A DNA stretch of 64,000 nt from Bacilli bacterium (GCA_017477255.1 JAFUXB010000002.1:182474-246473); one strand, 5' to 3'. Shown: positions 1 through 64,000, numbered from the stretch's first letter. Translations and numbers: made by a program. The notes: generated from the sequence alone by a model not told the origin.

Positions 1-420
1 CTTAATTGGATTTTCTCTTTTTTCATTAAAATCATTATTAATTACATTCCAATTTTTGCTTTCTTCATCACCAAAAATTGTACCTTTCCATCCTTTAACT
101 TCAATAACATATATTCCAGTTTTGTTTATATAAATTAAATCAATTTCAGTTAATCTATTTAAATTATCTTTAATAATTATATTTTGTAAGATATGGCCGC
201 CAATTTCTTCTTTTACCTCTTTTAAAATTTTATAAACTAAAAATTCATCATAATTATTATAAGAAGATATTTGTTTATTATTTATAGTATTATCACTTTT
301 TCTTGATGATTTTAATTTATTAAATTCTTTAGATAACAAAATAATTATAAAAACACCTATTACAATTAAAGCTATTGTAATACCTGCTCCTAATATAATT
401 GTTAATGTTTCTTGACTCAT
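1..420 (-). CDS. NERD-domain protein, 3' end beyond window start
   Basis: Manual translation of the minus strand from ATG at 418-420 gives MSQETLTIILGAGITIALIV (TM) ... EEIGGHILQNIIIKDNLNRLTEIDLIYINKTGIYVIEVKGWKGTIFGDEESKNW with no stop down to position 1. Motif matches NERD (His..EIDhlvI..GIyvIEVKnwsG). Not in the ORF track because it runs off the window. Confidence 0.65.
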   Translation of the reverse strand, partial: MSQETLTIILGAGITIALIVIGVFIIILLSKEFNKLKSSRKSDNTINNKQISSYNNYDEFLVYKILKEVKEEIGGHILQNIIIKDNLNRLTEIDLIYINKTGIYVIEVKGWKGTIFGDEESKNWNVINNDFNEKRENPIK

Positions 421-551
421 ATTTTTAAAAAATAAGGGGGGTTCTGCAAGGTTTTTAGAAAAATATCTAACTTTTACAAGGTTTATTATAACATAAATAA
501 AATAAAAAACTTAGCATTTGCTAAGTTTTTTAAAGAGCAATATTTATTAAT

Positions 552-944
552 TTATTCTTTATCTTGATTAACAGCAATTAAACCAAAAACTCCACCTAAG
601 AAATAGAAGATATCGCCAAATATACCAATAATTAACATAATGATATGTGGTGTAGCATCTTTACTTCCTTCGTTAAGTTTTTTATTTGCTCTAGTTGCTA
701 AAATATAAACAACAAGTTGAACAATTAAATAAACAATTGCTGTTACTAAAACAAATACACCAAATATTTCAACTTTCTTTTCATCATTAAATGCAGCAAT
801 GTTATCAGCTGCAGCTTGAGCAGCTATATCAGCTTTTAATACTAAAAAGATAACACCTAAAACAGCAAACAAAAATGAAAATACCATTGCTACGATGTTA
901 AATATTCTACCTACAATATATAAACCTTTAGAAGCACTTTTCAT
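552..944 (-). CDS. small polytopic membrane protein (4 predicted TM helices), unknown function
   Basis: 130-aa ORF. Strong RBS AAGGAGGAAG upstream of the ATG in the reverse complement of 945-965. Hydrophobic segments are consistent with TM helices. Confidence 0.75.
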   Translation of the reverse strand: MKSASKGLYIVGRIFNIVAMVFSFLFAVLGVIFLVLKADIAAQAAADNIAAFNDEKKVEIFGVFVLVTAIVYLIVQLVVYILATRANKKLNEGSKDATPHIIMLIIGIFGDIFYFLGGVFGLIAVNQDKE

Positions 945-1102
945 ATTCTTACTTCCTCCTTATTAATATTATATAGTTTTAAATTTTAAGGTAAATATAA
1001 AACTAATTTAATAATGATTTTAAATGAAATTTAGCAATTAATTTTAGATCAAAGCACATCTATCTTCTTTTTTAAAAATTAAAATAAACATTTATTTTCA
1101 TT

Positions 1103-1131
1103 AAAAAAAGACGACTAAATCGTCTTTTTTG
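1103..1131. terminator. bidirectional rho-independent terminator
   Basis: aaaaaaAGACGActaaaTCGTCTtttttt: perfect 6-bp stem flanked by an A-run and a T-run. Sits immediately 3' of the 1152..1829 minus-strand gene. Confidence 0.7.
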
Positions 1132-1151
1132 ATTATTATTAATTAGATTAA

Positions 1152-1829
1152 TTAAGCGCCTTGTTGGAATGAAGCATATGTAACTGTTAAATCATATTCT
1201 ATGACCGAATAAACTGCTTCTCCAACATAAATTTCATATTTAGATTTACTTGTTCCTTCAACAAGATAACCTTCTTCATTATAAATATGAGTAATATCTA
1301 AATGAGCTTTAATTGTTGAAGCTATTCTGCTTCTAACACCAGTTGGTTCTAATTCACCTTGATCATAATCTCCAAGCATTTTTAATTTAAATGGTTCTAA
1401 ATAATAAGTAAATTCAACAGTTTCAGGTGCTATTCTAAAAAAGCCATCATCTTTATTAACTTTTACATTGTTAGGTGTAACTCCTGATTGAGCTAAATTA
1501 TCGTATCCTTCTTCATCTGGGAACCAGGCTTTATCATCAACAAAATAATTAAATACTAATTGTTGATTTTCAAAATTTTGAGTGTTTGTAGTATCTTGTT
1601 GTGTCGCATCTATAACTGATCTATTCATAGTTGTTTTAACAGTACCATTAAAAGTGCCTACACAAGTATTATATTCAACTAACGAAATAGCATCGACTTT
1701 TTCAAAAAATTCGGCTGCTGTAACTGTTTTTTCTTCTTCTTTTTTGTCTTCTGGTTTTTCTTCTGCTTTTTTACAACCAACTAAAGCAAATAAAGAAACA
1801 AGAGCTAAACATAAAATATTCTTTTTCAT
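1152..1829 (-). CDS. lipoprotein, unknown function
   Basis: 225 aa. N-terminus MKKNILCLALVSLFALVGC has a lipobox (LVGC) followed by a Lys/Glu-rich linker. RBS TAGGAGAT upstream. Confidence 0.85.
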   Translation of the reverse strand: MKKNILCLALVSLFALVGCKKAEEKPEDKKEEEKTVTAAEFFEKVDAISLVEYNTCVGTFNGTVKTTMNRSVIDATQQDTTNTQNFENQQLVFNYFVDDKAWFPDEEGYDNLAQSGVTPNNVKVNKDDGFFRIAPETVEFTYYLEPFKLKMLGDYDQGELEPTGVRSRIASTIKAHLDITHIYNEEGYLVEGTSKSKYEIYVGEAVYSVIEYDLTVTYASFQQGA

Positions 1830-1932
1830 TTTTAATCTCCTAATGTTTAATTTATTTTATTTTAAAATAATTATAGCGATATAACAACCAAATTTAACAA
1901 ATTTTTAATAATGGAGTATAATAAACCCAGAG

Positions 1933-2499
1933 GTGAAAAATATGAAAATTAAAAAATTTGCTCCATTATTTTTATTACCAGTTTTACTTTGTTCATCATG
2001 TAATGAACATATTTTAGGAAGCTTTTTTAAACCAAATTATTTAAAAGATAAAAATTGTCAAAACTTACCTGTTGCTCCAGGTGAATTAATGCTTTATAAA
2101 AATATATTTGGTCACGAAGTATTTTCAAAAGGAACTGAAGAAGAATATAACACATATGTAAATAGTGTTTTTAACTATCTTAAAGAACAAAACTTTACAT
2201 ATTTTGGATCAGTTTCAAAAATAACTAACATTACTAAATATCATTATAAAGAAGCTACTAATTTAGAAGACTTTAAAAGAAATGAACAATATTATTTTGT
2301 TTATTCAGCTACAGACAAAATTGAAACAAATGATAATAATGAAAATATATTAAAAGACTATAGATGTATTACTCTTCAATATAGTCCATCAACTCATACT
2401 TATACTGAAAAAGATGAAGAAAAATCATTTGAATATAATTTCGTTATTAGATTCCATACTAGTATTTATGTAGTTATGGGTCAAAAAACTGAAGAATAA
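1933..2499 (+). CDS. lipoprotein, unknown function
   Basis: 188 aa. N-terminus MKNMKIKKFAPLFLLPVLLCSSC is lipobox-like. Followed by terminator hairpin CCCTGCttttGCAGGGttttt at 2524-2545. Confidence 0.8.
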   Translation: MKNMKIKKFAPLFLLPVLLCSSCNEHILGSFFKPNYLKDKNCQNLPVAPGELMLYKNIFGHEVFSKGTEEEYNTYVNSVFNYLKEQNFTYFGSVSKITNITKYHYKEATNLEDFKRNEQYYFVYSATDKIETNDNNENILKDYRCITLQYSPSTHTYTEKDEEKSFEYNFVIRFHTSIYVVMGQKTEE

Positions 2500-2520
2500 A
2501 AACTATAAAAATCTATTAAA

Positions 2521-2550
2521 ATACCCTGCTTTTGCAGGGTTTTTGTTTTA
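2521..2550 (+). terminator. rho-independent terminator
   Basis: CCCTGC tttt GCAGGG followed by TTTTTGTTTT. Lies 3' of the 1933..2499 plus-strand gene. Confidence 0.7.
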
Positions 2551-2578
2551 AATAATGGGTTTTTGCTAAAAACAAATA

Positions 2579-3340
2579 TTAATTTAAACCTAATTTAGTT
2601 AAGAATTCTTCTTCAGTAAAATCAGTACCAAAATCTTCACTAAACCACTGAATTATTTCTTTATAATTATGCTCACCTAAACCATCATTTAATAATGAAT
2701 AATATTCTTCTATAACACATTTATTATTTTTAAAAGGTATAAGTGAAATAGCATGCTCACTTGGATATGTAAAATTTAAATGATCATATTTATAGTCTCT
2801 GGTCCATTTTATTATTTCACTTATATTTTGATAGCTAAAAGTATAAATAGAATCAACATCTTCAAAAAAGGCATTAATTCTATTTTCTTGTTCTTTAATT
2901 TTATTTAATACTATTTCTCTTTTTTCTTTAGTTAAATCAACTAAAGAAAAACTTAATGGTCCATAGCCTTTATAAAGTTTAATTTGTGCTCTATTATATT
3001 CTTTTTTAATAAAATCACTATAATTATCACCAACTAAATCTTTTGTTTCTAAATCATATATTGTACCAGCATCACTAAAATTAAAAATGAGGAATGCATC
3101 AGTTTCTTTAAATAAATAATGACAATTACAATATTCATGTAATTTATATTCTAATAAAATATTTTTAATATTATTAAGTTTTATTAAGGTTTTATTGCGT
3201 TGATATTCACCTTTGTAATATATTCGTGGTCCTGCTTCTTCATATACATAACAAGTAGGATCTCTATCACAATTAAGCCCACAAGAAAAACATAACGAAG
3301 TTAAACAAAGAAAAGTAAATGTAATTAAAGATTTTTTCAT
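2579..3340 (-). CDS. lipoprotein, paralog A of a duplicated pair (Cys-motif EYCNCHYLF), unknown function
   Basis: 253 aa. N-terminus MKKSLITFTFLCLTSLCFSCG. The C-terminal 18 aa (DFGTDFTEEEFLTKLGLN) are identical to the 3671..4444 product. Flanking DNA is also duplicated. Confidence 0.85.
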   Translation of the reverse strand: MKKSLITFTFLCLTSLCFSCGLNCDRDPTCYVYEEAGPRIYYKGEYQRNKTLIKLNNIKNILLEYKLHEYCNCHYLFKETDAFLIFNFSDAGTIYDLETKDLVGDNYSDFIKKEYNRAQIKLYKGYGPLSFSLVDLTKEKREIVLNKIKEQENRINAFFEDVDSIYTFSYQNISEIIKWTRDYKYDHLNFTYPSEHAISLIPFKNNKCVIEEYYSLLNDGLGEHNYKEIIQWFSEDFGTDFTEEEFLTKLGLN

Positions 3341-3512
3341 AACTTCTCTTCTTTCATTATATAAGACAATTTAAAAATGGAAAAGTGCTCAAAAAAGTGA
3401 AAAGATTTAAAAACAAATTCTAAAAGTAAAATCAGTTTATGTTTTTAAACGGAATTTAGTCTAATAAAATCTGAGTTTGTTTATTGTCAGGAATTTATTT
3501 TGAGAATTTGCA

Positions 3513-3640
3513 AATAGGATTTAGAAGACTTTAAAAGAAATAAACAATAATGTTTTGTTTATTCAGATACAGACAAAATTGAAACAAATTATAATTATCA
3601 AAATCTATTAAAACACCTTGCTTTTGCAGGGTTTTTGTTT
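3513..3640 (+). pseudogene. decayed remnant of a second copy of the 1933..2499 lipoprotein gene plus its terminator
   Basis: 3521-3598 aligns to 2266-2333 (ttagaagactttaaaagaaat.aacaat..t.ttttgtttattcag.tacagacaaaattgaaacaaat). 3599-3665 then aligns to 2506-2575 including the CCTGCttttGCAGG hairpin. About 170 bp of coding sequence is missing between the two blocks. Confidence 0.6.
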
Positions 3641-4505
3641 TAAATAATGGGTTTTTACTTAAAACTAATATTAATTTAAACCTAATTTAGTTAAGAATTC
3701 TTCTTCAGTAAAATCAGTACCAAAGTCTTCATAAAAATAATTAAATGTATGACCATCATCATGATCATATATAGCATCTTTCAATAATGAATAATACTCA
3801 TCAATTACACATTTATTATTTCTAAAAGGAATTAATTGGGCAACATCAAATGTACTTACATGCAATATAAGATTATTATCATCGGGATTCTTATAATATT
3901 TTTTAGTGTTAATTAAATAATTGATATCAGAATGTTGTAATGAATAAACAAAATCTAAACTATTAAAAAATTCATTTATTTTACTCTCATGTTCTTTAAT
4001 TTCATTTAATACTCTTTCTTTTTCCTTTTTAGATAGGCCAACTAAAGAATAATTAAGAGTTTTACCGAACAGATAAGGGTCAGAATCTAATTTAATACCT
4101 TCAAATGATGAATTTAAATCATTATATGTATCGTCATTTATTAAACCTCTTGCTTCAATATCATATATTTTCTTTGTATTTTCAAAAACATAAAACAAGC
4201 TTACTGTTGTTGTTTTATATAATATCTCACAATTACAATATTCTTTATATTTATATTCTAAGCTTGCACTTTTAAAAGACGTTAATTTAAAAGCAGTTTT
4301 ACATTCTAGATATTCATTTTTGTCATAACGATCAGGATCGGCTATATCCACAAGAACACATGGTTGAAATCCACAAAGTTTTCCACATGAAAAAGATAAA
4401 GGCAATAAGTTAACAATTAATAATGGAATTAAGCTCTTTTTCATAATTTCTCTTCTTTCATTATATAAGACAATTTAAAAATGGAAAAGTGCTCAAAAAA
4501 ATGAA
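3598..4505. repeat. about 0.9-kb tandem segmental duplication (copy 2; copy 1 is 2506..3412)
   Basis: The 5' and 3' flanks are near-identical. 2521-2640 matches 3611-3730 and 3341-3412 matches 4445-4510. The coding regions are divergent paralogs. Confidence 0.7.
3671..4444 (-). CDS. lipoprotein, paralog B of duplicated pair (Cys-motif EYCNCEILY)
   Basis: 257 aa. N-terminus MKKSLIPLLIVNLLPLSFSCG. Shares its C-terminus and several internal blocks (LIPF(K/R)NNKCVI(E/D)EYYSLL) with 2579..3340. Confidence 0.85.
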   Translation of the reverse strand: MKKSLIPLLIVNLLPLSFSCGKLCGFQPCVLVDIADPDRYDKNEYLECKTAFKLTSFKSASLEYKYKEYCNCEILYKTTTVSLFYVFENTKKIYDIEARGLINDDTYNDLNSSFEGIKLDSDPYLFGKTLNYSLVGLSKKEKERVLNEIKEHESKINEFFNSLDFVYSLQHSDINYLINTKKYYKNPDDNNLILHVSTFDVAQLIPFRNNKCVIDEYYSLLKDAIYDHDDGHTFNYFYEDFGTDFTEEEFLTKLGLN

Positions 4506-4511
4506 AATAGA

Positions 4512-5168
4512 TTAATTATTGCGCTTTTTACGCAATGAATTAATCATTATGATATAAAAAGTTAATGAAAATACAAATAAAGCAATAAATACATATAAAT
4601 AGATCCAATTAATTTCTACATAAGGTGTTTTAAGGCCATAATAAATATATAAGTTACCATGCAGTTTATAAACATAAGTAATTTGATTTTTAGCATCAAC
4701 ACACTGAACATCACTATAACCAGTGCCATATAATTTTTCAGCTAGTTTACTGGCTAATTCATGCAATCTACTTGCTTCAAATATACCACCAAGACCTATA
4801 TCATTATGTGCTCCTTCATATGAATAAGCTTCATGCATAAATATTTGATTCTTTATTAAAGTAATTAAAAATAAAATTAAAAATATAAATGATCCAATCC
4901 AAAATAAAGATGCAATTATAGATAATATAATACTAGGAACATCATGTTTTACTTTTTCTTTAATTTTATTTTTAGGTGAAGAAACTAAATCTTCTAAAGA
5001 ACAATTCAAAATATCACATAGTTGTTCTAATGTTTCTAAATTAGGTTCACTTACACCACTTTCCCATTTAGAAATAGATTGTCTACTTATATTTAATCTA
5101 GTAGCAATATCATCTTGAGTTAAATTGTTTTTAATTCTTAAATCTTTCAAGTTTTCTTTAAAATTCAT
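4512..5168 (-). CDS. XRE-family HTH transcriptional regulator with a C-terminal transmembrane region
   Basis: N-terminus LKDLRIKNNLTQDDIATRLNISRQSISKWESG is a classic Cro/C1-type HTH. Two hydrophobic helices follow (SIILSIIASLFWIGSFIFLILFLITLI and LYVFIALFVFSLTFYIIMI). Confidence 0.8.
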   Translation of the reverse strand: MNFKENLKDLRIKNNLTQDDIATRLNISRQSISKWESGVSEPNLETLEQLCDILNCSLEDLVSSPKNKIKEKVKHDVPSIILSIIASLFWIGSFIFLILFLITLIKNQIFMHEAYSYEGAHNDIGLGGIFEASRLHELASKLAEKLYGTGYSDVQCVDAKNQITYVYKLHGNLYIYYGLKTPYVEINWIYLYVFIALFVFSLTFYIIMINSLRKKRNN

Positions 5169-5182
5169 ACTTATATTTTAAA

Positions 5183-5273
5183 AGTATACATAATAAAAAT
5201 CACGAACTTTAGTTGTTAACTAAAAGTTGCGTGATTGAAATTTTAAGAAAATAATGGGGATTTAGAAGGTTTT
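5183..5273 (-). repeat. 91-bp direct repeat copy A with embedded terminator hairpin (5199-5235)
   Basis: agtatacataataaaaATCACGAACTTTAGTTgttaacTAAAAGTTGCGTGATtgaaattttaagaaaataatgggga... Matches 7653-7744 with about 4 mismatches. On the minus strand the imperfect palindrome is followed by TTTTATTATG. Lies 3' of the RloB-like gene. Confidence 0.75.
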
Positions 5274-5299
5274 ATAATAAAAAACACTAACATAATCAT

Positions 5300-5920
5300 C
5301 TATTTAAATTTTTTTAGTATCTCGTTTATCCAACTACTGTCAGAGGACTCAAATTTATTCAAAAACATTAAAAAATTTGTGCTAGGTATATCTTTTATGT
5401 TACTAGAAATTTTCGATAAATTATTTTTAAATAAATCAAGAGAGTTATAATTTATTTTGTTTATTAACTGGTCGATTTGTTCATTTTTTGCAGAATAGTT
5501 TTTAATACCAGTTAATTGTTCTACTATTTTAGCGTTTGTTTTTTTGCCTACATTTTTCAATTTAACTTCACCAAAATGAGATAAAATAATTTGTAGTGTA
5601 ACCGGATTAGAATAGATAAACACTTCTAAAGAATCTTTTTTATTTTTAAAAAAATATTCACCAAATGAATTCAAAAAACTTAAAAATTGAGAACTATTAT
5701 TATCTCCATCACAAAAAACTAAAATCAAATCATAATATCCTTTTTGGAACTCATATTGATACCTAGCAAAAATTTTTCCATTTCCCTTTACATTTATAGC
5801 TTCAGCAAAATTATAGACTTCTTTATTTATGTTTGGAAAAGACAAAATTTTATCAATATAGGGTTTTTCTTCGTTTCCCTCAGCTAAAATTAGTATATTT
5901 CTCCTCCTTGTTTCACTCAT
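5300..5920 (-). CDS. RloB-like (Toprim-like, DUF4276/RloB family) protein, partner of the upstream AAA ATPase
   Basis: 206 aa. N-terminus RRRNILILAEGNEEKPYIDKI resembles the RloB consensus ILIVCEGEKTE. Overlaps the ATPase gene by 8 nt, indicating an operon. Confidence 0.55.
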   Translation of the reverse strand: MSETRRRNILILAEGNEEKPYIDKILSFPNINKEVYNFAEAINVKGNGKIFARYQYEFQKGYYDLILVFCDGDNNSSQFLSFLNSFGEYFFKNKKDSLEVFIYSNPVTLQIILSHFGEVKLKNVGKKTNAKIVEQLTGIKNYSAKNEQIDQLINKINYNSLDLFKNNLSKISSNIKDIPSTNFLMFLNKFESSDSSWINEILKKFK

Positions 5921-7163
5921 TATTTATTTCCTCAAGAGACGAAAATAAGTCAGGGGATGGAATTGCTCCAAATTGTCCCTTTAAATAATATTCAGAAATA
6001 TCTTCATCTCCTCTAATTCCGTTATTACTTCTTGAAGTAAAACTAGACATTCTTTTTACAATACTAGTGTTTTTATTTGTTAAATCAATTAAATAAATCT
6101 GATCTTTTCTAAATAATTGTTTAAAATTCAAGAGTAAGACATCATGCGTTGTAAAAACTAATTGCGCTTTTGTGTTTAATAAATTATTAAACATTGAAGC
6201 GATAGATCTAGTAATTATATGATGTAACGAACTTTCGATTTCATCTATAAATAATGTTTTTCCATTATAAAGAGCATCATAAATATACCCAGATAATGCA
6301 ATTAATTTCATAGTTCCTACCGATTCAAAGAAAATAGAAGGAACTCTATAACCATTATGTTTACTGGAAAATTTCAAAAATTCTTTAGAGAATGATGGTG
6401 AAGAAATAACTCTATTAATTTTATCAGATAAATCTTTGTCACTTACAATACTATCGTTAAAGCCAAATTCTTCTATATGTAAATCACAATTTTTTACGAA
6501 TGCTTGTATAAATTTTCTTGCTTTTTCATCATTTTGCATAAAGTTTATAGTTTTTGTAATATCAATTGGGTGATTCATCTCTATAAATAATAACGAATTT
6601 GCAAAATCTATATAGTCTTTTTTAATTTTTTTAATAAATTCATTATTTAAATCATTTAAAATTATTAAAACAGGGAACGATCTAGAAAAAGAATCGTAAT
6701 TTTTAATTTTAAATTCTTTATCATAAATAATATTGTTTTCTTTTCGTTTAAATATCGCTTTGTTTAAAGATTTATTATCTTCGTCTGTATTTAAAATTAA
6801 TTCTTCAGATTCATAAAGTTTTGTTTTATTATTATATGCAACTTTATAAGTGTAGAATCTTTTATTAATATAGTATTCAATTTCAAAAGTTGTTATTGGA
6901 TTATTTTCACTAAAAGCATAAGAAAAATCTTCGTGTGGTTCAGCGAGCATTAATGCTCTTAGCCCTTTAAAAGCTCTAAATAAACAAGTTTTACCAGTAT
7001 TGTTTGGTCCATATACTCCTATTACTTTTAAAATATTTTTTTTCTTAGTTTTAATATAATTAAAATTAAATCTTTTAATATTTCCATTAGCTTGGAAATC
7101 AATTTCAATCTTATTTAAAAACGTTTCAAAATTTTCTACTACTAATCTGCAAATCATAATCAA
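5913..7163 (-). CDS. AAA_21/OLD-type P-loop ATPase (abortive-infection/PARIS/OLD-like ATPase component)
   Basis: 416 aa. N-terminus RLVVENFETFLNKIEIDF plus Walker A VIGVYGPNNTGKTC. C-terminal Walker B and signature block TLFIDEIESSLHHIITRSIASMF, followed by FTTHDVLLL (the D-loop/H-loop of SMC/ABC-like AAA_21). Confidence 0.7.
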   Translation of the reverse strand: MIMICRLVVENFETFLNKIEIDFQANGNIKRFNFNYIKTKKKNILKVIGVYGPNNTGKTCLFRAFKGLRALMLAEPHEDFSYAFSENNPITTFEIEYYINKRFYTYKVAYNNKTKLYESEELILNTDEDNKSLNKAIFKRKENNIIYDKEFKIKNYDSFSRSFPVLIILNDLNNEFIKKIKKDYIDFANSLLFIEMNHPIDITKTINFMQNDEKARKFIQAFVKNCDLHIEEFGFNDSIVSDKDLSDKINRVISSPSFSKEFLKFSSKHNGYRVPSIFFESVGTMKLIALSGYIYDALYNGKTLFIDEIESSLHHIITRSIASMFNNLLNTKAQLVFTTHDVLLLNFKQLFRKDQIYLIDLTNKNTSIVKRMSSFTSRSNNGIRGDEDISEYYLKGQFGAIPSPDLFSSLEEINNE

Positions 7164-7652
7164 AACTCCATAAAATATATTAAAATTATATCATATTTTA
7201 AAAACTGTGCAAATTATTTACACAGATTAACAAAATATAAGAAATTTATATTCAATAAAAAGTTTGCAAAAATTTTGTAATCTGAAAGCAATAATTGATT
7301 TGTAATGAGAATTTTCAAAATTTATAAAAGTAAATAAAAATAGAAATATCTAATTAAAATCATTCAAACAAATATAGGTTCAGGCAAATTAAATAGGGAG
7401 TCTTTTAAATGGACTCCCTGTTTTATTTAACAGTTCTTTTAGTTTAGATCAACTTTTAAAGTAATGAATTCACTCTAACTATAATTACATTTATTTTTAA
7501 AGAATAATTAGGTTTAATCGATAATTTAATTAAACTTGATTAAAAATAAAAACAGACATTTTTGTGTCTGCTTTTAAGTCCCGTTTAATTTAACAGTTTT
7601 GGTGGGTTGTTTGATTTATACCCCGCTATTCCCCGTTTAATTTAACAGATCC

Positions 7653-7744
7653 AGTATACATAATAAAAATCACGAACTTTAGTTGTTAACTAAAAGTTGC
7701 GTGATTAAAATTTTAAGAAAATAATGGGGTTTTGAGGGGTTTTT
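7653..7744 (-). repeat. 91-bp direct repeat copy B with embedded terminator hairpin (7669-7705)
   Basis: Near-identical to 5183-5273. Lies immediately 3' of the giant protein gene, whose stop is at 7763. Confidence 0.75.
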
Positions 7745-7762
7745 AGCTTCAAATTCATTATT

Positions 7763-10700
7763 TTAAGCTACTTCATAGTTATCATTAATAAATTGTTTAA
7801 TAACTTCAATAAGATAATCTAATGTAAAATATCCTTTTCCAATTGGAACTGCTAAATATTCTCCACCCCACCATAAATATTGATCATAAGTAACTAAGTC
7901 TTTGACTAAATTGTAATCTAATGGTCCATATTTTTCTAAATCTTGTTCCATTTTGATAGGGTCATATTTAAATTCTGGAGTAACTTCAAACCAAACATGT
8001 TCATGTAATGTTGGTTCAACAGTTAAAATATTATTTGCTAAATATTGATAATCATACATTGTGTCAATTTCATAATATTCAGTATCTTTATTTTCAACAT
8101 ATGCATCAACAACTCGTTTATATCCTATTGTTGATGTGCCAATATCTGAAAGCAATTTTTTACCTATAAATGAACTATAATTACTAGAATCAATTGTTAC
8201 ATAATCTAATAGTTCTGCATCAAAGAATGATTGTTTCCAAATAGCTTCAACTTTTGATCCATCATCAAATACTACAGTTATAACGTCAGCATTTTGCATA
8301 GTGCCGCTCTCATACCAAATAATTGGCCTATTAACAAATGCACCCTCTTTAAAGCTCCAAGTTTTAACAAGTTCTCCTAACTTAACGTCCTTAATTGCTT
8401 TATAAGAACCGTCTGCCATCGTTACTAAAGTATTTCCAGTAACGCATACACCAGAATTATGCATTATATTAAAATCACAACTATATTCCGTATTATTAAT
8501 GTCTGTTACTTTACATCTCAATACACAAGCATCAGGTTTCTGATTAGTGCGTCCATCAAAATGAATTTTTGTACTTCGTGAACCATCATCATCAATAGTT
8601 GTTTTATTTGCAACCTTTGTTCCAGAATAATCAACCATATATTCTCTTTCTCCTGTTGGACTATAAAAAGTCCATTGAACTTGTGAAATTTGACCATTTG
8701 ATGGCTCCCATTTTAAACTATAAGTAATTGTTGTGTCTGTACTTGTAACTTCTTCGTGATAAGACCAATTTTGTGCAACTGTAATTCCGCTGACTCCATC
8801 ATGTTCACTTGATGTTCCGACAACTGTTTTTGAAGATTTGTTAGTACTACTAGTAATCCAAACCGATGTAACACCGACTAAGCTATCATCTGGAATTACT
8901 TCAGTATTATATGTACCAAAAACTTCACTATGATATGAAGATGTTGCAGTAATAACAACTTGCCCTAAATTAACACCAGTAACTTTGCCTGTTTCATCTA
9001 CAGTTGCAATTGATGTATTGCTTGAAGACCAAATTACGTCCTTATTATAAGCTTTTTCAACATCAATCAAGTTAGCTTTTAATTGAATACTATGATTTAT
9101 ATATAAAGGATCTTTACCATTATCTAATTTCCCAGTAGTACTCTCTACAGTTATAGATTGTACATCAAATTCATTAATACCATTATTGTTAGATGATATA
9201 CTAGGCAAACTATTTATTACACAAAATACTACATTACTAGCATTATTAATGTATGATCTATAAGCATACCTACTAGATGTGCCAAAAACATTGTTGTTAC
9301 CTTTAAAGACATTAACATTATAAATGTTATTTAATAATTCTAATTGAGCATTAGTCACAGAATCGACATGGAGAACTTTTTGAACTCCATTTATTTGCCA
9401 TTGTTCTCCATTGTTAATTACATTTAACTTTGGTTTATTTGGGTTTGGAAAATCGTTTGAATTAAAAAATGTATTCATTCCTATAAGGATTTTCTTTGAA
9501 TTAATCTTTTCTAATGACGATATCGAAAGTTGCTCTCTTATTATTAAGTAATCTTTAATAACAAAAGGCGCGCTTCTTACATCTTGATTCCATGGTTCAT
9601 TGCTCTCTACGATATCTGACGACGAATAAATAATGTTTGCTGAATCGTTGCAATATACATTTCCACCAATTTTTTGCATGGTAATCTTTCCACCATCCTC
9701 AACGATACAATTTGCATTATTTTTAACAGGATAATGAGCTCCACAACTCCATTTTGATGTTGGTCTCTCTCCACTGCTGTTATCAATGAATGTGCTATAT
9801 ACCGTCAATTCTGATCCGTTTAAATCCACGTTATTAGAAACAGCCAAAGATGCTTCAGGTAACAATTTTATTTTTTGATTTAATGTAGAAAATGTTGCTC
9901 TACCACTTTGGTTTGAATTTCTAAGCAAACTAATATTCATTTTATATGAAACAGGGAAAAAACCATTTGCTGTACTTAAAGTCTTTTCAACACCACTAAT
10001 TTTAATCTTAAAGCTAAATGTATTAAGAGAAAAACCACCATAAAATTTTAAATTCATTATTTTTTTATCTTTGTCATATTTTGCTTCCAAATATGAATAA
10101 GTAGAATTGGTAAGTTTAACTAAAGCTGCATTCCCGTTGGATATTATCAAAGAATCATTATTTGCAATAACTTCATCAATTGTTCCAATAATAGGAATTC
10201 CAGTTTGATACACGTATACATTAGAGCACCCATATAATTTAGCATTATATCTAAAGTATGAAGTGCAAAAAATATTTCTAAACTCAATTTGATTAAATGG
10301 TGGAACGCCATATGTATTATTTGCTTCTTCCATACCACTTGCAACAGAAAAACCTCTATAATCGCAAACTACTAAAGGCATATATACTGTTCCATTTGCA
10401 AAATCTATATAACTATTATTATTTTTTACATCTTCTTCTATATAACCATAACAATGTGTTATTGCAGTACTTGAATTTTGGATTATTGCTGCTCCATGTT
10501 TTAATAAAAAACGAGAATACGAAAAACCAGTATAACTAATTAATGAGGAGTTTTGGTTTGTTCCAGAATAAAGATAACCACTGATTACAAGAGTACCATT
10601 ATTAATTAATGTTTTTCCACTCTCTATTTCTACTGTAGTTCTTAAATAATTCGTTGAATGATTAATAGCATCTTTATCGGTACTTCCGAGGTTTCTGCTA

Positions 10701-11140
10701 TCTTTCCACATTGATTTAATGTAAGTTTCAAGTGTTTCCTGATTATTAACACTGTCAATATTATTTTTATCTGTTGGCAAAATTAAAGTAACGCCTTGTT
10801 TAATTTCACAATTATCTTTTATTTTATATGTAACGGAATCTACAGAAATTTTATTATTTACTGAATGATAATTTTGTTTTTTTGGTGGTATTGTAACAAC
10901 AATATCACCACTATTAGCACTTTTTAAAGCTCCTTCAATAGTTGGAAAATATATTTTGTTAGATCCAGCAATATAAGCTACAGGCTCCTGAACGCTGCTT
11001 GTATATGTTTCATTAGTACTATTAGCTGTATCATTTTGATTATCTCCAGCATTCCAACTAGCATAAGAAACTTTAGGCATTAATCCTAAAGAAATAAATG
11101 CAAACATAAAAAATGCTAAAAGTTTTTTAAACCACTTCAT
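7763..11140 (-). CDS. giant secreted multidomain protein 1 (ASW-type SipW-cognate-like signal peptide; Big_2; C-terminal Hint/BIL autoprocessing domain)
   Basis: 1125 aa. N-terminus MKWFKKLLAFFMFAFISLGLMPKVSYASWNAGDN. Big_2 block IQLKANLIDVEKAYNKDVIWSSSNTSIATVDETGKVTGVNLGQVVITATS. Hint block A CVTGNTLVTMADGSYKAIKDVKLGELV. The conserved C-terminal tail is shared with 20554..24099. Start overlaps the stop of 11140..11757 (TAATG). RBS AAGGAG. Confidence 0.85.
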   Translation of the reverse strand: MKWFKKLLAFFMFAFISLGLMPKVSYASWNAGDNQNDTANSTNETYTSSVQEPVAYIAGSNKIYFPTIEGALKSANSGDIVVTIPPKKQNYHSVNNKISVDSVTYKIKDNCEIKQGVTLILPTDKNNIDSVNNQETLETYIKSMWKDSRNLGSTDKDAINHSTNYLRTTVEIESGKTLINNGTLVISGYLYSGTNQNSSLISYTGFSYSRFLLKHGAAIIQNSSTAITHCYGYIEEDVKNNNSYIDFANGTVYMPLVVCDYRGFSVASGMEEANNTYGVPPFNQIEFRNIFCTSYFRYNAKLYGCSNVYVYQTGIPIIGTIDEVIANNDSLIISNGNAALVKLTNSTYSYLEAKYDKDKKIMNLKFYGGFSLNTFSFKIKISGVEKTLSTANGFFPVSYKMNISLLRNSNQSGRATFSTLNQKIKLLPEASLAVSNNVDLNGSELTVYSTFIDNSSGERPTSKWSCGAHYPVKNNANCIVEDGGKITMQKIGGNVYCNDSANIIYSSSDIVESNEPWNQDVRSAPFVIKDYLIIREQLSISSLEKINSKKILIGMNTFFNSNDFPNPNKPKLNVINNGEQWQINGVQKVLHVDSVTNAQLELLNNIYNVNVFKGNNNVFGTSSRYAYRSYINNASNVVFCVINSLPSISSNNNGINEFDVQSITVESTTGKLDNGKDPLYINHSIQLKANLIDVEKAYNKDVIWSSSNTSIATVDETGKVTGVNLGQVVITATSSYHSEVFGTYNTEVIPDDSLVGVTSVWITSSTNKSSKTVVGTSSEHDGVSGITVAQNWSYHEEVTSTDTTITYSLKWEPSNGQISQVQWTFYSPTGEREYMVDYSGTKVANKTTIDDDGSRSTKIHFDGRTNQKPDACVLRCKVTDINNTEYSCDFNIMHNSGVCVTGNTLVTMADGSYKAIKDVKLGELVKTWSFKEGAFVNRPIIWYESGTMQNADVITVVFDDGSKVEAIWKQSFFDAELLDYVTIDSSNYSSFIGKKLLSDIGTSTIGYKRVVDAYVENKDTEYYEIDTMYDYQYLANNILTVEPTLHEHVWFEVTPEFKYDPIKMEQDLEKYGPLDYNLVKDLVTYDQYLWWGGEYLAVPIGKGYFTLDYLIEVIKQFINDNYEVA

Positions 11141-11757
11141 TATGCATTCTCCTTAGGGGTAAATGTAATATTAAAATTAGCAGAGGCTAAATTAGGAAAA
11201 CTTGATAAAGATCCAGTCCATTTTAAATTTAGACTAAAATCAAAGCTAAAATCAGCATCCGTATTTGTACATGTAATAACAAATGATGTTGTAATTGCTT
11301 CTCCATCTACTGGATCAGTATCATTAACGCTAAAATTTGTACTAGTTAATGACATTGAGCTGGATGAAAAACCATTAGGATTTAATCCATTTGGTAAAGC
11401 AGTTGATAAACTAACATCTAATTTGAAAGATTTTGTGTTTCTATAGCTTGTAAAGCATGATTTTGCATTCGCTGTATTAACTAAGCATGTGCCAGTTAAA
11501 TCAACGTTATCAGCGTAAATTCCATCATTAACAAAGCCATATCCAGTTGCATATTCAAAATTTCCTAATGAAGAAATTGTAATTACATCAAGAGCTTCGC
11601 CAGTTCCTCCTGTAATTACATCTCCAACACTTAAATCAACAGTCATATTATTAGTTGCCTGTGTAGCTACTGCCCACGTTGAAAAACCAAGTCCTACTAA
11701 GCTAATAATAGAAACTGGACATAAAACAACAAGTAACTTTCTTCCTATCTTTTTCAT
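11140..11757 (-). CDS. TasA/camelysin-like secreted protein 1 with SipW-cognate-type signal peptide
   Basis: 205 aa. N-terminus MKKIGRKLLVVLCPVSIISLVGLGFSTWAVATQ aligns to the B. subtilis TasA signal region (LALVGGGTWAAFND). The mature part starts TVDLSVG, compare TasA SGTLDLS. Translationally coupled to the giant gene. Confidence 0.6.
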   Translation of the reverse strand: MKKIGRKLLVVLCPVSIISLVGLGFSTWAVATQATNNMTVDLSVGDVITGGTGEALDVITISSLGNFEYATGYGFVNDGIYADNVDLTGTCLVNTANAKSCFTSYRNTKSFKLDVSLSTALPNGLNPNGFSSSSMSLTSTNFSVNDTDPVDGEAITTSFVITCTNTDADFSFDFSLNLKWTGSLSSFPNLASANFNITFTPKENA

Positions 11758-11765
11758 ATATGAGA

Positions 11766-11817
11766 AAACGCAGGCGTTTCGTTTAGAGTTTTGAGTTTAA
11801 AGAGTTTAAAACGCCTG
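11766..11817 (-). promoter_or_regulatory. inverted-repeat-flanked leader element immediately upstream of the TasA-like start codon
   Basis: GCAGGCGTTT (11770-11779) and AAACGCCTGC (11808-11817) are exact reverse complements. They enclose tagagttttgagtttaaagagttt. The left arm itself forms the palindrome AAACGCAGGCGTTT. Confidence 0.5.
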
Positions 11818-11827
11818 CTAATAATAT

Positions 11828-11860
11828 GTGTATCTTTTTATAAATATAAAAAGGATACAC
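11828..11860. promoter_or_regulatory. hairpin-forming inverted repeat in the operon leader
   Basis: GTGTATCTTTTT ataaatat AAAAAGGATACAC: 12-bp arms with one bulge. Confidence 0.45.
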
Positions 11861-11870
11861 TTATATAATA

Positions 11871-11889
11871 GAGAGAGAGAGAGAGAGAG
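11871..11889. repeat. (GA)9.5 dinucleotide microsatellite
   Basis: gagagagagagagagagag, located about 115 bp upstream of the operon start codon at 11757. Confidence 0.9.
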
Positions 11890-12095
11890 TCAAGCACTTT
11901 CGAAAAAGAGTGCTAATTTCTTCGATTACTTCTACTATTTATTTTTTCTATAAAAAAAGATTATTAGAACTTTAAATTGTTTAATAATCTTTAAGCTAAT
12001 AAATGATTACTACTTATTGTTTTTGTTAATAATCTGAGAAATCTAAAGTGCACTTTATTTTACTCGGATTTTAAACATTTATAATACCCAATTGT

Positions 12096-12190
12096 GACTT
12101 ACTGAAAGATTTTGCTAAAATCAATAAAATTTTTCAGTATACTGAAAGATTTTTCAATATTTATAAAAATTGTTCAGTATAGTGAAAGAT
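12096..12190. promoter_or_regulatory. three about 40-bp-spaced repeats of ACTGAAAGATTTT including a perfect 14-bp palindrome TTCAGTATACTGAA (putative operator array)
   Basis: gacttACTGAAAGATTTT (12096-12113). ttTTCAGTATACTGAAAGATTTTT (12131-12155), with the palindrome at 12133-12146. tgTTCAGTATAGTGAAAGATTTTTT (12171-12196), with a near-palindrome at 12173-12186. Confidence 0.55.
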
Positions 12191-12214
12191 TTTTTAATCA
12201 AATTAGCAAAATAA

Positions 12215-12245
12215 AAAGACCTAATATGGGTATTAGATCTCTTCA
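12215..12245 (-). terminator. rho-independent terminator of the 12259..14067 gene
   Basis: AGACCTAATA tggg TATTAGATCT: 10-bp stem with one mismatch. Preceded on the plus strand by aaaataaaaa, which is a T-run on the minus strand. Confidence 0.6.
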
Positions 12246-12258
12246 TTTTAAGTTACTA

Positions 12259-14067
12259 TTACTTTTTATGGCCTAAGAAAATAATAACCGATTGCGCAAT
12301 TCCTGCTATTCCAAGTACAAATGGTAATCCACAAGATAATTTAATGTCTTTATTGCTGACCCAATCATTAAATTTCTCGATGGTAGACATTGTTGGATCA
12401 ATATTGCTGACATATAATTCTTTAAATTGTCTAATAATAAAGAATAAGAATATAGAACCAATTAAACAAACAACAGCTGATGAAATAATTAAAACTTTTC
12501 TATAAAGATCTTCTTCTATAAATAAATGAGCAAATACATTAGTTAAACCAGCAACTAAAATCATAATAATTCCTGCTCTAATTAAATACAATGGTCTATA
12601 AGATACAAAACTAACAACTACAGAATCACCTCTTTTTACATTAGATGTAGTTCCCCAAATTACGCCATTATAAGTCAGTACACTATTAGATGATTTTAGA
12701 CTAAATGAAGCAACAAACGATAATGCAAAAATCAGCAATGCTATTCCTAATGCAATTAATGGTAATTTTGATAAATATCTTCTCATAATATTTGACTCCT
12801 TATTTTTATTTTCTTCTTTTTCTTTCTTTTTAAATTCTCTATATTCTTTTCTTAAAATTTTTAATTCTTTTCTTAACTCTTTTAATCTAAGTTTGCATTC
12901 TTTTCTTGCTTTCCTATCTTTAATAACTTTAATAATCATTATTACAAATAAAGCAAGATTTAATACTTGCAATATATATGCGATCCATACAATATCTACT
13001 GGTTCTATCGAATAAATTCCTGTTAAATATATGTGACTCCTACCTATTCTTCCAGGACCAAACACAAAGATAAGTGTAAAGAATAATACAATTGATGAGG
13101 TAAATAACAATGATTTATATAAGCTGATTTCAGCATATTGATTCTTTGTTTCTACAATTTTATTTTTACATTCAGCGATTTTTTGTTTTATATCATTATC
13201 TAATAAAGATAATTTTTTATTCTTGTTTTCAATATAAAAATACAAGAATAATAACATAATTCCTATTATTAAAATTGGTAATGTATAAATATATAATGGG
13301 CTTTCAAAAAGTACATTTTTATAAGTAATATCAGTAGTAATTAATCTTACATATAGGTGAAATGAAACAGCGCTAAATATCAAACCAATATGTAAGCATA
13401 AATTAATTAAATCTATATGTTTTTTTCTTAAAAAGTGTATTACTAAGCACAATAAATATATACTCATGAAGCTAAATAAATAAGGTAGGTGATCAAAAAA
13501 TGTTCCTTCAAAAAAGCTGGTATCTCTTCCAAAATTTATTACAGATACATAGAGAAATTGTGGATTTACATATAAAGCAAAATGTAAAAATGCTCCAAAA
13601 CCAACTAAAACTATTTTACTTATTATTTCTTTCTTGTTTAATTCATTAGAAATAACTTCTTCATTTTGTAATTTATTAAATTTAAACACTTTAAAGATAT
13701 AAATTCCTAAAGAAGCCGATACTAATAAACCATACAAAATTAACGAAATAATGCTAGTTATTGCAGAAAGTTCAATAAAAAATGAAATCGTAAAACTACA
13801 AAATAGTGTTAATAAAACTCTACTAAGAAAATCTCCTTTATATTTCTTATTTCCTTTTTTATAAAATAAGATAAGTAAAATTATTGAAGTTATTAAAATT
13901 ACAATTGATAAAATTGCAACTAGTCCTCCATGATACCTATGTGATCCGGTTTCAATAATATCAATAAATATCCCTTTTAGAGTTCCCATCATTGAACCAT
14001 GTATATTTAATATATATAAAAGAACTGTAAATGAGATTAAAATTAAAGACCAAAATAAATTAATCAT
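12259..14067 (-). CDS. polytopic membrane protein with a central Lys/Arg-rich coiled-coil segment, unknown function
   Basis: 602 aa. More than 10 hydrophobic helices. Charged segment KDRKARKECKLRLKELRKELKILRKEYREFKKKEKEENKNK. Confidence 0.8.
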   Translation of the reverse strand: MINLFWSLILISFTVLLYILNIHGSMMGTLKGIFIDIIETGSHRYHGGLVAILSIVILITSIILLILFYKKGNKKYKGDFLSRVLLTLFCSFTISFFIELSAITSIISLILYGLLVSASLGIYIFKVFKFNKLQNEEVISNELNKKEIISKIVLVGFGAFLHFALYVNPQFLYVSVINFGRDTSFFEGTFFDHLPYLFSFMSIYLLCLVIHFLRKKHIDLINLCLHIGLIFSAVSFHLYVRLITTDITYKNVLFESPLYIYTLPILIIGIMLLFLYFYIENKNKKLSLLDNDIKQKIAECKNKIVETKNQYAEISLYKSLLFTSSIVLFFTLIFVFGPGRIGRSHIYLTGIYSIEPVDIVWIAYILQVLNLALFVIMIIKVIKDRKARKECKLRLKELRKELKILRKEYREFKKKEKEENKNKESNIMRRYLSKLPLIALGIALLIFALSFVASFSLKSSNSVLTYNGVIWGTTSNVKRGDSVVVSFVSYRPLYLIRAGIIMILVAGLTNVFAHLFIEEDLYRKVLIISSAVVCLIGSIFLFFIIRQFKELYVSNIDPTMSTIEKFNDWVSNKDIKLSCGLPFVLGIAGIAQSVIIFLGHKK

Positions 14068-14119
14068 ATTTATATTTTACCTACAAAGAATGCTATAAAC
14101 AAGCATTCAAAAATCATTA

Positions 14120-14698
14120 TTATTTTAAATAATCTCTTATATCTAATAAGAAATAAGTATAATCAAGATATCCTAAATTAATATCGCTATAAATATTTAT
14201 TTTCTTTTCTTCTTCATCTATTTCTGTATTATATTTTTCATACTCACTTAACTTTGATAATACTTTTTTAACATTTACAAAGGCTTCGTTAAAATCTTTA
14301 TAATACTTCTTTTCTCCAATACTAATTAGTTCTGGGAATGAATCATAGCTTGTAGTTACAAATGTTGAAATGAAAAATATATTTTCATTTTCTTCTACAT
14401 TTAGTTCAATAATTTTCCAATATAAATGAAGATCATTTTCATTTAATGAATCTTTATCATGATAATTTTTATCAATAAATTCTTCGCCGAAGCTTTCAGC
14501 TTCATCAATTAAATATTCTAAATCGTTTTCACGAACAATATTTTCTTTTAAACTAATCATTTTATTAAATACATCCATTTTATTTGTTGATGCTTTAATA
14601 ACTCTAACGTTAGCTTCAACTTTTTCATTCCATTCATAATCAATAGTAATGTTATTTTCTACTAAAATAAAAATCTTTTTCATTAAATTATCCCTCAT
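14120..14698 (-). CDS. acidic cytoplasmic protein, unknown function
   Basis: 192-aa ORF in an operon-like arrangement. No recognisable motifs. Confidence 0.6.
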   Translation of the reverse strand: MRDNLMKKIFILVENNITIDYEWNEKVEANVRVIKASTNKMDVFNKMISLKENIVRENDLEYLIDEAESFGEEFIDKNYHDKDSLNENDLHLYWKIIELNVEENENIFFISTFVTTSYDSFPELISIGEKKYYKDFNEAFVNVKKVLSKLSEYEKYNTEIDEEEKKINIYSDINLGYLDYTYFLLDIRDYLK

Positions 14699-14800
14699 TT
14701 ATGCCTTTTAATAATTAAATATGCTTTTATTTTAGTATTAATAACTATTAATTTTTAGCATTCAAAAAATCTTTTAAAAATTATTTACCATTGTTTTAAT

Positions 14801-14830
14801 AACTAAAAAAGGTTCAGTAATTCGAACCTT
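14801..14830 (-). terminator. rho-independent terminator overlapping the last codons of 14814..15764
   Basis: aaaaaAGGTTCagtaattcGAACCTTtctttt: 7-bp stem flanked by an A-run and a T-run. Confidence 0.55.
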
Positions 14831-15764
14831 TCTTTTGAATAATCATTACAATATGCTGATTATAATCTCCAAATTTAGAACCAAATAAGTTTAATCCACC
14901 TCTATTTTTAGCATTTTCTTTAACGCCTAATTTAAATGTAATTGTATCTTTTTCATTAAGTTTTAAATCTTTTAAAGTAACACTTGATACTTTAATTTCA
15001 TTAATAAAACTTCCTTCTTCAGTTATTTTAACGTTTTCTAAAATTCCATAAGAAGTATTGCCTTTCCACCAAAATGGAGTATATTTACCAGCTCTATCTC
15101 CAAAATCTCCAATTGAAGTAAAATAACCTATATCTTTACCATTAACTTCAAAAAATATATCACTAGGCCAATTATGATTATAACCTGGAGATTCACTACA
15201 TAATTCTAAAGAAAATGAAATTGATTGGATTTCATCAACGTTTTTTGATTTAATTGGTATTTCATATTCTAAATATCCATAATCAAACCAAATAAGTTGA
15301 GCTTTAAATCTATCACTTTCATAAAAGCAATTAATATTATCTCTTTCTCCAATATATCCTTCTTCTGAAATCATTCCACATAATTTATTAACTTTAAAAT
15401 TTTTATAAGACCCTATTAAAATATCTACTATTTCATTGTGTTTTGGATAAATTGGATTATTTTTAGTTAAATTAATATGAATTTCTTCAAATTGACGAGA
15501 TACAATTTTTCCTTGTCCACTACTATTTGAATCTTTAATAACAGATATTAATCCAGTTTTAAGTAAAATAGAAACATCTTCAGATACACTAGATAAAGGT
15601 GCATCAAGTTCAAAAGCGATATTTTTAATACTTGATGGCCCTTTTTTAGAAAGTAAATTTAAAATATCTCTTCTTCTTTTATTCGATAAAGCTTTAAAAA
15701 CTTTATCACATTTTAAAGAATCTTTAAGTGATAAATTAAAAACTTTTTTATAATCAATTGCCAT
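14814..15764 (-). CDS. ArsR-type winged-helix regulator with an uncharacterised C-terminal domain
   Basis: 316 aa. N-terminus FKALSNKRRRDILNLLSKKGPSSIKNIAFELDAPLSSVSEDVSILLKTGLISV is an ArsR/SmtB-like HTH. Lies immediately upstream of the GH127-like gene. Confidence 0.65.
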   Translation of the reverse strand: MAIDYKKVFNLSLKDSLKCDKVFKALSNKRRRDILNLLSKKGPSSIKNIAFELDAPLSSVSEDVSILLKTGLISVIKDSNSSGQGKIVSRQFEEIHINLTKNNPIYPKHNEIVDILIGSYKNFKVNKLCGMISEEGYIGERDNINCFYESDRFKAQLIWFDYGYLEYEIPIKSKNVDEIQSISFSLELCSESPGYNHNWPSDIFFEVNGKDIGYFTSIGDFGDRAGKYTPFWWKGNTSYGILENVKITEEGSFINEIKVSSVTLKDLKLNEKDTITFKLGVKENAKNRGGLNLFGSKFGDYNQHIVMIIQKKGSNY

Positions 15765-15788
15765 ATAAATATTATATATAATTTTTAA

Positions 15789-18416
15789 TTAGAATAGTGG
15801 ATTTTTCCATATATCAATTGGATCTAAAACTACTGGATCAATGCCATTAATTATAAACCAACTATAATATGAGCTAGGACTTGACCCTCCATTATATTTA
15901 CCAGCACTAGCAAAATCGACAAGTCTAACAAAATTTCCATTATAAGGAACATCAATATAAGCTAAACAGTTTATAGTGTTTCCATTTTGTACTTCTAATT
16001 TTTCAAGATTTGATGCATTTAATACTATATTTTTTGAAAATAAAACTTGAGGACAATATTTATTTAAATAATATTCATCTAATGTAAATAAAATTGGTCC
16101 ATAATATAAGGATGCATAGCCTGATTGAGAACGTTCTCCTAACCAAGTTGAAAAATGTAAATCTAAATTAAGTTCGATTTCATCTCCATTTTTCCATACT
16201 TTATCTATTTCATAATATTCATTAAATGTAGCACTATGAGTTTTAGAATCATATTTAACAATTGACTCAAAACTCCATGATGGAATTCTTAATTTTAATT
16301 TAAATGGAGTTGGTTTTTCTAAACCTTCTATAGTTATTTTAATATTTCCGTTTAATGGATAAGACGTTACTTCTTTTATAGTAACACTAGCGCCATTTAC
16401 ACTAGTTTTAATAGTAGAATTACCATAATAATTTAAATATAAAGAAGGTCCATCAGTTAAGCATGCCCATTCAACAATTTGCCCAATTCCACGTGCAAAA
16501 TTTGCTTGGCAACAATTCATATCAGGTGAACCTGAATTAAATTGGAATGATATATCTTGTTGTGAACTTACTCTTCTTCCATCATATCCTCCAGATAATC
16601 CTCTAATACCATTCATAGGAGTATTATAAGAACAATATTTATCGTCATCTAATTGTGCACCTAATATTCCATTAAAATAACTTCTTTCAAGTTCATCTAA
16701 TACTTCTACTTTTTTAGAATATTTATAAAATTCATTAGTAAAAGCACACCAAGCAATTGTACAACAAGTTTCAATTACTCCATCTTTATAAGGATCACCA
16801 ATTGCTCCTTCATTTGTAGTAAATCCACCTGTATTATGGATATCTGTAGATTGAATATCGTACCAAATTTGTTCTAAAACGTTGTAATATTCTTCGTTTT
16901 TAGTTTCTTCAAATAAAATACCTAAAGTCATAATCATGTGTAAAACTTCCCATCTAGCACTAGATGAACGATAGAAATTTCCACCTCTAAGAGCAGTTTT
17001 ATACCATCCACTTTGATCTTGACAATCCTGCATTATTATTCTTTCTGCTTCATTTAAATATTTTTCTTCTTTATTAACTTGATACATTAAAGCATAAGCA
17101 TGAGCTATTGCTCTATTTGTTTCAAATCCACCTTTTACTAAATAACTTCTATCTTTAAAAGTTTCATAGATTGCATCAAGACATTTTTTAGAAATAGTTA
17201 AAGCTTTTTCATTATTTGTTAATTTATACCACTCTAAAAGTCCTACAACTGCGTGATATTGATTCCATAAATCCCAGTTAGCTGAACCTATTGAATATCT
17301 AGATTGACCTTTAAATACACCTAAATATCCATCTTCTCCTTGAGCTTCTTCTAACTCATTAATAATTTCAGTTGCGGCATTAAATAATTCTTCATCTTTA
17401 GTTGCTTTATAAGAAAAACTAATTCCAGTTAATAGTTTTCCTACAAATTCTCCATACCGTGCTAATCCAGAAGGTTGTTCCATAGGATCATCTATACTTC
17501 TTTCTCTTAATAAATTAATATCCCAAATAACTTTATAAGTGTCACTAGTTCCCGTGTTTATTGGTAAATCATTTCCAGCAACACTACCAACAATTGCAAA
17601 ATCAGCTAATCTAAATGTTTTATTTAATGAAGTTGATGATCCTTTTATTGCTATTTGAAATTGAGCAATACATGAAGAATCTATAATTCTATTTCCACCT
17701 TCACACCAATAACATTCATAATAATCTTTATTAAAAGGTAAAGCTACATATCCTTCAAAATTAGCAGGAATAGAAACAAATCCGCCTTCACTAATACTTG
17801 CTTTTATAGCTTCACCATTACTTTTATATAAATTAACTTCTTTTCCATCGATTAATTTATATGATTCTCTTCCAACACTATTATCTTCAAAGCAAAGTCT
17901 AAGACCAGTTGTAGCTCCTATTTCACTATTATCAACATATACCCAAAGTTCTTTAATCCCTTGCCAACTAGTAATAGCATTAATATCGTTAACAAATCTA
18001 AAATCTCTATCTCCAAAACTAGTTGGAAGTGATTTTAATTTAAAACCAATATAGTTTTTATCATTCTTTTTAACTACATCAATATCATAATATCCATCAA
18101 CACCAAAGTAGTCTTGACCTAATACTTCACTAAGTGAAGATGTATTACTATTTTCATTTGCTTTTTTTATTTGAGTAATAATATTTGGGTTATTTTTGTA
18201 GGCACTTTTTTGCCAATATTTAATATTATTTTTAAAGTTTTTACCTAAAAACCCTTTTAAATCCAGTTCTTTTATATAATTTTTCAAAACACCAATCTCA
18301 CTTTCTTCATAATCAGTTTTGCTTGTATTTTCTTCAGTTTTATTACTTTTACAAGCATAAGTAAAAACTAATGAACCAATTAATAATAAAGCTGGTACAT
18401 TCTTTTTCTTTTTCAT
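15789..18416 (-). CDS. lipoprotein glycoside hydrolase, GH127/DUF1680-like (beta-L-arabinofuranosidase-like)
   Basis: 875 aa. Lipobox LVFTYAC. The E-x-C motif (IETCCTIAWC) and the CC motif (DMNCCQANFARG) lie about 85 aa apart, as in the Zn site of GH127 HypBA1 (Glu338/Cys340/Cys417/Cys418). The WDLWNQYH block is typical of an (alpha/alpha)6 barrel. Confidence 0.5.
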   Translation of the reverse strand: MKKKKNVPALLLIGSLVFTYACKSNKTEENTSKTDYEESEIGVLKNYIKELDLKGFLGKNFKNNIKYWQKSAYKNNPNIITQIKKANENSNTSSLSEVLGQDYFGVDGYYDIDVVKKNDKNYIGFKLKSLPTSFGDRDFRFVNDINAITSWQGIKELWVYVDNSEIGATTGLRLCFEDNSVGRESYKLIDGKEVNLYKSNGEAIKASISEGGFVSIPANFEGYVALPFNKDYYECYWCEGGNRIIDSSCIAQFQIAIKGSSTSLNKTFRLADFAIVGSVAGNDLPINTGTSDTYKVIWDINLLRERSIDDPMEQPSGLARYGEFVGKLLTGISFSYKATKDEELFNAATEIINELEEAQGEDGYLGVFKGQSRYSIGSANWDLWNQYHAVVGLLEWYKLTNNEKALTISKKCLDAIYETFKDRSYLVKGGFETNRAIAHAYALMYQVNKEEKYLNEAERIIMQDCQDQSGWYKTALRGGNFYRSSSARWEVLHMIMTLGILFEETKNEEYYNVLEQIWYDIQSTDIHNTGGFTTNEGAIGDPYKDGVIETCCTIAWCAFTNEFYKYSKKVEVLDELERSYFNGILGAQLDDDKYCSYNTPMNGIRGLSGGYDGRRVSSQQDISFQFNSGSPDMNCCQANFARGIGQIVEWACLTDGPSLYLNYYGNSTIKTSVNGASVTIKEVTSYPLNGNIKITIEGLEKPTPFKLKLRIPSWSFESIVKYDSKTHSATFNEYYEIDKVWKNGDEIELNLDLHFSTWLGERSQSGYASLYYGPILFTLDEYYLNKYCPQVLFSKNIVLNASNLEKLEVQNGNTINCLAYIDVPYNGNFVRLVDFASAGKYNGGSSPSSYYSWFIINGIDPVVLDPIDIWKNPLF

Positions 18417-18427
18417 TTTTTAGCCTT

Positions 18428-20353
18428 TTAAGAAATTTTTTCTAAATATGATTTAAATTCTTCGCTATTTTTATCTAATATACTTTGAGAACTATATTCA
18501 ACTGAATATTTACTACTTGCTCTATCTGCACATGAAGTAATATTTAAAGCAAATAAACCTCTATATCCAGCTAATTCTTCTTCACTAAATTGACATTTTA
18601 ATACATCATTATAGAAGAAATATGTAGCTTGACCTATTTTTAAAATAGCTACTTTATAACTAAATACATCTCCATCCATTGAATCAGACTTATTACCTAA
18701 TGAAATAAAATATTTTTCTACTCCATTAAATCTAGCGAATAAATTAACTGCTCCACCATTATCTGTTTCAATGTTATACCATGAATTATCACTATTATTA
18801 AAAGCAAATGCTGATGGTCTAATCCAACCTGTTGAATCTTCTAAAACACTAACTCTACCTACATATAACATATCTGTAGGAACAGCTATTTCTGCTTGTC
18901 TAGTTTCTGCACCAGTTTCACTAAATAAAGTTGTATTTTCTATATCTTTATAGATTTTTTCTCTAAATTCAGCGTAATTTGCACTATTTTCATATTCAAA
19001 TTTATTATTAGTTATATTAACTTTAAATTCTTTTCCTTCTTGCCATACATCTGTAGTTGATGTTACTTCTAAGAAGTCAAGACTTGGATAGCCACGAAGT
19101 TCAGCTTCATTAAACCAACAAACAAGTTTTTTATTAAAGAAATAATATGTTTCTTGTCCTTCTTTTAATATATTAACTTCAAAATGAATTTTATCATTAA
19201 CCATTAAATCACTCTTATTTCCTAAAAAGATCCAATATTTTTCTACTCCATTAAATCTAGCAAATAAATGAAGAGCGCCTTCAGCATTCATTTCAATGTT
19301 ATACCAAGAATTATCACTTCCATTGAATGCAAATGCTACGGGTCTAGTTGCGTTATTATCCCATTTTTCTACATCTATAGTTGAACTAAATAACATATTT
19401 TCTTTATTAGCAATATAGCCATATCTATATTTTTGTTCATCACCTTGTTCATGAGCTAAAGTAAAATCAGCAAAATTAACTGTACTTGGATTAACTAATT
19501 CATGATATGCTCCAGTATTTTCTAATTCATAATATACTTTACTTAAATTAATAATATATTCTCCAGCATTTTCTCTATCTGCTGCAGCTGTTACTTCCAT
19601 TGTAGCTAAACTTGCATAGCCTTCCATTTCTTTTTCAGTAAATCCACAAACAGCTTTATTATTGAAATAGAAAGTTGTAGCTTGTCCATTTCTTAATATA
19701 TCAACATCATATTCAATACTATTTTCTACGATATAATCAGCTTTATTTCCTAAATAGATCCAATATTTTTCTATTCCATTAAATCTAGCAAATAAATGCA
19801 TATTACCACTTGCGTCCATTTCAATGTTATACCAAGAATTATCACTAGCATTAAAAGCAAAACTTGAAAGTCTAGTATATTCATTTACATATTTAATAGC
19901 TGAAACATGGAAATGTAATAAATATTTATTAATTGAAGCATCAGGAGTTTTAACAGCATATTTACTTTCTCCTCCTGTAGGACTTGTTAAACTTGCTTCA
20001 ATATAATTAACATGAACATCAAAAGTGGTTTCATGATGAGAAGTTTTAGCTTTAACAGTTGTATCTGAATTAGGTATTAATCCTTTAACTTTACCATCAT
20101 TAATTTCAATAGCATTTCCTTCAAATGTATATGTAACTTCTTCTTCATATTCTTCTTTAGAAAATACTGGATTTAAAATTAATTCAGACATAAATGTTAC
20201 TTCAACATCTTCTAAAGTTAATGTTCCATAATCTATTTTTTGTTCATCAGGATCTGGAATTGGTGTAACAGGGTCATTTTCTTTTTTAGAACAACCAAAA
20301 GTTCCTAAAAGCGTAATTGCTGAAAGCAATACAGTAAAAATTTTCTTTTGCAT
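18428..20353 (-). CDS. lipoprotein with three tandem repeats of about 150 aa (possible lectin/CBM-like repeats)
   Basis: 641 aa. Lipobox LLGTFGC. Three repeats each contain AFAFN(A/G/N)SDNSWYNIE(M/T)...LFARFNG(I/V)EKY(W/F)I.LGNK.D and YFFN.K..C.F.E.E..GY. Confidence 0.8.
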   Translation of the reverse strand: MQKKIFTVLLSAITLLGTFGCSKKENDPVTPIPDPDEQKIDYGTLTLEDVEVTFMSELILNPVFSKEEYEEEVTYTFEGNAIEINDGKVKGLIPNSDTTVKAKTSHHETTFDVHVNYIEASLTSPTGGESKYAVKTPDASINKYLLHFHVSAIKYVNEYTRLSSFAFNASDNSWYNIEMDASGNMHLFARFNGIEKYWIYLGNKADYIVENSIEYDVDILRNGQATTFYFNNKAVCGFTEKEMEGYASLATMEVTAAADRENAGEYIINLSKVYYELENTGAYHELVNPSTVNFADFTLAHEQGDEQKYRYGYIANKENMLFSSTIDVEKWDNNATRPVAFAFNGSDNSWYNIEMNAEGALHLFARFNGVEKYWIFLGNKSDLMVNDKIHFEVNILKEGQETYYFFNKKLVCWFNEAELRGYPSLDFLEVTSTTDVWQEGKEFKVNITNNKFEYENSANYAEFREKIYKDIENTTLFSETGAETRQAEIAVPTDMLYVGRVSVLEDSTGWIRPSAFAFNNSDNSWYNIETDNGGAVNLFARFNGVEKYFISLGNKSDSMDGDVFSYKVAILKIGQATYFFYNDVLKCQFSEEELAGYRGLFALNITSCADRASSKYSVEYSSQSILDKNSEEFKSYLEKIS

Positions 20354-20430
20354 ATTTATATTCTCCTTAATTAGATTATATATAATTTAATTTTTAAAAT
20401 ATTTATTTTTTGTTTTATAGAAAGTATATA

Positions 20431-20460
20431 AAAATGCTTCGGAAAAATCCGAAGTATGTT
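20431..20460 (-). terminator. rho-independent terminator downstream of giant gene 2
   Basis: aaaaatGCTTCGGaaaaatCCGAAGTatgttt: 6 to 7-bp stem with an A-run on the plus strand, which is a T-run on the minus strand. Confidence 0.6.
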
Positions 20461-20553
20461 TATTTTAAATTATGCTCAATCTAATCTTTATTTGTAAAAG
20501 ATGTAAGTGTTTTATTTTTACTTACTTTTTGTCTTTTTTAGTTCTTTATATCA

Positions 20554-23500
20554 TTATCTTGCTTGACCGGTTTTAAATAAATTAGCAACGTATTTCATTA
20601 CATTAATAATATGTTCTTTAGTAGTAATTCCTTTTTGAACTACTATATTGCAATATTTACCATTAATCTTTTCAAAGAAGTCTAAAGACATATAATCTTT
20701 CCATTCTTCATATGAATAAAGACCATATTTATTAATATCTTCTTCCATTAATTTTTCATCATATTTATATGAATTATCCATTTCAAAATAGTTACATGTT
20801 ATATCAACACATGTTTCAGTAATTGATAACACGTTATCAGTAACGCAGTTAACGTTATAATCAGTTAATATTGAATATGCATGACAATATTCTTCACTTA
20901 CTTCAATGTCTACAATTTTCTTAATTCTAATAGATCCATTATTTTCACAAACTACTTCTCTATTTATGAAACTGTTATAGCTATTTCTATTGATAGATTC
21001 GTATTTTTTAGTGTCATTCATTAATACACCATGAGCATTAATTATTTCAAAATTAGAACCATCATCAAATATAACATTAATCTTTGTATTATAGTCATTA
21101 CCATGATCAATTAATGCTAATATATTACTGTATTCAAACTTACCTTCGAAATGATTAAATGTTAAAACTTTATCTTCTTTAATTAAATCTTTAGCTTTCT
21201 TTAAACCATTTAATGTATTAATTAATGTGTCTTCTGAGAAACAACCTCCACTGTTTTTTGATGCATTTGCCACAGTAATGGTAGCATTTCCTGTACCAGA
21301 TACTGTATATGGGCTTGCATTGCCAGTCAAATTCGTGACTGCGATATTTCCTGCTGTATAGTCACTTTCTGCACTTACTTTAATTGTTATTACATCATTA
21401 ACATTAATCGACTGACTAACATTTTCTGTGCTTGATGCTGCAATCGTTGTATCATTAACGATTATAGTATTACCACGCTTAATACTATATGTAGCTGTTT
21501 CGTTACTACCAACATTAATTGTTAAATTATAAGAGATTGGCGTTTGTTCTCCAACAACAGTAATCGACTGGCCCCGAGAAGTTGATAAACAAACACCTGT
21601 TTGACCAGTTTTTAAAGTATGTCCATCTAAAGCTCCGCCAGTTACTTGCCATACCATTTCATAACCAGTAGGTAATGTAATTCCATAATTTGCTGCATCT
21701 GGAACAGTAAAGATTGCATCTTTATTTAAATATCTAATAGTTTGTACTAAATTATTGCCTGCAATCCCGATTGTTATTTCGTTTTTGTTAAGCCAATTTG
21801 CATACAGCTCACAAGAACCTGTAATTTGTGAATTGCTAGTATATTTATTATTAAACGAAGAATCTAAATACCAACCATCAAAATATTTTCCATATGATGT
21901 ATTGCTATTTTTGCCACTTAAATCAGGAACAACTAATTTATCAACATTAACACTTAGAATATCTTCTGAAGAGATGCAAGTGCATCCTTCATCTGTATTA
22001 TCATTTACATAAGTTATCGTGAAGGTCTCAGTATCAGCAGGATACCATCTGCCATATAAATTCAAATTATATGGTGAAGATAAATATGCAAAAATATTAG
22101 AATTTATCTGAGTAATTTTTGTTTGATATAATGAATCAATATACCAACCATCAAAAATTAATGAATTATGTTTTGCAGGATATAAATTTAAATTTGATTC
22201 AACATTAAACTGTGTAGGATTTCTTGAATCATTGCTTTGTCCACTTATTTGATTACCTTCAAAATCGACGTTAAAATTATACGAAATTGAGTAATTGATT
22301 GGTGACCATTTTGCATATAAAACTACACTACTATAAACTACATTAGAAAGCGCACTAATTGTACAATTTTCATCTAAAAACCATCCATCAAAATTGTAAT
22401 GTTCTCGTACAGGAGTATTCGCAATGTCATCGTTATTTATTGTGTATCCTCCATTTCCTATTGTTATAGTTTTTGGGCTAAAAGTCGTCGATGAACCATT
22501 GCAATCATACGATATAGTTCCAGCATTAGAAAACCGTCCATAATTGCTCTCTGTATCTACATATGAAAAATATGTGCCTGGTCCAACATTCTCAAAAACA
22601 TCACTGATTAATCCATTTTTTAACAATTTTAATTTTAATGATCCGTTTATAGTTGTATATGTTACACTTGTAAAAATAGTGCTGCCACTGTGGTTTAAAT
22701 GTTCATAAGATGTTATAGAAGTATTTGTAGCTGTTGTTTGAGCCCCTTCATTTGTTGAAATTACCAAGCCTGCTAATTTTTGAGCTGACAAAACTCCATT
22801 ATTAATCAAAATAGGTTCACTAGCTGTGTTAGGATACGCAGTGTGTGAATCAGTACTTAGATCTTTATAATTTTCATAACTTATTAAATCATCTACATTT
22901 AAAGTCGCAGTTTCGTCAATAAACACTCTACAACCTTTCATTAATTTTAATTTGTTTGAACATGTTATTGTTCCATTAAAAAAATATAGATGGAATGAAT
23001 AAGAAAGTGAAAATCTAAACGATGATGTATCTAAAGAAGTTCCTGCGACATTTAAAGTCAAAGCGTTAATTTTACAGTTTCCTCTTACCCTTATATCCAT
23101 AAAATTTAAATATCTATTACTATAATTTGAAGAATTATTATTTGCATAATTATATTTAAAATCAATAATTGCACCACTAGACATTTGAAATAGATGTGAA
23201 GATGAATTTCCTATAATTTTTATATCCTTTGCACTATGTGAATCACTACTAGCATAAAGCCAGGTATCAACAGTCAACGATGCACCATATTGAATATTAA
23301 CTAGAGGCCTCACATTACAAATCTCATACTCATTAAAAAATATTACATTTTTAGATGACTTATCACTGTTTAATCCATATGTAACTGAACCGCCTCGAAA
23401 ATCGTGAATGATAAAAGGAGCATTTAAAATAGAACCGGATTCAAGTATAATTTTTGGCCAAGTAGTTCTATCTGCCACTTCATCATAATCACCCTGATGT

Positions 23501-24099
23501 TTTGCATATTCTGTAATGTAGCCATAAACAGTTAATTTCGATCCGTTCTTGCAAAGTACTTGGGAATTATCTTTTAATGTTAATTGTGCATAATTACCAT
23601 TAGTAGCACCCCCATACAATCCTGCTCCAGCACCTGCTCCAATAGAACCACCTACAATCATTGTCCCATAATTAGTTATTTTGACCCCATCATCAAGTGT
23701 AACTTTTAATTTCATATAGGTGGCATCATCTTGTTCTTTAAAAACGTTACTAGATGTAGGAGAATTTATATATGTTTCATTTTCATAAGGCAAAATTAAA
23801 CTAACACCACTATTAATAGTAAAACTATTTTTAACAATTGGATTACTTCCAGGAATGACATAAACCGTTTTATTTCCAACATTGTTTGCTGAATTTATAG
23901 CGGCTTCTAGAGATGAAAAATAAGTAGAATCATAATAAGCAACCGGATTTGATTCTTGTGCGCTTACCTTATTACTACTTACTTCATTAATTTTTCTTAT
24001 TTCATCTGAAACCCATGAAGCGCTACCAGTTTTAATTGTAGAAAAAATACACCCAAAAAAAATTAAAAAACCAATAAATATGTTCTTAAATTTTTTCAT
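20554..24099 (-). CDS. giant secreted multidomain protein 2 (paralog of 7763..11140; Gly-rich/beta-helix region, three Flg_new repeats, C-terminal Hint/BIL domain)
   Basis: 1181 aa. N-terminus MKKFKNIFIGFLIFFGCIFSTIKTGSASWVSDE. The N-terminal block PVAYYDSTYFSSLEAAINSANNVG is homologous to giant 1. Flg_new repeats YNFDGWFLDENC...LYAKW, LIFDGWYIDS...LYGRWY and KYFDGWYLDSS...LYANW. Hint block A GGCFSEDTLINTLNGLKKAKDLIKEDKVLTF. ATGA overlap with 24096..24761. Confidence 0.85.
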   Translation of the reverse strand: MKKFKNIFIGFLIFFGCIFSTIKTGSASWVSDEIRKINEVSSNKVSAQESNPVAYYDSTYFSSLEAAINSANNVGNKTVYVIPGSNPIVKNSFTINSGVSLILPYENETYINSPTSSNVFKEQDDATYMKLKVTLDDGVKITNYGTMIVGGSIGAGAGAGLYGGATNGNYAQLTLKDNSQVLCKNGSKLTVYGYITEYAKHQGDYDEVADRTTWPKIILESGSILNAPFIIHDFRGGSVTYGLNSDKSSKNVIFFNEYEICNVRPLVNIQYGASLTVDTWLYASSDSHSAKDIKIIGNSSSHLFQMSSGAIIDFKYNYANNNSSNYSNRYLNFMDIRVRGNCKINALTLNVAGTSLDTSSFRFSLSYSFHLYFFNGTITCSNKLKLMKGCRVFIDETATLNVDDLISYENYKDLSTDSHTAYPNTASEPILINNGVLSAQKLAGLVISTNEGAQTTATNTSITSYEHLNHSGSTIFTSVTYTTINGSLKLKLLKNGLISDVFENVGPGTYFSYVDTESNYGRFSNAGTISYDCNGSSTTFSPKTITIGNGGYTINNDDIANTPVREHYNFDGWFLDENCTISALSNVVYSSVVLYAKWSPINYSISYNFNVDFEGNQISGQSNDSRNPTQFNVESNLNLYPAKHNSLIFDGWYIDSLYQTKITQINSNIFAYLSSPYNLNLYGRWYPADTETFTITYVNDNTDEGCTCISSEDILSVNVDKLVVPDLSGKNSNTSYGKYFDGWYLDSSFNNKYTSNSQITGSCELYANWLNKNEITIGIAGNNLVQTIRYLNKDAIFTVPDAANYGITLPTGYEMVWQVTGGALDGHTLKTGQTGVCLSTSRGQSITVVGEQTPISYNLTINVGSNETATYSIKRGNTIIVNDTTIAASSTENVSQSINVNDVITIKVSAESDYTAGNIAVTNLTGNASPYTVSGTGNATITVANASKNSGGCFSEDTLINTLNGLKKAKDLIKEDKVLTFNHFEGKFEYSNILALIDHGNDYNTKINVIFDDGSNFEIINAHGVLMNDTKKYESINRNSYNSFINREVVCENNGSIRIKKIVDIEVSEEYCHAYSILTDYNVNCVTDNVLSITETCVDITCNYFEMDNSYKYDEKLMEEDINKYGLYSYEEWKDYMSLDFFEKINGKYCNIVVQKGITTKEHIINVMKYVANLFKTGQAR

Positions 24100-24761
24100 A
24101 TAACAGATTCCGCTCCTAAAGTTACTTTAAATCCGACTCCGTTTGAAACATATTTATATGTATTATAAAATGTCGAAAAATTTACAGGTGAAAGAGCAGC
24201 TAAAATAGAAAAATTAACATTTTCATCAGTCAAATCAGAAACACTTGTGTTATATGAAATTATTATTTCAGATCCATTTTCAACAGTTATACCATCATTT
24301 ATTTGTGTCAAATTATGTAATGCGCTGATATTCGTTTTGTTTGCATTAACAGTAACAATATTATTTAGATTCAAAGTATTATTGCCATCAAATCCATTGA
24401 TTTTCAAAATAATCCTCATTTCATTTGATAATAATAAAGATTTGATTCCTCTTTTGGCTAAATTTAAATTAATTGATGAATTTACGGTTATATACCCACC
24501 ATAAGGGTCAATTATCGAACCTTCTTGAGAATACGTTCCATCACTCATTTCAAAGCCATATTGAGACATCTTAAAAGTTTGTAATGTTACTGATCCAAAT
24601 GCATCAATATTATCTGCAGTTTCGACATTACCAACTGATAAGTTTACTGAAATATTAGTACTTACTTGCTTAGCAACAGCCCATGTTGAAAAACCTAACC
24701 CGATTAAGCTAACCATTGAAACGGGAAGCAAAATAGCCAATAACTTCTTATTTATCTTCAT
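24096..24761 (-). CDS. TasA/camelysin-like secreted protein 2 with SipW-cognate-type signal peptide
   Basis: 221 aa. N-terminus MKINKKLLAILLPVSMVSLIGLGFSTWAVAKQVSTNISVNLSVGNV is a paralog of 11140..11757. RBS GGTAAGAG. Confidence 0.6.
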   Translation of the reverse strand: MKINKKLLAILLPVSMVSLIGLGFSTWAVAKQVSTNISVNLSVGNVETADNIDAFGSVTLQTFKMSQYGFEMSDGTYSQEGSIIDPYGGYITVNSSINLNLAKRGIKSLLLSNEMRIILKINGFDGNNTLNLNNIVTVNANKTNISALHNLTQINDGITVENGSEIIISYNTSVSDLTDENVNFSILAALSPVNFSTFYNTYKYVSNGVGFKVTLGAESVI

Positions 24762-24890
24762 TTACTCTTACCTAGTTTTAAGTAAGAGAATATTATAAAC
24801 TCATTTACTATACGAAAATGTATAATAAAAAACTCTCTAAACTCAAAACTCTACATATATATTAATATATATGTAATAATTAAGCAAACA

Positions 24891-24916
24891 AAAAAGTTAG
24901 CTATAGGAGCTAACTT
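24891..24916 (-). terminator. rho-independent terminator of 24958..26055
   Basis: aaaaAAGTTAGCtataggaGCTAACTT: 8-bp stem with an A-run on the plus strand. Same palindrome family as 26084-26111. Confidence 0.65.
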
Positions 24917-24957
24917 TCTACTAAAATATCAAATTTGCACACCTTCTTATTAAAAAT

Positions 24958-26055
24958 TTACCTTTTAACATAATTTGGACACACTGTTGAAATTGCTTCG
25001 CTTAAAGGACAACTATATCGTTTATAACATGTAAGGCATTGTTCTCTAGCTTTTTGTGTTTCTATTTGTCTTCTTAATTCTGCAGTAAGTTTATTATCAT
25101 CATCAATCATAATAGCAATGGCTTCTTTTAATGTATCTGCTCTTGCTGCTTCTAATATTTCAATAAGTTTTTCTACTTCATCAATATAAACTTGAGGATA
25201 ATAAATTGGTAATGAAGCTACATAATTGTTTAATTCTTCATTTAATACTTTTTGCTTTTCAAGTTTTTCATGAATCTCTTTTTCTCTAGCTAATTCATAC
25301 ATTTTATGAGCTTTTTTAACACATTTATCATATTCTTTTTCAATTTGCTCATAAATTATTATCTTTTCTTCATAATCTGCTAGATCTTTATTATATTTGT
25401 CCAAATCTTTTTCATATTGTATTAAATCTTGCTCATATTGAATTCTTCTTTTTTCAACTCTTTCTTTTTCTATTTTTGTTTTTTCTTCTATTTCTTTAAT
25501 AATTTCAGATCTTCTTTTTTCTTTTGCTATAGCTCTTTTAATTGCTTTAAATAATATTATTGAAAGTAAGGTACCTAAACCTAAAGCTAGCACTACTATT
25601 CCAACAATAAGTGTTGTTTGTCCTCTTTGCATGGATCCTTCATGATATGTTTCACCATATTCTGCAATTTCTTTTTTAGAGTTATTAACAACAATACCAC
25701 CAATAATAAGAATTAAAATTCCTAAAATAGCTAAAAATATTGTTATTCCATTAAAAACTTTATATGGCATATATTTATCAGAAAAACTCGCATGTTCTGA
25801 ACCATCATAAGCTTTTTCCCGACATTTTAACTCTTCTTCTACTGTAGGAACATTAATTGAATCACTAAAATATGGTTTATTAGGCTCTTTTGGTTTTTTT
25901 GGTTTTATATTATTTATATGTTTTTCTTCAATTTCTTTATCTATAAAATCTTCTTCTTTTGCAGTTTTTTTATCTAATATTTCATTTATTTTCTTATTCT
26001 TTTCATTTTTAGCTTTTTTAATTAAATAAAGCTCGCTTAATAATTCTTTATCCAT
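24958..26055 (-). CDS. coiled-coil membrane protein with Cys-rich C-terminus, unknown function
   Basis: 365 aa. Two TM helices (ITIFLAILGILILIIGGIVV and TLIVGIVVLALGLGTLLSIILF). A long KE-rich heptad region follows. The C-terminus is CLTCYKRYSCPLSEAISTVCPNY. Confidence 0.75.
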   Translation of the reverse strand: MDKELLSELYLIKKAKNEKNKKINEILDKKTAKEEDFIDKEIEEKHINNIKPKKPKEPNKPYFSDSINVPTVEEELKCREKAYDGSEHASFSDKYMPYKVFNGITIFLAILGILILIIGGIVVNNSKKEIAEYGETYHEGSMQRGQTTLIVGIVVLALGLGTLLSIILFKAIKRAIAKEKRRSEIIKEIEEKTKIEKERVEKRRIQYEQDLIQYEKDLDKYNKDLADYEEKIIIYEQIEKEYDKCVKKAHKMYELAREKEIHEKLEKQKVLNEELNNYVASLPIYYPQVYIDEVEKLIEILEAARADTLKEAIAIMIDDDNKLTAELRRQIETQKAREQCLTCYKRYSCPLSEAISTVCPNYVKR

Positions 26056-26083
26056 TATTATTTCCTCTTTACATATATTTTAA

Positions 26084-26111
26084 CAAAAAAGTTAGCTTTA
26101 GGGGCTAACTT
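26084..26111 (-). terminator. rho-independent terminator of 26169..26852
   Basis: aaaaaAGTTAGCtttagggGCTAACTTtc. Confidence 0.6.
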
Positions 26112-26168
26112 TCTTAAAAACAAGAATTAAAATCCTAATACACTTTTTATAAATTTTAGCTAAATATT

Positions 26169-26852
26169 TTAAATAATAATATCACCGTCAATACAATGTA
26201 CTGTTTTTATATTGGATTCATTTAAAAAGTTTGGATTATTTTGTAATAAATTATTAAATTCTTTTTTAGTGCCTTTATATTCTAAATCACACAATAATTC
26301 ACATTTTTTAAAAATAGAATTTCCGATTATTTCTACAGAATTTGATAAAACAACCGATTTCAAATTATTACAATTTTTAAAAGCTAATTTATCAATACTG
26401 TTTATTTTGTCGCTTATTATTATTTTTTCATAATTAGTTCCCGAATAAATTTCACTTGGGATTTCTGTTATATCAGAATCAGAAAAATCCAACACATTAT
26501 TAACTACTTTTTCAATCTTCTTTGCCATAGCTTGATCTTCGACAATCTTTTTTTCTTCATCTTTATCATCAGATTCAACCATATATTGAAGTAAAACATT
26601 GGTATTATCAAAATAATTAGCTATAGTTTTGAACAATATTCCAGTAATTAATGTGGAAATAGCAACAGGCAAGAAATAAGCAAGTGAGACTATCCCAACA
26701 AAAGCAATTAAAACAAAAGCCAGGATAAAAGAAATAACAGAAATAAATAGCACAATGATTGCATAAATATTAACTGTTGCTGCTTTTTTAATGTTTTGAT
26801 TTAAAATTTCATTTTTTTCTTTTTTGTTCATAATTAATTCACCCTCTCCCAA
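26169..26852 (-). CDS. membrane protein, unknown function
   Basis: 227 aa. Two N-terminal TM helices. 4-nt overlap region with the upstream gene 26834..27973. Confidence 0.7.
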   Translation of the reverse strand: MGEGELIMNKKEKNEILNQNIKKAATVNIYAIIVLFISVISFILAFVLIAFVGIVSLAYFLPVAISTLITGILFKTIANYFDNTNVLLQYMVESDDKDEEKKIVEDQAMAKKIEKVVNNVLDFSDSDITEIPSEIYSGTNYEKIIISDKINSIDKLAFKNCNNLKSVVLSNSVEIIGNSIFKKCELLCDLEYKGTKKEFNNLLQNNPNFLNESNIKTVHCIDGDIII

Positions 26853-27973
26853 TTAGCAAAAACTTCAATATCTTTATAAATTGGAGTTAAATTGTCAAGT
26901 TTACCAATATTTGGATTTACTTCTTCTTTTGTATACCATCCTAAAAATTCATAAGTAGTTTCATCAAATTTAGGATAATCTAATTCATAACCCATTGAAT
27001 AAAAATTCCATCCTTCATAAATTTCATATTCTTTAGTTAATAATGTATTATCATCTTCAAAATAAATATTAGACAATTCTTCATTAATTGATGATAAATT
27101 TAAATTTAATGTAACTTTAAATGAATTTTCAGGAGTAGGAACTTTACTTAAATCACTGATTAATTCCCAACTATTTGATCCAGTTTTTTCATAAATTTTA
27201 AAATTAACTGAATCAAAATAAAAATCACCTACATAACCTAAACTAGATTCAGGGGAGCTTTCTCCACTATACCAAATTGATGTTCTATTATATCTTTGTT
27301 CAATTGTATCTCCACTAGTTAAAGTAAAAATAAGTACGTTTTCGCCAGTATTTTCATCAATCTCTACTAAAACACTAGTAATTGTATTCATTTTTAATAG
27401 TGGAATAGATATAAATAAATTTTCTTTATTAGTATCTAAATATAAATTTAATATGTTTTGACTTTCTTCTTCAATAACTTCAACTGCTTTAATATAAGCA
27501 CCAACATTACCTTTAGGAAGAGCGATTTTATAATCTTCTTTGTTATTAAAAGAAATAATCATATATTTTTGATCACTAATTTCTTCATAAGTAATTCCTG
27601 TAATTAAAGTTCCATCTTTTCCTTGTTTGCCGTTAATTAAAGGTAAAGTTAATTCAATAAATTCAGTTTCTTCTTCGTTAAGATAAGCATTAATAATAAC
27701 TAAATTATTAGTAGAATCAACAATTGGAGAAGAAAAATGATCAATTCCTAGTCCTTTATTTAAACTAAAAGTATAAGTAACTTCTTCTTCACCATTAAGT
27801 GTAACTTTAATAGTTTTAGTTAAAGTTTCTTCATCTATTTCTTCACTAGTACTAGTAATAACATATTTATATTCACCTAAAAATCCACATGAAGAAAAAG
27901 TAATACTACCTAAAAGTAAAAAAGTTGATAAAAATAACTTAGATTTAAACACTTTTTTCATCATTTTACCCAT
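26834..27973 (-). CDS. lipoprotein with C-terminal Listeria-Bacteroides (Flg_new) repeat
   Basis: 379 aa. Lipobox FSSCG. C-terminus YEFLGWYTKEEVNPNIGKLDNLTPIYKDIEVFANWE. Paralog of 27961..29103. Confidence 0.8.
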   Translation of the reverse strand: MGKMMKKVFKSKLFLSTFLLLGSITFSSCGFLGEYKYVITSTSEEIDEETLTKTIKVTLNGEEEVTYTFSLNKGLGIDHFSSPIVDSTNNLVIINAYLNEEETEFIELTLPLINGKQGKDGTLITGITYEEISDQKYMIISFNNKEDYKIALPKGNVGAYIKAVEVIEEESQNILNLYLDTNKENLFISIPLLKMNTITSVLVEIDENTGENVLIFTLTSGDTIEQRYNRTSIWYSGESSPESSLGYVGDFYFDSVNFKIYEKTGSNSWELISDLSKVPTPENSFKVTLNLNLSSINEELSNIYFEDDNTLLTKEYEIYEGWNFYSMGYELDYPKFDETTYEFLGWYTKEEVNPNIGKLDNLTPIYKDIEVFANWERVN

Positions 27974-29103
27974 CTAGCCCATAAATTAGTATCACTATTA
28001 ACTACTGTTAAATCAGTAAATGATCCTAAATTTACATTATATTTTCTTGAAGTATACCATCCAGCAAACGAATATCCATTAGTACATGTAGGAAGAGGTA
28101 ATTCATAACCTTCACTATAAAAATTATATCCAGCTTTAATTTCATATGAACTTTCTTCACCATAGTTAAAACTTGCTGTAGCATCACTAGGTTCATTTAA
28201 ATTAAACGATACTGTATAAGTTTTATTAACTGCTGGGGTTGATCCTAAGTTTGCTACTACTTTCCATTTAGTGCCTGTAGCACTTACTTTTTGATAAATA
28301 ATAAATTTATTAGTATTAAAATAAAAATCTCCAATATTTCCAAAATCTGTGATATTTTCACTATTTGGATCATAAGTTCCTGTAAACCATTTAGTTACTG
28401 TTCCTATATCCATTGGTTCACTAGATTCGCCATTATTATAATAAATTACCATTTGATAAGAATTAGATATATCATCAAAAATAACTTCGACATAATCTAT
28501 TGATTTAGCTGCAGGAATTTGAATTGTTCCTAAAGGATGTTCTTTATTAATATCTCTATAAAAAGTAACTACTGTTACGCCATTTGGTAAAGTTTCATAA
28601 TCAATTGCAACTACTCCATCTCCGTCCTCTCCTTTTTGTAAAGGGAAAGAAATTGATGGAGTTTCATCATCAAATTCGATAATAATAATTGGATTACCTT
28701 CTTCATCAACTCCTTCAGTTAATGATTTAATTCCTTTACCATTTTTCCCATCTTCACCTTTAATTAAAGGCATTAAAATAGTTTTTTTAGTTTGATGATC
28801 ATCGTTATAAGTAATAATGAGTTCTACTTCATTAGTAGCTTCATTAAATTTACCTACTTCAATATTTTTAATTCCAGTTCCATCAGATAAAGTAAAAGTA
28901 TATGTAGGAAGAGTTGAGTTAGCACCAAATTCAATTGTTATTTTTTGTCCAATTACATTATTATTTTCATCTTTTATATCTTCATGAACAAAACTAGAAA
29001 TTGTATATTCATCACTTCCAAAAAATGAACATGATGAAGCAAAACTTCCTAAAAGTAAAACACTAGATAAAGCTAAAACTTTACTAAATTTAAACTTTCT
29101 CAT
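27961..29103 (-). CDS. lipoprotein with C-terminal Flg_new repeat (paralog)
   Basis: 380 aa. Lipobox FASSCS. C-terminus YSFAGWYTSRKYNVNLGSFTDLTVVNSDTNLWARW. Confidence 0.8.
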   Translation of the reverse strand: MRKFKFSKVLALSSVLLLGSFASSCSFFGSDEYTISSFVHEDIKDENNNVIGQKITIEFGANSTLPTYTFTLSDGTGIKNIEVGKFNEATNEVELIITYNDDHQTKKTILMPLIKGEDGKNGKGIKSLTEGVDEEGNPIIIIEFDDETPSISFPLQKGEDGDGVVAIDYETLPNGVTVVTFYRDINKEHPLGTIQIPAAKSIDYVEVIFDDISNSYQMVIYYNNGESSEPMDIGTVTKWFTGTYDPNSENITDFGNIGDFYFNTNKFIIYQKVSATGTKWKVVANLGSTPAVNKTYTVSFNLNEPSDATASFNYGEESSYEIKAGYNFYSEGYELPLPTCTNGYSFAGWYTSRKYNVNLGSFTDLTVVNSDTNLWARWVK

Positions 29104-29105
29104 AA

Positions 29106-31535
29106 CTAACTCCTTCCTCTAACAATTAAATCTTCTCTTGATGGTGATTCTTTATATAAATATGGTTTATCAGTATATGTACCATTTGTAATAAAATTAA
29201 ATGCATTAAATCCTGCTGCGACTGATACACATTTTTGTAATATATCAATATATCTATTTCCTGAATTGCCATTCATTGAGTTTTCCATAATATTTACATG
29301 TAAATCTTCGCCAAAATCGATATTATTTAATGATGAACTATCTACAGTAGATAAATTAATTCCTCCACCATAATAAGCAACTTCACTATTTAAATATGAT
29401 TTTCCTTCTTCTTTGTAGATATATTTTTTATCTGCTGCTAAGCTAGAAACTAACTTTTTCATTGGGAAATAATAATCAATTGGGATTCGATCCATTTCAA
29501 AATCATCTCCAAGTACTGATTTAGCAAATTCTCCAATTCTTTCTTCAATAAGACATGAAGCATCTAAATCTTCAATATCTTTAAAATCATAAAATTTAGT
29601 ATCACCAACTAAATTTAATTTTGATGGTCTCATTGTTGCGCCTACGTTGTTAGGGAGTGCAAAATCTAGACCAAATCTATTAAATGTAGCTTTGATGTAA
29701 CTTGGCATACCATTATATAAGAAACATCCATTAAAATAAGTATCAAAAGCTATAGCAAATATTCCAGATTGATTAAAATAAGTGTCTTTTACTGTAATTT
29801 CTTGACCAAAATCTACTTCATCTCCTTTTAAATAAGGATTATCAAGTTGAGATTGGAAAGTATTAAGCATACTAATAGTTTCTTCGCTATCTCCTTGACC
29901 TTGAATAAATTCATTAAATATTAAAGAATCAGCACTAATTCCTTCTTTTTTATCTAAGAAATCTCCAAGTCTTCCATCAAAAGTTTCACCATCAAAACTA
30001 TAATTTACATATTGTCTTAAATCAGTTTCTTTATATTCGTTACATCCAATTTTAAGTAAAAATTCTCTACTATTTTGAAGTAATGAATTTTCAAGTAAGA
30101 AATTATCACTACTATAAACTCTCACTGCGTTTCTTGTGTTTTTAACTGTAACATTTTTTAAAGTTACATCTTTTGCATTAACATCAATTCCTGTTCCAAC
30201 AAATTCTAAATTATAAATATTATTAGCGTAGTTATCACAGTTAATTACATTTAAATCATTAACCGTTACTCCTTCTTTATCAATATAAATTAAAGAATTA
30301 TCTTGTCCAAAAGCTTTAACAATTGGAGCTTCAAAATCTCCAATTGATACAAATGTTAAAGGTCCTGTAAATAAATCACCCTTTGTACTATCAGGAGTTA
30401 ATATTCCAGTATATTGATTAATTGAACCATTTATTGGGTAAGTTAAATTTCTACCATTAACAGTAAATCCATTTCCATAAAAATCTTTTTGGATATGAAT
30501 TCCACTGATTACTTCGTTTTTATTTGTATTTTCACCATAAATTTGTTTAATAAATTTATCGTTATATGTAGTTTTAAAACGATATACTTCATTATTAAAA
30601 CTAAATGAATTTTTATTTAAATTACCAAAAAGTCTTGTTGATTTATTCTTTAATTCATCAGTTCTATTTCCGTTATTATAAACATAAGTGTTTTCTAAAG
30701 ATTCAAGATTTACTTGTAAAACACCTATTTCTCCACTTCCTCTATTTTTATTAGTAATAGCAAGTAAGTCATTATATGAATAAACATTACATCCATCTTT
30801 AACTATATTTAAATCAAGATCTTTTTTAAGTTCAATTTCATTAGTTAATTGTGCACTAAATGAAATTTTAGCTTCACCACTATTTTTAATAGTTAAAGCA
30901 CTATTTTTTTCATCATAATTTAATGTAGTTGATGTAATATTCTTCACTTTTAAAGGTAGTCCTTCTGGTAAAGTTTTAACTTTTAAATTGATATTTGCAT
31001 TATTTTTCCTGTAACTACTAGGATCGGTATAAACTAAATCATATTGACCAAAATATCTTTTTCCTGTAATTGATTCACTACTTGAAGGATATTCGAAGTT
31101 GATAATAATTGTTCCTTCATTATAAATTTCGGCATTAAATGTAGCGCTGGCTGTTCCTTTTTTATTTCTACATCCAACAGTTACAGTTCCTTCATTTTTA
31201 GCAAATAAATACCATTTTTCTTCTTCTTTTTCGACTACTTCAGCAATGTTTGTGTCTCCATTAATAAACCAAATAAGTTCATTATCACTAGCTAGTTCTC
31301 TACTTCTATCATAAGTTAAATTACATCTAAGTTCAGTATAAGGATTATCATTCATTTCATTTAACATTTGAAATCCTGTATATTCATCAAAAATACCATC
31401 AAAATCTATTTTTTGAATATCATTAGGTAATTCTCTTATTCTTTGTTTAATAAGGGCAAAACTTAAAAGACTCACAATAAATGGAGCAATAAGTAAGATA
31501 TAAAGTGTTTTTTTAGATCCGGATTTTGCCATCAT
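29106..31535 (-). CDS. membrane-anchored surface protein with Big_2 domain and right-handed parallel beta-helix repeats
   Basis: 809 aa. N-terminal TM helix. Big_2 block IWFINGDTNIAEVVEKEEEKWYLFAKNEGTVTVGCRN. Beta-helix repeats NVTVKNTRNAVRVYSSDNFLLENSLLQNSREF. Confidence 0.8.
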   Translation of the reverse strand: MMAKSGSKKTLYILLIAPFIVSLLSFALIKQRIRELPNDIQKIDFDGIFDEYTGFQMLNEMNDNPYTELRCNLTYDRSRELASDNELIWFINGDTNIAEVVEKEEEKWYLFAKNEGTVTVGCRNKKGTASATFNAEIYNEGTIIINFEYPSSSESITGKRYFGQYDLVYTDPSSYRKNNANINLKVKTLPEGLPLKVKNITSTTLNYDEKNSALTIKNSGEAKISFSAQLTNEIELKKDLDLNIVKDGCNVYSYNDLLAITNKNRGSGEIGVLQVNLESLENTYVYNNGNRTDELKNKSTRLFGNLNKNSFSFNNEVYRFKTTYNDKFIKQIYGENTNKNEVISGIHIQKDFYGNGFTVNGRNLTYPINGSINQYTGILTPDSTKGDLFTGPLTFVSIGDFEAPIVKAFGQDNSLIYIDKEGVTVNDLNVINCDNYANNIYNLEFVGTGIDVNAKDVTLKNVTVKNTRNAVRVYSSDNFLLENSLLQNSREFLLKIGCNEYKETDLRQYVNYSFDGETFDGRLGDFLDKKEGISADSLIFNEFIQGQGDSEETISMLNTFQSQLDNPYLKGDEVDFGQEITVKDTYFNQSGIFAIAFDTYFNGCFLYNGMPSYIKATFNRFGLDFALPNNVGATMRPSKLNLVGDTKFYDFKDIEDLDASCLIEERIGEFAKSVLGDDFEMDRIPIDYYFPMKKLVSSLAADKKYIYKEEGKSYLNSEVAYYGGGINLSTVDSSSLNNIDFGEDLHVNIMENSMNGNSGNRYIDILQKCVSVAAGFNAFNFITNGTYTDKPYLYKESPSREDLIVRGRS

Positions 31536-33154
31536 TAAATCCTCATTTTGATAAAGCTATTATTAATTATCTTTTTAAAAGGTAAAATAAGAGCAACGTT
31601 TGTAATTACATAAAGTAAAATTACAATAATATACATTAAGGCTTTTGAAACTTGAGCATACATAAATAAGAATATAAGTCCAAAAGTAATAAGAGGTAAA
31701 ACAATTGATAAAACTGTCGATAAAAACTCAATATTTGATTTTTTATTTTCATTTAATTTAGCGAGATCTATATATACTCCTGCTACACTAAGTGATAAAA
31801 GAAGCATTAATCCAGCTAGTAACGAAATAAAGAAAGCAAGTACTGAAATTTGTTTTCCTATAGCAAGTACTAAAAGAGTTAAAATTAAACTAAATGAAGA
31901 AAAAGCAAATGGAATAATCATTTTACAAATAGTTTGTTTTAATGGGCTAATTGGAATATATTTAACTATTTGAATTGCTTTTTGTTCTCTAGAATAAGCA
32001 TCCATTGTAGAACTTGCAATAATTGAAGAAAATAAAAGAATTAAAGTAATATTAAGTGCATTTATAAATTCACCATAATAATGTAAAAACATTTGTTGGT
32101 TTGTATAAAATAAAGTATTAAGTGAATTAATAACAACAAATGCTAAAAATGGTTGCATTATAAGTAAAGAAGTATAACTAAATACATAATTTGAATTTCT
32201 AAAAATAAGTACAAATTCTTTTTTTAAGAGGGTTTTAGTAGGGTTTTGAAGTAAAATCTTACTAGATTTCATAGTTTTAGATTCATTAGAACTAAATTCA
32301 CCTTTTAAGAAATTAGTATATGATTCAGTTGCTATAAAATATCCTAAAACGAGCGCTATAACACTACTTCCTACACTAATCATTATGTCTTGTAAAACAT
32401 TTACTTTTCCTAGTCCTAAATCCATAAGTTGATAAGTAGGAACAAAGAATTTAGTAGCTTTATGAAGCTTTTCTACAAATGCTCCACTAATTAAAGTGTC
32501 AAGTTTAGCATCATTTACAAGTGTCATAAATAAATTAAGTACGTAGTTATATAAAATACACAAAGTAATAACTAAAATACTTCCTAAAGCAATTTGTAAA
32601 ATTGGTTTAGGTTTAATAAAATTGTAAGCTTTATTATATAAAGGCAAGATAATAAGCGTTAAACCAGTTGATATAAAACTAGAAAAGAATGGGTATAACA
32701 CACTAAAAACATAAAATTTAGTAGTAATTCCTGATTCAAATCCTTGTTTAATTCCAAATGTAAAAAGTAATGGAATAGTAATAATTGCACTAGTTAAAAC
32801 GTTATTTAAATAAGTAAATAAAGCTTTTGAAAATATAATTTCATCATTATTAATTGGAAGATGTAACATAATTGATGAATCAATTCGTTTATAAAAGATT
32901 TCTCGAGCTCTTAAAGTCGTAGAAATCATAGAAACAATTAACATGACAAATAATATTAAAATTAAGAAATCATAAGATCCAAACGAAGAAAATTCTTTTA
33001 ATTTTGGTTCAAGTTTAGAAAAAATAAATACTTCTAAAAAAACTATAAGTCCATAGACTAAAACTCGACCAACCCATCTTAAAATGGTTTTGACTTTACT
33101 TGATTCATAAGTCTGAGACTCTTTAAATTCTTTATGAAGTAATTCAAGTAACAT
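31535..33154 (-). CDS. polytopic ABC-type permease (partner of the REC-ABC ATPase)
   Basis: 539 aa with at least 10 hydrophobic helices. Start overlaps the stop of 33154..34317, and the stop overlaps the start of 29106..31535. Confidence 0.7.
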   Translation of the reverse strand: MLLELLHKEFKESQTYESSKVKTILRWVGRVLVYGLIVFLEVFIFSKLEPKLKEFSSFGSYDFLILILFVMLIVSMISTTLRAREIFYKRIDSSIMLHLPINNDEIIFSKALFTYLNNVLTSAIITIPLLFTFGIKQGFESGITTKFYVFSVLYPFFSSFISTGLTLIILPLYNKAYNFIKPKPILQIALGSILVITLCILYNYVLNLFMTLVNDAKLDTLISGAFVEKLHKATKFFVPTYQLMDLGLGKVNVLQDIMISVGSSVIALVLGYFIATESYTNFLKGEFSSNESKTMKSSKILLQNPTKTLLKKEFVLIFRNSNYVFSYTSLLIMQPFLAFVVINSLNTLFYTNQQMFLHYYGEFINALNITLILLFSSIIASSTMDAYSREQKAIQIVKYIPISPLKQTICKMIIPFAFSSFSLILTLLVLAIGKQISVLAFFISLLAGLMLLLSLSVAGVYIDLAKLNENKKSNIEFLSTVLSIVLPLITFGLIFLFMYAQVSKALMYIIVILLYVITNVALILPFKKIINNSFIKMRI

Positions 33155-34317
33155 TAAAGATTTTCTACTCCTTCTCCATAAACTTTAAAGAAAACACGTT
33201 TAAGGTCTTTTCTTTTATAAGGTTCTTTTTTAAAATCAAGTTCAACTGCTATTTTTCCTTCATTAACAATTGCAACTTTATCACAAATTGCACTAACTAG
33301 TTCAATATTGTGACTTGTAATAAATATTGTATTTCCAGCTTTTGCATAGTCTCTAAGCATTCTAAGTAAAACTTCATAAACCATGATATCTAGACCTACC
33401 GTAGGTTCATCTAAAACCCATAATTTAGGATTATGAATTAAAGAAGCCATTAAGCATACTTTTTGCTTCATACCATGTGAATATTCACTTATTTTTCTAT
33501 TTAAATCAGCTTCTGGTAAATCAAATTTACGTTTTAAGAAGTCATAGTTAGCATCAAATGAGCTTTGAATCATTCCATAACTACTTCCAATAAATTCTAA
33601 AAATTCTTTACCAGTCATAAGTTCATATGCTGTTGGTTCACTTGGGACATATCCAAATAATTTTTTAGTAGCAACTGGATCATCTTTAATTGATTGTCCA
33701 AATATTTTAATATCTCCGCTATTAAAATCTTTTAGTCCTACGATAGCATCAATTGTAGTTGATTTACCGACACCGTTTTTTCCAACAAAGCCATATATCT
33801 CACCTTTTTTAACATATAAAGAGATACCTTTAAGAACTTCTTTTTTACCATAAGATTTATAAACATCATCGATTTCAAGAGCGATTTCATCGAGCTTTTT
33901 AGTAATATGATTTGCTCTATAATGTTCAATAATTCTCATGATTCTAGCTAAAATTACTTCGCTAGATTCAAAAGGTTTTTTAATAAAATCCATTGCGCCA
34001 AGTTTTAAACACTCGACTTCTTTTTCTTTATCACTAGTTAAAACAATTACAGGGATTTCACTAATTTCTGGATTTTCTTTTTTAAACTTTAAAAAAGCAA
34101 TTCCATCCATTTTTGGCATGATTAAATCAAGTAAAACAAGGTCAATATCTTCAGCTTCTTTTTTTAAGATAGCAAGGCCTTCATCGCCATCTTTTGCAAA
34201 AAGACATTCACACTCATCTTTAATGATGTTAGCTAAAATCTCGCGATTGATTTCTTCATCATCAATTATGAGTACTTTACTAGCTTTTTCCTTTAATAAA
34301 CTTGAATCATTAGCCAT
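33154..34317 (-). CDS. response-regulator receiver (REC) domain fused to an ABC transporter ATP-binding domain
   Basis: 387 aa. REC residues KVLIIDDEEI, DLVLLDLIMPKMDG, VIVLTSDKE and KLGAMDFIKKPF. ABC Walker A GKNGVGKST, degenerate signature YSHGMKQKV, Walker B LWVLDEPTVGLD and H-loop FITSHNIE. Confidence 0.8.
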   Translation of the reverse strand: MANDSSLLKEKASKVLIIDDEEINREILANIIKDECECLFAKDGDEGLAILKKEAEDIDLVLLDLIMPKMDGIAFLKFKKENPEISEIPVIVLTSDKEKEVECLKLGAMDFIKKPFESSEVILARIMRIIEHYRANHITKKLDEIALEIDDVYKSYGKKEVLKGISLYVKKGEIYGFVGKNGVGKSTTIDAIVGLKDFNSGDIKIFGQSIKDDPVATKKLFGYVPSEPTAYELMTGKEFLEFIGSSYGMIQSSFDANYDFLKRKFDLPEADLNRKISEYSHGMKQKVCLMASLIHNPKLWVLDEPTVGLDIMVYEVLLRMLRDYAKAGNTIFITSHNIELVSAICDKVAIVNEGKIAVELDFKKEPYKRKDLKRVFFKVYGEGVENL

Positions 34318-34335
34318 ATTTTCTCCTAAAAATAA

Positions 34336-34749
34336 CTATGCTGTAGTTGTTGATCTAGTAACACTAGCCACTACACCAAATGAAATTAGAGTACCATAAA
34401 CAACATAAAAAATTACGACAGCAATAAATAAAACTGTTCCCGCAAGTCCTAAAAAATAGCCAATTTTGCCATATATATGCTTATCTTTAGTCTTTTTACC
34501 TATACTCATAGCTAATATATTAAAAACTATTCCGATAACACCGAAATCTAAAGCTAAACCAATAACACCTAAAACTAAACTGACTAATGCATTTTGTTGC
34601 TCTTCTTTACTTATAGCTTTAGTTTCATTGTTTATAGCTTCAATTTCTTTTTTACCGAGCACATGTTCGAACTTTTTGCTACCACAATCAGGACAAACTC
34701 TAATGTCTTCATCTTTGGTTTCATATCCACAATAACTACATTTTTTCAT
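34336..34749 (-). CDS. small membrane protein with N-terminal zinc ribbon
   Basis: 137 aa. CSYCGYETKDEDIRVCPDCGS followed by three TM helices. Confidence 0.65.
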   Translation of the reverse strand: MKKCSYCGYETKDEDIRVCPDCGSKKFEHVLGKKEIEAINNETKAISKEEQQNALVSLVLGVIGLALDFGVIGIVFNILAMSIGKKTKDKHIYGKIGYFLGLAGTVLFIAVVIFYVVYGTLISFGVVASVTRSTTTA

Positions 34750-34751
34750 AA

Positions 34752-36134
34752 TTATTTATCCTTTTTCGTTTCATCCCATAATTTTTTAATCCAAATATAC
34801 TTCTTCTTTCCGATTTTGATTTCATTAAATGAACCATTACAATCAAGACAAGTATATAAAGATGATTCACTATGCAATAAGTGAGTTTCCCCACAGAATG
34901 GACATTTATTAATTTCGTCGATATAAACTGGAATTAATATTCTAGTTGATTTAAAAATATTAAAAATTTCTAAATCACTATAAATTTCTTTTTCATAATT
35001 TAATTCACAAACATTATTAAAGTTTGGAGTTAAATTATTATTTGTAACGTAAATACATTCATCATATTCGTTTTCATTAAACTCTTTTTTATCTTCTAAA
35101 GCATAGACAAATCTAATTAAAATACGATGAGATACGTTATTTAATTTAATATTTAATGTAAGTGATTTATCATCTTCATTAATTTTTAAAGAGTATGCAA
35201 ATTTATCTAATTTAAACTTAATTAAAACTCTACTTGTTACTAAATCTTTTTCATTTAAGCTTAGATCTACAAGGTTTTCGAGTTTAAATTCATCATTTTC
35301 ACTTATAACATGAAGTAATCTAATAACTGCGTAATTGAAGAATAATTTATCAAAATCTAGTTCTTCTTTTACTCCAAATAAGTTTTCTTTATAAAACCTA
35401 TAAACTTTGTTATATCTTCTATCATGAAGTATAGTGTTAGTCATATTAATTGGAAGATGAAAAGATGTATCTTCTAATTCTTTATAAAATTTATGGAGTT
35501 TTAATCTTTTTGCTTTTTTATGGATTTCTTTTAATGCATTAAAATTTACATTAGTTAATCCTTCATTAAAAACATATTTAGATATTGCTTCATTTTCATT
35601 AAATAAATTCTCATAAATTGATAATCTAGATAAACTAGCTTCGTTAGTTTCATAATATGTTTTTAATGAATTAGATGGAGTTAAACTTAAATCTTTATAA
35701 GTTTTAAGCATCGTTAATATTTTTTTAAAAACATAAATAATGAATCTATTTTCATAATTATTAATTGTATCGATATATTCGACACTATAAACTTGTTCTG
35801 GAGTCATTTTTCCATTTTTATCCTTCCATAAAGCAGGATCTTTCATAGTTTTTGTAAATGATTCTTCAGTTAATATTGAAACAAGTTCACTACGAGTAAT
35901 AATTTCTTCAGTAGTAGTTTGAATATAAGGATAATTCATAATATTAATTAAAATATCTAAAATATTATTTAATTCAGTTATGAATTTTTCTAGTTCTACA
36001 TTATCTTCACTAGCAAGAGGTAATTTTTTAGTACCTTTAAAAATATTAGTTGTAGACAAAGTTAAATCTAAAGATTCATTAAATCTAGAAACTAATTCAT
36101 TATTAAAATTAACTAAAAAACTATGATTTGCCAT
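34752..36134 (-). CDS. uncharacterised protein with C-terminal zinc ribbon; candidate partner (McrC-position) of the McrB-like ATPase
   Basis: 460 aa. C-terminus CPFCGETHLLHSESSLYTCLDCNGS. Sits directly downstream of the McrB-like gene, 2 nt apart. I could not identify a clear PD-(D/E)xK motif. Confidence 0.6.
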   Translation of the reverse strand: MANHSFLVNFNNELVSRFNESLDLTLSTTNIFKGTKKLPLASEDNVELEKFITELNNILDILINIMNYPYIQTTTEEIITRSELVSILTEESFTKTMKDPALWKDKNGKMTPEQVYSVEYIDTINNYENRFIIYVFKKILTMLKTYKDLSLTPSNSLKTYYETNEASLSRLSIYENLFNENEAISKYVFNEGLTNVNFNALKEIHKKAKRLKLHKFYKELEDTSFHLPINMTNTILHDRRYNKVYRFYKENLFGVKEELDFDKLFFNYAVIRLLHVISENDEFKLENLVDLSLNEKDLVTSRVLIKFKLDKFAYSLKINEDDKSLTLNIKLNNVSHRILIRFVYALEDKKEFNENEYDECIYVTNNNLTPNFNNVCELNYEKEIYSDLEIFNIFKSTRILIPVYIDEINKCPFCGETHLLHSESSLYTCLDCNGSFNEIKIGKKKYIWIKKLWDETKKDK

Positions 36135-36135
36135 A

Positions 36136-45884: not shown

Positions 45885-47621
45885 TTATTTTGTTATAGCT
45901 GAAATTTCGTTCACGAACTTGTTAGTTCTATCTTTAATCATAGTCTTACACCAATCAATTCTGCCTTGCCATTCATTCATAAAATTGTTACCAGCACCCC
46001 ATCTTGTTTGGTGATCAAACTTATAAAGATAAACTTCATTAATCATTTTTTCTAAAATACCATTTATATTTTTATAATTCAAAATGTCTTCTTTAAGTTC
46101 TACTGCTCTATTATATAAAGCGTTTTTAAATGATTTATTTTGCATTAATTTATTAAATAATGGGAAGATGAAAAAGTTATTGGCTTGGCTTTTGCTTAAA
46201 TAATTTTTGTCTTCTCTAAATGCAAAATCACAATCATGCATGCAGAATCTCCATTTTCCATCTGCATATTTGTTATTTTCATCAATTTTAGTTGTTCTCC
46301 ACATTTTTAAGTTATTGTTATTACCAATAAAGTCCCAGTTAGCCGCACAATGATGAATAATTATGATATCTATAAACGAATCAATATCAATATATTGATT
46401 ACAGAATTTTTCATATATAGATTGATTTGAAAAATTAAGTGAATTAATTAAAGCAACAAAAGAATCTAATAATTGTCTAGCTTCAGTTTCATCGCTAGCA
46501 TCGTCAATATTCCAGTTTCCTTTATATTCAACAATTGCTACATCATCTTTATTTACACCATAATTTTGAGCAAAATAAGCTTGTTTATAATGCTCTCTTA
46601 AAGCATACATTCCCCAATATTCACCATTAATATAAGTAATACAAGGTCTATATGCGCTTGTTGAAACATTAGTTTCTTTTACTACTTCTTGAATTAAAGC
46701 ATCATTACATCCTGTATAATCTTCAAAACAGTTTCCACCATTATGAAGTCTAAGTCTAGTGAAATTTGTTAATTCTTTATTATCTAAACCAATAGCTTTT
46801 CTATCACCAAAAATATGAGCTTTTATCGGATCATTTTTCTTTCCAAGTTCATCTTTATTAAAGTTTAAATTTAAAGTTCTTTGAGGATAACCAGTTGACC
46901 AGTTCCCACCTAATTTAACTTGTCCATTAACTCTAAAATATTCATCATATTTTAAATCTATATATTCAATTTCACATCTTTTCTTATATTCATCTCTAAT
47001 AGCATTATAGAAACCTTCTGGTCCATACATATCGTCATAGCTCATTGTTAAACTAACAATAGGCATATTTGCATAATATTTAAGTCCATTTTCTTCAATA
47101 AAATAAGTTAATGAACGATTAAGTACTTCTTTTTGAGTTTCTTTATGAACTAATTTAACCTTTAAAACAGCTTGCTTTGGAAATAATTTATAATTTTTAG
47201 GATTTTGAATATTAGAAATGTAATTATTTGAAACACATTTTCCTAAATTGTCCCATGCTAAAATTGCATCAACACTAGTTGTAATTGGATAATCCATTAA
47301 AGATTCAACTTTAGGTTTTCTAATTTTAATTTTTTCACCTTGATATTTAAAATATGAATCAATTCCAGTTCCATAATTAACATCAAAAGTATAATAAATA
47401 TCTATAACTGGATTATTATTAGTAAATTTTATTTCGATTGCATCTTCATAAATGCCTGGAGCCTTATCAACAGTAATATTGCTATAAATAGCATAATCTG
47501 TTTGATCTTTTACTTTAGTAACGCTTTGTGGTTCAGGTACAATTTCATTATAAAAATGATTTGAACTGCAAGCAGTTAACAAAATAAATGGAGTTAAGCA
47601 TAATAAAAGGCGCTTTTTCAT
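45885..47621 (-). CDS. CotH-family (atypical kinase fold) lipoprotein
   Basis: 578 aa. Lipobox LLTACSS. VKLGGNWSTGYPQRTLNLNF...RLRLHNGGNCFEDYTGCNDAL...ITYINGEYWGMYALREHY matches the CotH pattern lrGnsS..pKks..LkL..ggnD.s..rd.l...yv.lyiNGeywGlY.l.E. Confidence 0.55.
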   Translation of the reverse strand: MKKRLLLCLTPFILLTACSSNHFYNEIVPEPQSVTKVKDQTDYAIYSNITVDKAPGIYEDAIEIKFTNNNPVIDIYYTFDVNYGTGIDSYFKYQGEKIKIRKPKVESLMDYPITTSVDAILAWDNLGKCVSNNYISNIQNPKNYKLFPKQAVLKVKLVHKETQKEVLNRSLTYFIEENGLKYYANMPIVSLTMSYDDMYGPEGFYNAIRDEYKKRCEIEYIDLKYDEYFRVNGQVKLGGNWSTGYPQRTLNLNFNKDELGKKNDPIKAHIFGDRKAIGLDNKELTNFTRLRLHNGGNCFEDYTGCNDALIQEVVKETNVSTSAYRPCITYINGEYWGMYALREHYKQAYFAQNYGVNKDDVAIVEYKGNWNIDDASDETEARQLLDSFVALINSLNFSNQSIYEKFCNQYIDIDSFIDIIIIHHCAANWDFIGNNNNLKMWRTTKIDENNKYADGKWRFCMHDCDFAFREDKNYLSKSQANNFFIFPLFNKLMQNKSFKNALYNRAVELKEDILNYKNINGILEKMINEVYLYKFDHQTRWGAGNNFMNEWQGRIDWCKTMIKDRTNKFVNEISAITK

Positions 47622-47708
47622 ATTTTTATTTTAACCCTTTTCACTTTATTTATTAACATTAATATTAATGAAATTACAATAAAATAAATATTTTATAATA
47701 TTTATAAT

Positions 47709-50273
47709 ATGAGAAAATTAGCTAGATTTATAACTCCTTTATTAGTTGGACTTTTAGGTTTATCTGGATGTAAAAACTCTGCTAATTCCAGGTCTTTAAA
47801 AGAAATCAGCTTAAATTACAAAGGAAATACTACAATTTTAGAAAATACTTCTATAGAATTTAATCCATTATTTAATAATAATGCATCATTTAATTATTCA
47901 AATTATTCATTAATCTCTAGTGATGAAAATATAGCTACAATTGAAGGTAACAAAGCTCATTTTAAAAATATTATAAATAACCAAGAAGTAACAATTACAA
48001 TAAAAGATAATGCAAGCAATTTACTCGATAGTATCACATTTTATGTTGTTGATGTAGGCTTTAAAGATGGTGAATATTTAAACAAAGAAAACTATATAGA
48101 TGATGGTTATATTTCAGTATTAAACGAAAACGCTCCATATTATTTACCATATGAGAGATCATTTACTAAATCATTTTATTTTGAAATAAATATTAAAACT
48201 CCTTTTGGTAAAGAAGGAGATAGAAATGGTATTGTTTATTCTTCTTATGAAGACCCAGAAGAATTTGGCAAAAACACATACTTTTTCCATTTAACTTATG
48301 ATTATTCTACAACTGCAGCTTATGCTGTTGTTGAACGCTATGATCCTGAATCTAAATCTTTTGATTCAACTTCACCTGTAATTAAAGAAAAATTAGTAGA
48401 ACCTATTTCATTTAAGAATTATTTTTATAAATTATCTATTTTTAAATATGGTGATAATTGTTATTTTTATGTCTCTTCTTCAAATAAAGAAAGACAAATA
48501 ATAGGCAACGTTAAAAACACTACAATGAATGGTGATTTATATCTTTATTATTATTCAAATAGAGCTCAATCAGTTCAACTTAAAAACTATTTTTCTAGAA
48601 GTGAAGATGAAGGTTTTGAAGAAGCTTATATTTCTCCAGATGATATAGAAGTTCAATCTAGAGACATAGTTATTAAGCTTAATGAAACAGTAAAAATTGA
48701 GATTATTAAGTCAAAAACCTCGCTAATCCTTGATGAAAATTTAAAATTTGCATCTTCTAACCCTGAAATTGCTACTGTTACTGATGAAGGAAAAGTAACT
48801 GGAGTTTCTTTAGGAAGTTGTGTAGTTACATTAATGTATAGAGGAACAAATATTGTTAAAACTATTAACATTAGAGTAACTAGAAATGTTGATGATAGGG
48901 TCACTTTAGATTTAAAAATGGATGAACCTTTATATACTGAAAATGTTAGAAAAAACAATATTACATTATACGGAAATGAAAATAATTCATTCAGTGTATC
49001 TTATGCTTCTTTAACTAGTGATGGAATAGTTTTATTTACTGAAGTTTACTTCAATACTTTAAAAAATGATGGTAATGGTTGGTGGGAAAGAGATAATTTT
49101 GAAATAAGATTTGGTACTTCTTCTAAATTAAGTTCTCAAATATGGTTTAGTGTATTAAATCAAGGATCAAGTAATGCTGCTAACTCTGTTATTTCTAATA
49201 TATTAAAAGATACATCTAATCAAAGAAATTATAAATTTGTTGTTGAAGCTTTATTTACTTGGGATAATTTATCTTCAATAATTGGAGAATCAATTAACTA
49301 TGACTCCAAAGTATTTTTCTCAATAGGCTTTAACGATGTTAAAGGTTGGAAAGCTTGTGACTGGTTTGGTAAATCAGATGCAAATACTCCTTATGTTACA
49401 TTCAATGGATTTGCTAGAGGAAATGATGTTTTATGTACTTCAAAACATGAAGAATGTTCTACTACTATTAAAGTTTTAGGAACATGTTCTAAAGAAGAAA
49501 CAACAAATAAAGTATGTAAATATTGTGGAATTCCAATGACTGTTACTAAAACAGACTCAAAAAACGCAAATAATCACCATTATGATCCAAAAAATATAGT
49601 TTATAGTGTTGAGCCACATTGTCATCAAAAAGGGCAAGGAACAGTTAAGTGTGAAGATTGTAATAAGACAATAAATGTTACTACTGATGAAGATTTGACT
49701 AAACACGTTCACAATGGTGAAGAGTTATTAGAAAACCCAATCCATATTAGTAAAGGACAAGGATTAAATGCACCTAATGCATATAAAGCATTTACTACCA
49801 CTTCTAATTCTAAACACCACCTCGTTATCTATCAAAATGGTTATAGGATTAAACAAGCAACTGGAGAAAATAGAGCATGGGAAACAATGATTCCAACAAT
49901 ATGTGATTCTACAAACTTAAACAATAACGTAACATTTAGATTAGACTGGTGGGGATGGACTAACGGAAGCTTTAACGAAAATTATTTAAATAAAGGAAGT
50001 GTTTATATTGGTCAACATTCAGAATTCAATAATTTTGAGATCTATATGCCAATGCTTCATGAAGATTGCTACATTGAATTAGATGTTATTAGACAAAATA
50101 AGTTATTTACATTAAATTACGAAATCATCGCAAACAATACAATGATGCACAATACAAGATACACTTATACTCAATCTTATGATGCTTCGCATTTATCAAT
50201 AAATGATTTTACACTTGTTTTAGATGGTGAAAATGTAGAATTTGATGTATTAAGTATCAAAAAAGTAAGTTAA
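47709..50273 (+). CDS. large surface lipoprotein with Big_2 domains and Cys-rich C-terminal region
   Basis: 854 aa. Lipobox GLSGCKNS. Big_2 block KLNETVKIEIIKSKTSLILDENLKFASSNPEIATVTDEGKVTGVSLGSCVVTLMYRG. Cys cluster CTSKHEECSTTIKVLGTCSKEETTNKVCKYCG...CHQKGQGTVKCEDC. Confidence 0.8.
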   Translation: MRKLARFITPLLVGLLGLSGCKNSANSRSLKEISLNYKGNTTILENTSIEFNPLFNNNASFNYSNYSLISSDENIATIEGNKAHFKNIINNQEVTITIKDNASNLLDSITFYVVDVGFKDGEYLNKENYIDDGYISVLNENAPYYLPYERSFTKSFYFEINIKTPFGKEGDRNGIVYSSYEDPEEFGKNTYFFHLTYDYSTTAAYAVVERYDPESKSFDSTSPVIKEKLVEPISFKNYFYKLSIFKYGDNCYFYVSSSNKERQIIGNVKNTTMNGDLYLYYYSNRAQSVQLKNYFSRSEDEGFEEAYISPDDIEVQSRDIVIKLNETVKIEIIKSKTSLILDENLKFASSNPEIATVTDEGKVTGVSLGSCVVTLMYRGTNIVKTINIRVTRNVDDRVTLDLKMDEPLYTENVRKNNITLYGNENNSFSVSYASLTSDGIVLFTEVYFNTLKNDGNGWWERDNFEIRFGTSSKLSSQIWFSVLNQGSSNAANSVISNILKDTSNQRNYKFVVEALFTWDNLSSIIGESINYDSKVFFSIGFNDVKGWKACDWFGKSDANTPYVTFNGFARGNDVLCTSKHEECSTTIKVLGTCSKEETTNKVCKYCGIPMTVTKTDSKNANNHHYDPKNIVYSVEPHCHQKGQGTVKCEDCNKTINVTTDEDLTKHVHNGEELLENPIHISKGQGLNAPNAYKAFTTTSNSKHHLVIYQNGYRIKQATGENRAWETMIPTICDSTNLNNNVTFRLDWWGWTNGSFNENYLNKGSVYIGQHSEFNNFEIYMPMLHEDCYIELDVIRQNKLFTLNYEIIANNTMMHNTRYTYTQSYDASHLSINDFTLVLDGENVEFDVLSIKKVS

Positions 50274-50315
50274 AAAATAAATTATAAAATTAAATCTTTG
50301 TTATTTAATGATGTT

Positions 50316-50516
50316 TTAATAAGATCCTTGTTCAGTAAAAGCATATGGTAACTTTCTAAAACCACCCCAACTTGAAGTCACATTTTGTGACCTCAAGATT
50401 TTATTCCACTCATCTTTTGTTAATTGAAAATGTAAATCCAAATCAAATTTTGCTATATTTTTTAACTTGTTCATTAAATCTTGTTGTTGTATAACCATAA
50501 AGCTTAGCAAACTCAA
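50316..50516 (-). pseudogene. truncated ORF6N-domain (phage antirepressor-associated) gene fragment
   Basis: VIQQQDLMNKLKNIAKFDLDLHFQLTKDEWNKILRSQNVTSSWGGFRKLPYAFTEQG matches the ORF6N core (VMLDsDLA...FPeDFmFQLTkeE..nLrSQ.VTS..GGrRylPYAFTEQG). Both ends are missing. Confidence 0.5.
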
Positions 50517-50578
50517 AATCTAGCATGACCTTTTTTGTCTTGTTTTTTGCTCTATTATTAAGAGAATTAATAAAAAAA

Positions 50579-50608
50579 GCAAGGTTTTTAAACTCAAAAC
50601 CCTGCAAT
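50579..50608. terminator. bidirectional hairpin terminator
   Basis: GCAAGGTTTTtaaactcAAAACCCTGC: 10-bp inverted repeat with one mismatch. Lies 3' of 50636..51151. Confidence 0.55.
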
Positions 50609-50635
50609 TCTCAATTATTTTTTAAAAAACTAAAT

Positions 50636-51151
50636 TTACAAATATTTTTCAATAAATGCTTTAGTTGGTTCAATATCATATACAAAATCTTCTAAAATGT
50701 TATTGTTAATTACATATAAAGATGGGGTTCCGCAAAAATAAGTTTCGTCCATTGAGCTAGGATGATTCTCTATCATCCAATTTGCATTATAAATCCAGCT
50801 ATATTCATTTTTAGCAAACTTAGATCTATTTTCAATACCAACTTCTGAACCCATTGAATGCATATTATATTTATACATTTTAGGGAGATTTTCTTCATTT
50901 AAATCATAATATGATAAAACAAAATTCTTAATTTGTTCACAATCTATACATTCAGTTGAATATAAATAAATAAAATATTTATCACTTGAAGCATTATAAA
51001 AGGAGTCTAAAGACTCCAATTCATAATCCTTATATTCGTCGTAATTTCTTTCTTTATTAACGTCAACTTTATAAGGAGATTTCACTTGAGATTTGCACGA
51101 AAAACACAATAAGAGAATTAAAAAGCCTGCAAATCTCAAGTGTTTTTTCAT
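50636..51151 (-). CDS. thioredoxin-fold lipoprotein (CxxC)
   Basis: 171 aa. Lipobox LLCFSCKS. YLYSTECIDCEQIKNF carries the CxxC motif. Confidence 0.55.
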   Translation of the reverse strand: MKKHLRFAGFLILLLCFSCKSQVKSPYKVDVNKERNYDEYKDYELESLDSFYNASSDKYFIYLYSTECIDCEQIKNFVLSYYDLNEENLPKMYKYNMHSMGSEVGIENRSKFAKNEYSWIYNANWMIENHPSSMDETYFCGTPSLYVINNNILEDFVYDIEPTKAFIEKYL

Positions 51152-51154
51152 AAA

Positions 51155-53638
51155 TTACTCTACAGTAACTGACATATTTTTAATAAGTACATCAGCTTGA
51201 TAGCTTACAAATCCTAATATACCTTGAAGATTTGAAGTGTTTGCAACAAACGTTTTTACCTCATTTCCATTAACGCTAATTACATATTCATTATCTGTTT
51301 TATAAACATTTAATGTGTAATCAACATTTTGTCTAAAGGCAAAATCAAATGTGCCATATGAAGGTTTTGAAACACTATATTCGACATCGTTAATTGAACC
51401 ACCAGATGGATCAACAGTAAATGACATACCAACGAAGTTAGTGTCATAATTTCCTTTATTATAATTTGAATCGCCATTATGTTTTGGACCAGATTGTTTT
51501 TGACCATTAATCATTAATCCAACATAACTTAAGGAAGAACCCATAGATTTAACATTGAATTTAACTTCAAATTCATAGTTTCTATATTCTTCTTTTGTTG
51601 TGATATTACAATATTGGTCAATGTTAGTTTCAAGTCCATTTGCTGTTTTAGTTATTGTATTTCTAGTATCAAATGCACCAAGTGTTGATGTTGCAGTAAA
51701 TTTTTCATCAAAATCACTACCTGTTGCTTCTGGTAAGATGTCAATTCTAGAGAAAGCAACTTCTTCACCTTTACAAACAATTGATAAATTAAATTGACCA
51801 GCACTTAAATCAATAGTACCTAAATCAACATTTGTATCACCTTTTTTATAAGTTGTTGGTCTAGCTTCACCTAAAGTAGTTTCTTTTACTACTTTATTAT
51901 TAACCATGATTTTTACTTCATTACCAATAACATTGTATGGAACTCTAGCTTGTAAACTATAATATCCTTCTTCACTAACAAATGATCTATATGTAGCTCT
52001 ATCACCTTCATTTACTAAAACCATATTATTTCCATATGTATTAATATGATTTCCACTTTCAGTAATATTAACTAAACCAGAACCACTATTAAGTTTTGAA
52101 GTTCTATAATCATAAGAATTAGCTAAAATTCTACCAGTTTTATATTCTAAGTTATCACTATAGCCTTGAGCATAATTTGAAAATACTGTTGCACCAATAT
52201 CATCAAATTCGTTTCCAGCTTCATAACCTACTTTACCAGCTTTTAAATTAATTTTTACATCATTATCAATTTCAACATTGTCAAAATAAACATCTAAAAT
52301 GCCATTTTTATATCCAAATCTAAATTCATGTAAAACACTAGTATCATATTCATTATAGAATTTGTGGCTATAAGCTTTTGTAGCTGTACCATTTTCTACA
52401 TTATTTAAAACTAAATTTTTTCCATCAAATGTTGCATATGAATAGTTTTTATCATCAACATAAGAAAGAATCATTTTTCCTTCTCCTGCATTATTAAATT
52501 CAACAGTGAACATATCTTTAGTTTTTGAATCACTTAATAAATAAGCACCGTTTTTAGTAAGTTCACTTGAATCTTCTGCATAAAAATCTGGTTCGGCAGG
52601 AACAAATCCACCTTCAATTGCTACATCTTGAGCATACATATCACTTCCATTAAATGAAAGTCTTGAAATATTAATATTTCTACCATTACCTCTAGTTAAA
52701 TTGTGATAAACAATATAATAAGAGTCTAAATCTGGACCTACTACAGTTGAGGAGTGTCCTAAACCATAATATGCAGTTGTTGTAGATAAAAGTGTTGAAT
52801 CCATTCTTTTAAATGCTCCACTTGAACTTGGAATACTTCCATTTGGAGCATAAGCATAATCAACTCTATAGTCAGGGGATAAATAATGAGTTCCTGTATA
52901 AGTCATATAATATTGACCATCTTTAAGTAAAAGATAAGGTCCTTCAGTCCATCCACCCATTGAACATTCACCAAGAGCTTGATGATAATCATCTTTTCCT
53001 TCTTTAACAAATGTTTCAAAGTCATCATTTAATTTATAAGCTTGAATGTTTGATCCACCAGCTGTATAAAAATAAATTTCTTCATCACTATCGACAAAAA
53101 ATGAACCATCAATTGATTTGCCTAAATTATCTGTAGTTCTTACAAATGGTCCTGCTGGAGATTCACTTTTAAACATAAAGTGACCATTTCCAGTAATTGA
53201 TGTAGTTAAATAAAAATATCCATTCCAATAAAATACTTCAGGAGCGTATGGGAAATCACCAACTCCACTAGGATAATCAGATTGAGAACCTGATAAACAA
53301 ACTCCAGCACCTAAACCCATATTTTCAGTAGGTGACCAGTTTAATAAATCAGTACTTTCATATGATCTAATTCTTTTTCCACTGCCTGTGCAATATAAAT
53401 AATATTTTCCATTAAATCTAAATACAAATGGATCTGCACCATCAGTTCCTTCTACTTTAAAGTTATTATCATGAGTATATCTTTCTTCATCAAATTTATC
53501 TAAATAAGAATCATCACCAGTAGTTTCTCCTGATGGAGGATTTACTGGATTAGGTTTATTACCATCATTTGAATTACATCCAGCTATTAAACCTGCTGAA
53601 AGTAAAACAATTACCGGGGATAAAAATCTTGTCTTCAT
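51155..53638 (-). CDS. GH43 glycoside hydrolase lipoprotein with C-terminal beta-sandwich/CBM-like domains
   Basis: 827 aa. Lipobox LIAGCNS. FKVEGTDGADPFVFRFNGKYYLYCTGSG is the GH43 N-terminal blade. YAPEVFYWNGYFYLTTS. Paralog of 56589..58718 (LGHSSTVVGPDLDSYYIVYHN). Confidence 0.75.
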   Translation of the reverse strand: MKTRFLSPVIVLLSAGLIAGCNSNDGNKPNPVNPPSGETTGDDSYLDKFDEERYTHDNNFKVEGTDGADPFVFRFNGKYYLYCTGSGKRIRSYESTDLLNWSPTENMGLGAGVCLSGSQSDYPSGVGDFPYAPEVFYWNGYFYLTTSITGNGHFMFKSESPAGPFVRTTDNLGKSIDGSFFVDSDEEIYFYTAGGSNIQAYKLNDDFETFVKEGKDDYHQALGECSMGGWTEGPYLLLKDGQYYMTYTGTHYLSPDYRVDYAYAPNGSIPSSSGAFKRMDSTLLSTTTAYYGLGHSSTVVGPDLDSYYIVYHNLTRGNGRNINISRLSFNGSDMYAQDVAIEGGFVPAEPDFYAEDSSELTKNGAYLLSDSKTKDMFTVEFNNAGEGKMILSYVDDKNYSYATFDGKNLVLNNVENGTATKAYSHKFYNEYDTSVLHEFRFGYKNGILDVYFDNVEIDNDVKINLKAGKVGYEAGNEFDDIGATVFSNYAQGYSDNLEYKTGRILANSYDYRTSKLNSGSGLVNITESGNHINTYGNNMVLVNEGDRATYRSFVSEEGYYSLQARVPYNVIGNEVKIMVNNKVVKETTLGEARPTTYKKGDTNVDLGTIDLSAGQFNLSIVCKGEEVAFSRIDILPEATGSDFDEKFTATSTLGAFDTRNTITKTANGLETNIDQYCNITTKEEYRNYEFEVKFNVKSMGSSLSYVGLMINGQKQSGPKHNGDSNYNKGNYDTNFVGMSFTVDPSGGSINDVEYSVSKPSYGTFDFAFRQNVDYTLNVYKTDNEYVISVNGNEVKTFVANTSNLQGILGFVSYQADVLIKNMSVTVE

Positions 53639-53641
53639 AAA

Positions 53642-55327
53642 TTATTCCTCGCTTGCTAATATTTTAATTTCATTAATTGCTACATTTCCTGGACTATTAA
53701 TAATAAATGTAACTGTATCAGTTCTTACATCTTTATTTAAATTAACAGTAAATCCAGAATCTGGGAATATAAATTCATCTTTTGTAGCGATTGTATCGTT
53801 AAATACTACACCTTTAATAAATTGGTTAGCATTATCAAATTTAATATAGTCAATTTCTGATAAATATTTATCATAGAAAGCACTATTTTTAACTTGAATT
53901 CCACCAATATTGTAAACTTTATCAAGTTTTACTTTAATAAAGCACCATCCTTTATTTAAGATAGCTTCTCTATTTTGTTCTTGAGAAAGTTTAATGTGTT
54001 CAGTAACAAATAAATCATTTAACATTTCTGGTTTATCAACATTAATTGCAGCAATTGTTGCTTTAGGAGCAACATTTCTATAACCACTAATTTCTGTTGG
54101 TAAATTTTGTAATGTAGCACTTGGACCTTCACAGAAAGGACGTCCTGTATCTTTATCAAAATATAAATGATCAAAAGCTACCATTCTTCCGTTATTACTA
54201 TCTTTTCTATTTTTGTGGGCATGATATACGATCATATATTCATCACCAACTTTAAAGAAGTTATGGTGAGCACATCCTGACATAAATCCTTCCCAGTTAT
54301 TATATTCTGTACCTGCACTATTTCCAGCATAGCCAAATAATAAATTAGTCCAGTTACCATTCTTTTGATATGGTTTAGTGTATTTTCCTAATGGAGAATC
54401 GCTTTCAGCATAACAAACAGTGTAGTATCTATCTGGATAATGGTTAACACTATAAGTCATATAATATTTACCATTAACTGGTGATTTAATAACACATGGT
54501 CCTTCAGCAACTTTAAATTCTTTCATGCATTCCCATGGTAAAACGTTAACATTAACATCTGGATCTAAAGCACCTGGAACGATTAATTTAGTGTATGTAT
54601 CCCAATCAGGAGTGACTGGATCTTTCATTTGCATACCAACGATATATTGCATTATTCCAGTATCATAAACTGAATAATACATATATATATCTTCACCATC
54701 TTCTAAAACAGTAACGTCTAATATTGATAAACCTTTTCCAGATTTAATATCTTTAGCTAAGAATTCTTTTGAGAAATCTACATCGTCACCATCGGCGTTT
54801 TTACCTTTATATTCTTTAAATGAGCCATCTGGAGCATCAGCTACTAAAACATTAATTCCAGTGGCAACTTTTCCATTACCACCACTATAATACATATAAT
54901 ATTTATCACCAAATTTATGAACTTCTGGTGCAAATAATGATTGAGTTGTGATTGTATCTCCTGGTTTATAAATATTTTTAACAACAGTGAAATCATTTAA
55001 ATTCTCACTAACATAGCAATCAAAGCTTCTAGCTCCAGTTGCATCTGTTGTTCCATAAATATAATATTTTCCATCTTCTACATAAACACATGGATCTGGT
55101 AATGGTAAATGTTGTAAATCATTTTTATACCATTTATTTGTATCGTAGTAAGTTTCGTCGCTTTCACCATAATCTTCATAATCAACACTTGATTTTCCAG
55201 TTGGTAAAGCTTTATCTTCTTCGGTAATTTCTACTTTATTTTGATTTCCATTATTTGATTTACAAGCAAACATTGCCCCAGTTAACATTAAACCTGCAAC
55301 AAATTTAACAAGAATTTTATTTTTCAT
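53642..55327 (-). CDS. GH43 glycoside hydrolase lipoprotein
   Basis: 561 aa. Lipobox MFACKS. LPLPDPCVYVEDGKYYIYGTTD and FAPEVHKFGDKYYMYYS. Confidence 0.7.
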   Translation of the reverse strand: MKNKILVKFVAGLMLTGAMFACKSNNGNQNKVEITEEDKALPTGKSSVDYEDYGESDETYYDTNKWYKNDLQHLPLPDPCVYVEDGKYYIYGTTDATGARSFDCYVSENLNDFTVVKNIYKPGDTITTQSLFAPEVHKFGDKYYMYYSGGNGKVATGINVLVADAPDGSFKEYKGKNADGDDVDFSKEFLAKDIKSGKGLSILDVTVLEDGEDIYMYYSVYDTGIMQYIVGMQMKDPVTPDWDTYTKLIVPGALDPDVNVNVLPWECMKEFKVAEGPCVIKSPVNGKYYMTYSVNHYPDRYYTVCYAESDSPLGKYTKPYQKNGNWTNLLFGYAGNSAGTEYNNWEGFMSGCAHHNFFKVGDEYMIVYHAHKNRKDSNNGRMVAFDHLYFDKDTGRPFCEGPSATLQNLPTEISGYRNVAPKATIAAINVDKPEMLNDLFVTEHIKLSQEQNREAILNKGWCFIKVKLDKVYNIGGIQVKNSAFYDKYLSEIDYIKFDNANQFIKGVVFNDTIATKDEFIFPDSGFTVNLNKDVRTDTVTFIINSPGNVAINEIKILASEE

Positions 55328-55329
55328 AG

Positions 55330-56592
55330 TTATTCCTCATCAAACCATCTTGGTCCATCGAGTTCATAATCATAACTTGGACGTTTTTTCTTGCCATCTT
55401 GGTTTTCACCAACAAATGGATAATCGTCTTCATCCCATTCAAGTTTGTCGATTAAGAAATGTCTAGTTTTAAAGTTATCAGCTTTAATATATGCGTGATA
55501 GTAAATCCACCAATCACCGGCATCATCGATTAAAATTGAGTTATGACCTGTACCATAAGCATTTAATCCTTCTCCAACACCAGCATAAACTACTAAATTA
55601 CCATAAGTGTTATTATTTCCACTTAAAGTCATTGGTTTGCCATCTGAACCAACATATGGTCCTGTGATTTCATCAGCTTTTCCAACCCAGACAGTATAAG
55701 TTGAATTTGTGCCATCACAACAAGTTCCACTTGATGCAAATAAATAATATGAATCTCCCTTTTTAGTAAGGTAAGTTCCTTCATATTGAGCTCCATCCCA
55801 ACCAGAAGGTTTTCCTGCGATTAATACTTTATTTTTCTTAGCATAAGCTATTTGTTCTTCATAAGTTTCGCCACCTTCAAGAGCCATACCATCATCAGTT
55901 AATTCAACTAAATATTCACCTTGGAATGAACCAACAGTCATATAAACTTTTCCATCTTCAATAAAGATAGATGGGTCAATACAGTTTTGAATACCGACAT
56001 CTTCACCAATAAATAATCTTCCACCATCAATAAATGGTCCAGCTGGATTATCACTTACTGCATATCCAATTCCAACTGGTCTGCCCCATCCTGAAACTGA
56101 ATAATAATATATCCATTGATCTTGAACTTTAATAACATCTGGTGCCCAGATTCCAAGTCCATTACCATCTCCATATTTTTCTTTTGCCCAATCACTTGCC
56201 CAGTTACCGACTGTAACAATATTTGTATTATAAAGTTGCCAGTTAACAGCGTCTTCACTCTTTAAAGCGACTCTATTAGTTCCAAACATATAGAACATTC
56301 CATCATCGCCTCTAACTACTGATGGGTCAGCAACTTCTGCAGTATATGTTCCATTTCCATCTTTTCCTGCAGGAAGAGTACCATTTGAATAAGTTTCACA
56401 CCAATAAGATTTCTTTGAATTATCAACATAAGGAACATCTTCAATGATTCTTCCATCTGTTCTCATTGTTGTTGGAGTTGGTTTTGTTCCTGGATCAGGA
56501 TTTACAGGATCTTTACCTGCACAGGCTGTACAACTAATTCCTAATAAAATTAAAGGGGCTGCTAAACCTAAATGAATTTGTTTTTTGTTCAT
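55330..56592 (-). CDS. GH43 glycoside hydrolase lipoprotein (arabinanase/xylosidase-like)
   Basis: 420 aa. Lipobox GISCTAC. VADPSVVRGDDGMFYMFGTN and WAPDVIKVQDQWIYYYS. 4-nt overlap with 56589..58718. Confidence 0.75.
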   Translation of the reverse strand: MNKKQIHLGLAAPLILLGISCTACAGKDPVNPDPGTKPTPTTMRTDGRIIEDVPYVDNSKKSYWCETYSNGTLPAGKDGNGTYTAEVADPSVVRGDDGMFYMFGTNRVALKSEDAVNWQLYNTNIVTVGNWASDWAKEKYGDGNGLGIWAPDVIKVQDQWIYYYSVSGWGRPVGIGYAVSDNPAGPFIDGGRLFIGEDVGIQNCIDPSIFIEDGKVYMTVGSFQGEYLVELTDDGMALEGGETYEEQIAYAKKNKVLIAGKPSGWDGAQYEGTYLTKKGDSYYLFASSGTCCDGTNSTYTVWVGKADEITGPYVGSDGKPMTLSGNNNTYGNLVVYAGVGEGLNAYGTGHNSILIDDAGDWWIYYHAYIKADNFKTRHFLIDKLEWDEDDYPFVGENQDGKKKRPSYDYELDGPRWFDEE

Positions 56593-58718
56593 AATTTTTC
56601 TCCTTTTATTTCTAAATTGTTGAAAGCACCGCTTGCATGATTATTATAAATTCCTATTTTTCCTTCTCTAATGTGACCTAAAGCATCATAAGAGTAGATT
56701 AATTCATCATTAATAAAGAATTTAAATAAATCGCTTTCTTTCTTAATTTTTAAATTAACGATACCTTCATATTTATTTTTAAATTTAGCTAAAGTAATTG
56801 TTTGATAATACTTTGCTAAATTAATAAATACATGTTCAGAATTTAATACAAATTGAATACCAATCATTGAATATGGTCCTTCAAATTGATTATCTTTTCC
56901 ATAATGTTTAATACTTGCAATTAAACCTACAAAATCAATATCTTCTATAGCTTTTCCAAAAAGTTTAACATCAGTACTAACTTCATAATTAAAATATTCT
57001 TCTTTAGTTAAAATTGCATTTCTATCATTTTCAAAATGAATTCCAATATTAGCTAAATTATAACGATGTAATACATCAAATTCGCTTAAAGAAGATAAAT
57101 CTTTAACATTTAATTTTAAATCTTTTCCGTTAAAATCTCTTTTAAGTAAGCTAATTGATTTAACATTTTTAGTTTTTAAAGTAACTAATTCAAATAATCC
57201 TTTTTTAAGATTAAAGGATTTAACTGTAGTTAATTTATTTTTATTTTTTAAAGTTATAACTTCTTTTTTAATAGTTCCATCTTCATCAATAAAAGTAAAA
57301 TAAGCGGACTTTGCAGCGTTTTCGATAACTAAATCATAAATTCCATCTTCTTCAACTATAAATTTATTAACATGTTTTTTAGCACAAGGTACTGCTTTTT
57401 TATAATTAGCTACTTCTAAATCGCTACTTCCAAAAGCATAGTTGCTACAGGCAATATAAGCTTTTACTAGTTCATTATTAAAATAACCAAAATAGCCTTT
57501 ATTTAAATTAATTTTAAGATCATATTCAAGTTCAACATTATCTAAATAAATAGCCATTTTACCCTTTGAATATTGAATTCTTAGATTATGTAAAACATCT
57601 AATCTATATTTATAATTGAGTAATCTTTCAAAAATTAATGTGTTTTTACCATCTTTATGATCAAATAAACTTAATTTGTTTTCGCTTAATTTAAAATATT
57701 TATAGTTTCCATTAACTTTTTCTAAAAATAATTTTGCTTCTTTTCCTTTAAAGTTATATTCAATACTAAATTCTTTATTATTTTTAGTAGTTTTAGAAGA
57801 AATATAATCTTTGCTAGTTCCAAAATCTTCATAGTAAGGTCTAGAAATTACTAAATTATTATTTAATTTAGGTCCATTAACCCACATTTCACCATAATTA
57901 TTAAATAATAACCTTGATATATTAAAATTTCTAACTCCACTAGGAGTCATGTTGTGATAGCAAATATAATATGAATCTAAATCTGGACCTAAAATGTTCA
58001 TTGAATGTCCAAGTCCATAAAAATCTTTTGAAGTTTCAAGTAAAATAATATCTTTATAATGCAAATCTTCTTCTTTTAAAGATTTGCCACTACAATATTC
58101 CACTCTATAAGCATTAGATAAAAAATGAGTTCCAGTAAAAGTTAGATAATATGTACCATATCTTTTAAATAAATGTGGTCCTTCATTCCATCTTCCAACC
58201 TTGGCTTCTTTATAGGTTAATTCATTTAAAAAGTATGCAAAATCCCCTTCTTTTTTAAGATTTCTATCTACTTCTTTAATTGTAATTCCTGTTTCACTAG
58301 CTCTAGTAAAATAAACTTTTTCATCAGAATCGACAAATATTGATCCATCGATCATCTCATGAAAATTTTCACTTACGAGTTTAAATGGTCCTTCAATATT
58401 ATCTGAAGTAAATAAATAATGACCATTTCCACTAGGTGAACAAACTAAATAAAATTTCCCATTAATATAATTAATTTCTGGAGCATACCCATGGGCAGGA
58501 AAATCAGCGTTTTCGCTGATTTTTCCTGTTCCATTTACTTTTTCAAAATGTAATAAATCAAAAGATTTATAAAGCATTAAGCCACTTGGTGCAGTAAAAG
58601 TTAAATAATAAAAACCATTAACCTTTATTAGAAAAGGATCAGCTGAACCACATTCACTATCGATAAATTCTTTAGTAAATGAGTTATTATATGGTTTAAC
58701 TTTTACTTTTAAAGGCAT
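56589..58718 (-). CDS. cytoplasmic GH43 glycoside hydrolase with C-terminal accessory domains
   Basis: 709 aa with no signal peptide. SADPFLIKVNGFYYLTFTAPSG and YAPEINYINGKFYLVCS. Confidence 0.75.
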   Translation of the reverse strand: MPLKVKVKPYNNSFTKEFIDSECGSADPFLIKVNGFYYLTFTAPSGLMLYKSFDLLHFEKVNGTGKISENADFPAHGYAPEINYINGKFYLVCSPSGNGHYLFTSDNIEGPFKLVSENFHEMIDGSIFVDSDEKVYFTRASETGITIKEVDRNLKKEGDFAYFLNELTYKEAKVGRWNEGPHLFKRYGTYYLTFTGTHFLSNAYRVEYCSGKSLKEEDLHYKDIILLETSKDFYGLGHSMNILGPDLDSYYICYHNMTPSGVRNFNISRLLFNNYGEMWVNGPKLNNNLVISRPYYEDFGTSKDYISSKTTKNNKEFSIEYNFKGKEAKLFLEKVNGNYKYFKLSENKLSLFDHKDGKNTLIFERLLNYKYRLDVLHNLRIQYSKGKMAIYLDNVELEYDLKINLNKGYFGYFNNELVKAYIACSNYAFGSSDLEVANYKKAVPCAKKHVNKFIVEEDGIYDLVIENAAKSAYFTFIDEDGTIKKEVITLKNKNKLTTVKSFNLKKGLFELVTLKTKNVKSISLLKRDFNGKDLKLNVKDLSSLSEFDVLHRYNLANIGIHFENDRNAILTKEEYFNYEVSTDVKLFGKAIEDIDFVGLIASIKHYGKDNQFEGPYSMIGIQFVLNSEHVFINLAKYYQTITLAKFKNKYEGIVNLKIKKESDLFKFFINDELIYSYDALGHIREGKIGIYNNHASGAFNNLEIKGEKL

Positions 58719-58720
58719 AA

Positions 58721-61123
58721 TTATTTAATTCTTTCTCCTGAAATTGGGTCAAAGATTAAAACGCTTTCTTTATTTAATACGAGCTTAACTTCTTCATGGG
58801 ATTTAACAATAGTAGTTGCAGGTATTTTAGCGATTAAATCAATATTATTGTATTCAGCGTGAATAAGTAATTCACCACCTAAAAGTTCAACAACGTTAGG
58901 TGTAATTACGAATGGTTTACTCTTTGAAGGTTTTGTATATTCGCTATCAAGGTGAATATGTTCTGGTCTAATACCAACTTTAACAGTATGTGGACCTTTA
59001 AGAGCTTCTTCATAACTCTTAAGCATTCCTTCAAGTAAAATCTTAGTTTCACGAGGATCAATAGCTTTATGTTTTTTAACTTTTTTAACTTTTTTACCAA
59101 CTTTTGTTTTCTTACCAAAAGTCATAACAGCTTGTGATTTAACATCTCCTTCAATATATGATTGAGCACTGTAAATCTTACTTAAATCTGCTTCAGTAAT
59201 AGTTAAAATGTTATTTAATGTTTCATGAGCTAATTCAAGTGAAGGAAGCAAAGTTTCAGTTCCTAAAGCTTCTTTAACTTCTTTTAAACTTGCGATAATT
59301 TCTTCTTTATTTTCTTTTTTGTGATCTTCAAATAAAGCAATTAATCTATCAAGTTGAGCTTCAACATAATTTTCTTTTGAAACATCTAAGTCAAATTCTT
59401 CATTTGCTACTGCTTTATTAAATTCTTCAACAAGTTGAGCTTTAGTTGATGAAACAAATTCTTCTCCAACATAAGGAATAACAAGTTCATTAATTTCATC
59501 AAGTTTAGTTTCAACTGCTTCTAAAACTCTAGCTTTAATTAATGAATTTAATTCAGCAATCTTAGTTTTAATTAATTGTTTGAATTCATGTTTATTAGCA
59601 ATTTCTGCTCCATCTAAATAAGCATAAATTTCAACTTCTAAAGATGATACTAAATGATGTAATCTTTCAAATTCTGATTTTGCAATTTCAGCACCTAATT
59701 TACTAACTTCAACTCTATTAGCTTTTAAAGCTTTATAAAGAGGTTCAAAAACTCTAATTGCTTGGAACTCTCTTTCATTATCTAAAAGATTAATTAATCT
59801 AGTTGTTTCTTCTACTTTTCTTTCATAGAAAGCTTTATCTTTTTCTTTGAAGTCTTTTGGTAAATCAACACTAAATCCATCACTTAATGTAACTTCATTT
59901 TTATCTAAAGTTCCATCAAAGATATTCATTGCAGGTGAACCAATAAATGTAGCAACGAATAAGTTAGCTGGGTCACTATAAACTTCATGTGGAGTTCCAA
60001 CTTGTTGGACCCAACCTTTTGACATAACTACGATTCTAGTAGCCATAGTCATAGCTTCAGTTTGGTCGTGAGTAACATAAATTGTAGTTGCACCGATGTG
60101 TTCGTGAATTCTAACAATTTCTGATCTCATTAAAACTCTTAATTTAGCATCAAGGTTACTTAAAGGTTCATCCATTAAGAAGACTTTTGCGTTTCTAACA
60201 ATAGCTCTACCTAAAGCAACTCTTTGCATTTGACCACCTGATAATTCTTTTGGAAGTCTATCAAGATATGGTCCAAGGTCTAAGATACGTGCTGCATCAA
60301 AGACTTTTCTTCTAATTTCTTCTTTACTTAAACGTTCATTAACAAATACTGGTTCTCCATTTAATGATAATTCATAATTTTCATTAAATTCATATCCAGC
60401 AGCTGTTAATTTTTGTTCTTCTACACTTAATTTTGAATCTAAATCAACTGTAAAGTTTTCTTTATTAGCATTGATGTAATCTAAAGCGATTTCTATTGAA
60501 TTATGAGGAATATTTAAAGAAAGTAATACTTTAGATGCTTCATCACTAATATTTAATAAAGTTGAGATATATTCATGTGGTTTACCAAAGCTAACTGTTT
60601 TATCAAAACCTTCAACGATGGCTCTAGCTAAAAGTTCAGGATTTTCAAAAGCTTTAATTGCTAATTTATAACCTAAAGCTTCTTTTCCTACTTTTCTTTT
60701 AGTGTATTTTCTAATTTTTAATGGGAAAGCGATATTTTCATAAACGCTCATTTGTGGATAAAGGGCATAACTTTGGAAAACCATTGAAATGTCTCTTGAT
60801 TTTGATGGTAAATAATTAGATAAAACCTTATCAATATATAAATATCCACTACTAATTTCTTCAAGTCCTGCGACCATTCTAAGTGTAGTTGATTTACCAC
60901 AGCCAGATGGACCAACAAGTACGATAAAGTCATGTTTATTAATATCTAAATTAAAATCATAAACTGCTTGTACTCCGTTAGGATAAACTTTGTTAATTCC
61001 TTGTAAACTAACAAATGAGTCTACATCGCCGTTTTGGACTTTATAATTATGTTCTTTTAATATTTTATTGGCTTCAGCAGCGTTTTTTACTACTTGATTG
61101 CCATCAGCATAACCATTTTCCAT
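58721..61123 (-). CDS. MsmK/MalK-type sugar ABC transporter ATPase with two large insertions (800 aa)
   Basis: Walker A LVGPSGCGKST. Q-loop MVFQSYALYP. Signature LSGGQMQRVALGRAI. Walker B VFLMDEPLSNLD. H-loop YVTHDQ. An insert of about 170 aa lies between the Q-loop and the signature, and a long coiled-coil insert lies in the C-terminal regulatory domain. Confidence 0.85.
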   Translation of the reverse strand: MENGYADGNQVVKNAAEANKILKEHNYKVQNGDVDSFVSLQGINKVYPNGVQAVYDFNLDINKHDFIVLVGPSGCGKSTTLRMVAGLEEISSGYLYIDKVLSNYLPSKSRDISMVFQSYALYPQMSVYENIAFPLKIRKYTKRKVGKEALGYKLAIKAFENPELLARAIVEGFDKTVSFGKPHEYISTLLNISDEASKVLLSLNIPHNSIEIALDYINANKENFTVDLDSKLSVEEQKLTAAGYEFNENYELSLNGEPVFVNERLSKEEIRRKVFDAARILDLGPYLDRLPKELSGGQMQRVALGRAIVRNAKVFLMDEPLSNLDAKLRVLMRSEIVRIHEHIGATTIYVTHDQTEAMTMATRIVVMSKGWVQQVGTPHEVYSDPANLFVATFIGSPAMNIFDGTLDKNEVTLSDGFSVDLPKDFKEKDKAFYERKVEETTRLINLLDNEREFQAIRVFEPLYKALKANRVEVSKLGAEIAKSEFERLHHLVSSLEVEIYAYLDGAEIANKHEFKQLIKTKIAELNSLIKARVLEAVETKLDEINELVIPYVGEEFVSSTKAQLVEEFNKAVANEEFDLDVSKENYVEAQLDRLIALFEDHKKENKEEIIASLKEVKEALGTETLLPSLELAHETLNNILTITEADLSKIYSAQSYIEGDVKSQAVMTFGKKTKVGKKVKKVKKHKAIDPRETKILLEGMLKSYEEALKGPHTVKVGIRPEHIHLDSEYTKPSKSKPFVITPNVVELLGGELLIHAEYNNIDLIAKIPATTIVKSHEEVKLVLNKESVLIFDPISGERIK

Positions 61124-61137
61124 ATATTTTCTCCTAA

Positions 61138-62109
61138 TTAACGTTTAACACCTGCACTTGCCATACCTTCGACAATCTTATTAGCTGCGAATAAATAGAC
61201 AATTAAGACAGGAACAATACATATGACACCACCGGCTAAAGAAACACCAATTGTATTTGATGATCTAAATTTACCTAACAAGTATGCCATACCAACTTGA
61301 AGTGTCCAGAGGTCTTTTCTTTTAACGTCTGCTCCATAAAGCATTTGTGGCCAAATAAGATCATTCCAGCCACCCATAAATCCAAATAATCCTTGAACGA
61401 GCAAGACAGTTTTTCCAAGTGGTAATACGATTTTAAAGAAGATTTTAAAATCACTATAACCATCCATTTTTGCAGATTCAATGAGGTCTTTTGGAATTCC
61501 AGAGAAGAATGTTTTAATTAAATACATTCCATAAACTCCACCAATACCAGGTAAAATAAGACCAACTAATGGCACTTTATTCCATTTAAGTCCAAATATT
61601 GTAGTTTGATTACCAAGTGTAGTTGCTGCACCAGGAATAACCATTGTAAAGATTAAGAAAGTAAATAAAACATTTCTATATTTGAAATCTAAGAAAGTAA
61701 ATGCATAGGCAGCAAAAGCAGCAACTAAAACGTGAATAATAGTTCCACCAATTGCGACGCCGCATGAATTTAAAATCCAAGGTACTAAATCTCTCCAAGT
61801 AACACCTGTAGTAATGTGTTGTTCACTAGTTTCAGGATATTTACCAAGTAAAATAATTTCATAGCTTTCAAAACTATATCCACTATGAGGATAAAGAATT
61901 TCTTTAGGATATAGCATTGCATCAGTTTGGTTTCTTAAACTTACTGTAAATAAGAAGATAAATGGTGAAATCCAAATGATACAGAAAACTGTAAGTATAA
62001 TAAACGAAACTAATTTTCCAACTGGAAAACTAATCATTGTTCTTTGTTTTTTTGCGTTTCTTGAAGGTAAACGAAGCTCATGTAATTTTACTGTACTACT
62101 CTGATCCAT
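61138..62109 (-). CDS. sugar ABC transporter permease (MalG-like)
   Basis: 323 aa. EAA-loop ESAKMDGYSDFKIFFKIVLP. 6 TM helices. Confidence 0.8.
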   Translation of the reverse strand: MDQSSTVKLHELRLPSRNAKKQRTMISFPVGKLVSFIILTVFCIIWISPFIFLFTVSLRNQTDAMLYPKEILYPHSGYSFESYEIILLGKYPETSEQHITTGVTWRDLVPWILNSCGVAIGGTIIHVLVAAFAAYAFTFLDFKYRNVLFTFLIFTMVIPGAATTLGNQTTIFGLKWNKVPLVGLILPGIGGVYGMYLIKTFFSGIPKDLIESAKMDGYSDFKIFFKIVLPLGKTVLLVQGLFGFMGGWNDLIWPQMLYGADVKRKDLWTLQVGMAYLLGKFRSSNTIGVSLAGGVICIVPVLIVYLFAANKIVEGMASAGVKR

Positions 62110-63197
62110 TTTGAATACCTCTCAGAAATTATTGTTCCAGATTTTTTATCTCTGGATAAGAATTGTTGAATACCAGTTAAGATACCAACTAAGATGGCAT
62201 AGATAATACTTGCAGCACTTGCTAAACCATAGAATTTAGCTTGCATTGTTGTATTACTACCATCAACGATTGCTTGAATAAAATAAATTAATGTTGATGT
62301 TTCACCATATGCTGGGGCACTAATTAATAATTTATCCATATATGGCCCACCACCAATAAGAGTGTAGTTTTGACCATAAAGTCCCATATAACCAATAATT
62401 GTTGTAAATGTACAAAGGACTAATTGACCTTTAATGTTAGGAAGTGTGACGTGTAATATTTTGTTCCATCTATTACATCCATCAACGCTACTTGCTTCAT
62501 ATAATGATTTAGGAACGTTTTCAAGTCCTGCACTAAAGATAATGAAGTTGCCTCCCCAGCCTCCCCAGAAACACATAAAGAATATAGGGATCCAAGCATA
62601 AACGATAGGTACATTAATAGGACCTACTTTAAATGAAAACCAGACAGAATCCTGGAAGAATTTAATATTATCAAAGAAAGAACCAGGGAATAATGTTGCC
62701 AAAATTCCTGATGCCGCTGCCGGGTTAAATAACATAACAAATATTGCACCCGAACATGCAAGTGGAACAATAGCAGGCATATAGACTAAACATCTAAAAA
62801 TCTTATATCCTGGAGGTTTTAAGTTAATTAAAATAGCTAATGCTAAAGGAACAATAATTGCGATTGGAACCATAATAACAACGAAAATTATAGTGTGTAT
62901 AAATGCTTTCCAATATGAATCAAAAAATGGTGAGAATTTTGTTCCTTTTATAACATAATTTCTATTAAATAATATAGCATACCATTGGAATCCAACCATT
63001 TTAGTCTCACCTGGTTTACTAAGGTTAAAGTTAGTAAATGAGATGTAGATACCATAAAATAATGGATAAATGAAAAATACTATAAATCCAATAAGGAAAG
63101 GCGCTAAAAATAATAGCGCCAATCCATATTTTTTTAAACCGCCAACTGTTCTTTCTCTTCTTCTATAAAATTCTTGTAATGTTAATTCAGTACTCAT
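62088..63197 (-). CDS. sugar ABC transporter permease (MalF-like)
   Basis: 369 aa. EAA-loop EASSVDGCNRWNKILHVTLP. Overlaps 61138..62109 by 22 nt. Confidence 0.8.
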   Translation of the reverse strand: MSTELTLQEFYRRRERTVGGLKKYGLALLFLAPFLIGFIVFFIYPLFYGIYISFTNFNLSKPGETKMVGFQWYAILFNRNYVIKGTKFSPFFDSYWKAFIHTIIFVVIMVPIAIIVPLALAILINLKPPGYKIFRCLVYMPAIVPLACSGAIFVMLFNPAAASGILATLFPGSFFDNIKFFQDSVWFSFKVGPINVPIVYAWIPIFFMCFWGGWGGNFIIFSAGLENVPKSLYEASSVDGCNRWNKILHVTLPNIKGQLVLCTFTTIIGYMGLYGQNYTLIGGGPYMDKLLISAPAYGETSTLIYFIQAIVDGSNTTMQAKFYGLASAASIIYAILVGILTGIQQFLSRDKKSGTIISERYSKWIRVVQ

Positions 63198-63241
63198 TAT
63201 TAACTATACATCCTTTATAAAATTAGAAATTAAAGAGAAAA

Positions 63242-64000
63242 TTAATCTTCTAAGAATTTTAATTGATCAATTGCGAGTTGTAATCCTTCAGCACCAGTGT
63301 TGATGAGTTCTCTAGCTTTTGCTTCTGTACATCCATCACCAAGCATTGCGCTTTGAACTGAAAGGATAACACTTTGGAATCCATTAAATACAGTATCTTG
63401 ATAAGTTAATGGTTCTCCACCAATAATATCTTCTGGATTTCCAATACCTCTTAAAGTTGCACTAGCAGCTTCAACTTTTTTATAGCTTTCTGATTCATAG
63501 ACTTCTTTCCAAGCTGGAACGTGTCCTGAAGTTGCCCAAGTAGCTAAGTTATATTCACCATTAGTTTGTTCAAGAGCAAACCATTTAGCATATTCTAAAA
63601 CAGCAGCTACCATTGATAATTTTACTTTTGATTTGTTAATTAAAGCGATTGAGTGACCTAAACCATACCATGAATGAGCAGTTTCTAAACCTTCATTTTC
63701 AGGATTAGTCCACCAACCGATTGGGTGTGAAGCAGTTAATGGTCTTGAATAAACTGGATCATTTGCTTCTTCTTGAGTAATATGTAAACCTTCATTAGCT
63801 GATCTAAGTTCAGTATTATTGAAGTTTGGTTCATAGTTACTTGCTGACCACCATGGTCCTTCTGAGAACATAACTGTATCTCCAGTACCAAATAAGGCGG
63901 TGTTAGTTCCATCAATAATTCTTCCTGCGTTGAAGTTATTAACTTCATCTACAACATAGTTAACAAAACCACTATTTTCTTGGAATGTAATTCTTTCTTG
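63242..64000 (-). CDS. extracellular solute-binding protein (family 1), 5' end beyond window
   Basis: The frame of ORF 63242..63871 stays open upstream to position 64000 (manual translation QERITFQENSGFVNYVVDEVNNFNAGRIIDGTNTALFGTGDTVMFSEGPWW...). Adjacent to the two permeases and the ATPase. Confidence 0.7.
   Translation of the reverse strand, partial: QERITFQENSGFVNYVVDEVNNFNAGRIIDGTNTALFGTGDTVMFSEGPWWSASNYEPNFNNTELRSANEGLHITQEEANDPVYSRPLTASHPIGWWTNPENEGLETAHSWYGLGHSIALINKSKVKLSMVAAVLEYAKWFALEQTNGEYNLATWATSGHVPAWKEVYESESYKKVEAASATLRGIGNPEDIIGGEPLTYQDTVFNGFQSVILSVQSAMLGDGCTEAKARELINTGAEGLQLAIDQLKFLED

Follow-up and report, generated by a model that had tools for sequence, protein, structure and literature searches.

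The 64-kb window, as we call the whole stretch of Bacilli DNA that was analysed, encodes a genuine fusion of a response-regulator receiver (REC) domain to the nucleotide-binding domain (NBD) of an ABC transporter, and the phospho-acceptor residues of this REC are all intact. The ABC protein and the permease encoded next to it are the core of a cluster of about ten genes that is kept across Bacilli and Clostridia (Table 1). As read from the sequence, the fusion is more probably than otherwise a response regulator with an exporter ATPase of the ABC-2 type as its output, gated by a phosphorylated aspartate.

Table 1 Features of the cluster, with positions counted from the first nucleotide of the window
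Feature	Position	Strand	Basis or remark
Intrinsic-terminator-like hairpin downstream of cluster	24891..24919	(-)	12-bp stem and T-run, consensus match only
Lipoprotein tandem paralog, 379 aa	26834..27973	(-)	31% identity, E 9e-42
Putative lipoprotein, 380 aa, C-terminal Flg_new-like repeat	27961..29103	(-)	lipobox-like N-terminus
Membrane protein, 809 aa, single-pass	29106..31535	(-)	TM helix, tandem Ig-like, beta-helix-like domain
Permease, 539 aa, polytopic, 11-12 predicted TM	31535..33154	(-)	hydropathy, weak PF16949
REC-ABC fusion ORF, 387 aa	33154-34317	(-)	single frame without interruption
ABC NBD, aa 146-387 and stop codon	33154..33882	(-)	Pfam ABC_tran (PF00005)
End of REC helix alpha5 and short acidic linker, aa 123-145	33883..33951	(-)	43-homolog comparison
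REC domain, aa 15-122 of fusion	33952..34275	(-)	Pfam Response_reg (PF00072)
Phospho-acceptor Asp64 codon	34126-34128	(-)	CheY D57 equivalent
Zinc-ribbon and 2-TM (DUF4190-like) protein, 137 aa	34336..34749	(-)	window lineage insertion
McrC-like (DUF2357) protein, 460 aa	34752..36134	(-)	CxxC...CxxC zinc ribbon
604-aa protein, 4 N-terminal TM and McrB/AAA_5-like P-loop NTPase	36136..37950	(-)	Pfam, PADLOC
SipW / archaeal-type signal peptidase I-like protein, 406 aa	37978..39198	(-)	NCBIfam, sub-cut-off
Two small secreted/membrane-anchored paralogs, 279 and 277 aa	39235..40910	(-)	unannotated family
Sigma-70-like promoter, best match upstream of cluster	41584..41613	(-)	consensus match only

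A receiver domain and an ABC ATPase in one reading frame

The fusion gene starts with an ATG at 34317, 7 nt downstream of an AGGAG Shine-Dalgarno sequence. A first-pass annotation of the window had placed a complete REC and an ABC domain in this single ORF, and both stand far above their Pfam cut-offs: Response_reg at residues 15-122 (E 3.6e-23, 82.3 bits against 30.2) and ABC_tran at residues 162-306 (E 1.8e-26, 93.8 bits against 25). Alignment to E. coli CheY equates D12, D13, D57, T87, Y106, K109 and P110 with D19, D20, D64, T94, F111, K114 and P115, which bears out the acidic pair, phospho-acceptor Asp, Thr/Ser and Lys read at first pass. The active-site residues are invariant or conservatively replaced in all 43 REC-bearing homologs. 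In these homologs, 36-49 residues separate the KKP[FY] motif of the REC from the [YH]K[SA]YG motif of the NBD, with an acidic stretch that varies.

The REC domains most similar to that of the window (up to ~53-58% identity) belong to REC-GGDEF-EAL proteins and come from bacteria of the same sort. Matches over query residues 15-176/198 in two collection scans, considered as further REC-ABC lineages, proved to be such REC-GGDEF-EAL proteins. When residues 1-215 (the REC and the first part of the NBD) were used as the query of an all-representatives HMMER search for REC-ABC fusions outside this family, most of the best 150 matches were multi-REC hybrid kinases and the query's own family was absent from them, which makes the search uninformative on such fusions.

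The first-pass annotation had named a frameshift or sequencing error at the junction as the way in which the fusion could be spurious. An assembly or frameshift artefact, in which a stand-alone REC gene was joined to an ABC gene, would agree with the closest relatives of the ABC domain (~80% identity) being stand-alone 258-aa proteins. However, neither a stop nor a frame change is seen at the junction, the exact protein (NCBI MBR1581711.1) recurs on three contigs of differing origin (NCBI, Logan, ENA), a JGI metagenome contig carries a copy with 98% identity, and ~41 further clusters have the same architecture. Since identical or 98% identical fusions recur in independent assemblies, the 98% identical copies showing synonymous differences, an artefact is refuted and we give it practically no chance. 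Purifying selection acts on the protein: pN/pS is 0.15 for a 98% identical copy in an independent Logan assembly (0.23 for the REC, 0.08 for the ABC domain).

The NBD carries the Walker A motif GKNGVGKST, a Walker B/D-loop segment LWVLDEPTVGLD, in which Walker B (LWVLDEP) with its catalytic Glu and the D-loop (VGLD) are intact, and an H-loop (ITSHNI) with an intact SHN. The canonical LSGGQ is absent, and the signature reads YSHGMKQKV (residues 279-287), with His for the first Gly and with the Ser and second Gly retained. This had been taken for a degenerate signature that hinted at a regulatory NBD. The first part of that proposal does not survive the comparison, and the second is rejected as a REC-linked feature: YSHGM(K/Q)QK is invariant in 121 of 121 family members, with or without a REC, and ABCA1, which together with T. 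maritima 1vpl provides the closest solved NBD structures, has Met at the same position (SGGMQRK). A second family-wide oddity, missed at first pass, is found in the Q-loop (GYVPSEP), whose Ser226 takes the alignment position that Gln holds in the two NBDs of ABCA1. As the YSHGM signature and the Q-loop Ser are both invariant throughout the family, they are lineage traits and not signs of decay. The intact Walker A and B, catalytic Glu, D-loop and H-loop leave nothing to link a 'regulatory NBD' with the REC. Full catalytic competence is nevertheless an assumption, given that the entire family has Ser in place of the Q-loop Gln and His in place of the first signature Gly.

The gene cluster around the fusion

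At 33154 the stop codon of the fusion gene and the start of the permease gene form an overlapping TAATG, and base 31535 belongs both to the permease stop and to the start of the 809-aa gene, confirming the chain of overlaps read at first pass. The permease displays 11 hydropathy segments and matches PF16949 weakly (16.5 bits), whereas PF09847 (12TM_1) is on record for its orthologs, in some cases marked as weak; it adjoins the ABC gene in 48 of 50 loci, and Pfam gives it no FtsX match. The best NCBIfam matches of the NBD are DrrA, GldA, lantibiotic-protection and PSM-export ATPases. These matches, together with a two-component pair that adjoins the cluster in one clade (see below), would suit an exporter conferring resistance to antimicrobial peptides, bacteriocins or drugs (of the DrrA, lantibiotic-immunity or Bce kind), regulated by a two-component system and placed among surface genes by chance. 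We give little credence to this explanation. The matches are far below the family cut-offs (DrrA 166.7 against 312, GldA 155.5 against 403, lantibiotic protection 136.2 against 310), the permease resembles the 12-TM ABC-2 type and not the FtsX/BceB type, and the ABC pair occupies the same position in ~90 loci of two classes, with codons overlapping on both sides. A Bce-type module, which would combine an FtsX-type BceB permease bearing a large extracellular loop with an intramembrane-sensing BceS kinase and an OmpR-type regulator, does not fit the lack of an FtsX match in Pfam, the ABC-2-like permease and the PF06580-type kinase of that clade.

The 809-aa protein had been described as a Big_2/beta-helix surface protein. 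In its confident AF2 model (pLDDT 87.6, pTM 0.90), the N-terminus forms a TM helix, and the remainder holds Ig-like sandwiches in tandem and a large, beta-rich domain. Foldseek matches it to Ig/cadherin/S-layer tandems in the PDB and, in BFVD, to BIG2 and, through the beta-rich domain, to viral proteins with a right-handed beta-helix or pectin-lyase fold; two homologs contain Pfam Beta_helix (PF13229). A Pfam scan did not detect Big_2. The two proteins encoded downstream, annotated as Flg_new lipoproteins, are tandem paralogs and both have lipobox-like N-termini; the Flg_new match in the window is sub-threshold (18.5 bits), although the domain is on record for orthologs.

Coupling of the ATPase to a permease and surface proteins holds insofar as the genes form one apparent operon, but is incomplete, as this unit is the middle of the ~10-gene cluster. 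The gene order is fixed: small secreted paralogs, SipW-like peptidase, membrane McrB-like ATPase, McrC-like zinc-ribbon protein, ABC, permease, beta-helix protein and lipoprotein. It is kept in 50 loci from a genome scan and in 42 further ones (~90 fetched loci, 50 + 42 = 92, from gut and rumen Bacilli and Clostridia). Among the 50, the 604-aa protein is present in 48, the 460-aa protein in 46, the 809-aa protein in 45, the peptidase-like protein in 44 and the 380-aa lipoprotein in 34. The 137-aa gene between the McrC-like gene and the fusion is found only in the window and in loci L004 and L090. The cluster occurs in uncultured Bacilli and in Clostridia, from human, rabbit, bird and ruminant guts; record names among the Bacilli include Ca. 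Enterosoma, Ca. Onthovivens and Ca. Scatoplasma, which we take to be RF39-type. The tools used here returned no functional assignment for this ~10-gene envelope cluster.

The McrB/McrC-like assignment of the 604-aa and 460-aa proteins came from PADLOC and from Pfam on orthologs. The 604-aa protein matches AAA_5 weakly and the PADLOC candidate PDC-M26A at E 2.7e-35, and 21 of 38 orthologs of the 460-aa protein match PF09823 (DUF2357). In a search of both proteins for remote homology to solved structures, a zinc ribbon was the sole match; in the 460-aa protein the zinc-ribbon cysteines (C411, C414, C429 and C432) are invariant. An anti-phage defence system composed of a McrBC-like module and an ABC/AAA_21 ATPase could account for the PDC-M26A and DUF2357 matches and for matches of the ABC protein to the mad3 and AriA models. 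It is nonetheless most unlikely: transporter NBD models outscore the defence models (167 against 88 bits), the ATPase is tied to a permease with 11-12 predicted TM segments, the alignment summary of the McrC-like protein contains no conserved nuclease motif of the PD-(D/E)xK type expected of McrC, the cluster includes a signal peptidase and secreted proteins and lipoproteins, and its order is fixed across classes and not patchy.

The 406-aa protein resembles signal peptidases (TIGR02228, E 5e-9; SipW NF046067, E 2e-6), both matches being below the cut-offs. The small paralogs, of which other genomes have 1-6 copies, combine a very strongly conserved N-terminal segment (KRKW..GG..LLTTGFATWVVG) with an FxWGxFFGxxxP motif at the C-terminus. 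Sixty members gave no Pfam match, a profile-versus-PDB search gave no sequence match, and an AF2 model (pLDDT 66.6) gave no significant Foldseek match, with TasA not among the hits. The paralogs were therefore rejected as TasA-like fibre subunits, none of these searches yielding a significant match, and a TasA/SipW biofilm-fibre operon is likewise not supported, given the sub-cut-off peptidase matches and the absence of TasA from the fold hits of the paralogs.

Distribution of the receiver domain and a proposed model of gating

Within the conserved cluster, the REC is confined to a minority of lineages. In 79 of the 92 loci the ABC protein has no REC (~250-280 aa) and no separate REC gene lies nearby, so the core function does not require the REC; as most orthologs do without it, it is an optional regulatory add-on. 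The NBD of the window is nearer to REC-less sisters over its entire length, and no recombination breakpoint was found within the ABC domain. A single NBD residue, R322, is specific to REC-bearing proteins, so that a co-evolved REC docking surface is not apparent.

No histidine kinase was found among the ORFs of at least 300 aa in the window. In clade A, the main REC-bearing clade and the sister of the window lineage, the genes directly upstream of the cluster encode a kinase of the PF06580 type together with a 253-aa response regulator in 5 of the 5 loci with enough flank, compared with 0 of the 79 REC-less loci; a candidate kinase adjoins the cluster only in this clade, and the association is a single phylogenetic event. 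The kinase family also differs from that of the HisKA hybrid kinases beside the closest REC relatives. Given that in clade A a single kinase precedes two REC-containing proteins of the same cluster, the fused REC might serve mainly as an additional phospho-acceptor of a two-component pathway, acting as a sink or branch that tunes the kinase-adjacent transcriptional regulator and does not gate transport. The window lineage, however, has the fusion and no adjacent kinase/regulator pair, and where a short linker ties the REC covalently to an ATPase, control of that ATPase is the simpler explanation, which makes a sink improbable.

Another explanation is that the REC works independently of phosphorylation, as a pseudo-receiver-like module for dimerisation, localisation or docking of the ABC ATPase, in the way that atypical receiver domains serve in some pilus-assembly ATPases. 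The kinase-free window and the lack of a REC-specific NBD surface are in keeping with it. Furthermore, one lineage (L027) retains on an intact ABC domain a decayed REC that has lost the acidic pair and the Lys and is no longer recognised by Pfam, and hence the add-on can persist without phospho-chemistry. Clostridial orthologs bear a low-complexity Ala/Arg-rich N-terminal extension where the REC sits, from which we conclude that this N-terminus tolerates non-signalling add-ons. Yet D19, D20, D64, T94 and K114 are present in the fusion and kept in 43 of 43 homologs, which would be unexpected without phospho-chemistry, and clade A has its adjacent kinase. We therefore regard a pseudo-receiver as rather unlikely.

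We favour phosphorylation gating. Because the REC is fused to the ATP motor of an exporter within a conserved cluster, a signalling kinase probably turns this machine on or off. In our model, two REC-ABC copies would bind to the one predicted 12-TM permease encoded alongside, and this exporter lies at the conserved core of an envelope cluster with many genes. Each REC is tethered by ~12-25 flexible acidic residues to the first NBD beta-strand, beside the A-loop Tyr156. A histidine kinase (or acetyl phosphate) would most likely phosphorylate Asp64 and thereby alter REC conformation or dimerisation, and the two NBDs would as a result be allowed to close or be kept from closing, so that ATP hydrolysis and export are switched post-translationally. 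The phosphorylation of the REC, the sign and mechanism of regulation, the substrate and the function of the cluster are what we infer; in favour of gating stand the following: (i) a CheY-like active site kept at five positions and the adjacent kinase of clade A, (ii) the kinship of the REC to those of REC-GGDEF-EAL enzymes, a class with REC-controlled enzymatic output, (iii) two domains above their Pfam cut-offs in one ORF, with intact Walker A/B, catalytic Glu, D-loop and H-loop, (iv) an invariant family-specific signature, low pN/pS and recurrence of the fusion in NCBI, ENA, Logan and JGI, and (v) coding overlaps with the permease and 809-aa genes, conserved cluster order and the existence of REC-less loci. 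Counting against gating are the kinase-free window, R322 as the only REC-specific residue, the decayed REC of L027, a kinase association limited to one clade and to another family (PF06580 and not HisKA), and the family-wide Q-loop Ser and signature His.

For the cluster as a whole, a bolder reading, possible but doubtful, is that gut and rumen Bacillota have an envelope machine not described before, for filament assembly or dedicated secretion. The dedicated SipW-type peptidase would cut subunits whose hydrophobic N-terminal segment is ultra-conserved and pilin-like. The ABC-2 motor would extract them from, or push them through, the membrane, working with the membrane-anchored McrBC-like NTPase and the beta-helix partner. 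In some rumen lineages this motor would have gained a REC, by which a two-component kinase could switch assembly directly.

Relation to known systems and implications

Exporter control through a phosphorylation-reading module has precedents. The R region of CFTR is phosphorylated by PKA. M. tuberculosis Rv1747 has two N-terminal FHA domains and is activated via the Ser/Thr kinase PknF (PMC3138270). As proposed for REC-ABC, the module in both lies on the cytoplasmic side of an exporter NBD, provides post-translational control of the pump and is encoded with or beside its own kinase, which for REC-ABC is true in clade A. In contrast, the REC-ABC module is a two-component receiver, itself predicted to be phosphorylated on Asp, and sits on the separate NBD polypeptide of a probable ABC-2-type system that involves neither a Ser/Thr kinase nor FHA.

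Enzymatic or NTPase outputs occur in other response regulators, such as REC-GGDEF-EAL proteins, CheB and NtrC-type REC-AAA+ proteins, which share with the fusion an N-terminal REC followed by helix alpha5, a linker and a catalytic domain; they differ in that the output of REC-ABC is an ABC transporter NBD. Such an output was not found in the census literature examined or in the literature searched, and nothing relevant emerged on REC-ABC fusions, PF09847 or PDC-M26. The arrangement is uncommon, as was noted at first pass. TadZ/CpaE of Tad pili, an atypical receiver fused to a MinD/ParA-type P-loop ATPase, similarly puts a receiver fold N-terminal to the ATPase of an envelope assembly machine, but phospho-acceptor chemistry is missing from the TadZ receiver and the ATPase is of another kind than an ABC NBD, whereas the REC-ABC active site is intact.

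On the transporter side, the NBD is nearest to those of DrrAB, GldAFG (Bacteroidota gliding) and ABCA proteins, including the S-x-G-M signature; a polytopic permease of probable ABC-2 kind and an accessory extracytoplasmic protein encoded downstream, as GldG after GldAF, are further likenesses. The scores, however, are far below cut-offs, a single predicted 12-TM protein combines both permease halves, Ser stands in for the Q-loop Gln and the gene neighbourhood is another. MalK, MetN (C2) and OpuA (CBS) carry C-terminal ligand-binding domains on importer NBDs, where, as proposed for REC-ABC, an extra domain controls NBD closure; REC-ABC has instead an N-terminal phospho-acceptor on an exporter-type NBD.

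To our knowledge, the output of two-component signalling is nearly always transcription or one of a few enzymatic activities. A REC wired to an ABC motor would, if confirmed, provide a fast post-translational switch for an export machine and a natural, genetically simple model for gated NBD closure, with the ~80 REC-less orthologous loci as built-in controls for the role of the REC. Should the envelope-machine reading be true, such a switch would add a new class to the outputs of response regulators. Apart from the REC, the analysis brings to light a ~10-gene envelope cluster, so far uncharacterised, in gut Bacilli and Clostridia.

The receiver-ABC fusion

The window has a G+C content of about 26%, reads cleanly with table 11 and carries nearly all of its genes on the minus strand. 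REC-ABC, in which a receiver (REC) domain precedes an ABC ATPase domain (NBD), matches the Pfam models Response_reg at residues 15–122 (E 3.6e-23) and ABC_tran at residues 162–306 (E 1.8e-26), both far over the cut-off, and is a true member of both superfamilies; its ATPase falls into no curated equivalog family. Alignment with CheY places the REC active site at D19 and D20 (acidic pair), D64 (phospho-acceptor), T94, F111 (aromatic switch) and K114-P115, which bears out the complete REC domain claimed in the first-pass annotation. The start and stop overlaps reported there, running from REC-ABC through the permease into a surface protein, were also recovered: in the sequence TAATG the REC-ABC stop overlaps the start codon of the permease, a polytopic protein of 539 aa, and the permease stop has one base in common with the start codon of a gene for an 809-aa protein.

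A frameshift or sequencing error had been named as the alternative to a genuine fusion. The exact sequence (NCBI MBR1581711.1) is recorded on three contigs (NCBI, Logan and ENA), and 98% identical copies of the gene are present in L004, an independent Logan assembly in which the context is the same, and in L090, a JGI metagenome contig. The fusion is no artefact. The window and L004 genes differ by 12.5 synonymous and 7.5 non-synonymous changes, with a pN/pS, from small counts, of 0.23 in the REC and 0.08 in the remainder of the protein. Directly upstream of REC-ABC lies a gene for a zinc-ribbon/DUF4190-like protein with two transmembrane (TM) segments, found only in the window, L004 and L090, which may have arrived together with the REC module.

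The ABC signature had been described as degenerate, a reading that does not survive comparison with the 120 best homologs: YSHGM(K/Q)QK is constant in 121/121 sequences (the window protein included), and conservation extends to Walker A, Walker B (including its Glu), the D-loop and the H-loop. The nearest solved NBDs are those of ABCA1, ABCA3 and T. maritima 1vpl, and the ABCA1 signature, SGGMQRK, also contains the Met. The sole unusual signature residue is the His at the first Gly, a family trait that extends to members lacking a REC. The Q-loop, missed in the first pass, departs further from the ABC consensus: it reads GYV(P/A)SEP in 121/121 sequences, and in both ABCA1 NBDs the Gln of this loop is the residue that aligns with Ser226. 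The NBD is thus an ABC-2/ABCA-like ATPase that is conserved though somewhat non-canonical, and nothing ties its peculiarities, which are family-wide and include REC-less members, to the REC.

Features of the REC-ABC locus and its surroundings, with occurrence among 50 loci that carry the ABC family
Feature	Coordinates	Strand	Loci	Remark
REC-ABC ORF	33154-34317	-		single 387-aa frame; AGGAG 7 nt 5' of ATG
Q-loop GYVPSEP	33634-33654			aa 222-228 of the fusion; Ser in place of Gln
Zinc-ribbon gene	34336-34749	-		137 aa
McrB-like and McrC-like pair	34752-37950		~46/50	directly upstream of the ABC genes
604-aa protein			48/50	
460-aa protein			46/50	
406-aa protein			44/50	
Permease			48/50	
809-aa protein			45/50	
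Lipoprotein			34/50	
Candidate promoter	41613-41584			consensus match
Terminator-like hairpin	24919-24891			consensus match
Paralogous gene pairs	20554-24761; 7763-11757			
Cluster flanks	43057-47621; 15789-18416			
GH43 genes	51155-58718			four genes
MalK-like ABC ATPase	58721-61123			800 aa

Distribution of the receiver module and a candidate kinase

REC-ABC fusions were sought in relatives, and a database search yielded about 41 additional clusters (at 90% identity) that combine REC with ABC and show 51–55% identity (clade A). The window ABC domain has its nearest relatives (73–80% identity) among stand-alone proteins of ~258 aa without a REC. In the ABC-domain tree, 100/100 bootstrap replicates recover clade A as monophyletic and 100/100 split the window from it, with REC-less proteins on both sides; the window NBD is nearer to its REC-less sisters over its entire length, and R322 is the only NBD residue specifically common to the window and clade A. 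The RECs of all REC-ABC proteins cluster in one group, at a bootstrap of only 12%; its sister group is the REC of REC-GGDEF-EAL proteins (~566 aa) from rumen Bacilli, whose REC and alpha5 linker are those most closely related to the REC of REC-ABC. The alternatives are a transfer of the REC module from one orthologous locus to another and its repeated loss.

At REC-less loci only 3 nt separate the end of the upstream gene from the ABC start, which leaves no room for a REC remnant, and no separate REC gene was found near the ABC gene inside the fetched flanks. The same fusion occurs with a decayed REC in a rumen Bacilli MAG (L027:5355-6503), where neither the acidic pair nor the Lys remains and the domain has no Pfam match. 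At the position of the window's REC, the Clostridia loci L060, L071, L072 and L083 have a 100–130-aa Ala/Arg/Gln-rich, low-complexity N-terminal extension of the ABC protein.

No kinase domain was found among window ORFs of at least 300 aa, and no second REC in the 64 kb. In clade A, a kinase and a second response regulator, of 253 aa, lie directly upstream of the cluster and on the same strand in 5/5 loci with enough upstream flank (L003, L005, L085, L088 and L091); the kinase is a multi-TM protein of the PF06580 type with HATPase_c. ORFs resembling either tested kinase type were present in 0/79 REC-less loci. The association of kinase and REC-ABC in clade A is a promising lead towards a branched pathway in which one kinase would serve a transcriptional regulator and REC-ABC, but it amounts to one evolutionary event. 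The nearest REC relatives adjoin HisKA hybrid kinases, unlike the PF06580 type of clade A. We also observed that in L006-L025, L093, L104 and L109, from rumen Bacilli and Lachnospiraceae, the genes of the ~566-aa REC-GGDEF-EAL proteins often follow one for a hybrid HisKA kinase of 846 aa that has two REC domains.

A conserved cluster around the ABC pair

A conserved gene cluster has the ABC pair at its centre. Co-occurrence was counted over the window and 49 fetched loci (two from exact protein look-up, the others from a genome scan), and look-ups and a metagenome scan gave 42 further cluster loci. The order is fixed, except for a few loci with the lipoprotein gene upstream of the ABC gene: small paralogs, SipW-like peptidase, McrB-like protein, McrC-like protein, ABC ATPase, permease, 809-aa protein, lipoproteins and, often, a giant surface protein. 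The candidate promoter and terminator-like hairpin of the window, both consensus matches only, would bracket a transcript of ~16.7 kb. Judged by record names, the cluster occurs in Bacilli (among them "Mollicutes", Acholeplasmatales, Ca. Scatoplasma, Ca. Enterosoma and Ca. Onthovivens) and in Clostridia, Christensenella included; its hosts come from human, rabbit, bird and ruminant guts.

The small paralogs (1–6 per cluster, 230–300 aa) form an unannotated family marked by a hydrophobic segment at the N-terminus, which is very conserved, and by the motif FxWGxFFGxxxP at the C-terminus; sequence and fold searches gave no match. The 406-aa peptidase matched SipW/archaeal-type signal peptidase I models below the cut-off. 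The 604-aa protein combines four TM segments with a McrB/AAA_5-like NTPase domain (PADLOC PDC-M26A, E 2.7e-35), and the 460-aa McrC-like protein has an invariant zinc ribbon, a DUF2357 match in 21/38 orthologs and no nuclease motif that is readily seen. It is unusual for a McrBC-like pair to stand in an envelope setting rather than a defence one. The permease has ~12 predicted TM segments, with PF09847 matched in orthologs. The confident predicted structure of the 809-aa protein comprises a TM helix, Ig-like domains in tandem and a domain resembling a right-handed beta-helix, and the one or two putative lipoproteins per cluster are of the Flg_new kind.

Elsewhere in the window, the first member of each of two paralogous gene pairs encodes 205–221 aa with an N-terminal '...GF[AS]xW[VA]' signal-like motif, as in the cluster's small paralogs, and the second a giant surface protein of 1125–1181 aa that has Flg_new or Big_2 repeats and, at its C-terminus, a Hint (intein/hedgehog-like) module; orthologous clusters likewise terminate in a giant Hint-type surface protein. 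The cluster flanks encode 578-aa CotH kinase-family, 854-aa Lipase_3 and 875-aa GH127 beta-L-arabinofuranosidase-like proteins. The MalK-like ATPase (ABC_tran and OB_MalK), whose gene follows two BPD_transp_1 permease genes and precedes the GH43 genes, matches ABC_tran over 266 residues against a 137-position profile, which implies an insertion of ~130 aa.

A model for control of the exporter

As the exporter would work without a REC in REC-less orthologs, the REC is probably regulatory. A linker, acidic and variable, follows its helix alpha5, with 36–49 residues between KKP and the [YH]K[SA]YG motif of the NBD, and the linker runs into the first NBD strand a few residues ahead of Tyr156, which by its spacing of 23 residues before Walker A is, in the known layout of ABC proteins, the A-loop aromatic. 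One 12-TM permease would require two NBD copies and hence bring two REC domains into each complex. In the most economical model, phosphorylation of D64 would alter REC dimerisation or the position of the REC against the NBD and thereby control NBD closure. Because the linker is flexible and the NBD has no REC-specific residues, we favour a tether/steric or dimerisation mechanism over a rigid helical relay.

CFTR is a phospho-regulated ABC exporter. REC-ABC would be functionally akin to it and to Rv1747, a phospho-regulated ABC exporter with FHA domains that acts with PknF (PMC3138270), and it also resembles response regulators with enzymatic outputs. A Bce-like system was rejected for REC-ABC and its permease, as was a TasA operon as the identity of the cluster. 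We found no description of a REC fused to an ABC NBD in the literature searched, response-regulator census papers included, an absence that is not proof of novelty. Much of the interest lies in the uncharacterised cluster around REC-ABC, which REC-ABC would regulate.
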